This document shows positions 1 through 64,000 of a stretch of 64,000 nt of DNA, one piece after another (within the stretch, counting starts at the first letter, position 1; every line of letters starts with the position of its first letter). The notes under the pieces were generated by a model. It ran no database searches, was not told the DNA's origin, and saw only the letters and a list, made by a program, of their open reading frames with translations. The DNA comes from Schmidtea polychroa (taxonomy: Eukaryota), in NCBI GenBank assembly GCA_044892525.1, contig CM097885.1:246698001-246762000 (forward strand), given 5' to 3'. The translations under genes were made by a program, and so were the position numbers.

Positions 1-551
1 ATTAGGCATCGTTCTAAAAATATTAGACATCGTTGGGTGAGTCATTGGGTGAGTCATTCTCTTTGTTAATAATAATGATGATGATACCTTATATGGCTCA
101 TTCGAAAGGTCTTGCACTGAGCTTTAAGATGAGGTATCGTCCAATAAATTCGGATAATGGGAACATTAATTTTTGGGATGAAAAAAAGTAGGTCACCGCT
201 GGACCAATTAATAATATTTTGAATAATAATAATAATTTAACGTTGAAAAGATGGTGGTCATCAATTGTTAATAACATTAAAACTATTAAAGATATATAAG
301 ATACCTATAGCTCATTCGAAAGGTCTTGGACTGAGCTTTAAGATGGGGTATCGTCCAATAAAATCTGTTGGCGGGAACATTAATTTTTGGGATGAAAAAA
401 AGTAGGTCACCGCTGGACCAATTAATTTAAAAAAATTACGTAATAGTTCTAAAATTATTAGGCATCGTTCTAAAAAAAAAAAAAAAAAATTTTCAGACCG
501 GGGGGGGGGGGAGGGGGTATATGTGGCCTGGCGGTGACCAATCCTACTACT
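1..551. mobile_element. Probable right terminus (TIR) of a second, related Polinton-like element; the rest would lie upstream of the window
   Basis: The reverse complement of 517-551 reads AGTAGTAGGATTGGTCACCGCCAGGCCACATATA, closely resembling the terminus of the 6993-23230 element (AGTAGTAAGATGTGTCACCTCCAGGACA...CATATA). It ends in CTACTACT at 551 and has internal sub-repeats. Confidence 0.5.
83..426 (+). repeat. Two diverged direct repeats of ~125 bp (83-212 and 300-426)
   Basis: Both copies read gatacct...tcattcgaaaggtcttg.actgagctttaagat...gggaacattaatttttgggatgaaaaaaagtaggtcaccgctggaccaattaat. Confidence 0.85.
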
Positions 552-774
552 TATTACATTTTTTTTAAATACTCGTACATGTATTAAGAAGTACACACAA
601 GGATATTAAAGTACAATCACAATTATTTATTGCATTTTCATTAAACATATATATTAAGTACAATCTCAATGAAATTAAATACAATACAATTACAATAACA
701 AATTATTAGTCGGGAATTTGTATTTACAATACGATTATTAAAGGTATAGAATATAATAGGTTTATGTCCGAGAG

Positions 775-841
775 GTTGGGCCCCTTGTGGATCTGGGCCC
801 AGGGCTATAGCCCTATTAGCCCATATGTAGATCTGTCCCTG
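775..841 (-). mobile_element. Fragment of a hAT-type MITE end; a related fragment lies near 24342-24410
   Basis: The minus strand begins CAGGGACAGATCTACATATGGGCTAATAGGGCTATAGCCCTGGGCCC, similar to tacataagggactaatatggcttaagctttgggcccc near 24350. No partner TIR or TSD was found. Confidence 0.3.
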
Positions 842-985
842 GTATTAGAACAATATTTTATCCGTCTTTGTTTTTGAAAATTTAGAACCCTTCTCTCCAT
901 TTTTTGTTTCAGAAGCTTAATTTTTCTTCTTTAAGTAGAAGTTAAACTTGATGAATATTTTTATATTTTTTTAATTTCAATTTCA

Positions 986-1026
<41 letters not shown>
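986..1026. repeat. (GAT)n microsatellite
   Basis: About 13 perfect GAT units. Confidence 0.95.
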
Positions 1027-3987
1027 GTTTTCAAAAATTAACTGACATTTTTTTATTCTGCCAGATCTTTTATCAAACTTAAAATATAGAATAATTTGAC
1101 TTACTTGTCTCTAATGTGAAATATCCGGTGAGGTCAGGTGAATACTTTAAATGGTGTATTTGATCCAAATTACTTCAATTAACTTTTGTCTAGTTTTCAT
1201 TAAGATTTGTGATCTGTTGTCGTTATGTTAGATTACAAAAGCTTTTCGGTGAACTAATTCTGTACGTTTTTCTTTAATTTGTACATCGAAAGCCTCGACT
1301 CCAACGTCCAATTCCTCGGCCCGTTTCTGACATTTAATTGCAACTTAGGAATTGCTCCAATGGTTTTCTATGTTTAAATTTGCTTTGTTTATGTAAATTT
1401 GTTAATGAAAATTATCATTCATGCCCTTATAATTATAATAAAATTTATATGGCATTGTTAAAAACAATTCAGAAAAATATAACAACTTTATAGTCAGATT
1501 CTAAAAGTTACAAAATCAAATACTAAGTATGCCTTTCTTTTTTTGCATTTTATCGTTTTGTCATTTTATTGCATAGAATATTCAACGGGCCACAGCCTGA
1601 TAAACCGAGTGGACTAGCAAGAATTTACCTCCAATCATTTCTCGAACAATCTTTATATTCTTCATTAATTATCTCGCTTCGTTTAGTAGAGAATTTTGCA
1701 TAGGAAATCGAGAACGTAAGGAAATAATGAACTTTCAAATCCCCACAGTATTCAACATATAATATCATAAAATGCTAGCTAGCTTTAAAAGAAAAGAAAT
1801 AATTTTCTTGCATGATTTTTGTTTAAATTAGTAAGAGAATATTATATTTTAGAAAAAAATTTCAATGTTTAAATTTTGTTTCTCTAAAAAATGTTTACAA
1901 TTTATTTCTGTAAAAACTGTCGATGGATCGATATATATAATTTTAATGGACTTTATTGAACTGGATCTGATTTTAAAATTTGAATTCTTTACTTTTAGTC
2001 TACTTTCTCTTAATTATAAATTTAAAAAAATTAGTCTTATTAAAACAAAATAAAATATAACGTATGGTCGTTTCTATTAACCCCCACCATATTACTAACG
2101 TAATAGTATTATTGCTACTATTATTACTATTATTATTACTATTATTATTACCTTATTATTTTTATTATCATACAAATCTTAGAAAATTAATAAAATGATA
2201 AAAGCAAAACACAGAAAAATTTATTTGACAAAATAAAATTCATAAATATTAATTTATATACTAATTTTTCTTCATCAAATTGTTGAGGATACCTTAATTA
2301 TAAAATTAAATAATTATTATCAGGGGAAATGTATGAAATAAATTGTATGTTGTCCCAGAATTTCGAGAATCACAAGTAAGAGAAGAAATTCAAAAATGAA
2401 AGGGTAAAAATCAATAAAATTAAACAATGAATAATGAAAAGGTCGTTCTTAAAATAACTAGGTATGGGAATCCTTTATCTTGATAGCGTGTTCGAAATAA
2501 CAAATGGATCACCGGATAAGTTGGAAGATAGCATCTCTCAGAGATAATAGAAACACTGGGGATGATTTAAGGGAATTTGATGAAAAAAGAAATTTTTTTA
2601 ATTATTTTTAAGTGCCATTATATTACAGATTATAAAAGTGAACACACAACATGAATTTCAATGTAAAACTAGGAAAGCAAATAGATTGATTCTACCGATT
2701 GTCGAAACCAGAAACAATAGTTAAACGGGTGTGAATTCCAAATTGTATTGCAGACGTGTATTCTTGATGAACGTTACTATTGTAATATCGATTCATTTCT
2801 TATCATTGTAAATTGGTAATCAATTGTGCTGATTAATATAAGTTTATATTGGCTGCAATTCGTTATTACAACTAAGATAAGCTTTGTAGCCAGATCAATA
2901 ACTGTTAATATCACATTTTCACTGTCAGCAGAATGTAAATTTCCAAAATATTAACACGGACAAATTTTCTTTAAAGGCTCCATGTGCTTCGAATTTTCAT
3001 GTTTAGTGTCGTAGAGAGTTATTTTCCATATTAGATCATTAATAAAATAATATTTATTTTTAACAAATCAACATCATATTTAAACAAAGTTTTAAATATG
3101 TAATTATTATAAATATTGATTTATTATTTATAATGATTTAATTAGTTTGACTACATTGACCTCCAACTGGATCATGGAGTGATATGTAATTATCTAAAAT
3201 ATGTGCGGCTTTGAAATTATCTACCGATAAGGGAATGTGTCTTGAAGAGAATTGGATCTCGAAAACTTTGAGGTCTGAACTTCGACTGATTATTCGGAAA
3301 AGTCATCACGGTTGTTCTTATCTCTACCTTTAGCCTTACATGGTTACATGTCTTCAAATCTTCTAGGAAGAATGTTTTCCAATTTTGCTTGATTGATCTT
3401 TAAATTATAGCATCTCCTGGAGGTCTTCCAAAACTCCTTAAATATGGATAAGATGAGTTGCTTTAACTGTAGCTTACTAAGTTACTAAGCTACTTTTGGC
3501 ATCAGAGGTAGGTTGTCTATCTGTATATTTACAGCAAATATTGCACGTTGTTGTATCCTTGTTTTCCCTTTTAAATACTTCCAAAATGTCGAACTAAACC
3601 AAATGTCAAAATTCACAATTATTAATACGTTAAGTGAGAAAATAATGTTGTGAATACACAAACCAGGTTTTTGTTTTATTCTCGAAATTCTCGAGAATCG
3701 AGAAAAAAATATTGGTCGAGAATTCTGAATAAATCTAGAAAAATAAATCTCTAATTATGAAGTCACTGAAATTCATTGAATTTGAATCGTTCTGGCAATA
3801 TTATTTAGGGGCCAGTGTACATATCAACTAAGATTCCATCATCATCGTTAGTGATTTTAAATGAATGAATTGGCTTTATGGTTATGGAGAACGATAGTTG
3901 TCTTTGTTGTTGAATTATTTCACTTCTTGAAATCAATGGAGTCTGTATTCTTGAAACGTTACTGATATTTGAGGTTAAGGAGGTACT

Positions 3988-4377
3988 TATTCTAGGCAGA
4001 GGATATTTTCCGACTTTCGTTACTGAGTTAAGGAGTCTGTAATCACCGTATGATGTATTGATCCATCCTTCTTTTTAACTACTAATAATGGTGAAGCCCA
4101 ATCACTTTTTCTAGTATAATGTCATTGTTGATGAAGGTGATGAACTCAATTTGAACAGCTTCAAGTATACTTCCGCCAAGTCATCTTAACGTCTGAGTAA
4201 CCGATGGCCAGTTGTTTCGATTGTCATCACATGTTTAAAACTAACTGAATTGAATTTTTCATTGATAGTTGTGATTACTTTATTTTCAATGAAATTTTTT
4301 GCATTTTTGCCGTCCACTAGAAATTTATAATGTAGTCTGCTCTTAGAATCGGATGAGTAACATCTGCTAATTTCCAT
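3988..4377 (-). pseudogene. Ty3/gypsy reverse-transcriptase remnant
   Basis: The minus strand gives WASPLLVVKKKDGSI and, after a frameshift, GDYRLLNSVTKVGKYPLPRI. Both are characteristic gypsy RT motifs; stops and frameshifts are present. Confidence 0.7.
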
Positions 4378-4580
4378 CTGAAATATTATTTTTGGCCTTT
4401 AATTTTAAAATGCAAAATTTTTAAGCCATACATTTTGATGCTACAGTTGTTAGACGCCACGAGTTTGATTGGATAATTTTTGGAATCGGGTGTAAATAAA
4501 TTGGTTGAAATGACGCTGACATGTCTGTCCAACAGCCGGTTTTTACTATGGTTGTGGTAAAAACTATAAATGCCGTTATT

Positions 4581-4771
4581 GCTTCCTTAAAAATTTCTCA
4601 TATTCTTGCAAAGATGAAAACCCTTCATAGGATAGTAACTTATTATAAGAAGCATTTGTGACTTATTTGAGGATTTTTAAAAAACGTAAGATGATGTCAG
4701 CAATTCAAGACTTACAATTGTCAGATAGCACTGTCACACGAAAAATGTATGCAATTTCAAATGGCATGAGG
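4581..4771 (+). pseudogene. hAT (Buster/SPIN-like) transposase remnant
   Basis: ASLKISHILAKMK and MMSAIQDLQLSDSTVTRK resemble the ISxxIAKxKKPF and LQLSxxTVTRR motifs of this group; the frame is broken. Confidence 0.5.
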
Positions 4772-6992
4772 TACCAGCAATGGTTGTGATAAAATAATAA
4801 TAAATGGATTGTGAGAAAGTTTGAAGAATCACGGTTTTAAATTTTAAAATTTTAAAATGTTATTTAAATTTAAATCAGGGTTTGTTTGCATAAATTTTTT
4901 GAATGATTTAAAATTTTTAATTTATTGTTAATTTTAATATTTTATTTTTAATTTGAAAATTTAAGCACAGCATAGATATTATAGTGTCAGAAAATTATTT
5001 TGGATTTTTCTATTTGCCATTTCTAAATGAATGAAGAAATTGAATGCAATTCTACAGCAACTAAATGAAAATTCCTCCAGTTGAATCGAATTTAATGAAG
5101 TAAGTTTCTGATGCAGGCGTATCAGTGCATGTAGAAGTTTCAATCATCCCTTGTCGCTTTCGTTCCAGCAATGTTATTCTCTTCTTTATCTATTTTAATT
5201 CAAAATCAAAAATATTTATATTTAAACCATTTTTTAAGTAAATTTCCATTTCAAATATAAAATTTCCACAAGTCGTTATGCGTTGAAAAATAGCGTTTTC
5301 AATAACTTGCGTTGGGTACCTGTTTGACACTTGGAAAATATATCATTTTGGTTTAAAATTTATTTATTTATTAAAATATTATTTTTCTTTTTGATTAATC
5401 AAACGAATTTCAATTAAAAATTTATATTTTCAAATAGAAAAAAAATGTTATTTAAAAAAAGAAATTATAAATATTTTCATTTTTTAATACAGAAAATTTT
5501 ATGAAATATTTTGACGCCATAGATTAAATACAATTTTGATAAATTATTTAATATTCCAGTGGAAAATAAAAACCCAAGAATTAACAAATGAATAAATTCG
5601 TCATTGGAATTTTTCTATTCATTAAAAATTTATTAAATAGAACATGAATTAATGGCGCAAAATTTCCTTTGAAATTATAATTTTCCATACAATGTCATTA
5701 AATATCATCATAAATATAAAATAAATATATGAAATTTAAATATTAATTTGGATGACCCCAACATTATAAGTAAGGAATTTTACAACGCAAAAGAATGAGA
5801 AGTTCATTTCACTAAACTTTTAATTTTGATCACAGCCCTGTTAGATGATATTGATATTATTGTCTCTTGCATTTGCTAGATACTGAAAATTGATTTTCTG
5901 CATTTCTGCATTTGAATAAATTTTACTATTTTTAGTATGAATTCTAAATAATGAATTAGTAAATTTGTGAATTAAGAATGATAATTGGTCGTATTTACAT
6001 ATAAAGTACTCTAATCAAGTTATGTAGGATATTTATGGATCATATACATACAAAGGATCTTTGACAAAAAATCAAAGACAAAACGCTACCCAAATTTTCG
6101 AAATATATCGAAGACTTAGTCAAAAGATTTTTAAAGTTGAGTACATCAATTGACATCTAGTGATTAAAAAATAACCAAACGAACAAGAAAATAAATAAGA
6201 ATAAAGCGACTTAAGACCTTCTATCGGTAGTCATGAACCCAAAAATCAAAATCAATGGGGGAGCAGTTCTAATAATGGACAAAACCTGCTCGTTGATTTT
6301 CAGCCACTGTGTAGATTACCATAATGTGTATATTGATGATAGAAAGCTAATAGTCATGAAGACATTTAGGGAATGGTTGATTACAAATCTATCAGTGACC
6401 TTAGAATATTTAAACAACACACCCTTTAAAGAGCCAAGAATATCTTATAAGCATTCACCTCAACCACCAGTATTATACCAGTATTATACCTTATACAAAA
6501 AGAATGATAGTTTCCCCCTAGAAGAACAAGTCCGTTATTAACAGATTATAAGAAAGCAAAAAACTGAAATGGTGTTGGAATCATCGTTAGAATTAATATA
6601 TTTAGTCATGCATGATAGTTCAAAATAAAAACAATCATTAATCAAAAAGATAATTATAGCAATTGCTAAACCTGAGAGTATTAACACTAAATTTACTGGT
6701 AAAAATAGCCGTAAAAATAGGTATACCTAATTCGACATGCGAAATGAGGGAGTTGGTAGAGGAGAGTAATGACGTATCTAAAAACCAACATATGTATTCA
6801 AAAAATAATAAATCAGTATTATATGGAATAGAATTATGTAGCAATAGAATTTTAAATGAGTCAAATTGGCTCAGTCGGTAAATCTAGTGTTAATAGATTT
6901 ATTTATTTCCTTTGATAGATTAATAGACATTCCGAGGATTCAGAAAGCTGTTGAAGTTCAGTGTTCTTTGAAAAATCATAATAAATGTGATA

Positions 6993-8164
6993 AGTAGTAA
7001 GATGTGTCACCTCCAGGACATGTCACCTCCAGGACACATATATATAAGTAGGTCAAGTTAAAATTAAGTAGATCAAGTTAAAATTATGTAGGTCACGACT
7101 ATATAGGTATTAAAATATGTAGGTCAAGTTACTTTAAATATATGTTACCTCCAGGACACTATATAAATAAATAAGTCAAATTAAGTAGGTCACGACTATA
7201 TAGTTTATAAAAAATATGTAGATCAAGTTATTTTTAACATGTATCCCTATAATATATACATCATTCAAAAGATATTTGAGAGTAGAGTACAATGATCATA
7301 CCTTCAAAGGTGTATGGTGAATCCCTAACCTTCAAAAGGTGCAAAACCCTCGAATTTTTTCAAACTCTATAATACATGTCATTCAAAAGGTAATTGAGAT
7401 GTGAGTATGATGGTCATACAATCAAAGGTGTATGGTGAGTCCTTCACCTTCAAAGGGTCAAAAAATTTCGAATTTTTTCAAACTTTATAATATATATACA
7501 TCATTCAAAAGGTATTTGAGAGTAGAGTGTGATGGTCAAACCTTCAAAGATGTATGGTGAGTCCTTACCCTCAAGTGTCAAAAACTTTGATTTTTATTCA
7601 AACTGTAAATTGATCATTTCAACAAATCTTTCAATCCCCAAAATAAATTTCCCAACTCAAAAATTTCCCAAATTTTAAAAATTCCCAAAAACAATTTTCC
7701 CAACTCAAATTTTTTCAAAAATTAAAAAGTCCCAAAAATGAAATTCCCCAAATTTCCCAACTCAAAATTTTTCAAATTTTAAAAAGTTTTCAAAACTATT
7801 TTCCCAAATTTTCCAACTAAATAGTAAAAGAATATTTTACAATTTTTTTTTTTCCTCGAATACATCAAACCAAAAATTTAACAAGGTTCGTCACACAAAT
7901 CTAATTTTGAAATCAAACAAATGCATTTAATAAAAATTAAAATCATCGACATACACAACCGCCGCCCGCCCGCCCGCCCGCCGCCCGCCCCGAAGGGGCT
8001 GGCGCGGTAGTTTGTAAATTTGGTTTAGTTTGAATATTATTATTTGATACATAGTTTTATTATTTACAATATTCAAAGTATTAATAACAAAGGTAAAGAA
8101 ATAAATGTTTATAGTATGATACTCATTAATATACATTGAACATGCTTTACATTTGCGAACATTT
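6993..8164 (+). repeat. Left terminal inverted repeat of the Polinton
   Basis: Reverse complement of 22108-23230 with only a few substitutions (e.g. gatca/ggtca near 7222), extra CCGC units and a ~45-bp insertion near 8035-8078. It contains tgtcacctccaggaca repeats, three ~120-bp sub-repeats (~7257-7600) and tttcccaactcaaa repeats. Confidence 0.95.
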
Positions 8165-8514
8165 TAAATTTGAATTTTAAGGATTACTTTCGATAGATTA
8201 TATTGAATAATGGTTCATTAAAAAGGTCTCATTTTTTTTTTTTTTTTTTTGGATTTTTGTGAAAAGTTGTAGGTTAGGCTGAAAATTAATTAGTAAAAAA
8301 ATTGACACTTTTTGTGTTGTTGAAATAATTGAAATAAATATTTTAAAAAATGTAAAAACTGAAACGTTAAATATCATTGCAAGTTTGCTTGTCTTTTTAT
8401 TATATGTATCGTGTTGAAATATCTAATTTTCTTATAATCTATCTATCGATCATCTTGTTGCTTTTGAATAATAGTATAAACATAATTATTTTTTCATTTT
8501 AATTATTTTCAACC

Positions 8515-8908
8515 ATGTCGGAAAAAGGTAAAATATGAATTTTATGTTTATTAATTCTTTTTTTTTTTTTTTTATTTAGCATATATAATCAATTTTTTGA
8601 TTGAAAAATTAGAGGAAATATCTAATGTAAAAATTAGAGAATTTATGAATGTTCCAGAGAAATTAAAATGGCCGTATTCAGACGATGAAATTAATGAAGA
8701 TGATATGTCATATGAATCTGAAAATATTTCCCAGCAAGAAGATGAATATACTGATTTGCCTAGTGAAGAACTTAAGTCATGTATTGAGAATTCTACAACA
8801 GATAAATTACCAAATGAATCTAAACAAGAAGATGAATCTATTGTTTTTACTAATTGTATTGATCATATTGTTGAAAATATAATGAAAAGAGATTGTATTG
8901 AAGATTAA
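8515..8908 (+). CDS. Polinton accessory acidic protein, 113 aa, spliced (exons 8515-8527 and 8580-8908)
   Basis: ATG TCG GAA AAA G|gtaaaa...tttatttag|CA TAT ATA ATC joins in frame to the 103-aa ORF (MSEKAYIINFLIEKLEE...). The intron is 52 nt with a poly-T tract. The protein is D/E-rich. Confidence 0.7.
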
Positions 8909-8980
8909 TAAATTTAAAACTTTAGTTATTTTCAATGATTTAAAAACACCAAAACACTAATAAAGATGTATTAAATAAAT

Positions 8981-9575
8981 TTAACATGAACAATGTTCCT
9001 CTTCAAACTTATCTTCGGCTTTTATAATTTTCCAAATTGGTTTGATTCGGTCTCTGCTTACATTATACCCTTGAATTAATATGGTAACCATGCAGGTTAT
9101 TTTGCTCATCTTACCACCATTGGGAATCATATCCAAATCGTTTCTAATGAACATATCTTCATCATCAAATTCAATATTTTCATTGATCCTCTGAAATAAT
9201 TGTCCCAATAGCATCTTGTCGTGAAACTTGATTTTGGAAAGTCTCACATTGTAGAAACATTTTTCCAGAGTTACTGGTTCCTAACAATAAATAATAATAA
9301 TAATAAAATCCAAAATAATTTATAGAAACTTACCTTAAATGTATAGGAAATTGGACAATACAAATAATTTAGTTTGTATTGCATGAATTCGACTGGCTTT
9401 TTTGTATCCACTCGAACATTGACCAAGGTTTCCGTGGATAATGTCGCTTCTTTAAATTTCCTTTTTCCGAATTCCTGAGCGGCATCTGCATTTTTTCTCT
9501 TCAAAACTCCTAGATTAAAAAACTACTAAATGGAATATGTGTAAACGACAACAAACCTGTAATTTGATTATCCAT
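8981..9575 (-). CDS. Polinton accessory protein, 164 aa, three exons (9575-9557, 9509-9334, 9280-8981); function unknown, possibly OB-fold ssDNA-binding
   Basis: Two GT-AG introns (47 and 53 nt; the second starts GTAAGT) fuse ORFs 9271..9504 and 8981..9247 into MDNQITG|VLKRK...YCPISYTFK|EPVTLEKCFYNVRLSK... with no stop. Confidence 0.75.
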
Positions 9576-9777
9576 TTGTAGTTATAATATTTAATAATTT
9601 GAACCAGATATTTTATACTAATTTCATTGTAAACAAGTTTCAAGTGACAGGCATGATCAAAACGTGATCAACTAGTTCATTTTATGCTAAATAACAAAGT
9701 CTGAAATGATTTATTGTACACAAAGAAATATTATAGGTTAATTAAGGTTATCACAAAACAAATATAATTATATTTTA

Positions 9778-10146
9778 TTACAACAATACATTTTTTCGCA
9801 ATTCCACAAGTAATGCATGAATTATTTCTCGTTTCTGTAGATTTACAAAACATGTACAACTATCATCCCCACAAGTATTCTGCATATTATTTTTACAAAA
9901 ATCACAATTTTCAACATCATCGGTATAACATGTAATCGTAGCATGATCCATATGAATTAAATCTATTACATTTATTCCAGTTATTTCATAAATTTTGTAA
10001 AACACAACTTCTGGAGCACAATACATTAAGGAATTGTTCAAATTCGGATAAAAATCTTCAATTTTATCAATCAAAATTTTTAGTATAGTTTCTAAACAAA
10101 AATCAGTAAATTTAAAATAAAAACAGTTACCTTCATGTTCAATCAT
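9778..10146 (-). CDS. Polinton accessory Cys-rich protein, ~122 aa, possibly Zn-binding
   Basis: Open frame whose ATG (10146) overlaps the last codons of the TBP-like gene. It has a C-terminal CDFC...CGDDSCTC cluster. No family recognised. Confidence 0.65.
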   Translation of the reverse strand: MIEHEGNCFYFKFTDFCLETILKILIDKIEDFYPNLNNSLMYCAPEVVFYKIYEITGINVIDLIHMDHATITCYTDDVENCDFCKNNMQNTCGDDSCTCFVNLQKREIIHALLVELRKNVLL

Positions 10147-10651
10147 TGTTGAATAAATATTCAAGCAAATCCTCGTTACTTATATTTGAAGAAATTGTTA
10201 AAGATCCAATCAAATCCTTTACATCGTTTATAATTCCTTCAACAATAGTATGAAAATCTAAATTTTTAATACCTAGTACAACTATTTTACCACTCGAAAA
10301 TATATTAACACATAGTGGATTATATTTTGTATAACGCAGAGCGGGAAATAATTCAGGCTCATATATACAATCTCCATCTAATAACTTTGCTAAATTATTC
10401 AAATTAATAGATTGTTCAACCTTGGTAGCTATAGTAAGACTTTGAACTTGAATATCTTTGATATTATATTGCAAATTCTTGAATTCGATAGGCTTCTTAC
10501 AACCCATTATACGACATTTACCATTTTTGAAAAATATAATAGTATATTTTCCAGTTTTGTCAACATATTGTTGTGGTTTACACTTGGGGAAATTCATCAT
10601 ACCAACAGTTTCCAAAGACACACGACCTCTATAATTAATATTTGTCAACAT
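10139..10651 (-). CDS. TATA-box-binding protein (TBP) homologue, 170 aa, encoded inside the Polinton
   Basis: It has the two-repeat TBP architecture. Repeat 1 is TNINY...TIIFFKNGKCRIMGCK (cf. TALIFSSGKMVCTGAK). Repeat 2 is IQVQSL...INLNNL...IYEPELFPALRY...VNIFSSGKIVVLGIK (cf. YEPELFPGLIY...LLIFVSGKVVLTGAK). Confidence 0.9.
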   Translation of the reverse strand: MLTNINYRGRVSLETVGMMNFPKCKPQQYVDKTGKYTIIFFKNGKCRIMGCKKPIEFKNLQYNIKDIQVQSLTIATKVEQSINLNNLAKLLDGDCIYEPELFPALRYTKYNPLCVNIFSSGKIVVLGIKNLDFHTIVEGIINDVKDLIGSLTISSNISNEDLLEYLFNND

Positions 10652-10676
10652 TTCTACTGAATATTTAAAAAATCAA

Positions 10677-10677
<1 letters not shown>

Positions 10678-10734
<57 letters not shown>
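10678..10734. repeat. (TA)~28 microsatellite in the divergent intergenic region between the TBP-like and ATPase genes
   Basis: Read directly from the sequence. Confidence 0.95.
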
Positions 10735-10737
<3 letters not shown>

Positions 10738-10809
10738 ATATTATAGAGTAATTAAATCAATTTATTCTTTACGATATAAACAAAATTAATTTTTAAATAA
10801 ATATTAAAA

Positions 10810-11436
10810 ATGGAACTAAGAAATGATGCTGTATATCAAATAGTCGGACCAAGTGGTAGCGGCAAAACTTTGTTTGTTTGCAAATTACTAAAATCACATT
10901 TATTTGAATCAAAATTTAACAAAATGTATTGGCATCGAGGTGCTGATCAAGAACACGGATTGACTCAATCAAGTTTCTGTAAATTGAAAAATATGAAAAT
11001 AGTAGAGGGATTTGATAAAAATTGGTCCAGTAGACTAAAGAAGGGGGATGTCATAATTATTGATGACTTGTATCAAGAAGCTAATAAAGAAAAGAATTTC
11101 AATAATTTATTTACCAAAATCAGTAGACACGTTGGTGTAACTGTTATTTTTATAACTCAAAATCTATTTCATCAAGGTGGTGCACATCGAACACGTAATT
11201 TAAATGTACAATATTTAGTTATTTTCAAGAATCCTAGAGATGCAACAGTGATTGATTTTCTTGCACGTCAAGCATACCCTAACAATCGTAATTTTCTTAT
11301 CAGTGCATTTCAAGATGCTACAAAAATACCTCATGGATATATATTTCTTGATTTCACACAACAATGTCCCGATGATTTACGAGTAAAAACAGCTATTTTC
11401 AACCCAAAAGGTGCCATGGTTTATAAACAAAGTTGA
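10810..11436 (+). CDS. A32/FtsK-like genome-packaging ATPase, 208 aa
   Basis: Walker A GPSGSGKT, Walker B VIIIDD, and FTKISRH and FITQNLF motifs typical of Polinton ATPases. Confidence 0.95.
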   Translation: MELRNDAVYQIVGPSGSGKTLFVCKLLKSHLFESKFNKMYWHRGADQEHGLTQSSFCKLKNMKIVEGFDKNWSSRLKKGDVIIIDDLYQEANKEKNFNNLFTKISRHVGVTVIFITQNLFHQGGAHRTRNLNVQYLVIFKNPRDATVIDFLARQAYPNNRNFLISAFQDATKIPHGYIFLDFTQQCPDDLRVKTAIFNPKGAMVYKQS

Positions 11437-11454
11437 AAACCTCTATGAATAATA

Positions 11455-11988
11455 ATGTTTCTAAAAGCAAGGGTGAAAAATATTAGGAAATTAAGAAAAA
11501 GTATTAAAAAGAGTATTAAAGTTCCAAAGGTTCCACCAACAACTAGTTATACACCATCTAAAAAACTTGTAACTGAAAATTTCTCTGCAATGAATCTTAT
11601 TTCGAAAAATCCTAAACCTAAACGTGAAACCCGTAAAACCCGTAAAGCCGGTAAAAAAGTAATTAAAAATCATCGCAGTTTTCCATTTTTTAATGCATTG
11701 TTAAAGGCCCCGAGTATGAAAAGAATGAATATATTGCAATCATTCCCAAATTTTGTTGTCGATGATTTACTCAATATTATACTTAAAGTAGTCAAAGGCA
11801 AAATTAAAATCAGTAAATCAAAAAAGCATTTATTGAGCAAACATAGGAAACCTTTGTTATCATTAGTAAATAATAAAAATCGTAAGCAAATGAGGAAAAT
11901 TATATATAAACAACAAGGTGGATTTATTGGTGCATTGATACCTCTGGCATTATCATTATTAGGTGGAGTTGTAGGAAATCAATCATAA
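11455..11988 (+). CDS. Highly basic putative core/DNA-condensing protein, 177 aa, with an adenovirus pX-like C-terminal hydrophobic helix
   Basis: K/R-rich; ends KQQGG|FIGALIPLALSLLGGVVG, reminiscent of the GG-cleavage site plus hydrophobic tail of adenovirus pX. It lies between the ATPase and integrase genes. Confidence 0.7.
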   Translation: MFLKARVKNIRKLRKSIKKSIKVPKVPPTTSYTPSKKLVTENFSAMNLISKNPKPKRETRKTRKAGKKVIKNHRSFPFFNALLKAPSMKRMNILQSFPNFVVDDLLNIILKVVKGKIKISKSKKHLLSKHRKPLLSLVNNKNRKQMRKIIYKQQGGFIGALIPLALSLLGGVVGNQS

Positions 11989-11991
11989 ACA

Positions 11992-12219
11992 ATGGGTGCT
12001 AATCCTTCATTACCTAATTTAAATTTTAATTTTAAATCTTCTTGCTGTAATGGAGAAGATTTGGACGAACCCAGAAGACGAAGCCGGTTTCGGTGGAGTG
12101 GCAAAATTAAAGAAAAGAGTTCCGAATTCGAAAAAAGAAACCCAGAAGTGGTTATCAGATCAGCTTGCGTACAGTTTGAACAAACCAATGCGGAAAAGAT
12201 TTCCAACAAGAGCCTATAA
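11992..12219 (+). CDS. Candidate overprinted 75-aa ORF with an N-myristoylation motif, overlapping the integrase 5' end
   Basis: The ATG is in a strong context (aacaATGG), 3 nt after the previous stop. It reads MGANPS (Gly2, Ser6) and runs in a different frame from the integrase. May be fortuitous. Confidence 0.4.
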   Translation: MGANPSLPNLNFNFKSSCCNGEDLDEPRRRSRFRWSGKIKEKSSEFEKRNPEVVIRSACVQFEQTNAEKISNKSL

Positions 12220-13189
12220 AACATTTGGTATTGACGATTTATGGCAAATGGATTTGATGGAGATGATACCGTATTCGAAAATTAACAATGGGAATAAATA
12301 TATTTTAACATGTATTAATGTATACAGCAGGTTTGCACGAGCAATACCAGTCAAGGCAAAATCTGCAGATGAAATGTCAAAGGCAATTAATATTTTATTT
12401 AAAGATGGACATCCTANNNNNNNNNNNNNNNNNNNNNNNNNNNNNNNNNNNNNNNNNNNNNNNNNNNNNNNNNNNNNNNNNNNNNNNNNNNNNNNNNNNN
12501 NNNNNNNNNNNNNNNNNNNNNNNNNNNNNNNNNNNNNNNNNNNNNNNNNNNNNNNNNNNNNNNNNNNNNNNNNNNNNAATAGCAAAGTTAAGCAAGTCCT
12601 CGATAAACTGAAAATAAATCACTACTCGGTACATTCTCAATACAAAGCTGCCCATGTTGAAAGATTTAATCGAACATTGAGAGATAGATTAAAGAAATTG
12701 TTCGTGCATCAAGGTAATAAAAAATGGGTAAATGCTTTACCGAAAATAATAACAAGTTATAATCATTCATCACACCGAGGACTGAATGGATTAAGACCGG
12801 TTGATATTACATCAAAAACATTCTATTCTAAGAAATCTGTAAAAATTGCAAAACCTAAATATAAAGTCGGTGATCATGTTAGAATTAGTAAAATTAGTGC
12901 ATCACCATTTATTAAAAATTTTGATACAAATTGGAGTGATGAAGTCTTTGTAATTTCAAAAATAAATACTAAACAGAATCCTGTAATGTATGTCATCAAA
13001 GACAGTGATAATAATATTGTACAAGGGAAATTTTATGAGCAGGAATTACAAGTCATTCCTCCTCCAAAGGTATTTAGAATTCAAAAAATATTGAAAACTA
13101 AAAAGGTCGGCAAGGATAAACAATACTATGTCAAATGGCATGGTTATCAAAACCCGTCATGGATATCAGCAAAGGACCTAGTAAAGTGA
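12050..13189 (+). CDS. int: Retroviral-like (rve) integrase with a C-terminal chromodomain
   Basis: WQMDL (first catalytic Asp), KAAHVERFNRTLR (Glu) and chromodomain FRIQKIL...YYVKWHGY...SWI. The second Asp falls in the N gap at 12417-12577, so intactness cannot be verified there. Confidence 0.93.
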   Translation: MEKIWTNPEDEAGFGGVAKLKKRVPNSKKETQKWLSDQLAYSLNKPMRKRFPTRAYKTFGIDDLWQMDLMEMIPYSKINNGNKYILTCINVYSRFARAIPVKAKSADEMSKAINILFKDGHPXXXXXXXXXXXXXXXXXXXXXXXXXXXXXXXXXXXXXXXXXXXXXXXXXXXXXXNSKVKQVLDKLKINHYSVHSQYKAAHVERFNRTLRDRLKKLFVHQGNKKWVNALPKIITSYNHSSHRGLNGLRPVDITSKTFYSKKSVKIAKPKYKVGDHVRISKISASPFIKNFDTNWSDEVFVISKINTKQNPVMYVIKDSDNNIVQGKFYEQELQVIPPPKVFRIQKILKTKKVGKDKQYYVKWHGYQNPSWISAKDLVK

Positions 13190-14202
13190 ATTTTTATACT
13201 ATTTTACCGAGCAATAGTTGCCCATTAATTCATCCAGACAATCAAGCCAGTAAATTTATGGTCAATCTCCAGAATCCGATTTCTTTAAATGGTGACTGGG
13301 AAGTTGCACTGCAAGATTTTACATTCGTGTACAACACATTCCCATTTTATAGTCAATGTAAGATTGATTTCAAAAGGAATATTGTGAAAACATGTAGCGG
13401 TATCTTTATTATTAGTAATTATGATAAAACATATCATATTCCGAACCAAATATTAGATTCGCATTGCTATATATTTTACAAGGATGGATTAAATATCAGT
13501 TGTGATTTTAAACCATTTACAATAACATTCGAAACTATTGAAGATGCCAAACGAATGGGTTGCAATAAGCTGAAAAATATTGTTATGGAGACCGAGTATT
13601 TATTACGTTTTAATCTATTTGAAGCAAACAGTATAGTGAAAGAAGAAATCAAAATATCTGTGTCGTATAACGATGAAGTTGAAGAATCATTCATCTTTGC
13701 TGATGAATTATATTTTGATAAACTTGATGTATTACTTAAATATTTAAAGTTCAATTGTTCACACATATTTAAAAATTTGGAAATTGTGAAAGATTTGATG
13801 TTTACCTTCAGTTTGAATGAGGATATTTGCGAAGTTACATTTGATAAAAATTTGGCAAATTCACTTGGATTAGATAAGCAAATATATAGAGAAAAATCGA
13901 CTGGTATACGCAAACCAAGAATACTAGAACATCATCAACAAATGTTCATATATACTAACATTATCGAGCCCATAATTGTTGGTGATTCCAGTGTTCCTCT
14001 TTTGAAATCGGTATGGATTGGAAAATATGAACATGATGAAGTTGTCAATATAAATATCGATAATCCCATGTATTTACCAATAGCAAGTTCATGTATAAAC
14101 AATATAGAAATAAATATTCGTGATGATAGTGGAAAACTTATAAACTTTCCAAAAGGTTCAAAAACTCATTTGACATTACATTTTCGTAAAGTAGATGGCT
14201 AA
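13135..14202 (+). CDS. Minor capsid (penton-like, single jelly-roll) protein; start uncertain
   Basis: N-terminal FYTILPSNS...F.V.L..PISLNGDWEVAL and C-terminal IYTNIIEP..VGD...PLL...IEINIRDDSG...LHFR are Polinton penton motifs. The codon at the expected start (13186) is GTG; in-frame ATGs exist at 13135 and 13159. Confidence 0.88.
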   Translation: MAWLSKPVMDISKGPSKVNFYTILPSNSCPLIHPDNQASKFMVNLQNPISLNGDWEVALQDFTFVYNTFPFYSQCKIDFKRNIVKTCSGIFIISNYDKTYHIPNQILDSHCYIFYKDGLNISCDFKPFTITFETIEDAKRMGCNKLKNIVMETEYLLRFNLFEANSIVKEEIKISVSYNDEVEESFIFADELYFDKLDVLLKYLKFNCSHIFKNLEIVKDLMFTFSLNEDICEVTFDKNLANSLGLDKQIYREKSTGIRKPRILEHHQQMFIYTNIIEPIIVGDSSVPLLKSVWIGKYEHDEVVNINIDNPMYLPIASSCINNIEINIRDDSGKLINFPKGSKTHLTLHFRKVDG

Positions 14203-14557
14203 TTCTGATATTATTAGTATGTATAGTGATAGCCAATCTGGCGGTGAATTACCATATTTTATTGGTAAACAGTACGGATCGGGATGGTTGAGAACAATTG
14301 GTAGATTTGCATTGCCTATTCTTAAACGTATTGGTAGTTTTGGTATGAAAACTGCAAAAGATGTTATTATGAATGAACAGAAAATATTACCATCTCTAAA
14401 AACAAATGCTTTAGCTGAATTAGGGAAAGTTTTACCAGGGGTTGCAGGTATGTTTCAAAAAGATACGCCTCCAGGTCCAGCTCCAAAACGTAAAAGACAT
14501 GGAATATCACGTATAAACAAACGAATGAAAGGACATGGAACTATATTTGCAAAATGA
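14195..14557 (+). CDS. Small Polinton virion protein, 120 aa, with an amphipathic helix (adenovirus pVI-like membrane-active candidate)
   Basis: QSGG and QYGSG motifs are followed by the amphipathic WLRTIGRFALPILKRIG and a basic tail KRKR. It lies between the penton and major capsid genes and overlaps both. Confidence 0.7.
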   Translation: MANSDIISMYSDSQSGGELPYFIGKQYGSGWLRTIGRFALPILKRIGSFGMKTAKDVIMNEQKILPSLKTNALAELGKVLPGVAGMFQKDTPPGPAPKRKRHGISRINKRMKGHGTIFAK

Positions 14558-15777
14558 TTTGTGGTAAATCTGAATTATGTATATTTGATAGACCATCGCC
14601 CCAGGCTGTAATAGAATTTGGGGCATTTGAGGAAGTTTTTCCTATGAATTCAATTACCGATAGTAGAAATGATGTAGAATTTTACATCAATGGTTCTCAA
14701 ACAGAATATTTAGATTTGAATGATACTTTATTGATTGTTCAAATCAAGGTTATAGATAAAGATAAAAAGGCTTTGGGTGATGCTGATGCTACAATACCTA
14801 ATAATTTTTTGTTTCATACACTTTTTAAAGATGCTATTCTTGGATTTAATAATATCAAGATTGAAGGTGGCAACAATACATATATCCACAAGGCGATAAT
14901 AGAAACTATTTTAAATTATAATACCGACACCAAAAATACATGTCTTACTCCTATGGGTTATGCAGCAACTGATGACGAACGGAAAAAATGGATTAAAGGC
15001 TCAAAGATTTTCACCATGTGTTCATCATTACAACTCGATTTTATGGATCAACCAAAATATTTACTTCCAGGAGTCAATGTACACATTAGACTGAAAAGAA
15101 CCGATTCTTCTTTATCATTAACTAGTGGTGCTGGTCAACCAATATGTCAATTAGTTGATGCAAAATTACTAGTAAGAAGAGTTCGAGTTGATCCGTCGGT
15201 ATTAGCAGGTCATCAGTTGGGTCTTAATTCTAAGCATGCAATCTATCCTCTGAAAACAAAAGAAATTGTTTCATTTGCAATAGCCAAAGGTGCTTCTTCC
15301 TTCTATAAGGAACAAATATTTGGAGATAGAAGAATGCCAAACTTTATTCTGGTAACATTTCAAGGTGAAGCACAATATAATGGTTCATATAGTGCCTCAA
15401 GCTCAATTTTCAAAACCTTTGGTGTTACATCTCTAACTTTGTCGAAAAATACTGATTATCGAGAAACATATACTCAAGATTTCGATAGTGACAATTACTG
15501 TGCTACATATATGCAGAGTATTGTTAGAAATATGGGATATTTAGATAAAAATTTGAATTGCGGCATAACTCTTGAAGAATTCAAAACCAAATATCCATTC
15601 TTTACATTTGTTTTGGCCCCAGATTTTGATTTGAATCAGAGTCAATTACCTCAAAATGGAAATTTACGATTAGATATAAAGTTTGCAAAAGCTATTACAG
15701 AACCTGTGCATGTTATAATATATGGAGTATTTGAAAATGAAGTTCAAATTACTGCAAATAGAACGGTTCTGGTATAA
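14554..15777 (+). CDS. Major capsid protein (double jelly-roll, hexon-like), 407 aa
   Basis: SELCIFDRPSPQ..IE...EEVFP, YLDLNDTLL, FMDQPKYLLPGVNVHIRLKR and GNLRLDIKFA motifs match Polinton MCPs; the ORF is intact. Confidence 0.92.
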   Translation: MICGKSELCIFDRPSPQAVIEFGAFEEVFPMNSITDSRNDVEFYINGSQTEYLDLNDTLLIVQIKVIDKDKKALGDADATIPNNFLFHTLFKDAILGFNNIKIEGGNNTYIHKAIIETILNYNTDTKNTCLTPMGYAATDDERKKWIKGSKIFTMCSSLQLDFMDQPKYLLPGVNVHIRLKRTDSSLSLTSGAGQPICQLVDAKLLVRRVRVDPSVLAGHQLGLNSKHAIYPLKTKEIVSFAIAKGASSFYKEQIFGDRRMPNFILVTFQGEAQYNGSYSASSSIFKTFGVTSLTLSKNTDYRETYTQDFDSDNYCATYMQSIVRNMGYLDKNLNCGITLEEFKTKYPFFTFVLAPDFDLNQSQLPQNGNLRLDIKFAKAITEPVHVIIYGVFENEVQITANRTVLV

Positions 15778-15804
15778 ATGTATACAGAAATACAGAAAGT
15801 TGTC

Positions 15805-16181
15805 ATGGAGTAAGTTGTTTTTTATACTGTTTAATTTATTAAAATAGTTCTGTTCAGGTTAATCGAATTGGAAAACAAATATTAGGAAATGAATTTTTAG
15901 GAGTTTTTCCTCTCGATAAAATACCATTTTTGAAAAATAATCAAGCCATAATCGTCAATACCCATTCATCTCATCTCGGCGGAGAGCATTGGATTGCAAT
16001 CTATATGAAACCAGATAAGATACATGTATTCGATCCTATGGGTTTCTATTATCCTGCTTTATTGGTTTCGAAACTACAAACAATGGGCAAACCTATTGTA
16101 TATAATAAAACAATGTATCAACACCCTTTAACTCGTACGTGCGGACAACATTGTTTAGGATGGCTTATGTCTATTAAATAA
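15805..16181 (+). CDS. Adenain-like cysteine protease, ~112 aa, spliced (exons 15805-15809 and 15848-16181)
   Basis: Catalytic residues appear in GEHW (His), FDPMG (Asp) and YQHPLTRTCGQHC (Gln, Cys). The frame has no ATG after the stop at 15840. ATG GA|gtaagt...aaatag|T TCT restores MDSVQVNRIG...FLGVFPLDKIP through a 38-nt intron. Confidence 0.85.
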
Positions 16182-16232
16182 TAAATGTTTTTATAAAAAT
16201 GTGTTTTTATTATTTTATAATTATTATTATGT

Positions 16233-16273
<41 letters not shown>

Positions 16274-16437
16274 GTTTTATTATTTTTATAATTATTATTA
16301 TGTTTTATATTATTACAATAATAACAAAGTCCGTCATGAACGGTGCATGCTCCGTGCATGATTAACAAAGGCATATTATCACGTTATAAACAATTGTAAT
16401 ACAAATTTCATCATAATTATTTTATTACAATTTTAAA

Positions 16438-16900
16438 ATGTCATCAATTAATACTAAAATCAATGTGGTTCTTTCGAGAAATGGTAAGGATTTTTATTTA
16501 TTTATTTATATTAAATAATTAAATTTACAATTAGAAACTCGTACCGTTAACTCGTCAGTCTTCAATAGGCGATTAGGTTCTGGAAATGATGGAAATGGTA
16601 TATTTATAATTATTATAAATACTTTAATTATTATTATTATCTTTATTATTTAGACAATTATTTTGGTGATTGGGCCGCAATTACCGAAAATGACGACATA
16701 TTAGATATTTCAAACATATTCCAAAATGGTAATTTATTAGTTTAATTAAAATTGTATTACCATTAACATTTTAGAATCTTCTGTTTCTCATAACAAGAAT
16801 TTTCCAATAATAAATGCCGCAGTAGTGGATACCTCCGTTGCGTATAATTTGAATGCTCCCATCCCTATTGGGGACTCAGTTTCGAATAACGAATCAAAAT
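16438..16900 (+). CDS. Multi-exon Polinton gene of unknown function (exons 16438-16483, 16535-16597, 16654-16728, 16775-16900; 3' end unresolved, gap at 17044-17175)
   Basis: Three GT-AG introns (51, 56, 46 nt) plus a fourth GTATGT donor are all phase 1, and the internal exons are 63, 75 and 126 nt. The joined frame is open: MSSINTKINVVLSRNETRTV...GDWAAITEND... Confidence 0.7.
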
Positions 16901-17350
16901 GTATGTTTCATTTTATTAATATATAGTTTTTAATTAATTAATAACTTAATAATAATATAGATTTTATGTAAATATAATGTAAATATAACTTTATGTAAAT
17001 CATTTCAGTTATCATTAAAATAGTAATTGTAATAGTAATAATTNNNNNNNNNNNNNNNNNNNNNNNNNNNNNNNNNNNNNNNNNNNNNNNNNNNNNNNNN
17101 NNNNNNNNNNNNNNNNNNNNNNNNNNNNNNNNNNNNNNNNNNNNNNNNNNNNNNNNNNNNNNNNNNNNNNNNNNNACATTAACTAATTATTTTATAGTTG
17201 ATAATATTATAGACAAATTTTAAATGAAAGATTAAATTACATTTATTATTATTATTATTATTATTATTAAATAAATAATACATTTTCATTCAATAAATAA
17301 TTATTTAACTTTTATTAGGCAAATTTTATCCTAAATATTGTAATTCGTCT

Positions 17351-20300
17351 ATGGGTCATGACAATAAATGCCACAAAAATATGAAGAAATATTATCGCCA
17401 ACCTTTTAATGGCATCAACTTTTTTATTTGCCCCATATGCAAAACTTCCCAGAGTGTAAGGTATAAGGAATTTTATAGTCAACATTCTCAGCACTTAAAT
17501 TCTTTCAAAACAAATAAACAAGAACTGTTTAAAATAATAAATAAGAATAACATTGAAATTGTAAATATTTTAAATAATAACACAAAAAAGAAATCTAATA
17601 AAAGACCTGCTGAACATAGGGTGTCTAAAATTAAAAATAAAATTATAAAAACTGAAGTTATTGAGATCAGTGACGACGAAATTATTAAAAATGAAGTCAT
17701 TCTACTCAGTGATGACGAATGTAATAATATTACATATACTATAAATCATGATATTATAAATGATAATATTGATACTATAAATGCTATAAATGAAAATATA
17801 AATAATGATAATACTATAAATACTATAAATCAAATAGGTGGATCATCTTTAGCGATTGAGCCGATAATAGAATCAAATTTAAATGGCGCCATTCGAACTA
17901 TTCGATTTAATATTGCCGATTCACAATTAATTAAAATTATAATAACGGATAAAATCACTGAAAAGTTAACATCTGAAATAAATAACATGGGTAGCGTCAA
18001 AATTCAATTCGCTATTCTTATAAGATTTGAAAAAGATGGGGAAATCCGTGACAACTACTTTTCAAATAACGCCGAGATCTTTTCGGATAACTTTTTAATT
18101 GAGGGAGTTAATAAGTTAAACGAAAAAATTGAAAAGTTTACCTATTTAGGTAGTGGCTGGAGAGTAATTAATATCTTAGAGATTGATTTCATTCTGACTA
18201 AATTTGCTCCTATTTGTCGCCTATCTGGTCATAGTTACATTCGTACACCCGCAGATTTGAAATCTAAAGGAGCAATTATTAATGTTAAAAATAAGGATCA
18301 TAAGTGTTTCCTTTATAGTATTCTCGCGCTCTTGAAAAAAGATGAAATAGGTAGCCACCCTGAAAGAGTTTCAAAATATGAAAATCTTTTAAATATTCTT
18401 AATTACAATGAAGTCACGGATTGTCCGATGAAATTGTGTAATATACCTAAATTCGAAAAGAAAAATTTAGACTTAAATCTTGCCATAAATGTTCTGGCTT
18501 ATACCCCTACTGTGATAGTTGATGATGATCAGGTTCCTAATGACTATGTTTTTAAACACCCCCACTTAAGTATAATTCACAGATCAACGGTTACTATCGG
18601 TACTCGAATTTATTTATTACTCTTGGAAAATAAGGATAATTATCATTACACCGCAGTGACCAACATTACACGTTTAATGAACTGCCATCGTAATAATGAC
18701 TGTAGTATTCAAATAAGATGCAAATGGTGCCCACATTGTCTTAACGGTTTTCGATTAGACAATGCTTTCACTAAACATGTGGCCCTATGCAGTAAAAATC
18801 AAACGGGTACAACCCTTTACACTTTACCCGAAAATAAATATTTAGAGTTTCAAAATCATTCAAAGAGAATCACCCCACCCTTTGTTATTTATGCCGATTT
18901 TGAATCGGTTTTACCTAAAGATGTTAAACATCATCAAATACATTTACCTATTTCAGCAGGTCTTTTATTAATAAATAATCTTAACAATAGAAAATCGTAT
19001 TACGAGTTTTATGGTCTTGATTGTATACCTCAATTTCTTAAAAAAGTAGAGGAAATTGCTGTCACAATTGTCCTACCTTATTATGAGCTTGAAGGGAAAA
19101 AACGGTTAGGACCTATGACTTTTGCTGAGGAACGACAATTCAAATCTTGTAGGAACTGCTATCTTTGCAAGAAGGTTTTATCCCTTGCTGTTCGAGATCA
19201 TGACCATTTTACTGGTAATTATCTCGGTGCAGCCTGTAGGAAATGTAATATGGCTCGCAGAATTTATAAACAGCTGCCGATTGTATTTCATAATTTACGA
19301 GGCTACGACTTACACCATATTTTAAAATATGGTCTCAATGGCTTTCCTTCTTGGAATTTGAATATAATACCCACAAGCACAGAGAAATTTATCTCGATGA
19401 TTGTTCACATTAAAAAATTAGCTGTTCGTTTTATCGACAGCATACAATTTGTTAATTGTTCTTTGGCTAAGGCTGTAAAAACTCTAACTGATCTTCCTTT
19501 GACTTCGTCGGTTTTTGATAGGTTAATAATAGATGCTAAAGCCATATTTCCTTATGATTATGCGACTGATTTGGATGTACTTGAAACCACTTATGAATTG
19601 CCTCCTATTTGGTCTGGTGTTACTGAAGATGAGTATGCTAAGGCTCAACTTATTTGGACTCAACAACGTTGTACTAAATTGGCTGACTATATGTTAACTT
19701 ATCAAAAATTGGATGTATTCCTCCTTGCGGACTATTTCCAACAATTTCGTGCCAAGGCCATTGCATACAATGGTCTAGAACCTCTAAACCTTTATGGTAT
19801 TCCGGGTATGTCATGGGCCTCAGCGCTTATGACATTTACTGAGCCTATAGAACTTTTACAGGACATGGAAATGTTCAATTTTTACGAAGGAGGAATACGT
19901 GGTGGGTTAACATTTGTTAACAAACATTACGTTGCTGCTTCTGATAATACAGAATTATTATATATTGATATAAATAATCTGTATGGTTGGGCTCTTAGCC
20001 AAAATCTTCCTTTTGCTGATTTCACTTGGGTGTATGATGGATTGAATGATGTATTGCTTGAGTGCATGAATGCTGACATTGAAATCCTTCCCTATGGTTA
20101 TACCATAGAAGTGGATATAGATATTCCAGAAATTTTTCATGATTTCTTAAATGACTTTCCTCTTGCTCCTGAGAAAATGTGCCCGCCTGGTTCGAAAGTT
20201 GAGAAGTTGATGCTCACGCATTGGCCAAAGAAGAACCATGTTCTTCATTGGAGGCTTCTCAAGCTTTATTTGTCTCTTGGTGCCAAAGTTGTACACATCC

Positions 20301-21253
20301 ATAGAGCTATAAAATTCAAGCAAGCACCGATTTTTAAAAATTATATAAATAAAAATACACAGCTAAGAGCTGAAGCAAGCAGTGAACTGTACAGAGATTT
20401 ATTCAAATTGTATAATAATAGCTTGTACGGTAAATCCGTTGAAAACCTTAAGAAGAGATTAAATTTACGACTATGTAATTCCGCGGAAAAATTAATTACA
20501 TATTCATCAAAACCATCATTTAGAAAAACCATCAAAATTGATGATGATCTTTTTGGTGTACATCTCAATAAGGAGTCTATATGTTTGGATAGACCCAGCT
20601 ACATCGGACAATCAGTGCTGGATTTATCCAAACTAAGGATGTATCAATTACAGTACATAGAATTATCAAAATATAGGAGTCAGTTTAACTGTGATATAAA
20701 TATAGTTGCGGGTGATACCGATAGTTTCTTCTTAGAGGTCAAAAATGTAAAGCTTGACGTTCTTTTGCCAGCGATGATTTCGGATGACTTGTTAGACACC
20801 TCAAATTATGATCCCTCTCATCCTTTATATTCTAGGAGACTCGACTCAGTTATAGGAAAGTTTAAGGATGAGAGTAAGGGTGTAGGATATAGTGAGTGGG
20901 TTTTCTTGCGACCAAAGTGCTACAGTCTTTTAGGAAATAAATCTACTATGAGAGCTAAGGGCGTAAAATTACCAGGTACAGATATAAAACATCAATCTTA
21001 TTTAGACTGTTACAACAACAACACAGTTATTTCTGTACCTCAGACTAGAATAGGAACCCGAAATCATCAGCTTTTTACCTTTAAAAACTCAAAGATTGCT
21101 TTAACTAATCATGATGATAAAAGAGCTTGGGTAGAGAAAAACTCTAGTTTTGCATATGGTCATTATTTAGGGGTTGATGTCATTGATAATGACGATAATG
21201 ATATTCAATCAGGAGCAGATCCCGATCTCATCAATCAACATCTACAAGATTAA
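17351..21253 (+). CDS. polB: Protein-primed family B DNA polymerase (pPolB), 1300 aa
   Basis: Exonuclease motifs YADFES, HNLRGYD and YQKLD; polymerase motifs YIDINNLYG, KLYNNSLYGK and GDTDS. It has an inserted endonuclease-VII-like segment (CYLC...DHDH...CRKCN) and a long N-terminal region. Confidence 0.97.
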   Translation: MGHDNKCHKNMKKYYRQPFNGINFFICPICKTSQSVRYKEFYSQHSQHLNSFKTNKQELFKIINKNNIEIVNILNNNTKKKSNKRPAEHRVSKIKNKIIKTEVIEISDDEIIKNEVILLSDDECNNITYTINHDIINDNIDTINAINENINNDNTINTINQIGGSSLAIEPIIESNLNGAIRTIRFNIADSQLIKIIITDKITEKLTSEINNMGSVKIQFAILIRFEKDGEIRDNYFSNNAEIFSDNFLIEGVNKLNEKIEKFTYLGSGWRVINILEIDFILTKFAPICRLSGHSYIRTPADLKSKGAIINVKNKDHKCFLYSILALLKKDEIGSHPERVSKYENLLNILNYNEVTDCPMKLCNIPKFEKKNLDLNLAINVLAYTPTVIVDDDQVPNDYVFKHPHLSIIHRSTVTIGTRIYLLLLENKDNYHYTAVTNITRLMNCHRNNDCSIQIRCKWCPHCLNGFRLDNAFTKHVALCSKNQTGTTLYTLPENKYLEFQNHSKRITPPFVIYADFESVLPKDVKHHQIHLPISAGLLLINNLNNRKSYYEFYGLDCIPQFLKKVEEIAVTIVLPYYELEGKKRLGPMTFAEERQFKSCRNCYLCKKVLSLAVRDHDHFTGNYLGAACRKCNMARRIYKQLPIVFHNLRGYDLHHILKYGLNGFPSWNLNIIPTSTEKFISMIVHIKKLAVRFIDSIQFVNCSLAKAVKTLTDLPLTSSVFDRLIIDAKAIFPYDYATDLDVLETTYELPPIWSGVTEDEYAKAQLIWTQQRCTKLADYMLTYQKLDVFLLADYFQQFRAKAIAYNGLEPLNLYGIPGMSWASALMTFTEPIELLQDMEMFNFYEGGIRGGLTFVNKHYVAASDNTELLYIDINNLYGWALSQNLPFADFTWVYDGLNDVLLECMNADIEILPYGYTIEVDIDIPEIFHDFLNDFPLAPEKMCPPGSKVEKLMLTHWPKKNHVLHWRLLKLYLSLGAKVVHIHRAIKFKQAPIFKNYINKNTQLRAEASSELYRDLFKLYNNSLYGKSVENLKKRLNLRLCNSAEKLITYSSKPSFRKTIKIDDDLFGVHLNKESICLDRPSYIGQSVLDLSKLRMYQLQYIELSKYRSQFNCDINIVAGDTDSFFLEVKNVKLDVLLPAMISDDLLDTSNYDPSHPLYSRRLDSVIGKFKDESKGVGYSEWVFLRPKCYSLLGNKSTMRAKGVKLPGTDIKHQSYLDCYNNNTVISVPQTRIGTRNHQLFTFKNSKIALTNHDDKRAWVEKNSSFAYGHYLGVDVIDNDDNDIQSGADPDLINQHLQD

Positions 21254-21613
21254 TTTAATTCTGTGATCGGACTTGTTTGAATTTTTGTAAAATAGAAATT
21301 ATTGTAAAGTCTCTTTTTCGTTTTATAATTATCGGTTTTCTTTTTTTTTTTTTTTTTAATAATTTGATGTGTAAAAGTATTTTATTAGAATGTAGTTTGT
21401 TAATAAAAATAATAATAAAAATAATAATACTTACTATATTGTGCACAAACATTATATCTTCAAATATATAACCATTGGATAGAGCTCTTCAAGACCTTTT
21501 TAATGAACCATTATTCAATAAAATCTATCGAAGATAATCCTTAAAATTACCATTATTGATTTTAAATTATTTTCTTGTTTAATAAATGAGTTGTTTTAAT
21601 GTATCTCTTATAA

Positions 21614-22171
21614 ATGTGTGCAGAATATAAGTATTTTCATAAATTTATTAAGAAATTACTGATGACCACGAGATCATTCAAGTTTTTAAACTGCACCGTT
21701 GAAGATTTTATGAACAATTATGATACTCTCACTGAAAAGGAAACCATAAAAATTTTAGAAATTTTCAAACATTCCTCCATTGGATATTTGATTGATTTAT
21801 TTAATTACAATAAATGCATTTTGAAGTTATCGATTTATTTGATGCATTTAGACAAAGCAATAGTAGATAATGATTCATTGAATGAATGCTTTTGGAATTG
21901 TATGGATTTAAGGCTGGAACCAGGATATAGTAGTAGATTGATTTATGAATGGATATCGAAATCCGAATTGATTGAAAATAAGCTAAGGAAAAAACTCAAT
22001 GATGGTAGGAAAATGTATTTAACTTGTTACATTTGTAAAGAAAATCAAGTATCGGTTTTGTTTTTACCTTGCGGACATGTAATTGTATGTTCTAAATGCC
22101 ATGATTCAAATGTTTGCAAATGTAAAGCATGTTCAATGTATATTAATGAGTATCATACTATATACATTTAA
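21614..22171 (+). CDS. IAP-type C3HC4 RING-finger protein, 185 aa (putative E3 ubiquitin ligase)
   Basis: C-terminal CYICKENQVSVLFLPCGHVIVCSKC...CKAC...I matches the IAP/MDM2-type RING spacing; no BIR motif is seen. Confidence 0.85.
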   Translation: MCAEYKYFHKFIKKLLMTTRSFKFLNCTVEDFMNNYDTLTEKETIKILEIFKHSSIGYLIDLFNYNKCILKLSIYLMHLDKAIVDNDSLNECFWNCMDLRLEPGYSSRLIYEWISKSELIENKLRKKLNDGRKMYLTCYICKENQVSVLFLPCGHVIVCSKCHDSNVCKCKACSMYINEYHTIYI

Positions 22172-23230
22172 TAAACATTTATTTCTTTACCTTTGTTATT
22201 AATACTCAAACTAAACCAAATTTACAAACTACCGCGCCAGCCCCTTCGGGGCGGGCGGCGGTTGTGTATGTCGATGATTTTAATTTTTATTAAATGCATT
22301 TGTTTGATTTCAAAATTAGATTTGTGTGACGAACCTTGTTAAATTTTTGGTTTGATGTATTCGAGGAAAAAAAAAAAAAATTGTAAAACATTCTTTTACT
22401 ATTTAGTTGGAAAATTTGGGAAAATAGTTTTGAAAACTTTTTAAAATTTGAAAAATTTTGAGTTGGGAAATTTGGGGAATTTCATTTTTGGGACTTTTTA
22501 ATTTTTGAAAAAATTTGAGTTGGGAAAATTGTTTTTGGGAATTTTTAAAATTTGGGAAATTTTTGAGTTGGGAAATTTATTTTGGGGATTGAAAGATTTG
22601 TTGAAATGATCAATTTACAGTTTGAATAAAAATCAAAGTTTTTGACACTTGAGGGTAAGGACTCACCATACATCTTTGAAGGTTTGACCATCACACTCTA
22701 CTCTCAAATACCTTTTGAATGATGTATATATATTATAAAGTTTGAAAAAATTCGAAATTTTTTGACCCTTTGAAGGTGAAGGACTCACCATACACCTTTG
22801 ATTGTATGACCATCATACTCACATCTCAATTACCTTTTGAATGACATGTATTATAGAGTTTGAAAAAATTCGAGGGTTTTGCACCTTTTGAAGGTTAGGG
22901 ATTCACCATACACCTTTGAAGGTATGATCATTGTACTCTACTCTCAAATATCTTTTGAATGATGTATATACTATAGGGATACATGTTAAAAATAACTTGA
23001 CCTACATATTTTTTATAAACTATATAGTCGTGACCTACTTAATTTGACTTATTTATTTATATAGTGTCCTGGAGGTAACATATATTTAAAGTAACTTGAC
23101 CTACATATTTTAATACCTATATAGTCGTGACCTACATAATTTTAACTTGATCTACTTAATTTTAACTTGACCTACTTATATATATGTGTCCTGGAGGTGA
23201 CATGTCCTGGAGGTGACACATCTTACTACT
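22108..23230 (-). repeat. Right terminal inverted repeat of the Polinton
   Basis: Reverse complement of 6993-8164; includes the last ~20 codons of the RING gene. Confidence 0.95.
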
Positions 23231-24838
23231 GTGATACCTACAAAATTGAATACACAATGAATGTTGAATAATTGTACAAATTGTTAATCAAGTTTTACAG
23301 CAGTTTGTAAAGTCCAACGTATTAATATTCTCTATATTTTGGAAAATGAAAAATTGAAACAGAATCTTCTGCTAATCTAAGGTTTTCGCCTTGAAAAATT
23401 ACACGATTCTCGAAGAGATAAGAAAAGTGGCGGTCAGGCAAATCATTGTCTCAAGAATTTCTATATTTTAGTCGAAAGAAACTTTCAAAAAAATTCAAAT
23501 CCTTCGACTATAGTGCAATAAAACTAAATCAGAAAAATTGTACTTTTTGCACATTTTACACTATAAAATCAATATTAGCACTTCCTATATTGCAAGGAGC
23601 ACAATGCAGCTGAAGGTGCCCTCACTATAGTCAATAAGTGCTCAAAAATCATTAATCTAAATTCAAAAAACAATTTCAAGTGATAACTGGTAGGGAGTTA
23701 GAAAGTTTACATCTACTTACTAATATGCAAGATAAAATTCAACAAAAATTGTATAGTTTTCAAACGAAAACTATTCATAATCATACTAGTTGCAGAAATT
23801 TAATAAAATCCTTATTTTTTTTTTCAAAAAATAATTTTATAACAAAATAAAAAAAAATTTTCATTAAATTAAAAAAAATTGTTTAAAATTTGAATAATGT
23901 CATAGTGAAATAACGTTACAAGGGTTTATTTGTTACCAAGTGTCACTATCTGTATATAAATTTTATTTATATTGTTAATGAAGTAAATAATTTTCAAATA
24001 TTGATTAATTTCCGTATAATAATAAAAAATAAACTTTCTATTTGATTCGTTTTAAACAAAAAAATTATTAAATTCAATTTTGCAAAATGACGAATTATAA
24101 TTAATGTAGTTTTATCTGTAAATCTTTCATTTAAATTTATTTAATAAGCTTTCCTCATGCAAATTTTTATTTTACTTACTCAGTTAAAATTTCTTTAACA
24201 AATTTTATTTTTTTAAGCAATCTAGATAAAATTTTTATTGAAAAAGTTAATAAATATATTTCCTAATGACTAAAAAAATTAATCAAATTTCAATTAATAT
24301 AAATTGTTTCATTCAAATCTAAAAATTATATTCATCAATACTGTAGTGAATTTACATAAGGACTAATATGGCTTAAGCTTTGGGCCCCCAAGTAACAAGG
24401 GCCCACAAAATATGAATTTTTATGATAAATTTTTAATCATGGGCGTCCGCAGGAATATTTCCAATGGGGGGGGGCAAAAATATTTTTTTACCAAGTAGAC
24501 ATTTTTTCTAGAGAGTTGAAAAAAATGCATGTGTATAATAAATATTTGGGGCATTATACAAAATAGATCTTTTTTTTTAATTATTTACAAAATAGAACAC
24601 TTTTTTATAACCACATTTTTTATAATATTAAAAGTTTTTATACAAATAAAATGATTTGAAATCATTGATTTCCAGATATAATTAATAACATTAAAAAACA
24701 GGAAGCCTCTTTAAATTAAATTTTTTTATTAATTTTTTTTGTCTTGGGTTTTTTTAACCTTGTTTGAGCGCATCTATTAAAATGTGTTTAAATTAATCGA
24801 AAAATAGAATGATTTGGGAAATTCAAGTGCTCACTCTT

Positions 24839-27096
24839 TAGAGTTTGACGGTTCGGATTATCCGTATCCGATATCCGCGAATTTGCAGACAAAAATCCGT
24901 ATTCGGTATCCGCTCAAATATACTCGCGATTATCGGATAGTGAAAATTATTTTAAATTATGTATAGAATAAAATTTTAAATAGAATAGAAAATCGATATA
25001 ATTTGTTATTGCGAAATTGTTAGTAAAGCTTTCGAATCAAAGAATTGAAAAAAATCAAAGGTAATTATAATTAATTTCTTTTTCACCGTAAAACTTGTAT
25101 TAAAATTATATTGTACTACTATTTAGCCCATGGCACCATCAGCTCCTGTTTGGGAATATTTAAAAAAAATTCCTTCTACCAATAAAAAAGTTGCCAAAGC
25201 TCAGTGTTTAAAGTGTATGGTTTTTATTTCAAATAGTAATGGAAGGACGAGTGGTATGCTAAACCATCTGAAACTGGTACACAAAATCCATTGTAAACGG
25301 GATAATGATGAATCCGTTTTGGGGAGCAAGAGCAAAACTTCAAGAAAATCAAAGGAAATAAGATGATGGATTTTGTTAAATGGCAAAGCTTAAGTGAGAT
25401 TGTTTCAAGATTAGCTGCTGAAGACGGAATAACAATTCGTGCAATTACAAATTCCAAGTTTATCAGACAATATATTGTAGACAGAGGATATAACTTACCA
25501 AAAAATGAAATCAGTGTTATGCGCCTTATTCATACTGAATTCGAAAATAGAAAACAAGAGGTAATAAAAAAATTAACAACGATTAAGAATGATGGTGGTA
25601 TAACCCTTGATGAGTGGGTAAGTGCACGAAATCGTCGCTTTATTAATATTGATGTACATGGAAATAATGAAAATTGCAACAATCTAGGTTTGGTGAGAGC
25701 TACTGGTTCGTGTACTGCAGCTGTAGTGTTAGAAATTGTAACCAAGCATTTAGAGTTGTTTAATTTGTCGTTCCAAAACGACATCGTTTGTACTACAAAT
25801 GATGGTGCCAGTGTAATGGTGAAGTATGGGAGAGATTGTCCATCTGAATCATAATTATGTTTATGTCACGGGCTGCATTTGGCGGTAGTTGAAACATTTT
25901 ATAAAAAGAAAGTTTTTGAATCAAATGATGTTGACATTATAGAAGAAGAAGATGATGACGACTTCCAAGACAATGAATTTTTCGATGATGATATTAATGA
26001 AGAAGAACTCGCGGATGATGAAGATGTCGGCATACAAAAAATCTGAAGAACGTGCGGATTTTGATTAAGTTTTTGAAAAAATCTAGTGTTCGAAATTCAA
26101 TTTTATAAAAGAAAATTATCGATGAAATTGGGCACGAACTAGAACTTCAACTGGATGTCAAACACAGGTGGAACTCTATTTATCCTATGTTAGAAAAACT
26201 ACTCAGAGTTCGAATTTCAATTCAAAACACGCTCATCGAATTAAATGCACTTCACCTAGTATCTGGAATAGATTTCGAAAAATTGTCCAGCTTAATGAAT
26301 GCAATAAAACCATTAACATTAGCTGTTGAAACATTGGGGAGACAAGACGCCAATTTATTAACAGCAAAAGGAGCGATGAATTTTCTGTACAACAAATTGA
26401 ATGAATGTTATGACGTGATCTGTAGTACATTACAATTAAATATCGAACGACGGATGAAAGAACGAGAAAACTCTACCATTATTGATACTCTGGCATGTCT
26501 CACCAATAACTCTATAAAACCATCAAAAATTGTTTTGGAATTTGCATCTAATCTGTTTGCTAGACTTTTTGAATCTTCTTCATCTATATCACCTTCATCT
26601 TCACCAGAACATGTAGATTTGAACACATGATGCACCAGTTTCGATGGAAGCAGAGCTAGATGCTGCAATTTATTATGTTACTTGCGAAAATTTTCAAAAA
26701 TCCAACTTAAACATCAAAGATGACTTTATAATATTTAAGAAAACAGGTCAAAGGCCTGAAAAACTTGAAAAATTATTTGAAGTCTTAGTAACAATAAAAC
26801 CATCATCAACTGAAGCCGAAAGGACTTTCTCTGTTTGCTCCCACTTTTGTGGCAAACTTCGCACCCGTTTATCTGATTATTCTCTAAATTGCTTAGTTTT
26901 TCTAAAATATTTGTATATAAATGAAAAAAGTGAATAAATTTTCATCTTAAATTGACAAATTTTCGAGTTTTTTTATCTTTTCTTTTTTAAATTAGCTATT
27001 TCCAAAATATCCATATCCGAACGGTTAACCGCGGTTTTCGAATAATGAAAACCGGTATTCGCGGATACTAAAAAACCGGATATTTTTGAAACTCTA
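24839..27096 (+). mobile_element. Decayed autonomous-type hAT transposon nested in the MITE
   Basis: Ends are TAGAGTTT / AAACTCTA, with subterminal tatccg repeats. The flanks TCACTCTT and TCCCTCTC match at 6 of 8 positions. Confidence 0.8.
25130..26937 (+). pseudogene. hAT transposase pseudogene with a BED zinc finger
   Basis: VWEYL...CLKC...HLKLVH (BED), TLDEW, TTNDGA, CLCHGLHL, RWNS and PSSTEAERTFS. It is split over four ORFs by frameshifts and stops. Confidence 0.9.
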
Positions 27097-27434
27097 TCCC
27101 TCTCACCCCCCCCCCTTTGCGGACGCCCATGTTTTTAATACATTTTCATTAACAATGAGCACCTATCGTAGAGTAAATAATAGTTCTATAACTATCAGGT
27201 TAAATATATTATTTATTTAATGAATAATAATAATGAAGACAACTATTATTATTTAGCGTGCCTCTCGTTGGATATAAGAAAACTACTTTCAATATTCTTT
27301 ATCAGTTAGTTGCTAAGTACAGAATGAATAAGTTGGCAGTGGACAAAGTTACGAGTTCCAGAAAGGAAGCAATACATCGGTAAACACATCTGTAAATATT
27401 TATGTGACACTCAACTTAAAATAATCACTTGTTG

Positions 27435-27482
27435 CTGGATAAGGTACTGGATAAGATACTGGATAAAGTACTGGATAAGGTA
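27435..27482 (+). repeat. Four tandem 12-bp repeats (CTGGATAAGGTA)
   Basis: Units start at 27435, 27447, 27459 and 27471; two have small substitutions. Confidence 0.9.
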
Positions 27483-27538
27483 CAGTGACGATATTTAGAG
27501 TGTTATTTTGTTTAAATATTCGGATTTTATATTAAATA

Positions 27539-27618
27539 CTCCCTCTGTCAAAAAATGATAGTCCAGTTTGACTTTAAATCGTAATTTAAACTGGACTATC
27601 ATTTTTGGACAGACGGAG
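27539..27618. mobile_element. 80-bp hairpin MITE with Stowaway-like (Tc1/mariner) ends, flanked by TA
   Basis: TA-CTCCCTCTGTCAAAAAATGATAGTCCAGTTT...AAACTGGACTATCATTTTTGGACAGACGGAG-TA; ~31-bp near-perfect inverted arms. Confidence 0.75.
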
Positions 27619-27671
27619 TATATTTTTTGGAAATAGCGTGTTATATTTAAGAAATATTAACGGGAATATTA

Positions 27672-29310
27672 ATGACCAAGCCGAAATCGCAGCTCTGACG
27701 AGATCACAGCAAAGGCAGAAAATTGTGGAATCTTTGCCAAAGAATATTCAAGATTAGATTTATCCAGTGATAAAGAAGTTTTTTGGAAGAAAAGAAGAAA
27801 ATCCAAAGAACTGATTTGTAGCTATTGAAGGATTTGTGACAATAAATTCACTCAATTTACGAGCAGCGTTCAATTTGTTATTACATGGAAACGCCAAAGA
27901 GTTATGGATGGCTTTTAAGGAACCACAAAAGACTCCGGCCTCAGATCAAGAGGTAAAAGGTTGGTTTATTTTAATATATGTAAAATTTAAAAGTTTTTTT
28001 TGCAAAATATAGAGGACATGAGTCTGATAAAGCAGAGATTGGACGAAACGTTTGAAAATTTTGTAACTAGAGTGAGGAAATTAGTGTGCGAAGTTCTTTC
28101 CGCAAATCAAACCGAAGACATGATTGTCAAGGATATTGTAATAAGACGTATGTATTCAGAAAAAGTTAAGGATTCAATTGCAATGAACCCAGAAGTATCT
28201 CTTACATTAATAGAGAAAATGAATGTAAATTTTGAAAATATAGAGATATTTGTATTGGCAGATGATAGGAAACAATCGGTAATAAGGAATAAAATTACAG
28301 TAAGGCAGAATGTTCAACCATTGATTAGACCATCCGTTCCAGAAACTAACAGGTACGTCAGTAAAAAAAGAGATTACGACAATTATGACAATATACATCA
28401 TGGTGCTGAAAGAAGGCGAAGTTCAGAAAGTTTATTCGTTAATGAGAGACCCAATAGGCTTACGGTTTCTTTGAAACACATTGCAAGACGAGTTTACAAC
28501 AAAGTGAAAGGATTATCAGAACCAGAATTGCGACCCTTACAACCCGGTCAATGTTACTGTTGTAGTGAATCAGGTTATATTCGGAACAAGTGCTGTTTAA
28601 TATACGGTAAAAATGATCATTTTTTTAATAACTGCCCTCTATTAAGAAGTAATAATACAAGAAGAATTCACTGTATTCAAGGAGAAAATAAATTAGGAAA
28701 TCAAACTTATTTGTATGAAGACCTTAAGAATGATGTCACGTCGGAATATGAAGTAAATGAAATAGGATCGATTGCATGAGGTCATAGAGAAAATGGCAAA
28801 GACCATAATTTAAACGAAATACGCTCCATGGCAAACATTTCGTTTGAGTAGTCGTAGAATTAAATGTGAAGAACACAGAAAACCGAAATGATGTTATGAT
28901 GTTCAAGAAAACGGATGGAAGATTGGATCAGATATTGGTAAAAGACAATATATTATTAATAGTAAATGATGATAAGCAGAAGATAATAATTCCGCAGAAG
29001 ATAGCGTCACAAGTCGTACAGCTTATGCACAAAGAACTCTGTCATTTAGGAGTTAAGAAAACAACAAATTATATGAACGATTTTTTATTTTGGATACACG
29101 TGGTAACCGATATACGAGATATTATTAAAAAAACGTTATATATGCATGAGAAGGAAAGTTTTGACAAGTAAAACAGCTAAGTATTTAATTCCTGGGGTAA
29201 TAATGAACTCGATGGAACAAATCGTAATCGATATTGCTCATATAAAGGAAATCAGAAACCGTAACCGTTATTTGATAGTAATAATTGATCAGTTAGGTAA
29301 AATTTGGTAA
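27672..29310 (+). pseudogene. Decayed Ty3/gypsy element (gag with zinc knuckles, integrase N-terminus; RT apparently deleted)
   Basis: CYCCSESGYIRNKC and CLIYGKNDHFFNNC knuckles; HKELCHLGVKKT...W (integrase Zn-binding region); IVIDIAH...YLIVIID. Many stops and frameshifts. Confidence 0.7.
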
Positions 29311-32300
29311 ACCAGCTTACATTGTTTCGGATAGAGGTAAGGTTTTCATGTTATTATAATTGTAATCGACTCTTAGAACATGCCAACGACAAACCTAAAT
29401 TCAACATTTAAACTACACAAGTTTATCTATTATAGGACATTAATGGCTCGTTCCCCTTATGCCCAGTGGGCTATGAATAGCGAGCATCTAATGTAATATT
29501 GACTTAAACTTCTGACAAATTACCATGAAAATGAGACAGTTGCAAGACATAAAATTCATCAAGGGTACAAGTCAAGCGAATACCACAGATTAGAGTCATA
29601 TAGACTAGATCAGCGCGCTTAAACTAGAATTAAAATGAATGCAGATCCCTTCCCAAAATTTGTACAGCTAACATGAAACAACATTACTATTATAGGACAA
29701 TTAAATCAAACTTTCAAAACGTGAAAATAAGGGGATCCCTACTCAAAACTTTAAACTAACAATGAACAGCATTATAGTTATAGGGATCTTAAACCACATT
29801 TGAAAAAACGAGGGAAAAAAAGGCAGATCCCTCCTTAAAATTTTAAATTAACCTTGAACAACATTAATGTTATAGGAGTCCTAGACAGGTTCAACAGTAG
29901 ATACGCAAAATTTTTTAACAGGAGCTAACAGTGGTAAACGTGGAAACCCTGCCAGAATTGGCTATCACGAAACACCTAAATTACATCGCCAAATCCTGAG
30001 GTGCGCACGCAGCTGACCAAAAAAAAATCTAAACTAAAATTGGGATACTGTAGTGCCAAACGAAATTCCAAATGTGATATTGACGATAAATGGACGACAA
30101 GCATTATCATAAAACACGCGAGAATCGAATCAAGACATATCCAAAATCCCGGGTTCACATTGCATCTAGAATTGAACCTGACATCCCTAGAGCTGAAATA
30201 GGCATCAGCAAAAATGTACCGATCAAAATAGACTATAAGTACAACTCAGAGTCACGCACCCAATTGATTAGGTATGATAAATAATGTTAGAGGTAAGGGT
30301 TCAACGATCGCACAGCGAAAGTAGCTCATAACTCAGTCGCTACCCATGATAGCGCCATGAAGGGGGCTAAATTCGATGTCAATCATTTAGAGACTCTACC
30401 ATGAATCCGTGGAAATCATTACCACTAAATTACGAAGATATATTATACGTTAACAAAATAAATGAACTGAAATTCCATTAAATACCACGTCGCTGCATGT
30501 CAGGGCACTAGTTATTCTGCCTCGTTGTGACATTGCACATGAGGGAATCTATTAAATCTCAATATAGTGGTGAGTAGCCTGGGCAGAAGTATCACTTGCA
30601 CCCCCTTATTTGATCGATAGATACACTAAAGATCAATGCACGGAATAGGGCATGTAACTGCCGTGCCGTACACTCTCTAGTATAAGGGGTGAAGCCGAAA
30701 GATAATTGTAGTGTGACCAAACATTCTTCATTATTATTTGTTATTAAATACAAAAGTAGCTGAAGCCAAAACTCTCAGGACCAAGAAGGTCAATGTGATA
30801 ATGTACTAGATTCAGATATGTGAGTTACTGAGTGCTGTTGGAAATTCTAAGGTGGAATGAAATGTAGAATTATATATACTATTAGAGTATTAGTAAACTT
30901 CAGGATATAAAATGTACAATCTTTACTGCTGCAGCAATTTAACTTTAGCTAATATTGAAACCGTTTCATTTAAATAAGAAGGGTTGCTGGGTTATAGGTC
31001 GCAACTATACTAAGAGAACTGAGAAAATAGTATTTAAATAAGAGGGGTTGTTGGGTACTAAATAAAGCTCTGACTGAAAATATTGCACTAAAGCATTAAA
31101 AAGGAATCGGTGGTAAATTCGAGTTTCTTATAAATGACAAGTTAATAAAAGTCTGAAATTTTATATACGGTTTTAAATAAAAATTTAAATTGTAACAAAG
31201 GGTGCTGTTAAAGATATACTAACAACTTTGAGCTCTTCCTTGTTGTTCCCTTTGTAAAGGCCTCGTCACACCTTCTTATCGGACTTCATTAACTGATGCT
31301 CCCTCATTGATTTATAATTAGCTTGTTATGGGTAACAAGAAATAAACAAATTTCATGTTTGTTTATATTTCAAAGGTTTTCCTCATATTTAGCTACAAGA
31401 AACGAGGATAAATTGTTAATACAAGTTGTGGGTTACAGGTAAGCATACATTTTACCTATTCGTGCTGTTTCCAGCGTAACACAGAATACAATCTTGTTTT
31501 ACCACTTGATACCCGTTGAGTGATCAACGTTGGTACTGTATCAAGAGGGTGAGTGCTCGTAAAAAGTGAGCGCGCTATCCACACTATAATTGTCGGGCAC
31601 TCCTTTGGGTTCACGGACTACCGTAGAAGGTTTGTGTCCGCTTTATATGGTCCCTGTCATCAAATAGTGCTCCCGATAACTTGTTAACGTATCTTGTATT
31701 CTCCCACTATGTCAGCTCACCCCACCATTCGTATCAATCATCATTATTCATGGGTCAATCTGTCCTACCTTCCCTGAAGATGGGCCGACTTTTCCGTCAT
31801 TGTTGGATCTCCTTGCGTCTGACATCTAAATGAGATTCGTTACCTAAAGTTGCCCCATTGCCCTACTTAAATCTGGTTTAAATGCTCATCGCGTCTGGTC
31901 GACTCTGCCAACCTATCCTGACAAAATACTTAGACCACCTTATCACATCATTACACGAGAATTTTCAACTAGTCTAAATTTTAATCTTATATTAATTTAG
32001 CCTAAAACCAGGATTTATTTTAGTTCTTTAATCATGGAAATGAAAAATCCATCGGAAAAATTAAAATTTTATAATAAATTAGAGTAATAAATCTTTAACT
32101 TAAATTAATAAATTAAATTAGTAAATCTTTGACTTAAATACTTGTTTTAAATGATGACGTAACAGTCATTTGCGTAACATGCCATCTGGGGAGGGGGGTG
32201 TTACTAAAAATAGATTTTAGTGGTTTTCTATAATTTTATTGGGAGATAGGGCCGTTAAAGCTAAATTTAGAGATAGGAGAATCCCAAAATCAATAATTTT

Positions 32301-32406
32301 GGTTATAAATTTATTTATATAAAATAAAAATAATTATTTTAATAATATAATAATAATGATAATAGTAATAATAATAACAAGAGTGATAATGTTGATGGTA
32401 ATATTA

Positions 32407-32407
<1 letters not shown>

Positions 32408-32482
<75 letters not shown>
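32408..32482. repeat. (TAA)n microsatellite
   Basis: Read directly from the sequence. Confidence 0.95.
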
Positions 32483-32485
<3 letters not shown>

Positions 32486-32519
32486 TAAGTTTATATTTTT
32501 ATAAGATTACCACATATGG

Positions 32520-33060
32520 GTGGGGTCATTTACGAAAAATTATGGAATTAATTTTTTTTTGAAATATAATTTAACTCTATACGTAGATGATATAATTCAG
32601 TATACCTAAGGAATAATTAATGGCTACATGATTTGAAGGGGTCGGTGACGAAAAATACAAGTTATATTTTTAAAGGTAATATAAGTTAAATATATCTGAA
32701 AACAAATTAAATTAGTACTTTTGGGTAATCATTAATGACTATATGATCTGAGGGGGGTCATTTATGAAAATTTACAATTTATATTTTTAAATATAATATA
32801 AGTTAAATATATATTAAGATAAGCTAATTTAGTATACTTGGGTAATGGATAATGACTGTATAATTTTGAGGGGGGTCATTCATAAAAATTTACAATTTAT
32901 ATTTTTAATTATAATATAAATTAAATGTATATTATGATAAGCTAATTTAGTATATTTAGGTGGTAGTTGATGACTATATGGTTTATTGGGGGGTCTTTGA
33001 TGAAAAATTTTCAACTGTGATTTTAAAGGTAATCTAAGTTAAGTATAATTTATAGTAATA
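32520..33060 (+). repeat. Diverged ~118-bp tandem repeats
   Basis: gggggtcatt.atgaaaattt...tataagttaaat recurs near 32520, 32636, 32750, 32868 and 32988. Confidence 0.7.
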
Positions 33061-34761
33061 AATTAACTTATATATGTACAGACATCAAATTTAAAAAATA
33101 TAATTCATAGATTTTCATAAATAACCCCTCAGAGCACATAACCATTAATTATTATCTAAATTTGGACTATTATATATTGGTTTCGGCTAATGTATAGTTT
33201 GAGGGGGGTGGGTTTACTTATGAAACAATGTAAGTAATACTTTTATAAGTGTCAAATATACATATATAAGTTAGATTATGAATATGAACATTCGTTTCGA
33301 CGATTTCGTAACTTTGGGGGTAGTTAGGAAAAATAATAATTTTTGCTTTTTTAAGTTTAATATACTTATATATACTATTAATATTAGTTTTATTTTACCT
33401 ATTATACGACTTAGGGGATAGTTAGGAAAGAATTATACATTTTAGTTTTGAGTTTATTATCTAGATATCTATTTTGAATTAGTATTATTAACCTTGATTT
33501 GGACTATTACATAACTTTAGGGGCATTAAGTAAAAAAAATTCTTAACAAAAATTCAATATACATAATTAAGATCTAGAGAAAATTTTTGCCTCTAAATTA
33601 TCATGTCAACAGCTTTTGGATCGAACGAAACCATTTTTATCAGAAAAGAATTTCTACTTTATGAATTTCTATCTTGTAATTACTTAACTCCTGTACCGAC
33701 AATTTACTTTTTATCGTTATTCAACTTAGTATATAAAATGGGGAGACATTACCCGAGTTATAAGTTATAAATATGCCATTAGTAGTTTATAGATAAGGAC
33801 ACTTGGTCAATGTGTTGACGGGAATTTGTGCATACCATTTACGATAGAGAATTATAGTTTACAGCAAAATAGGTTATTTTATAAGTATCTATAGATATAA
33901 GTTCGCTTACCAATGTGATTGAGATTGTATCATCTACTCTTCATATGAATTTCAGGTTGCAGCATTTTGACAGTGAATAGTTCAGAATTTCTTAGTCTTT
34001 AGTTGCCTTAAAAAATTTTGCGCAGGGATCTCCCTGATATTTTGAGTTAGTTAGTTTTTTTTTGAATTTATAGTTTAAGAGGGATTTGTTTAGAAATAAC
34101 CAGCTACACTAGCATGTTGTATTGTGTGAAATTTGAGTCAGGGGATATTCCCCGTTTATCAGTTCCTAATGTTGTGCAAAATAGTATAATTTAAGTGTTA
34201 TTTTAGATATGTAAGTTAACGAAAAGGTCGATTTATTAAAATTTGCCTATTTTCCCGACTACACTGAGTACGGTACGATAGGCCCTATTGTAATATGTAT
34301 CCACAATTAGTTTCCCATAATTACTTCGTCCGCATAGTTCCTGTGACTATGCCGACTACCAAGACGGATTTATACGCCCTACTCCTGGTTAAACATCATT
34401 TGTTCGTGGCGACCTCTGGCAGTTGAAATCATTTTAATGCATGTAGGGACGTGGACCCGAAATCATTGTGAACTGTGCATTCATAAATGATAAATTGCAT
34501 ATGTGCAGGGTTGGCTGGGATCTCGCTTCAAAATCATTGATAACAGACGATCTCACTCAAACCTACACCTCTATAGTTAAATAGAAATAATGAAAACAAG
34601 GTTTCAATAATAATAATTTATAATTCACAATGAAATCGTCCTTACTTACAATCTCAGAAAAATCAAAATCAAAAATTTGGCATAAAAGTAAGCATTAGCC
34701 TTTGCCTTTTTAAAAAGTGACGAAATGTGTCAGTTTATATAGCCTCTATTTGACGTGTAAG

Positions 34762-35137
34762 CAGTGCTCGAAGTGAGGCGGGATAGCCGGGATATTATCC
34801 CGGCATTGATTATGTAGGCGGAATTGCATCCCGGCACTTCATTTCATATAATCTATAGGTTTATCCCGGTACTTATTTCATTTTATAGGCACACAAATAC
34901 TGCAATTAAGGTCACACATAGTACATCCATATATGTATGTATATATATATTCTTTATTCTCTATTCTCTATTCAATTAAGAATTTCCCAAGCAGCAGTAA
35001 TAAATAGGTAGGTATTTGTTGGACACCCCCCAAAGTTTTGCAACACTTCCAACTGAAAATTTCTGCATAAAAGCCTGGAATCCCGGGTGCCACAGCATGC
35101 CTATCCCGGCACATATTTTGTTCCACTTCGAGCACTG
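34762..35137. mobile_element. hAT-type MITE, 376 bp
   Basis: TIRs CAGTGCTCGAAGTG / CACTTCGAGCACTG; perfect 8-bp TSD CGTGTAAG; subterminal atcccgg repeats. Confidence 0.9.
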
Positions 35138-38100
35138 CGTGTAAGTATACATGCGTGCATTGATGCAGTAAAACAAATTAGGATGATTTTAATTCTCGAA
35201 CATTCGATTTTTAATTTTTATCGATTTTGATGGCGATTTTTCAGTAAGAATTTTTGTTTTTTATTTTTGAATTATTTTTCATTAAATTTGCCTCCATGAT
35301 GGATTTCAGCCTTTCCAGAACATTCCATGCTAAATTTAATCTATTTCTTATTTTTAAATTGCTTTTTTATGATTTCTTTTCTAAAATTTTTATATTTTAA
35401 ACTAAAATATTTATTTTTTATAAATTTTATTTGGTCGTTTGGCGGTCATGATGGATTTCGCCAGTTTTTGGATTGTTCTGAATTTTTATTCAAAATTTTG
35501 ATATAATTTTCTTTACCTAAGATTTTGTGGAGATTTTCTTTAATTTTCTTTTTTTTAATTTTTACTAATCGCCTTTATTCGAATTTGTTTTAGTTGTTTT
35601 ATGTCTTTCGGTTATGTTTGAGTAGGTTTTTGTGTAATACTTCTTGCTCGTGTTTTATTTTATTTTTAATTCAGATGTTTTATTTTTGGGTATATTATCT
35701 CTCTATTATCATTGTTTACTTGGTGTTTTATATATTTTTATTTAAGTAAACTTAATGCTGGGTATGCGTGTTGTGTACTGACACATTTCGTCCCATTCCT
35801 AACTTTGGGTTTAGAAATCAGTTCTAGCCCAACACAAGTGTCCTACCTAGGACATCATGAACAAAATTTTAACATCCTTTGACCTATTGCAAGTAAGTGG
35901 ACTATAGCAATGACAACGTTATCGTCATCGGTTGATAATCACGACTTTCATAAAGATTATTTAGATTTAATTTGCTGCGTAACTAGATGGATATTGCTTA
36001 TGTTGGGCTGAGCCGAAAGATAGCTGGGAAATCAGGTTAAACTTAACTAAAGAAAAATAAAAAATAAAATAAATAGATCGAGGAATAAAATAGAATAGAA
36101 CATAAGAAAAGTAATAATTAGAAAATAAGAATTAAAACAAAAAACATAAAAATAAGAACAATTAAATAGGACAATAGAATGACGAAAAATAACGTAAAAG
36201 GTAGTAGATAATAAGGAAATTAAGGAAAATAAATAAAAACATAATTTTAATAAAGAAAATAAGAAGAAATAACCCAAAAACAAGGAAAATAAATTAAATG
36301 AATAAAATAAGGCGGTACTCAATTCTGATTGGTCCGCATAAACAAAAAATACCTATATAAGTAAGCAGCAAATTCACTATAATCAATGTTAAAATCAAAC
36401 CAATTATAGGTAAGAATAGTATTAACTATATGAAATCAATGTTAAAATCAAACCAATTATAGGTACTCGACAATCAGGAAAACCAAACCATACTCAGACA
36501 ACTATTAGGGACAGTTCTATAGACTACTCATTCATATAACCGATTGGATCAGTTTATATTTCGGCTCAGCCTTTGGAACTACAGAATTTTTCAAATAATA
36601 AAGTAAGGATGTATTACTATTATGAAATTTGTTTTTGAAAGATTTAAATATTTCTATTATATTAACCTAACTTTTGAATAAAAACTTCTCCATTCGGTTT
36701 CGATCTTTTAACGATTTTATGGTTCATAAATTAATTTACAGGTCAATGAATTATAAATATTTATGTTATGTTTTGTCATCAAATGTATTGATCATGCTAA
36801 AATTATTTGTTTTGAGAAACGTGGAGTTGAGGAGACCCACGCCATGGTATGAGGAGCCTTCGGGAGCTCAGCCGGCGGGTGTGGATCTCTTCAATCACGC
36901 AGCTGACGTGGGCCGGAATGTGGGGGCTTCCTCACGGGTCCGTCGCTGAGGGAAATAAAATGCTGCAAGCACGAGTTTAAAGTGTAGAGGAATATATTCC
37001 AATATTGAAAAGTAGAGCAAATCTGAATTGAAAATGACTGAGGTGGCTACGAACTCTTCCAAGTATGAGAATCTCATTTTCTTAGGTACTATACTTTGAA
37101 ATTTTCGTCTAACATCATGAATTAGTCTAGATCGACTATTCACTTCCGTGATACTCTATCCTCTTGCGATAAATCCCCTTTTCGTCAAAATTCATGTCAA
37201 TTTTCATCTTAACTGATAGAACCCAAGAACTAATACATTCACTCTGATGTTATGCAGTAGTATAGGAAGTATATATGGAAGATCACTGAACGCTTTTATT
37301 TACTAAAAATATATTTGGAGGAGTACGTTATTGTTTTATCAAAAGCGCCTTAACTCTTTCTGAAATCCCCAATAGCCGTAATCTAAAGTCCGTTCAGTAA
37401 AAGACCTTCTGGCCTCATAACACAGTAAACATACAAGGAGAATTTACAAAAGTATTTAATTAAAAAGATAAAATTTCGTAAAAAATTATTTATTTTCATT
37501 AAAAAATTATAATTCTGAGTTACCAGTAGTAGGAGCATAATAATCATTTCGGGAAGTTACTCTTGATAGATGTCGCCAAGATGAGGAAGGGCTTGAGCGA
37601 GTTGATAAAATCTCCACCGGACAGGATATTCTGATGTAAAGCGAGAGAGGCAGTATAATAAAAAATTTTCCAAATTTTCGTGTTTGCTGAGAACTAAACA
37701 GTAGATTCATATCGGAGCTGAATGATTAAATTCCAAAAATCGATGTAATCCAAGTTCGGCAGCATAGATAAAATATGAACATGTACAGTGAGAAGATATA
37801 GTCTGTCTGTAAGTATGCAGTGAATGAGATTGAGCAATCACCTGCAGGTAGAATCACATGTACAATAGCGAACAATTGCATATGGCTTAGTCGATGTGAT
37901 ACTCATGCTGCCGGTACGGTAGCAGTGAATTCACAATTTAATCATCGATAATGAGAAAGTCGAATCCCATTGCACACACATGGTGAACACCAACTTTTCT
38001 GAGAGATCTGAACACTAAGCCAGTTAACGAGGAGGCATGCAACAGATGGTTTGCATCATACGTGTCATACAACTAGAATAGAAATTAGACTAGTCTAACT

Positions 38101-38590
38101 TATCAGCAGTGTGATTGATCAAACAGAGCAAAGTCCATTTGACTGTAAAGTTTTTGTAATCGCACGCATTTACAATTAACTCAAATTAGAGTATTATAAT
38201 CACGAATAAACTCAAATCTTTTAATTAATTTATTATCCCGATGTATTGCACCTGTCTGAATTGTTTTGCTGATAGTAAAGTCGAATCTGGTCACGCTCAT
38301 GTATTGACAAGTTTTCTTAATCCGCAATAAAATTATCATGTTGGGCAAAAAGGGGGAGAGTTAATTTATTAACCCGTAAACCTATAATTACTTTACGGAT
38401 GTAATATCGATCAACAGGAAGTTTCGCTAACAGTCATTCCGTTTTCTTCTTGTCGGTCATTTCAACCCACGAATGTGATGTAGGGAATTTATGAGCCTTA
38501 ATAAATAATTACGCTACTCTGATGGATTAGTAGAGCTAGCCAATTTTCGTCTTATCTCTATTATTCTATCTTCATTATAGCTATCAAAAG

Positions 38591-39334
38591 ATGCTGCCAA
38601 GCACGAAATCGCCCATCAAACCCTGCTTCTCCTGCTCGGATAAAAATACCGTAATCCGAGAATTACAGGCCCAGGTCGGTCGATATAAAAAGAAGATCGA
38701 CGATCTGGAAGGTACATGGTTTAGCCCAGTACAAATGAAGGAAGTTCAAAAGAAATTGTACCGCAGTGAGCATTGTCGCGATGCTTTGATAAGCGAAAGT
38801 AGAGCTCAGCGTAGCCTAATCAAAGAGCAGTCCGAAGCTCTACATAAAGTTTACGTTCAAGCCGCTACAACCCGAAGGATTGTTAGTATTCCGATTAAAG
38901 AAGCGGACAATGTCTTCCCCGTTCACCATGAACCTTCATTTAGTTCGCCACCCTTGTCGAAAAGATCTTGTCAGGAATGTGTGGAGGCCGACCTCTCCCC
39001 CAGGCCATCGGACGTACCTACTACCGGCACTGGCAAGGTATTGCATTCAGCCACGACGTCCTCGGCAATCTTGTCGGCCAACCCCTCAAAACCTAAGCGC
39101 CGCCAATTGTCCAGAGCGGAGCGTAAAAAGCGCCAACGTGAACGAGCAATTGTCAAACAACGAGAACTATCTGTCAACCACCCAAGTGCTTCGAATGATC
39201 CACCCGTAACGATCGATCTGACCGTAGGAATCCCAGGGCGAATCATATCTGCCGCTGGTGTGACTTGGGAGGAGAATGCCTCCGAGTTTTTTGATCTAGA
39301 TGAGCTATTGGCGGATGCGGGGTGGGAGAAGTGA
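38591..39334 (+). CDS. Orphan 247-aa ORF (CxxC, coiled coil, NLS-like segment, acidic C-terminus), possibly transposon-associated
   Basis: Intact ORF, much more GC-rich than its surroundings. A polypyrimidine/AG acceptor lies just upstream (38580) and AATAAA lies near 39466. No family recognised. Confidence 0.45.
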   Translation: MLPSTKSPIKPCFSCSDKNTVIRELQAQVGRYKKKIDDLEGTWFSPVQMKEVQKKLYRSEHCRDALISESRAQRSLIKEQSEALHKVYVQAATTRRIVSIPIKEADNVFPVHHEPSFSSPPLSKRSCQECVEADLSPRPSDVPTTGTGKVLHSATTSSAILSANPSKPKRRQLSRAERKKRQRERAIVKQRELSVNHPSASNDPPVTIDLTVGIPGRIISAAGVTWEENASEFFDLDELLADAGWEK

Positions 39335-42300
39335 TGGCCGCAACACAATGCAACCGTGCAGGGTGCGAATGGACAAATATACTATCTTGACTCTTTTTCT
39401 TCTTAATCTATTCTCCACCAAGTGTACTTGTTATGTAGTGTATAATTATCTAATGTATCATGATAATAAAATAAAGAAATATTTGGTTAAATTTTTGTTG
39501 TTGTTTAAATCTAACTAGCTGTGATAAAGGTTCAGCGTAGTGTTCGCCAAGCGAGAGTAAAGTTTGAGTTCGAGAGGCAGTGGTCAATTTTGTGCCGAAT
39601 AATGGGTCAGGGTAGAGGGAGAATCTGATGAGGTAAACAGACGTAAGTCCTTCCATCGGCCGTCAGAAAAGGGAAGTCGAGGCCTCAGTAAGGAGTAGTC
39701 CTAAGGTAGGGGCTCACCTGCTTACTGGAGTCTCGCCGACATAGCACATTTCCAACGTGAAGCAATTCGCGGGTGCTATGTTGGAGGGCAAGTTGTGCGG
39801 GGTCCTGCTCCAGGTTGACACGGGCGTATGTAGCGTAATGATATGGGCGCGCCCCCCCTAGACAAGGACGTAGATTGAGCAGAGTCAACCAAGCACTACC
39901 TCAGCACTTATGAAGGTCATCATATTGACTGTAACCCTAGTTAGGATAGACCAAACCATGTACTGATGCAACAATACTTCAATAGATTATCCATCTACCT
40001 CACCAGTAAGCATTGCACATACCTATATGAAATTGTGGTTCAAAGAAATCGAAAATACTAAGGAATGGCTATCTGGTATATCATATTTCTGTACAACTTA
40101 TACTCATTAAGCCTCGACAGTTCAATGGATTAAAAATATAATCATAAATGTGTTGACTTAATTACAGAGCCATCGCAATTCACATGACATACCATATGAA
40201 ATGAGAATCAGTAAATGAGGATCAAGATGACTTTGTGATTATAAAGTATTACAATAAGTTTGTTTTAATTTCTTTAAAATTTAAAAAGTCATCACGATTA
40301 TTCAATCATTGATTTCCTTCAGGTTCAACCGAACTTCTTAAATACTATTTGATGACTAAATTATAAATTGAAAATATTGCTATAAAATAAAGTAAAATAA
40401 TATATTAAAATATAATTAAATCTAATGTCAAATCTTAAAATGTTTCTACTACTTTTTCTAGAAATTGAGAACTCAAAATAATATATTCAGCTGTTGTATA
40501 TTGTATATCAGTATAATACGAAGCCTCAATTATCATATATTTAATTTATTTGTTTGAAAAAATTATTAAAGATATTTGAAGTTAGAAATTTTGTAATTAA
40601 ACTATAACAAGTGGAATACTATTATATCAAAGAATAATATCAAAAAAATGTATTTACAAATATTTCGAATTAATAAATAATAAAAAGTAATTTAAGAAAA
40701 TAAAAATCTATAGGTAAATTTAAAAATAGCTAAAATAATATAATAAATAATTCCAATAAATATAGTTAAAAATAAAATAAGTAATAGAAATAAATATGGA
40801 GTGAATTCTGCATTATACGACATATTACTTCGAAATAATCGATCCTTGAAAAATAATTAATAATTTAATAAACAACTCTCTAATATTACTTCATAAAATT
40901 CCATGGTTAAAAAATATCTAATATTTCATTAATAACGATGAATAATATTAAAACAAGTTATTAATCAAACTAAAATTTTTTTAAATACTTATTTGAGAAT
41001 TTTTAAAAAATCCTTACTTCAAAAGAAATGAGAAAATTTGAGAATTTATTTTATTTTAAAAATTTTTACATGATATTTTTGATATTTGATATATTGACAT
41101 GATATTTGAGAATTTATTTTATTTTAAAAATTTTTACATGAGTATCAGTTTGATATTAACACAATATTTCAAAAAATATTTTATCAATGATTTAATTGAA
41201 TGTTGTTATTGAATCATAGAAGGATTCATAATCCTTTATTGATGGTTAAAACAAGTCATAATCATTGATTGAGCAACTTGAAAAGACTGCAGTATGACCA
41301 AAGTCAATTTAAACATCAATGCAAGATTCTCATTAACACATAGATAGTTGATCAGTATTGCCTGATTATTTTCAATCATCTGAGTTTACCAATTCGGAAA
41401 TAATAACATAATAGTGGTGGGTTACAAGTATGGGAAATGTCTTATTTCTATACGCCTGTCCATGCTTTCACTATTTCTACTTCCCCTCGCAACTGTGCAT
41501 AATTAGTTTATTCAACCACTAAACGCCGGTCGCAAGTGACGTTGATAATGTGATATAGAGGATAGCTGCACATAAAAGATGAGCCCCGACATAGGGATTG
41601 CTAATAACCTGACTCAATACAATAAAATTATTCATATTATACAATGGTTTTGTTTTAATTAAGTCGTGTTTAAATTATTGTTAATGTTATTTATTGTCAA
41701 TTCAAATTATGTTGAGAAATTCATACTATCTCTGTCTTCGAGATGATAGATCATTTTAATTGATTCTCAATTTATTCAATATCTGTTACTACTAACTCAT
41801 TTAAATTTAGTTAAACCTAAATCAGACAGCCTTTCTTATTTGAGTTAAAATGATTAAATATTCTTACAAGACAAAACCTTTTATAAACCTTCTATTACCG
41901 CTAACCCTTTCACTGCATAATATACTTTCAGATTTTGGTGGTCGTTGTGTGCACATAATTCTAATATTGTATTTTATTCGTGTAAAACAATCGCCTGACA
42001 GCTAGTTTGTTACACAATATCGCTTGAGGCTCTCAAAGGGTAAAAATTGAAGCAATAGCAATGACCCGGTATTTGAACTTGCCCGTAACTATCACGTTAA
42101 ATTAATTCAATAGACATAGCCCAAAATTGTTTTCTAATGTAATATTTGATATTCTTAGTTACGTAAAGTAAAAGTTGATGCTATTTTGTGTGCGGTATTC
42201 ATCATAAATCAAACAACTTTAGGTTTATTTTACTTTTTGCCTGAAAAAACAATAAATTTCTTTCGTAACTGTGCGAAAAATCCAAACAGTTCTAAAACTT

Positions 42301-43625
42301 GATAACCAGAATAAAGATGTTAAATTAAAAATTTTATAGAATCAACTTTTGATAGAAATTTCAGCTCATAACAAATAATATTATTTTATATCAACAAATT
42401 GGAAATAAAACGTTCTTGTTTAAACCCATCATTTCAAACTGTTAAGTTGATTACATCAGTTTTTAATTTAAAAATTTGTCTTAAAAGTTAAGATTTCATA
42501 GTTATTTATTTGTAGAAAAAAAAGTTTCTAATATTGATTAAAAATATATGTCTACTTCAACAATTTTTAAGGAGGAAATAGAATATTTTTCAAAAAAGGT
42601 ATAATTTGATTCATAATTTTTTGTTATATTTTCGTCAGGGAAAATGGAGAAAATGTATTTGTGAAATTCAATTTTTGTTGAGGATCAAAAGTAAATATAT
42701 AGAATTATTTAATATTTTATTCAAATTATGTAAAACTAAAATTATTTTGATTACATTAATACACTTAAATTCCAATTATTGAATTTCAATTTAGTTATTT
42801 ATTATTTGAAAAGTATAATTTTTAAATTACATTTAAATTTAATTTTAAAACTATTATTTAAAATTGATGTCACAATTTTTTATTATCCTAATTTTAAAGT
42901 GATTTACACGAATTAAAGGTTAACATTTTTTGAAATTTTGTATGAAATTAATTTGTATAGAATATCACATTTAACTTTTATAAACAACTCTGAAAACTAA
43001 AGCCATTGTTTTATTTAATATCTTGATAATAAAAAAAGATTAGCCGAAATTGTTAGAATTATTTGAACTATCTATATTAGCGACCAGCAACCCAAATGCG
43101 TTAGAATGTTATGAAGTAGGTAATTAAAAGTATTGGCAATTCCGCGTGGCACTGAAATGAAATTAGAAGTCTATATTAATACAATATTATTTGACTATAA
43201 TATACAAACTACTTACAAATATTAAGGCAAATGACGTGAAATTACAGTTTCGTGTATATTCTATCGCCCGATTCCCACTAAAGATATATTTTTTACTTAT
43301 ACCCAGTAAGATTAAGGCGATAAATCGTAGTTTTTTAAGAATGCTACCAAAAAACCTTGCACGTGCCATTGGTTGCGATTGGTGCTCTTTACGATAAACT
43401 CTCTGACACACGCGCACAATTCAATATTTCAACTTCGAAAGAAAACATGATACAAAGATTACCATGAAATTTACTGAATTGGTAATCAAGTTAATTAAAT
43501 ATTTAAATGAATGTAATTATCTGAAAATTCACTGACTAATCCAAGATTCCACAAGGTCTAAGGAATGTTATGAAACTAATTGAGCAGCTGTTACGTTTTC
43601 AGCTATAAAAACAACATATTCAAGA

Positions 43626-44244
43626 CTAATGAGATACGGTCTCGGTGTGAGTGCCGGTGTCCGGATCCACGAAGTTATACTTGTGGTTGACCTTGAAGTG
43701 CTCGAATCCAGCCTTTTCCAGCTCCTTTGACTTGTAAGCGTACCAACTGTCTGAGAAGATGGTGGTGCCTTTCTTGATGTGCTTCTTGATCTCTTTCATC
43801 AGAGTCCTCGCGCTTCGGTCCGCAAATTGAACAAGGAAGCACTCACCTGTATCACGGCAAAGTCCTCCAAAGATCCACTGTTGAGGCAACACCCGTGCTG
43901 TATTGTTCTTGCGCTTGGTGAAAATCGACTCGTCAATCTCCACAATTGTGTCTTCGCCTCCGATCTTCTGTTGTGGACGTTGGCTTAACTCCTCGGCGAC
44001 GGCACCTCTCATGTACCTTCTTCTTGTAAGACTTGATGTTACATTTCCAAAAAATGCGGGTGCCAAAGTAGAGCTTCATTTCGTGACCGTTCAGACAGAT
44101 TTGATTTGCTGGCAAGATGCCCTTCTTTTGAAGAAACGCAACGGCCTCCTCGGTGCTCGGCAGGTTAAAGATATTCATTCTAATCAAAATAGTTGAAGTA
44201 CTGTGTAACAAGAATGAACAAGTACCGATATTCATTCTAATCAA
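43626..44244 (-). pseudogene. Merlin (IS1595/ISXO2-like) transposase fragment
   Basis: IGGEDTIVEIDES, QWIFGG, TIFSDSW and VNHKYNFVDPDTGTHTETV. The N-terminal part is in another frame and the 3' end is truncated. Confidence 0.88.
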
Positions 44245-44489
44245 AATTCAGTCTAACAAGAATGGGCTCAAACGAAAAAATTTACTGGGGGTCCCGATAA
44301 TGAACAAGTAACCATGTCGCTTACTTAACTTTTCACAATAAATATGTAAGGGTAATTTTATGATAGTGTTTGATTGGCGAATGTTAGTCAACTCATTTAA
44401 AGTCTACGTTTTCAAAATCTAAGTTCATTTAACAAATGGATTGCCAACCTAATGCTAGATAAATTTAAACAGTTCCTGTGGAATGTTTA

Positions 44490-45100
44490 CCCATTTTTCT
44501 GAGAGACCAATTTCGAACTCTTGAAGCGATCGTAATGGGATTGGTTGAACAGATACACGTCTACATTCAATCCAATAAACATGCAGGTCAGTTCAGGAGA
44601 TCAATACTTTCTTGAAGCACTCTTGTACGAAATCTGCACGTTAATAAACTTTATTATCCATATAAATGAATTCTTGAGCAACTATTCGCACCAGAATTTT
44701 ATCCCGATCCTTTTGAGCTACTAAGGAACTGTATCTGATGAAATGTAGATCAATATGATCACATATACTTATTTCAGTCTATTATCCAACTTTAACCTTG
44801 AAGTTAGTGTTTTTCACAAATAAACTGTTGATTATTTCTTGTCGTTTATCTGGTTACAAACTGCATCTGACTTCGTCAGTAAAAAAATTCTTTGGGCTCT
44901 TTTGTGATTTGCAGTAATTGGTTTTCGAACATATGCCATGACGATGAACTACTAGAATCTATGTTGATATTAGTCTCCCTATTGCTACAGTAAGTTCGTT
45001 TCAAAGGGTTATTTTGTTAAATGTTCCATTTCTCTTGGCATAATCTCTTGAAGTTTTGGATGGGTGACCTTGATCTTGTTTTTTTAGTAAACATTTACAT
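44490..45100 (-). pseudogene. Highly decayed Tc1/mariner transposase remnant
   Basis: Fragments YVRKPITANHKRA..IFFTDE and SPELT...RRVSVQPIPLRSLQE occur in broken frames. Confidence 0.4.
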
Positions 45101-45314
45101 TCTCCAGAAAGCGATATTACGCCGTAAAATTACTCCTTGTAATACAGGACGTGCTTGAGCGACGATTTGCTATATGTACCTACCTCCTAAACGATAAATG
45201 GCTTTTACAATGCATGTTATACTTCCTACCACATTCTAAAACGACTAAAATATTTCGATAAATATTAATATCGTTTTGTACACAGTTACATAATCTACAA
45301 ACGTTCTATATTAA

Positions 45315-45412
45315 CCGTTTGCCCGATATCATGGTATGATTTTTTTAAAGTTTTGTAGAACGTCTGGAACAAAATTCGTGACCAGCACTGCTGGCCTACC
45401 GTCCGCAAACGG
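45315..45412. mobile_element. Short piggyBac-like MITE, 98 bp
   Basis: TTAA-CCGTTTGC...GCAAACGG-TTAA; the TIR is only 8 bp. Confidence 0.5.
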
Positions 45413-46565
45413 TTAAGAATATTTTAGTATAAATTATTTGTAAATTATTTTTATAACTTTACAATTTACAAGAAGGCCAAAATATCTTCTAATTATTTTT
45501 GATAGTGTACATTCACTAGAGGCCACCATTTTATAAGTATAGCACAATTTCACATAAATTATACATGACGTGGCCCAAACTAAAACTGTAGATGTCAGAC
45601 ATATGTCCAATATGACAAGTATAATCATGTATAGGTGTCAGACGTAAACGAGGTGATCACTTAAATGAAAAAATCAAATTTAATAAACAAAAATTTAAAA
45701 TTACCATTTCAATTGAGGAACAATAGAAACAAATGCATTAAAATTACTGATACAGCCTATTCACTCATTGAACATCTGAACATCAGTGATTGAGTAGCAT
45801 GACCTGAACTTAAGATGGCCTAGAATTCTAGAACAATTCACATATCATTATTTTTTACAATGCTTTCTTTAAAAAATTAAACAAGAAAGGGTTGTATTAC
45901 ACTTCATTTTGGATTTTTGGATTTTTGTTATGGATTTTTGTTTGGTGAAATAGAAAGAGTAAAATCAATTCGTCGTTTTATTGTTTTCTAAAATGAAATG
46001 TTTTAAGTTTGATTTCTCCATTCATATAGTGATCCTGTTGATTATAACTTCAACTAGAATTCCAAGATATTTTATGAAATGCGTATCTTTATAAGTTCTG
46101 TTGAAATTCATTAAATTCTTAGATTTGTGTTCACTAGATTGAACTTGTCCCCTGAAATTCGAACCAATTCGCCGATTGCTTCTCACTGTCTTTTTCAGTG
46201 AATTCCAATTGATATTATCTCCGCTCAACGAGTCAATGATTAAATCACTATAAAGAACCTTTCATATCACACTTCATCGATTTTATCTTCTTTGTATTCA
46301 CCTAAGTTTCTGCTATATACATTGGTATGAAAATTGTTTCACCTTTTTTAAATTCCAAAATCTTCAATTAAAATTCTAAAATAAATTCGAGAATCACAGA
46401 TAATTATATTCCAATAGAAAATGAGTTTAAAAATTTTGAATGAAATCACACAAAACAAAACATAGCTTGATTCCAAAAAACCACTCAAATTCGATCAATT
46501 CAAAACACTAGATCAACGAAGAAATTTGTAATGAACACAAATAGGATAACATGCAAAGCTTGAAA

Positions 46566-47085
46566 CAGTATCGGGTCACCCATTAGGTACAATAAGCGCG
46601 CGCTTAGGGACTCAAAATCTTAGGGGCCTCTAAACGTAACTTGATTTATTCATTTTATTGCATTCATTAAAGTAGAAGACGTCACAAATCCTTTTGAAAT
46701 GTACAAATTATTAATTAGAGGTTTGCAATCTACGTTTCAGAATCTGAAAACAATTCTAAACATCTTTTTGACAATACCGATTTGTAAGGCCAGTGCCGAT
46801 CGTCAATTTTCTGTTCTAAAAAGAGTTAAAAATTATTTAAGAAATTCGTTAACTCAGGCTCATTTTAGTCATTTGTCAATGATGTTTATAGAAAACGATG
46901 TAGTTCAATCTTTGTAGTACGAATCTACTATTGATAAATTCGCTCAGCTTAAAGCGGGAAAAGTTCCACTTTTCCCTTGTATGTACAGTATATGTACCCA
47001 TTGTAACAATATAATGATTTTCTATTTAATAGGCAATGTAAATATAATTCTGATATGTAATGTTTTTTTTATTTTTATTACTAAA

Positions 47086-47116
<31 letters not shown>

Positions 47117-47193
47117 TATCTGAAGTATTTAGAAAGAGGGGGCCTCAAAATTAGGTTGCGCTTGGGGCCTCCCAAGTACTTAATCCGCCAATG
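46566..47193 (+). mobile_element. Non-autonomous hAT derivative retaining a C-terminal dimerisation-domain remnant
   Basis: ORF 46699..46917 (FLTIPICKASADRQFSVLKRVKNYLRNSL). It has GC-rich ggggcctc subterminal motifs, and the flanks GCTTGAAA / ACTGGAAA match at 6 of 8 positions. Confidence 0.6.
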
Positions 47194-48725
47194 ACTGGAA
47201 ATATTATTAAATGATGATGCACAATAACACCTAAATCCACCAATCAAATACGATAACACTCAAACACGCACAGACACACAAAACAAAAAATAATCACAAC
47301 AGCAGATCGACCGAAACATGTAGGGTTGATCATGTTAATAATTTCACATAAATTCAAACGTCCTGCCTCTTTATTAACGTGAATAATTTTTTAGTGACTA
47401 GTTATTATAATTATTATAAGGCTATCCAATGCAAAGTTTCGAGTTAAGTAACCAGTTTATTTTGTTTTCTATAATTTTGTAAAATCCCTTTTACAATTCA
47501 GACTATATGATAAAAAAATATATTTTTAATCTCATCATCACTAAATATAACATTTACAAGTCTTTTCATGATTTATTTATTATTATAACTTTTTTTTATT
47601 TTAATGTTTTATGAAAATCAGCTTTTCTCTCGAATGATGCATGTCGAATTTTGTCAAATATTTTGACAATTATCTTTATCAATGCAAAAATACATTTGTT
47701 TAAACAATAGGTTTGATTATCTCAGTTTATAATTTGATAAATTATAATCCTGAATACCAATACGATACCTATAGGATGGTATATCATCTAGTCTCGATAG
47801 CAGAGTACCCTAACAATTCTAATTGATCCATTTCAATTTGACATCAATGCCGTACTTCAAATCATATGAATTTTATTTCTGGCAATAGTAAACAGTTTCA
47901 GCTGTTGACAAGTAAATCGAAGGCGGCAGGCATATGTATAGGTTTGATGAATGATGAATATATTGAATATCGATCGATAAAGTGCTAACAAGGACAGAAT
48001 ATGAATCTGGTTTAAGACATTTTATCAATCGGCCAAATAAATGGCACAGATTTCATACATAATATTTGTAACTGAATTGCAGTTTATTTTTATCTTGAAA
48101 TAGTTCTATGGATCACCTATTAATTCTGAAAATAGTAGATATGCTAGCATTATTCATTTTTGCAAACAAAACGTCACATGAGAGCCAGTGATACCGATGA
48201 ATATTATGACTATGCTGATGTTAATAATTTGACTTAGACCTGTCAGATTTAAAGAGTTTATTTATCTAGATTTTTATGTGACTGAATAAATATAATTAAA
48301 CAAATATCTTTAAAAAGTCTAAATAAGTGAATTGTTGATGTCTGGATTTCATTGAAATCAACTTTTCAATAAAATTTTAACAATTAAAGTTTTTCTTTCA
48401 CATGATAGTTGTTCATATTTAAAATTTAAAAGTGACTGGAACAGTGATTGGTTGAATGGGTGTATTGAGTCAGGCACTCTAATACGATTGGTTCCATTAC
48501 ACGAAATATCAAAATGTTTTCTGGAAAATGCTTCTGGTGATAAGATGATGTAGTGAAACGTCATGGGGTTTTTTCGATCTAGCAATTTTGCAGGCTATTT
48601 CTTATATAATATAAGCTGATATATAAATTAGGCTTATGTCAAACAATTTATCCATAAATAAAACAATTATATTACAATTAAACCCATTCAAATATGACAC
48701 AATATGACACAATCTCTACTACCAT

Positions 48726-49454
48726 CATGCCCGACAAGAGGGGAGGTTGACGGGTAAAATACCCGGGGCCCCGGAGAAAAAATCTATCATGATTTAAATC
48801 ACTTGATTTTTTTATGAAAAAATCATGATTTCAATTTGTAGGAACTATGTTCCTCCTTTTGTAGTGCGTGTGTGTGGGGTACGTCTGGAGAGTGTCCGTT
48901 GCCAAGATTGCTTTCGGAACAAATCTCTTTCGCCCATTGAGTTACTAAACATCATTAAAAAAATGAAACTGGATATATTGTTTCCCAACATAATAATAGC
49001 AATAAGATTATTTTGTACGATCCCTGTAACCGTTGCTGAAGTAGAACGATCCTTTAGTGTTTTAAAAAGGATAAAAGATGTTTTGAGATCCACAATGTCA
49101 CAACACCGATTGAATGATTTAGGAATGTTGTCGATTGAATCTGAAATGGCTAAGAAAATTGATTTTCAAGACGTAATTAATTTGTTTGCTAGGCGCAAGG
49201 TTCGGAAAGCAGCATTCTAAAAAATAATTTGTTTTTTGTACTTTTTTTTGTAATTTTAGTTGTAAACGTTTTCATTTTTGTAAGAGAATTATTTATGAAT
49301 ACATTGTTCCAATAACAATTAGGATATTTTTCGGTTTCCCGCTTCATTTATAAATAGCCCAAAGTCCGAGGGGAAAAATTTTTTTTCACGCTTTTGGCAG
49401 GGGCCCCCACAAGAAGTATATCCCCGGGCCCCAAAAGTCCTCTCGGCGACCCTG
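48726..49454 (+). mobile_element. Internally deleted hAT element, 729 bp
   Basis: Perfect 8-bp TSD ACTACCAT, imperfect TIRs, and FPNIIIAIRLFCTIPVTVAEVERSFSVLKRIK...LRSTMSQHRL (hAT dimerisation domain). Confidence 0.85.
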
Positions 49455-49635
49455 ACTACCATATTATATAATGATTTCACAACCATCATATTATGACCTA
49501 ATATAAAACGCTGGTTTTCTGGTATCTGCATTAATTCAGAAAAATAATTATTAAAAGATATGATAAGATTTTGCAAGTTTTAAGTTTATTCAAAAAAAAT
49601 GTAATGAGAATTTTCGACTATGAAGTAGTTTTCTT

Positions 49636-50753
49636 GGTACTTCCGTGTTATCTTACCCCCAAAAATTAAATTATAAAATACAATTAAAATAACAATATAA
49701 AAAATGAGAGAATACATTATTGATGACATTATTGAACATTATTGAACATGAATTTATTAAGGCTATCAGCGTTAGTAAATGACAAAGCCAGTGCTGTGCA
49801 GTTTTTGTAGCAACATTGAATTTTACACAACCCGCGTATTTGTAGCAATAATCACGCCATGACTTTGTCACTTAATGATCATCACGACCGCTGACGTTGT
49901 AAGAAACGTGAATGCCGGGAAGATGTACAAGTTCGACGAGGAACATGGCTACAAGGCTCCAAATTACCTTTCAGACAAATTGTACTGCTCATTTTTTGTT
50001 AGTCAAAGCAGTTGACAAGTATTAATTTCTGCGAAAATGAACTAGATATTGGCGAAAGCAGTGTCGTTGACTGGAACATGTATCTCCGTGAGGTCTGTGC
50101 AAATACATTACTGGTTAATCCAATGATAATTGGAGGTCCTAACACAACAGTTGAAATAGATAAAAGTTTATTTTCATGGCGCAAAAACCAAGTCGGTCGT
50201 GTGTTTCCCCAACAATGGGTTTTTGGTGGTATCTGTAAAGAAACTGGTGATTGTTTTTTGTACACTGTTCCAGATTGAACTGCAGCTACTTTGATGCCAA
50301 TAATAACTCAGTCTATTGCACCAGGGAGTAACATCGTATCGGACGAGTGGAGGGCGTACGCTGGAATTGCTGAGATACCAGAACAAGGTTACACACAGCA
50401 CCGTTAACCATTCACAAAATTTTGTAAACCCTGTTACCGGTGCCCACACACAAACAATTGAGAGAACGTGGAGGGCGGCAAAGGAAAGGAACAAACGACA
50501 AAATGGAACTAATACACAGATGATTGACTCGTACATGTGCGAGTTTATGTGGCGCAAACGTGTTCTAAGCAACAGTGCCGATGTGTTCGACACTATTCTC
50601 AATGACATTGTGGTTTTCTGCCCCCCTGGATGACCATTTACAAACTCTTTACAAACATTTGCTGAGTTTGTAACTGTGATTTAGAAAATAAATATAATAA
50701 TTATGTGTTCTTTTTTAATTTAATTTTTGGGGGTAAGATAACACGGTAGTACG
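49636..50753 (+). mobile_element. Merlin DNA transposon, 1,118 bp, with a disrupted transposase
   Basis: TIR GTACT.CCGTGTTATCTTACCCCCAAAAATTAAATT at both ends and a perfect 8-bp TSD GTTTTCTT. Motifs IGGPNTTVEID, QWVFGG, IVSDEW and VNHSQNFVNPVTGAHTQTIERTW are interrupted by a stop and a frameshift. Confidence 0.92.
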
Positions 50754-51913
50754 GTTTTCTTCAATCTACACAAGAAAATAAACAATTTGAAACTTTTTAT
50801 CTTTTTAATTTGCATTATCTGCATTTTATTGAGTCTTGATTTAACTTCAAAATTAAAAAATTTAAAATAATTTTCTATTGTTTTTGACAATTTCTTTCTA
50901 CAGATTTGATATTTCTACAATTATTGTAAAACATTTAATTTTATAAAATTTCAAAACACAGGACCACCATCCAAAGTCAACTATTTCATCAAAATTCGCA
51001 TAATTCCCATAAACTCTACATAATTCTCAAATAAAAATTTATAAATTACTTTTACTATTTTCAAAAATTTCTTTAAAAACTCAAAAAAATAGAATGAATA
51101 ATTTTCAGACTATCGTTATATGTTATAAATTTTATACTCTGATGTTTGATAAAACATTTCGTCTCACTATTATCAATCGAAAATCAAGTCAGATTTCTTT
51201 TGCTTCCTGAAATGTAAAAGTAAAATCTTAAAGTTCTTACTAAAAATGTGAGAATTCTCTAATCAAAAAGTAAACTTTCAGTCAAAAAGGATTTACTTCC
51301 AGTTAATAAACAAATAATGCACTGACAGACTTTTTAGCACGAGGTTAACATTTTTATCTGTATCCACTTTAACGTTTGACTATGTTTTGCTTTTGATCAA
51401 ATTGACTAATTGGGGAAATAATATTTAATTAGTATATAACTATTACATCATTAATATACAATGATTATTTTTTATTGTAGAATCAACCTACTACAACCTA
51501 CATTTATTCACTAAATCATTATTACAGAACAACATATTAAATAAATTATTCTAAAATTATTACACAACTATTATTATATATGTATTACGCCATTACCATA
51601 TTATTATCTCATCACTTTTATACAATTTTATGACACAATAATTATATTCATGATATTAAATGATTTAATTCTAAACCTGGTACATATTAATAGTATGCAA
51701 AATTATAAAATGTGCACAAATAAATGTTAAATACGTGTCCTAGTTGATATCGAAGTTATAATAGTAAAAACTGATTATTACGTTTATGCCTATTGAATGC
51801 AATTTGAAAATGTTAAGGAAATTGGTAATTATAGAGATTTTTAGTTCTTTATTTTCTTTTCGATCACGATCATATTCAAAAATTACTCCTGTTTTGCACT
51901 TCAGTATTTAAGC

Positions 51914-52728
51914 CAGGAGTGGCCAACCGGCGGCCCGCATGCTTTAATATTTTGAAAATATAATAAAAACTTTTTAAAATACGATATAATACAAAAAATG
52001 TAATAAATGCAACACAAAGAATATATAGTTAATAATTACAATACAAACTATAAAAATTTTTATCAAAAAAACGAAACCTAACCAATAAATTAAAAAGGTA
52101 AATTGCATAATTTAATAACTGTGTTACTTTTGTTGATCTTGCGCATTTCCGTGTCTACATTTGATGTTAGTATAGAAGAGCTCTCATCTGGCAAACAAGC
52201 TCAGGTTTCTCACTGAAAGACATTTGCCCTGAATAGTTAAAACGTAATGTTTTTGTGCAAGAATGTTTTTTGAATGTAAAGTTTTAAATATCTCTTTCTT
52301 TTCTTTTTTTCAGTTGGTAGCTTTACGAACTGTAGTAAAAAATGTAATAATGGGCCGCCGGTAAATATTGAACAAAATTTATTGTTTATTTCATATTTTT
52401 ATCTATTTTAACCAATTAGTTTTGTATGCTACATTTTGAAAATTTGCCCGATTCATTATGCTTTATAATCAGGGCTATCAAGTATAAATAGTGCCAGTTT
52501 ATCCTGTACCTAAGAAGCATAATTTATTTAACATGCACGCAAATGTTTATTGTTTTTTTAGCGGTTGTCTCAGACCCCACTACGGGCTATTACTGCGCTT
52601 CTCCTGTTCCTTATTTGGAATTAGCACAGAAGCATTAGTTAAAAATTTACGCCTTTCAAACCTGCGGCCCGCCGCATTATTCAAAAATATTGTAATGGCC
52701 CTTTTACCAAAAAGGTTGGCCACCCCTG
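51914..52728. mobile_element. hAT (Charlie/Buster-type) MITE, 815 bp
   Basis: TIRs CAGGAGTGGCCAACC / GGTTGGCCACCCCTG, subterminal gcggcccgc, and a perfect 8-bp TSD ATTTAAGC. Confidence 0.9.
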
Positions 52729-53168
52729 ATTTAAGCAATTGTTTATTCCTGAATTATTACTTGTTCTAAATTAATTATGAAGAATTGGGAAAGCAATCCA
52801 TCAGCTTATGAATTTCAGATTCCTTTTTTTAAATCAACCAATTAACCTATCCCTTTTAGTGTTCTTTCTCAATTTCTGACACCATGCACTTGCATTTATT
52901 TTAGAAATAAACTTTAGACCTTTTCATTATAAACCTTTGATTTTGACTCATGAAACAAATAAATTTTAAGAAAAGTTAAATTTATGTTGCTAATATTAAC
53001 TGGTTTTTAATTATTAATAAACATTGAAAAAATTATGTTTCTTTATATATTTTTTTCCGACCAATTGCATTTTCCATTTCACATTGCCTTTTCTTGAAAT
53101 GGAAACCTAAAGAAATAGATTATAATAAACTTAAAAAATTATTCTACCAGTCCTTATTTTATGTTCAG

Positions 53169-56100
53169 GTACTGTTTGTGCATTGATCAGAGATGTTGAT
53201 AGTCTAGCCGTTATTGAAACAATAGATATATATGGTTACAAATGCGGTGAAAATACGATTGAATTCGTTTTCATTGGACGGAAGAACTGCCATTCTATTA
53301 GATTTAAAGATATAAATCGCATGATAGAATTGGAAAGAATTTTGAAAAAACATGTCAACGGTAAAAAATTAGAGATTTGATTTATAAAATCTTGTGTTGA
53401 TAATTAATGATATTATATATAATATATTTTAATCATTTTGCTATAGTTGATACTTTCCTCAAAAATTACATGATGCTAGAAATTTTGTTTAAATGAACTG
53501 AGACATCGTAACAGTTACATCAGCAATTACATAATTATAGAAGTTTTACATTTAACAAGTGAAATTGTGTGACACTGATATAAGACGTACTGACTACACC
53601 AAACACCACTGAGAACCGTTTCCTATAATATAACAAAATAATCAATAAGCTTACATTATAGAAAAATACATACTTACTTTGATTTCACGTTGATGTTCTC
53701 ATTTATACTTCAGTGAGATACATCTTATACTACAGAAATCTGAAAAGTGGAAGAAAAATTAAAAACTGCACACAAATGCAACACATTCTAAAAACACATA
53801 CAAACTTTTGATTCGTAGAAATGCACCGCTGAGATACGTTTCTATAATAACTTTATTTTAGACAATTTTTAGAAAAAAAAAGATTACTGAAAATTTTTAA
53901 AAATATATTTTTAATGAAAATATCAAGAGCAGATGAATTTGGTTCAATTTCTTTTCAATCCAGATTTGATTTCCTGAAAGAAGCCATTCATATTGAGCTC
54001 AGAAAAAAAATTAAAAAAATCATTTTACTCATATTCGGCGTTTTTTCCCAAAATGTTTTAGAGAAATACATATTTTTGGTGATTGATTTATTTAATTATA
54101 ATTAAAAATATATCTGACTCACATTTTTTTGAAATAATTCCAAAATAAATAAAGATAAATGTCATAAAATTCCTAAAAAAATCCCTGAAAATTAATTAAA
54201 AATAATTTATAATTATACTGTTGATTAAAAGTAATATTTAAGAACTTGAATAATGATCTCATATTACAAATTATTTAAAATTTTTTCTGTACGACTTATA
54301 TTGTATCTATATTGTGAATATAGCCAATGATTCTAGTGATGACCTGTTGATGCTACCTAATAAGAAAACAAGGATATGTATGAATTCATAACGTATCCTA
54401 GTGTGTATGTGTGTAGAAGGTGAGTGTAAATGTAAGGTAGAAGCAGCATGGGTCGTATGTCTGTAGATTTTGAATGCTCACACACCCTACTTAATCTTCC
54501 TAATGAGTGAATCAATTTCAAATAATTTCAACAGTTTCATGTATTGTTGACTGAAAGCTCTTGCTATAATGGGGCATTTTATTAGCTAGACTCATTCGTA
54601 TTAAATGGTCATTTTAAGAATTCAAAGATTAAATTTATTTATTCAAAATTCTACCAGTTGATCAATCAAATATTTAAAATCTTCCACTTTGACGATTTTG
54701 AGTATTTTCTTAAGCATTGCTGTATTTTATTACTACTTTAAATTATCCACATGGTTTTGATTATTTAATTTAATAATAGTTGATTTTAGATATTAAAATA
54801 ATCCATTGACAATTAATATTAATAATAATAATAATAATAAGTTTGCGATATTATGTACACTTGATATTAAGTGAATTTTGTTACTAGACAAAATAATATA
54901 TCTCAAAAAAGCATTACAAGGTTTTCCAATAATCTGCCTTGTCCAAACATTTTTGAACCAATCTATTGTTCTATTTTCATTCATCCAGCCTTTTGGGTGT
55001 GCACCAATAAGAACACCACTGAGAAATTCCTCGTCATTAGGCAGTGTCTTCATTTTAGAAATAATAACAGGTGGAAGCTTAGATCGATCCCCAAACGAGA
55101 TAAAACCCCTGTGAAGTGGGAATTCTCATGCCGTTGTTTTGACAAAAACATATTTTGCACCAGCATCATTCACAGTTATGTTACTTGGAAGATCAAATTT
55201 CATTGGTGTTTCATCCATTTTTCCCAGATCTTTGGGAAGTTTTTGGACAATCTTTGTTCGTTGCTGAAGACAAAACTATGCCTGTGAATCTTGTATAAAA
55301 ACCTGCAGAGGCTAGAACGTTGTCTGATTCTTCTGTTGTTTAATTTTCATCCTTTGACATTTTTCAGGGCATGTAGTCTAATAAAATTTCTTGTCAAAAT
55401 ATATCCACTTTGGCGGCATTCAGTAAGATCTTCACTAAGATCTTTTTCAAGTGCGGAAACTTTGGCCACTCCTGTACGGCAAGCTTTTATTGCTCTAGGC
55501 ATTTCTTCTAAACTATTTTTCCTTTTCTTCCATTCTCTTACTTGCTTTTCACCAGCTTCTGCACTATTGCATTATTGCAAAACTAACCACTTGACGTTTA
55601 AAGGCAGTATCATATGATGACCGCATCTGTTTAATGGCCCCAAAACGCATTTTACTGACTTCGATAAGCAAAAAAAGTAAACTGATTTAAACAATTCAAT
55701 TAGTAATTGACACATTAAATTTATTATCAATTAATTATTGAACCATAATTATTTTAATTAAAAGTAGGTTCGCGTATAAGTTAACCCATCAATTTTGAAA
55801 AAAAAATTAATCTGAAATTACTCAGTACCCGGCGTTGCCCATGACAATATAAGTTGTACAGTAAAACGCACATTATTTTCCAAAAGTATATATTTATTTT
55901 CAACATCTATCACATGTTACAAACATTTCAAAAAAATTTTTGTTATGCAAACCAACCCCGATAAACAGCTTTTTCTTCAAACACTGTGCAATATCTTGAC
56001 CCTTAGACCCCGTTTTATCGGGTTATAACATAACTGGTTCGGGTAAGGGTTTGTAAAAAAGCATGAATATTTTGTTATTCAAACCCACCCGAACAACACA

Positions 56101-58146
56101 TTTTGTTCCTGATAATTTTCTGAATTATGCTGTTTACTGATACTTTGCTTAGTAACCAGAAAACAGGATCAACATTTTTGGGTAGAAAGTAGTCTATAAT
56201 CTCGGTCTGCAAAATTTGGTTGAGATATCTTCAGAAATTTGAACTTTTATAGCGGACATATAGACAGACAGACGCACATTCACGACAGTAACAACTAATA
56301 GCCATGTAATTCGACAGAAATGCATCTACATAAGTTACACCGACTTGTATAGGTTTCATTGAACTAAAAATATTTGAAAAATATTGATTAATTCATGTAA
56401 TAATTGAAAACTGAAAATTTAAAATATGTTCTTTTAAATTGCTCTTTAGTAATTTAAACAGCACATTTATTATCAATACAGTTTCTGATTTCATCAGCAT
56501 CAGATAATAAATGTAAGAAATTCTAATCTGAAGAACTTGTAAACATGACAATCAATTTCTTAAAGCCNNNNNNNNNNNNNNNNNNNNNNNNNNNNNNNNN
56601 NNNNNNNNNNNNNNNNNNNNNNNNNNNNNNNNNNNNNNNNNNNNNNNNNNNNNNNNNNNNNNNNNNNNNNNNNNNNNNNNNNNNNNNNNNNNNNNNNNNN
56701 NNNNNNNNNNNNNNNNNNNNNNNNNNNNNNNNNNNNNNNNNNNNNNNNNNNNNNNNNNNNNNNNNNNNNNNNNNNNNNNNNNNNNNNNNNNNNNNNNNNN
56801 NNNNNNNNNNNNNNNNNNNNTATCGTCCTTACACAGCTATATAAATTATTATAATGATCTTTTTCTATACATACGCTGATATTATATACTGAGTCCGTAA
56901 GTCTTATTACAGAAGTTTCTGTTATTTTTTTAAAAATGGACATACATAACACACATACATAACATAAGTTTCCGACATTTATTAAAATATGAAATTAATA
57001 AAACTTTCAGCGTAATTTTGAGTTTCTAAGTACCTAATACTCATTATTGCACATGTGCAACATTTACGGTTTGATATTCAACACAAACACTTAGAAACCT
57101 ATATCCTGTTGATTTCTTTTTGTGAAGTTTTATGTCAATCGTATTTCAATTTTGTTTGGAGTATTAACAGGCAGGTATTCAATGAGTTTCGATTAAAGGA
57201 ATATATTGTTTGGATATGTTTTTGATTACCAAAGATTTACTGCATCTTTTGACATATCATTTGTGTTTATGCGCAACATAGCCCTAAAAATTATGAAATG
57301 CATTTTTATCACATTCTTTAATTGATATAAGTCATAATCTGTTGCGAAATTATTTCCCATGCCCAGAAGTCATCTTAAACTAAACATGGTTAAAAATGAT
57401 CACATTTGAAACGATTCTCAAACTCAATCAGGGATGAGTATTAAGATCATTTGCTATAGTTAATTTAGTTTATAATTTCATAATTAACTTGATATCATAT
57501 ATTTTAATTTTCTAATAAATTTGATTTTTCTGCATTTCGTGTCATAATAAATACGAATTAAAATTTTTCTTTTCTTATCCTCTTCGAAATGTTTAGATGT
57601 AAATTATTTTGTCCAATTGGATGACTTTAAAAAGGGTGAATGCACTTTGACTCTGAAAGATTGGTACAGGTTTCATGTTCAGATCAATCGGATTTGTCTC
57701 ATTGCGGACAAATCCAATAGGCTTATTAAAACTTGGAATATTCATAGCATTGGTCAATTGAGTTTATGCGAATGTTATTTGACTATTGAAATAGTAAGTA
57801 GTAAAGGTATAGAAATAATGCTAAAAGTATTTTTTCAATGCAAATATATCCTAGATTCTGGACTCTATACGTTTCACCACGACAACAGTATTGTGTTGGA
57901 AAAAATTCACAATGCTTTAATCGAACGAAAACTCGAGTATAAATCATCTTTGCTTTGAACTAAATTATTCTGGAATGTTTTAGATTACCATCTCTTAAAA
58001 TCGATGGAAACTATTTAATTAAACGGAAATCAGAAGTCACAGACTTGAAAAGGTTTAATAGTTATTCTAATTCTAGTGAAATGAAGAAAACTCATCGTAT
58101 TAGAACATTAAGTTCTCTAGAGACCAATGAATATGATTATGGTTAG
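53169..58146 (+). CDS. Probable host gene, 3' exons (53169-53360, 57597-57936, 57984-58146): PH-like plus IRS/DOK-type PTB-like adaptor; 5' exons not located
   Basis: GT-AG introns of 4,236 nt (phase 1) and 47 nt (phase 2) join the frames without a stop. Segments ECTLTL...TWNIHSI...DSGLYTF resemble DOK/IRS PTB domains, and the tail ends NEYDYG. Confidence 0.5.
54860..55620 (-). pseudogene. pogo/Tigger-type transposase remnant inside the intron of the putative host gene
   Basis: Minus-strand fragments WPKFPHLEK, MDETPMKFDLPS, SKLPPVII and KTLP...GVLIGAHPKGWMNE...W...VW; multiple stops. Confidence 0.8.
55820..56290 (+). mobile_element. Possible non-autonomous Helitron/Helentron (DINE/HINE-like) fragment
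   Basis: 5' cagtacccggcgttgccc and a 3' gacagacagac microsatellite are typical of such elements; the boundaries are uncertain. Confidence 0.35.
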
Positions 58147-58422
58147 TTTAAGATTATGATTATTTTAAAATCAAGTTAGGGTTTTCACAAGTAACACTTA
58201 TTTAAATTTGATAAATGATTCTTAAAAGATAAGATATATAAAATAACAAATTTTGGTATATGTGGTTAAGTCAATAATTTCTCTAATAATCAATGTGAAA
58301 GAAAATAATTATAATTTTCTAATAATTTTCAAAGATATCATTTACAAAATATTTCTACTGGGGATATATATCATTTTATGCTTGAGTCAGACAACATTCT
58401 TGGGACCTTTGATGATGATGAA

Positions 58423-58495
<73 letters not shown>

Positions 58496-58530
58496 CAATA
58501 ATAAAACAATAAAGTGATAATTTAAGCCTT

Positions 58531-58639
58531 TTGATGCGAATAATGTATATAATGAAAAAATTTTCGACTATAAGATAGTCCTTGACAAAAACTATCTTAT
58601 AGTCGAATTTTTTTTCATTAAATACATTATTCGCAGCAA
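58531..58639. repeat. Foldback inverted repeat (~49-bp arms) next to a (TAA)n tract; a second partial copy follows the gap (~58896-58950)
   Basis: ttgatgcgaataatgtat...ttcgactataagatagt versus actatcttatagtcgaa...atacattattcgcagcaa. Confidence 0.8.
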
Positions 58640-59346
58640 NNNNNNNNNNNNNNNNNNNNNNNNNNNNNNNNNNNNNNNNNNNNNNNNNNNNNNNNNNNNN
58701 NNNNNNNNNNNNNNNNNNNNNNNNNNNNNNNNNNNNNNNNNNNNNNNNNNNNNNNNNNNNNNNNNNNNNNNNNNNNNNNNNNNNNNNNNNNNNNNNNNNN
58801 NNNNNNNNNNNNNNNNNNNNNNNNNNNNNNNNNNNNNNNNNNNNNNNNNNNNNGCAGCATTTATTATTTAAAACAATAAAATGATAATTTAAGCCTTTTG
58901 CTGCAAATAATGTATTTAATGAAAAAATTTTCGACTATACGATAGTCCTTGTCAATCTCCTGGAATTTAGCAATGTTCTTCCCCAAAATACCTTTCAATC
59001 TTTCTTATATTTCCTTTCTCTTAATTCTCATTGGTTGTAAATATAATGAATTTTTTTATTAAAAACTTTTAAAATTTTTACATTTAAAATTCCAAAATGA
59101 CACAAACTAAAAATTTTTTAATACAGCTTCTATAATTAGCTTCTAGAAACCTAATAAAATATTTCAAAATATTCTAAATAAAGCCTCCAATAACCACTTA
59201 TATATGCTATTTAAATATTTGAATAAATGTGTCAATTTTGATTTTCAAATCTTATTTTTTAAAATTCTCTATATTCTAATTATTACTTTTTAATTTATTA
59301 TATATATTTTTTTAATTTCTTTATATATTGTCAGTTATTCTCAAGG

Positions 59347-60750
59347 TCAATGACAACAGATCAAATTCATGATTTCATTGATTTCTTCTTTAGTGTTGAT
59401 CTTTGGCTGTCTGTTTATGATGAGAATTGCTTCTTTGAATCTGACATTTTTCTTTTGGATGTTTCCATTAGCTATGATTTCTATTGAAATATTTTTTCTT
59501 TCCTCTGTTGGCTGACACTGCCGGAGATGTCTGCCCAACGAGGATGTTCCACCAGGATCTAGATGTTCTTTAACTCTTTGGTGCAATGTCCTGAGTGTAC
59601 TTCCAATGTAGATTTCATTGCATGTGATGCAATAGACGATGTTTTTTCTAAAGCACATATCTTTCGGTGTCTGGCAGTTTTTCATTGTGCAATTGTTTCT
59701 GTTTTCTCAATTGAAATTGTTTTCTCTATTTATGTTGCCTGCCAGAGCCCTTCTCAATGTCCAAGATTTATGTGCTATCTGAATTTGAAGACCGGTACGT
59801 TTAAGTTCTTTCAGGATCTTGAAGTTGAGTATGTCACTGATGAATGGGATATTCAGATAGAAATATTTCTGATTCTTTTGTGTTAATTCCCTAGATCTTC
59901 TTGTGGTAGAATTCATTCTTTCAATGTCCTCACCTTGGTATCCGTTTCGGTGTAAGATTTTATTGAAATTTGATTGTTCTTTAAAGTTTTCGTTTTTTTC
60001 CGTGCATCGATTGGCTATTCTTCGTTTCTCGTTTCTTATGATATGTACTTTCTGTAAGTATGGAAGCGCTGATCTTTGGTGTATACATATTTCTTTGCGA
60101 GCTGGTTTTCTTTAGAACCCGTATGTTGGAGTATTTTCTTCTATTTTAATTCTCAAATCCAATAAATTGAGGGATCCATCTTCTTCCGGATATTCGATTT
60201 CGAACTTAATATCTCGGTGAGCCTCATTGAATGTATGAAATATTTCCTCCGCTTCTTTTCTGCTTTTGGTCGTGATTAAGATATCATCTACATATCTTGC
60301 ATAGAAACCGATGGGTTGTATGGTCCTCAGTGTCTGTCGTTCGAGGTTATCCATAAAGATGATTGCTAGCAGTCCTGATATGCTAGAACCCATAGGCAGA
60401 CCTTTAACTTGTTTATAGATATTTTGCTCAAAGGTTATTCTGTTCAGCTTCGTCACAAAAAATTCTGATCTTCCCAACTTCTACCACCTAATTAAAACTC
60501 ACAAAGAGGGTCCTGGTATCAAAATTAGACCTATAGTGTCCAACAAAAATGGACCAACAACTTAAACAAGTTGTCTCCTTGCAAAGATCTTGAAACTTTT
60601 ATTCGACACGATACCACACCATCTTCAAAGCAGCGACTGCCTCATGACAAGATTAAATAATAACATAACTTGTCACAGAGAATTCAAATACCCATTCAGT
60701 CTTGATGTCGTATATATATACTATACACATCTATCGAATCAAAAGACCCT
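59347..60750 (-). mobile_element. Penelope-like retroelement (RT plus GIY-YIG), decayed, with its RT N-terminal part inverted
   Basis: The minus strand has YKQVKGLPMGSSISG, YARYVDDI and IVYCITCNEIYIGSTLRTLHQRVKEH. The plus strand from ~60469 has LPNFYHLIKTHK...IRPIVS...SLDV. Confidence 0.9.
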
Positions 60751-60757
60751 ATTCAAT

Positions 60758-60797
<40 letters not shown>

Positions 60798-60840
60798 CTA
60801 GAATATATTTCGACAGACTCACTGTCATCGTCAGGTAGAA
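60798..60840 (-). ncRNA. Candidate minimal type I hammerhead ribozyme of the Penelope kind, probably degenerate
   Basis: The minus strand reads TTCTAC CTGACGA T GACAG-TGAGT-CTGTC GAAA TATA TT CTAG. It has both core strands, a 5-bp stem II and a palindromic stem III, but an imperfect stem I. Confidence 0.45.
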
Positions 60841-60921
60841 TTGAAATTAAAACTAAATCAATCTAGATGGTTATTTTTTAATAAACTAATTCATTAATTT
60901 TTTAAATAAAATTCTGTTTTC

Positions 60922-61800
60922 TCAATTGAAACTTACAAAATTCACAAAAGTTGAAATCAAACATTTCAATAAATTTTTCACAAAATTGTGTTTACTAATA
61001 TTAATCAATTCCTTCAATCGATAGTGATCAAGAACTTGAGAACGCAGATGACAGACAGTCATTCCAATGTATGTGACATTGCACCCTTGACATAAATATT
61101 CATAACCAAGATCTAAACACCATCTAAGTAGGATTTGAAATTCACTAACAAACACGAAGTTAAAAAAACAGGAATTAGAAACCACATTCAAACATTGAAT
61201 ACACAACTTCTTGTTCAAAATCTTTACGCAAACTTTATAACATCCAAAATAGAGATGTTTTTATTCCATAACAAGCAACATAATTCAATTGTTTCAATCC
61301 ATGTTACATTAGTAAACAGACTAAATAAATTCAAAACTATCTTTACATTCAAACTCTGATCATATTAATGGTTTTAATAATCCATTTTAAAATTTGGCAA
61401 CAGTACCAACCATGGGTAAAACAGGTCTCGTAGGCACATAATCTTTATGGACTTTTGGAAGCCCATACATTTTTGCTGGTTGTGACCACCTTTGGACGAA
61501 TAGATTTAAACATATCTTCATCAATTTGGTTATGTTTAATTACCTTATTAAGTCTTGTAAATCTTATAAATATCGATGCACTCCTTTGAGCTAAAAGCTA
61601 TTTGTCTTTCTTATTGTCACATTTCTATTTATTCTGAATTTCGAGTTTTTTTTTCTTTGCCATCGAATATCGGAAATGCTACCTAATTGTTATATAAGGT
61701 GATAAATCATATATTTTTTTCTATCGCTATTTGTATTCTTCCAAAGTGAATCATATTTGATTTATTCAAATGATTTTTCTCATTTTTTAAAGAACTCTTT
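60922..61800 (-). pseudogene. Second Penelope-like remnant (RT N-terminus joined to GIY-YIG, most of the RT deleted)
   Basis: PAKMYGLPKVHKDYVPTRPVLPMVGT (~61400-61480) and YEYLCQGCNVTYIGMTVCHLRSQVLDH (~61020-61110). Confidence 0.7.
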
Positions 61801-62354
61801 TATTGTTTTCAAAATGTTTTGATAATTCATTTGCAATGTGACAACATAGATGAGCCTGGAGATGCCATTATTAGAACTACATGTGATAAACTGATTGCAA
61901 AAATTAAATACAATTTCTTTTACATTTAATTAATTATATGTTTATTCTATTGAAAAGCAGGCAGTCGTCGACTTATGACCACAATCGGCTCCGACAGTCT
62001 GAATTGTAAGTCGATTTGATCATTTTCATGCATATTTGCTATAAATATTCAACAATTGTCAAAATCAATTTTGCTAATTTTTTATCTTTTTTTGACAGTA
62101 CTTTTGTATTTAAATTTATTTTTCATTTTGCATAAATAATAATATTACTAAAAATTTTTTTATGCTTATTAGTTTACAAAATATTTATTATTTTATATAT
62201 TTATTAAACATTCAATAAAGAAATATGAAATACAGATACAAAAAATACAAATTCAGTATCTGTGGGAATTAATGTGAGTTTCATTAAAAGTTTGTTAAAA
62301 TCATTCGAAAGTCATCCCTGAAAAATGAGATATCTGAGAAACACGCCAAAGTTG

Positions 62355-62540
62355 ATCAGGAAGCAGAAACAAGTTTAAATGAATCAGAATGGGATATGAT
62401 ATCACAAATTTTAAAAATTTAATACCTATAAAATTAGTAGTAGATGCCACAATAACTTTTATGCTAGAAAATCTAAACGAGGATGAAGAACTTAAAAAAA
62501 GAACTAGCGATACAAATTAATAAACGAAGAACAATTATAT
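62355..62540 (+). pseudogene. hAT transposase remnant
   Basis: LNESEWDMISQILK..PIKLVVDA in broken frames. Confidence 0.4.
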
Positions 62541-62899
62541 CGGATTTACATAATAGAAGAACAACTACAATAGGTAAAAGCATCTGCCGCAAATCAAAGA
62601 CAAAAATAATTAAATCAATGTCGTACCAAATAAAGCGATTAACAGCGAGGTGAAGAAAAACGATTTGAGTTCGGCCGACACGGACACTATTGAAGAAGTA
62701 ACCAGGAATTCTGGAATTTAGATTTTCCCAAAAAATTGGATTCACTAATGTGAACACAATGCGGAAGACAAGAAGAAGAGGAAAGTAAATTGAATCCTAG
62801 AAAAACAAACTTTAGCAAGACTTAGCACAAGCTAAGGTTATTATTGACGACTCCACCGTTTGAAAAAGACATATTTGGGTTAAAAATATGTGAACTAAA

Positions 62900-63420
62900 C
62901 TGTTGAAAATTAGAAAAACGTGTTTTTTTCTGATGAAAGCTATTTTTTGGAACAAGACAGAGATCTCGTTTTGTTTGAAAAAGTGGCAATGAAAAACTTA
63001 CTGCAGTACATATTGATCAAATCGTTAAACACCAGGTAAAGACGATGTTTTTGGGGCTGTTTTTCGTATAAAGGTACGGAATCTCTTGTACCGGTTGATG
63101 GCTTGATGTAATCTCAAAAATATAGAGACTTACTAGAACAAAAACTGGAAGATGAACTGAGAAAAGTTAATGTCAGCGGTGGAGTCGTTTTCCAATAAGA
63201 TTCAGTTCCATGTCACGTATCGAAAGTCATGATGAAATATTTCAAAGAGATGTCAGGGAACCCACTTGATCTAAATCCTATTGAAAATCTGTAGGTTATT
63301 GTAAAAGCTACACTTTTTAAAAAGGATCGTACAACAAAAACAAAACTAACAGAACTAATTGAAAACGTGTTGACTAAATTCCAGAATGCGTTGCAAACGT
63401 TATAAAAGTCAATAAACGAC
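62900..63420 (+). pseudogene. Tc1-like transposase remnant
   Basis: NVFFSDESYF, a MFxGCF-like segment, VVFQxDSVPCHVSK and DLNPIENL; many stops. Confidence 0.75.
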
Positions 63421-64000
63421 ATAATTCACTGCCAAAATGCTACCCTAACTGAAACGACACAAATTAAAGCAGCATTTCCCATGTATTTTCAAGTGAAATG
63501 ATATTCGGATTTCACATTTTTATTTTAATTCACAATAATAATTTTTCGATATTTCATTAAAATTATTGAGAATTATAAAATAGTGCAAAATTATAAATAT
63601 AATCCGTAACGCAATGTCTAACAATTTATAAACCAATGTATAAAAAGAAAGTATAAAGAAAAAAATTAAAACTAACTAAATTCAGTAAAAAAGAAATATA
63701 TTTAGAAAATTAATGGCCAAAAGTCGACGACTGGACTGAATATCTCCTTAATCTTGTTATTTTTATAGTATTCACAGCCCGAAACCTTTAACTTTAACAA
63801 ATATTTAGAACATGAAATAAAAAGTAACTCGATATTTAATGAAATGTCAGGTTAATAATTATTATCATCATGGTCATCTGAGCAATGATAATAATTATTA
63901 AGTCATATGGCATAGTGATTCCATTACATTTCTCGGCTATTTTGGTACCACCGATATTCACGTGATCTACATTTCAAGTCGGATCATCATATGTGAATTA

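What the first reader, a model, noticed from the sequence alone, without database searches (positions are those of the whole stretch)
10139..10651. A Polinton that encodes its own streamlined TATA-binding protein
Seen: an intact 170-aa two-repeat TBP inside the TIRs. The C-terminal repeat keeps the YEPELF stirrup (the acidic TFIIB-contact residues) and both DNA-intercalating Phe (ELF, NIF). The N-terminal repeat keeps one Phe (IIFF), is about 10 aa shorter, and the basic helix between the repeats is reduced to a short linker. Known: TBP homologues occur in some large DNA viruses but are not among the recognised Polinton core genes; this 16-kb element has no RNA polymerase. Inference: a viral TBP paralogue could redirect host Pol II/TFIIB to viral promoters with altered specificity and escape regulators that use the lost surface, or act as a dominant-negative decoy. 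I cannot confirm novelty without a search.
Basis: partly seen in the sequence, partly recalled or inferred. Interest (0 to 1): 0.9.

Follow-up and report, generated by a model that had tools for sequence, protein, structure and literature searches.

The report
Polinton-encoded minimal TBP with matching promoter motif
A freshly inserted 16-kb virus-like transposon in an invertebrate genome carries its own shrunken TATA-binding protein. Its packaging, capsid-module and integrase genes, but not the TBP gene itself, sit behind a conserved TATA-like 8-mer, which suggests the element runs its own early-to-late transcription switch on host RNA polymerase II.

Summary
ORF 10139-10651 (-) encodes an intact 170-aa TBP-fold protein (Pfam PF00352, 63 bits against a cut-off of 22.9; AlphaFold pLDDT 95; best fold matches are cellular TBPs). 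It lies inside a Polinton/Maverick with about 1 kb of identical TIRs and a perfect 6-bp target-site duplication.

It is not a stray host gene. It belongs to a large family of "short TBPs" under purifying selection (median dN/dS 0.29). Of 29 loci of at least 4 kb that carry it, 25 also carry homologues of this element's ATPase, integrase, capsid-module genes or PolB.

New here: an unbiased k-mer screen finds an 8-mer, YATAAACA.
- It lies about 35 nt upstream of the ATPase start (34 of 35 loci), the 407-aa gene (16/17), the 120-aa gene (13/13) and the integrase (20/26).
- It lies upstream of the TBP gene in only 5 of 82 loci, which equals background. The TBP gene instead has an ordinary TATA box at the same distance.

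Best reading (inferred, about 0.5): an early-expressed, TFIIB-recruiting minimal TBP that switches on the element's late genes.

A "TBP" label already appears on a gene map in Starrett et al. 2021. The family, the promoter motif and the two promoter classes were not found in the literature searched.

The parts
6993..23230 (.). Whole Polinton/Maverick element, 16,238 bp, termini AG...CT
   Evidence: Inverted repeats; ends read; two masked N runs inside, left untouched
6987..6992 (.). Left copy of the 6-bp target-site duplication GTGATA
23231..23236 (.). Right copy of the 6-bp target-site duplication GTGATA
6993..8229 (.). Left TIR. 6993-7971 is 100% identical to the right arm; the inner part is 80-97%. 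Holds a 16-bp terminal doublet and 118-bp tandem repeats
21492..23230 (.). Right TIR. Its inner part holds the RING gene, which the left arm lacks
10139..10651 (-). TBP-like gene, 170 aa, intact ('short-type Polinton TBP')
10466..10651 (-). Residues 1-62: reduced N-terminal half-repeat (strands 2-10, 28-31, 37-41, 45-51; short helix 13-17; no H2). Family-invariant F41 and M49; near-invariant N4, N6, Y7, P26, C46, R47, G50
10217..10465 (-). Residues 63-145: canonical-length C-terminal repeat with stirrup Y97-P103, F102, F118, and helix 134-156
10139..10216 (-). Residues 146-170 plus stop: acidic/hydrophobic helical tail. Absent from most relatives (typical length 144-155 aa); 5 of the 11 differences from the 94%-identical relative fall here
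10652..10809 (.). Divergent intergenic region between the TBP gene (-) and the ATPase gene (+)
10678..10745 (.). (TA)35 microsatellite. Its end lies about 27 nt upstream of the TBP ATG
10775..10782 (+). YATAAACA motif 35 nt before the ATPase ATG
8475..8482 (+). YATAAACA motif about 49 nt before the ATG of a spliced gene that runs into ORF 8597-8908
11422..11429 (+). YATAAACA motif 33 nt before the ATG of ORF 11455-11988, embedded in the last codons of the ATPase gene
11984..11991 (+). YATAAACA motif (C at position 1) 66 nt before the integrase ATG
14094..14101 (+). YATAAACA motif 101 nt before the ATG of ORF 14195-14557. The same spacing (98-107 nt) is seen in 10 of 13 loci
14512..14519 (+). 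YATAAACA motif 42 nt before the ATG of ORF 14554-15777
16385..16392 (+). YATAAACA motif 53 nt before an ATG at 16438 (first exon of an unassigned gene)
10810..11436 (+). Packaging ATPase (Pox_A32-like), intact
11455..11988 (+). 177-aa basic protein, conserved in sibling elements
12050..13189 (+). rve integrase with C-terminal chromodomain. Holds one masked N run, so integrity cannot be judged there
13135..14202 (+). 355-aa conserved gene (minor capsid/penton by position only)
14195..14557 (+). 120-aa conserved gene
14554..15777 (+). 407-aa conserved gene (major capsid protein by position and size only; fold not established)
15805..16181 (+). Adenain-like cysteine protease (Peptidase_C5, 29.6 bits against a cut-off of 21.3). 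Two exons: a 5-nt first exon and a short intron shared with L005 and L006. An ordinary TATA box lies about 33 nt upstream
17351..21253 (+). Protein-primed family-B DNA polymerase, 1300 aa, intact, with an Endonuclease-VII-like zinc module
21614..22171 (+). RING-finger (C3HC4) protein, 185 aa
9778..10164 (-). 128-aa ORF just downstream of the TBP gene on the same strand. No homologue in sibling loci; coding status uncertain

Best explanation
The gene encodes a minimal TBP that is a lineage gene of one large clade of Polintons/Mavericks, not a passenger copied from the host.

Proposed mechanism, with shown and inferred steps marked:

1. The TBP gene is transcribed from a host-type core promoter. 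Shown: sibling copies carry an ordinary TATA box 34-60 nt before the ATG, often with CCAAT-like boxes. In the window a (TA)35 array ends about 27 nt before the ATG.

2. The protein folds into a TBP saddle. The C-terminal repeat is near-canonical and keeps the stirrup (E98-P99-E100-x-F102-P103) that in cellular TBP docks TFIIB. Three of the four DNA-kinking Phe are kept. Shown: sequence and predicted fold. Inferred: it bends promoter DNA and recruits host TFIIB and Pol II.

3. The N-terminal half has lost helix H2 and part of H1 and the stirrup. The canonical DNA-contact Asn and Thr are replaced by S71, M49 and L126, and a near-invariant R47 appears. Shown. Inferred from textbook TBP structures: the surfaces used by TFIIA, NC2, Mot1 and TAF1 are gone. 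The half that reads the 3' part of a TATA box has new specificity.

4. In the same elements the 8-mer YATAAACA sits where a TATA box would sit, about 35 nt before the ATG. It precedes the ATPase, capsid-module and integrase genes. It is absent upstream of the TBP gene, and in this window also upstream of the PolB and RING genes. Shown. Inferred: the element's TBP reads this variant box and switches on the late, virion-type genes. This would be an early-to-late cascade run on host Pol II.
For: TBP identity and fold.

Family size and linkage:
- 107 word-indexed hits and 126 representatives at E<1e-10. The top ~100 are single-stretch proteins, mostly 140-200 aa.
- 171 metagenome stretches.
- 25 of 29 loci of at least 4 kb carry homologues of this element's ATPase, integrase, ORF355, ORF407 or PolB.
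- Three loci picked only by PolB similarity (35-38% identity) all carry a PF00352 gene.

Selection: 68 of 75 copies are complete ORFs. Median dN/dS is 0.29 over 90 pairs, and 0.16-0.17 at dS<0.8.

Not host-nested: Polinton TBPs split from canonical TBPs in 91% of NJ bootstraps. Identity to canonical TBPs is no more than 28%.

Motif:
- It is the top 7-mer in every independent locus group (P from 2e-34 to 1e-12).
- In the window element it occurs 8 times on the gene strand against 1.4 expected, and 0 of 500 simulations reach that count. There are 1 (+) and 4 (-) copies in the 47.8 kb outside.
- Per gene: ATPase 34/35 at 31-50 nt, ORF407 16/17, ORF120 13/13, integrase 20/26, ORF355 11/17. The TBP gene has it in 5/82, against a background of 6.6%.
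- Position 8 is A in 72 of 85 instances, and the flanks are unconserved.
- Same geometry as the ordinary TATA box of the TBP genes (median 36 against 45 nt).
- The motif is embedded in three different reading frames of upstream genes, so it is a DNA-level signal.

Covariation: L094 has a short-type TBP and the motif. L091 and L092 carry a longer, more canonical TBP (Asn and Thr kept, H1 and H2 kept, 21% identity) and show no YATAAAC enrichment.

Spliceosomal introns in element genes point to nuclear Pol II expression.
Against: - There are no binding, transcript or start-site data. The link between protein and motif is correlation only.
- The motif contains a perfect ordinary TATA hexamer, so host TBP might serve it.
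- One TBP-bearing clade (L091, L092) lacks the motif. L093, whose PolB protein is identical to that of L092, has no TBP gene at all, so a TBP is dispensable at least there.
- The only close pair (window against L009) gives dN/dS 0.67 on 15 differences, which is uninformative.
- No TBP-less member of the short-TBP clade was available as a negative control.
- Which residues face DNA was read from an alignment and textbook knowledge, not from coordinates.
Confidence: 0.5

Rival explanations
1. General-purpose TBP substitute. The protein works at all the element's TATA-type promoters, early and late, without telling YATAAACA from an ordinary TATA box. Its value would be independence from TFIID and from host TBP regulators, or simply more TBP in a host with few TATA promoters.
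For: The motif contains an ordinary TATA hexamer. The TFIIB stirrup is conserved while H2 and part of the N-terminal stirrup are lost. The L091/L092 clade has a TBP without this motif.
Against: It does not explain two features of the motif. C7 and A8 are fixed, and C is tolerated at position 1, which is a poor fit to an ordinary TATA box. It also does not explain why the TBP gene itself avoids the motif (5/82), or why DNA-contact residues are replaced in the short type only.
Confidence: 0.2
2. Dominant-negative decoy or host shut-off. The protein occupies host TATA boxes or ties up TFIIB without supporting initiation, and so damps host transcription.
For: Loss of the surfaces that cellular partners use. 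Retention of the TFIIB stirrup.
Against: Nothing positive points to it. A decoy needs no matched motif in front of the element's own genes. A transposon that is vertically inherited after integration gains little from host shut-off.
Confidence: 0.08
3. The motif and the protein are unrelated. YATAAACA is read by a host factor (for instance a forkhead-type protein) or marks RNA 3' ends. The TBP-like protein does something else, such as binding AT-rich DNA near the termini during protein-primed replication or packaging.
For: The last seven bases of the motif fit the forkhead core as recalled from memory (a lead only). TATA-like runs occur close to both termini. L093 shows that a TBP can be lost.
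Against: - The spacing to the ATG is tight (31-38 nt in most ATPase genes), equal to that of ordinary TATA boxes in the same elements.
- The variant with G at the second motif position, which forkhead proteins prefer as I recall, is not enriched.
- In the window the ATPase motif follows a divergent intergenic region with no upstream same-strand gene, so it cannot be that gene's poly(A) signal.
- Motif presence covaries with TBP type.
Confidence: 0.12
4. Recently captured host TBP copy decaying neutrally inside one element.
For: None found.
Against: An intact ORF. A family of more than 100 clusters at 50% identity sharing the same reduced architecture. Linkage to Polinton genes across PolB identities down to 32-38%. 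dN/dS 0.16-0.31. No more than 28% identity to canonical TBPs, and a separate grouping.
Confidence: 0.01

Closest known systems
Cellular and archaeal TATA-binding protein (Pfam PF00352)
   Same: Homologous by sequence and fold. It has a two-half saddle, a C-terminal stirrup motif, three of the four kinking Phe, and the same strand order.
   Different: About 145-aa core against about 180 aa. The N-half lacks H2 and part of H1 and the stirrup. The first N-repeat Phe is not conserved. The DNA-contact Asn and Thr are replaced by Ser, Met and Leu. It is encoded by a mobile element and forms its own group.
Beta/gamma-herpesvirus late-gene TBP mimics (KSHV ORF24, EBV BcRF1, HCMV UL87)
   Same: A virus-encoded TBP-fold factor reads a TATA-variant box in late promoters and uses host Pol II (PMC4893493, PMC7498053, PMC12529657). 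This is the same logic as proposed here.
   Different: There is no sequence homology, and the fold match is marginal (BcRF1 E=0.02). The herpesvirus proteins are large and multidomain, bind Pol II directly, and need five more viral factors. The Polinton protein is a bona fide small TBP homologue that keeps the TFIIB stirrup.
TBP-like proteins of giant viruses (Mimiviridae, phycodnaviruses, asfarvirus B263R homologues)
   Same: Virus-encoded and TBP fold (E from 3e-8 to 1e-4).
   Different: They have 11-21% identity, are mostly longer, and come from viruses with their own RNA polymerase. In fold search they score below cellular TBPs against this protein.
'TBP' gene drawn on maps of midsize eukaryotic linear dsDNA (MELD) viruses with adintovirus-like PolB (Starrett et al. 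2021, PMC8502044; preprint 10.1101/697771)
   Same: Very likely the same gene family. The preprint legend lists TRAF, UCH, TBP and F-box together, and sibling locus L006 has TRAF/MATH genes next to the TBP gene.
   Different: It is only a label in figure legends. No family definition, structure, selection analysis, promoter motif or proposed role is given.
Virophage and polinton-like-virus promoter mimicry of giant-virus late promoters
   Same: Small elements of the same wider virus group, with one short conserved motif in front of most genes (for example PMC8547959, PMC10945749).
   Different: Those elements borrow the transcription machinery of a co-infecting giant virus. This element has spliceosomal introns, TATA-type geometry and its own TBP, which points to host nuclear Pol II.

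Membership tests
TBP (PF00352) | Profile score above the curated threshold | tested here: met
   63 bits against a cut-off of 22.9, two stretches; hhalign 99.6%, E=1e-23
TBP (PF00352) | Two tandem repeats forming one saddle | tested here: met
   Both halves align to canonical repeats. The AF2 model has pLDDT 95 and TM about 0.6-0.66 to TBP structures. The N-half is reduced (4 strands, no H2).
TBP (PF00352) | Four DNA-kinking Phe, two per repeat | tested here: not met
   F41, F102 and F118 are conserved. The fourth position is Y29 here and varies in the family.
TBP (PF00352) | C-terminal stirrup with the acidic TFIIB-contact motif | tested here: met
   E98, P99, E100, F102 and P103 are at least 90% conserved in 108 sequences and align to the same motif in canonical TBPs. 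Binding itself was not tested.
TBP (PF00352) | Conserved minor-groove contact residues (Asn on the first strand of each repeat, Thr on the last strand) | tested here: not met
   The C-repeat Asn position is S71. The Thr positions are M49 and L126. Which residues contact DNA is taken from textbook knowledge.
TBP (PF00352) | Binds and bends TATA-type DNA; nucleates a pre-initiation complex | not testable with these tools
Polinton/Maverick | Long terminal inverted repeats with a 6-bp target-site duplication | tested here: met
   TIRs of about 1.2-1.7 kb, 990 nt identical. GTGATA lies on both sides.
Polinton/Maverick | Protein-primed family-B DNA polymerase and retroviral-type (rve) integrase | tested here: met
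   The 1300-aa PolB has relatives carrying PF03175. The integrase has rve plus Chromo domains.
Polinton/Maverick | Packaging ATPase and adenain-like cysteine protease | tested here: met
   Pox_A32 29.4 bits against 22.8. Peptidase_C5 29.6 bits against 21.3.
Polinton/Maverick | Double- and single-jelly-roll capsid proteins | tested here: inconclusive
   ORF407 and ORF355 are conserved and syntenic, but they have no Pfam, PDB or PHROG match.
Herpesvirus late-gene TBP mimic (ORF24/BcRF1/UL87) | Homology to that family | tested here: not met
   Only a marginal fold hit to BcRF1 (E=0.02, TM 0.32). The resemblance is functional only.
Giant-virus TBP-like proteins | Closer to them than to cellular TBPs | tested here: not met
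   Best viral fold hit is E=3e-8 with 11-21% identity, against 5e-10 with 23-27% identity for cellular TBPs. No joint phylogeny was possible because no sequences were in hand.

The most novel reading that the evidence does not exclude
A whole clade of animal-associated Polintons runs an autonomous two-stage transcription programme on host Pol II. Host TBP fires an early class of genes: the element's TBP, and by this window's evidence its polymerase and accessory genes. The element's own minimal TBP, stripped of the surfaces host regulators use, then reads a private TATA variant (YATAAACA) to fire the packaging, capsid-module and integrase genes. TBP type and box sequence co-evolve between clades.
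Probability: 0.4. Interest if true: 0.8.

Novelty: new variant of a known kind. Interest (0 to 1): 0.62.

Why it matters
How Polintons/Mavericks, which have no RNA polymerase, time and control their genes is essentially unknown. It bears on whether they behave as viruses or as transposons.

A self-encoded, TFIIB-competent minimal TBP paired with a private TATA variant would be the smallest known viral system for re-programming Pol II initiation. It would be a natural minimal TBP showing which parts of TBP are dispensable. It would also parallel the herpesvirus late-gene system, reached through a true TBP homologue.

The motif also gives a simple sequence marker for the late genes of this clade in genomes and metagenomes.

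Tried and rejected
- IMG/VR scans found nothing of this lineage. The TBP alignment gave one unrelated weak locus, L010, and the 407-aa protein and the ATPase gave no relatives.
- An exact look-up of the window's TBP found no record.
- Host identification failed at species level. PolB relatives are almost all unnamed metagenome proteins, best 63%, and cluster look-ups gave no organism. A flanking IS1595-like transposase has its nearest named relatives in spiders, nematodes and aphids at 48-61%.
- The capsid fold could not be established. The single-sequence model was useless at pLDDT 32. There were no PDB, Pfam or PHROG hits.
- The first NJ run was invalid because a distance formula overflowed. 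It was redone. Searches timed out.
- A negative control (a short-TBP-clade element without the TBP gene) could not be obtained. The last PolB-selected locus, L095, was a fragment among retrotransposons.
- The candidate replacement motif in L091/L092 (YGCAAA-like) is not significant after correcting for the number of k-mers tested.
- Rfam found nothing in the window.
- Poly(A)-signal and coding-constraint explanations of the motif were considered and rejected (see the rival explanations).

- No protein or virus sequence from memory was used as a query. Every protein motif quoted in this report can be read in tool outputs.

Full report
OBSERVATION

The ORF at 10139-10651 (-) is intact and encodes 170 aa.
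- It scores 63 bits on Pfam TBP (cut-off 22.9) with two matched stretches.
- Against PDB sequences it hits only TBPs.
- I collected 107 relatives and aligned 108 sequences (A2). AlphaFold2 on that alignment gave a confident model with pLDDT 95 and pTM 0.82.
- All 44 significant PDB fold matches of that model are TBPs, including chains from TFIIB, NC2, Mot1, TAF1, Brf and full pre-initiation complexes.
- A profile-profile comparison with 22 canonical TBPs aligns both halves (99.6%, E=1e-23).

- The C-terminal repeat is of normal length and keeps Y97-E98-P99-E100-L101-F102-P103 and F118.
- The N-terminal half keeps F41, which is invariant in the family.
- It has lost about 9 residues in the H1/stirrup part and about 14 residues of helix H2 and linker. 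The model shows strands 2-10, 28-31, 37-41 and 45-51, then runs straight into the second repeat.
- The position of the first N-repeat Phe is Y29 and varies across the family.

THE ELEMENT

Inverted repeats bound a 16,238-bp unit at 6993-23230. The outer 990 nt are 100% identical. The termini read AG...CT and are flanked on both sides by GTGATA, which is the classic 6-bp Polinton target-site duplication.

Inside are:
- a Pox_A32-like ATPase;
- an rve plus chromodomain integrase;
- a 1300-aa protein-primed PolB;
- a RING protein;
- an adenain-like protease (Peptidase_C5). Its 5-nt first exon and short intron are shared with relatives L005 and L006.

Two conserved genes of 355 and 407 aa sit where Polinton capsid genes sit, but I could not establish their fold.

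In the readable sequence none of these genes shows a stop or frameshift, so the count of breaks is zero. Two masked N runs lie inside the element, one of them within the integrase. I left them as they are.

No RNA polymerase gene is present.

The flanks hold hAT, IS1595-like, LTR-retrotransposon and Penelope-like remnants and few long ORFs. The IS1595-like transposase has its nearest named relatives in spiders, nematodes and aphids. The host is therefore an invertebrate animal, species unknown.

A LINEAGE GENE, NOT A PASSENGER

- The exhaustive search of 1.84 billion representatives returns 126 proteins at E<1e-10. The top ~100 are single-stretch proteins, mostly 140-200 aa, that match the whole query. 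Canonical two-repeat TBPs appear only from about 1e-11.
- JGI metagenomes hold 171 coding stretches, largely from soil, peat and freshwater-type samples.
- Of the 29 loci of at least 4 kb, 25 also carry homologues of this element's ATPase, integrase, ORF355, ORF120, ORF407 or PolB, down to 36-40% ATPase identity.
- The TBP gene usually lies just upstream of the ATPase on the same strand. In some loci it lies after the capsid module. In the window it is inverted with respect to the ATPase.
- Three loci chosen only for PolB similarity (35-38%) all carry a PF00352 gene.
- Sixty-eight of 75 copies with an N-terminus are complete ORFs. Median dN/dS over 90 pairs is 0.29, and 0.16-0.17 for the less saturated pairs.
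- In a crude NJ analysis of 145 columns the Polinton TBPs separate from canonical TBPs in 91% of bootstraps. The short family is one group in 65%. Identity to any canonical TBP is no more than 28%.
- The refuting scenario 'nested in host TBP under neutral decay' is therefore excluded.

THE PROMOTER MOTIF (NEW)

I printed intergenic regions and noticed a recurring TATA-like word. I then ran an unbiased 7-mer screen of the 80 nt upstream of every ATG-ORF of at least 80 aa.

ATAAACA and TATAAAC came first in each of these groups:
- the first seven loci: 46 of 123 regions against 4.4 expected, P=2e-34;
- three further independent locus groups;
- the 61 short loci (P from 1e-12 to 5e-31).

They were not enriched in the window outside the element.

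In the window element TATAAACA occurs 8 times on the gene strand and once on the other. About 1.4 are expected, and 0 of 500 simulations reach 8. There are 1 and 4 copies in the 47.8 kb outside.

Over 85 distinct instances position 1 is T (56) or C (29). Position 8 is A (72), G (9) or T (4). The flanks carry no signal. The motif is therefore an 8-mer, YATAAACA.

The table gives the motif by gene family across about 90 loci.

| Gene | Loci with the motif within 150 nt upstream | Spacing to ATG |
|---|---|---|
| ATPase | 34 of 35 | 31-50 nt in 31, mode 35-36 |
| ORF407 | 16 of 17 | |
| ORF120 | 13 of 13 | 98-107 nt in 10 |
| Integrase | 20 of 26 | |
| ORF355 | 11 of 17 | |
| TBP gene | 5 of 82 | equals the 6.6% background |

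The TBP genes carry something else:
- An ordinary TATA box in 33 of 75, at 34-60 nt in most (mode 36-37, median 45). This is the same geometry as the YATAAACA box.
- Often CCAAT-like boxes, and a TCAT-type word near the ATG.

In the window, the PolB and RING genes also lack the motif, and the protease has an ordinary TATA box.

The motif is embedded in three different reading frames of upstream genes, so it is a DNA signal. It precedes the ATPase across a divergent intergenic region with no upstream same-strand gene, so there it is not a 3'-end signal.

COVARIATION

- L094 (PolB 38%) has a short-type TBP C-terminus and the motif.
- L091 and L092 (PolB 35%) carry a different, longer TBP that is 21% identical to the window's. 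It keeps H1, H2, the Asn and the Thr. Their virion-side genes show no YATAAAC enrichment.
- L093 encodes the identical PolB protein as L092 but has an unrelated 211-aa gene in place of the TBP-RING cassette.

So the motif tracks the short TBP type, with two types sampled. In the long-type clade the TBP is exchangeable.

MECHANISM

Shown:
- fold;
- conserved stirrup;
- three Phe;
- altered contact residues;
- lost helices;
- two promoter classes with equal geometry;
- introns.

From textbook knowledge of TBP complexes, not tested here:
- The C-terminal stirrup docks TFIIB.
- The C-repeat sits on the 5' half of the box and the N-repeat on the 3' half.
- The N-terminal stirrup and H2 serve TFIIA, NC2, Mot1 and TAF1.

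Inferred: an early-expressed minimal TBP keeps the TFIIB/Pol II connection, has shed the regulator surfaces, and reads with its remodelled N-half the 3' part (AAC-A) that sets YATAAACA apart from an ordinary box. It thereby turns on the late, virion-type genes.

I put about 0.5 on this. The rivals get:
- about 0.2 on a non-discriminating TBP substitute;
- about 0.1 on unrelated motif and protein;
- under 0.1 on a decoy;
- about 0.01 on a decaying host copy.

COMPARISON AND NOVELTY

The protein is a member of the TBP superfamily, but an atypical one. Two classical features, the four Phe and the Asn/Thr contacts, are not met.

It works like the herpesvirus late-gene TBP mimics (PMC4893493, PMC7498053, PMC12529657) without being their homologue. 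It differs from giant-virus TBPs, which serve viral polymerases.

[quoted passage not shown] 5 legend of Starrett et al. 2021 and its preprint. Neither the family nor a Polinton promoter motif of this kind turned up. The library does not hold most subscription journals, so this is absence in what was searched.

VERDICT

Observation confirmed and interpretation supported. I rate it a new variant of a known kind, with interest 0.62.

PROCEDURE NOTES

I did not resend those sequences.
- This is declared under Tried and rejected.
The only exon join considered is the protease splice model shared by relatives, and it was checked by reading frames, not written out.

Noticed in passing
window 10678-10745: A (TA)35 microsatellite fills the divergent promoter between the TBP and ATPase genes. 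Siblings have an ordinary single TATA box there, so this looks like an expanded TATA element. Its effect is unknown.
   Followed up: partly
window 10652-17350, compared with L001, L002, L005, L013, L021: Gene order differs from siblings. There the TBP gene and the ATPase-to-capsid module share a strand and PolB is convergent. In the window, TBP is divergent from the module and PolB is co-directional with it, as if the central module were inverted.
   Followed up: partly
window 11992-12049; same place in L001, L002, L005, L006: A short conserved reading frame starting Met-Gly and rich in Pro/Ser lies just upstream of the integrase ATG in another frame, right after a YATAAACA copy. It could be a small (myristoylatable?) protein or an upstream ORF.
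   Followed up: no
window 15805-15848 and about 8524-8596; L005 about 12419; L006 about 6494, 7934, 14304: Element genes contain short spliceosomal introns. One is a conserved 5-nt first exon in the protease gene.
   Followed up: partly
window 21614-22171, compared with the left arm 8102-8229: The RING-finger gene sits inside the inner, less-identical part of the right TIR and has no counterpart in the left arm. RING genes also lie next to the TBP gene in L001 and L092.
   Followed up: no
window 7005-7036, 7247-7604 and mirror copies in the right TIR: The TIRs hold a 16-bp terminal doublet and three 118-bp tandem repeats. TATA-like runs lie within about 50 nt of each terminus.
   Followed up: no
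L091, L092, L093: A sister Polinton clade (PolB about 35% identical) carries a longer, more canonical TBP with a changed stirrup motif. One member has swapped the TBP-RING cassette for an unrelated 211-aa gene. A YGCAAA-like word recurs upstream of its virion-side genes but is not statistically secure.
   Followed up: partly
L006 854-1858 and 5476-6447: Two TRAF/MATH-domain genes, with ordinary TATA boxes, lie beside the TBP gene in a sibling element. This matches the TRAF/UCH/TBP/F-box gene set named in the Starrett et al. preprint legend.
   Followed up: no
window 17351-21253, residues about 596-635 of PolB: An Endonuclease-VII-like zinc module (PF02945, just below threshold here, on record in many relatives) is inserted in the polymerase. 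It marks this PolB clade.
   Followed up: no
window 25363-29171, 43626-44244, 48825-49220, 50174-50633, 59347-60477: The flanks are a mosaic of transposon remnants: hAT, an LTR-retrotransposon gag and integrase zinc finger, two IS1595-like DDE fragments, and a Penelope-like element with GIY-YIG and RT parts.
   Followed up: partly
L010 (IMG/VR UViG 3300020438_000074): This is the only IMG/VR contig with a match. It is a 44.7-kb, 47% GC contig with a TBP-like C-repeat at 33% identity and none of the Polinton genes, so it is a different virus with its own TBP.
   Followed up: no
window 10139-10216 (residues 146-170 of the TBP): The window's protein and its 94% relative have an extra acidic/hydrophobic helical tail that most family members lack. 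It might be an added interaction or activation segment.
   Followed up: no
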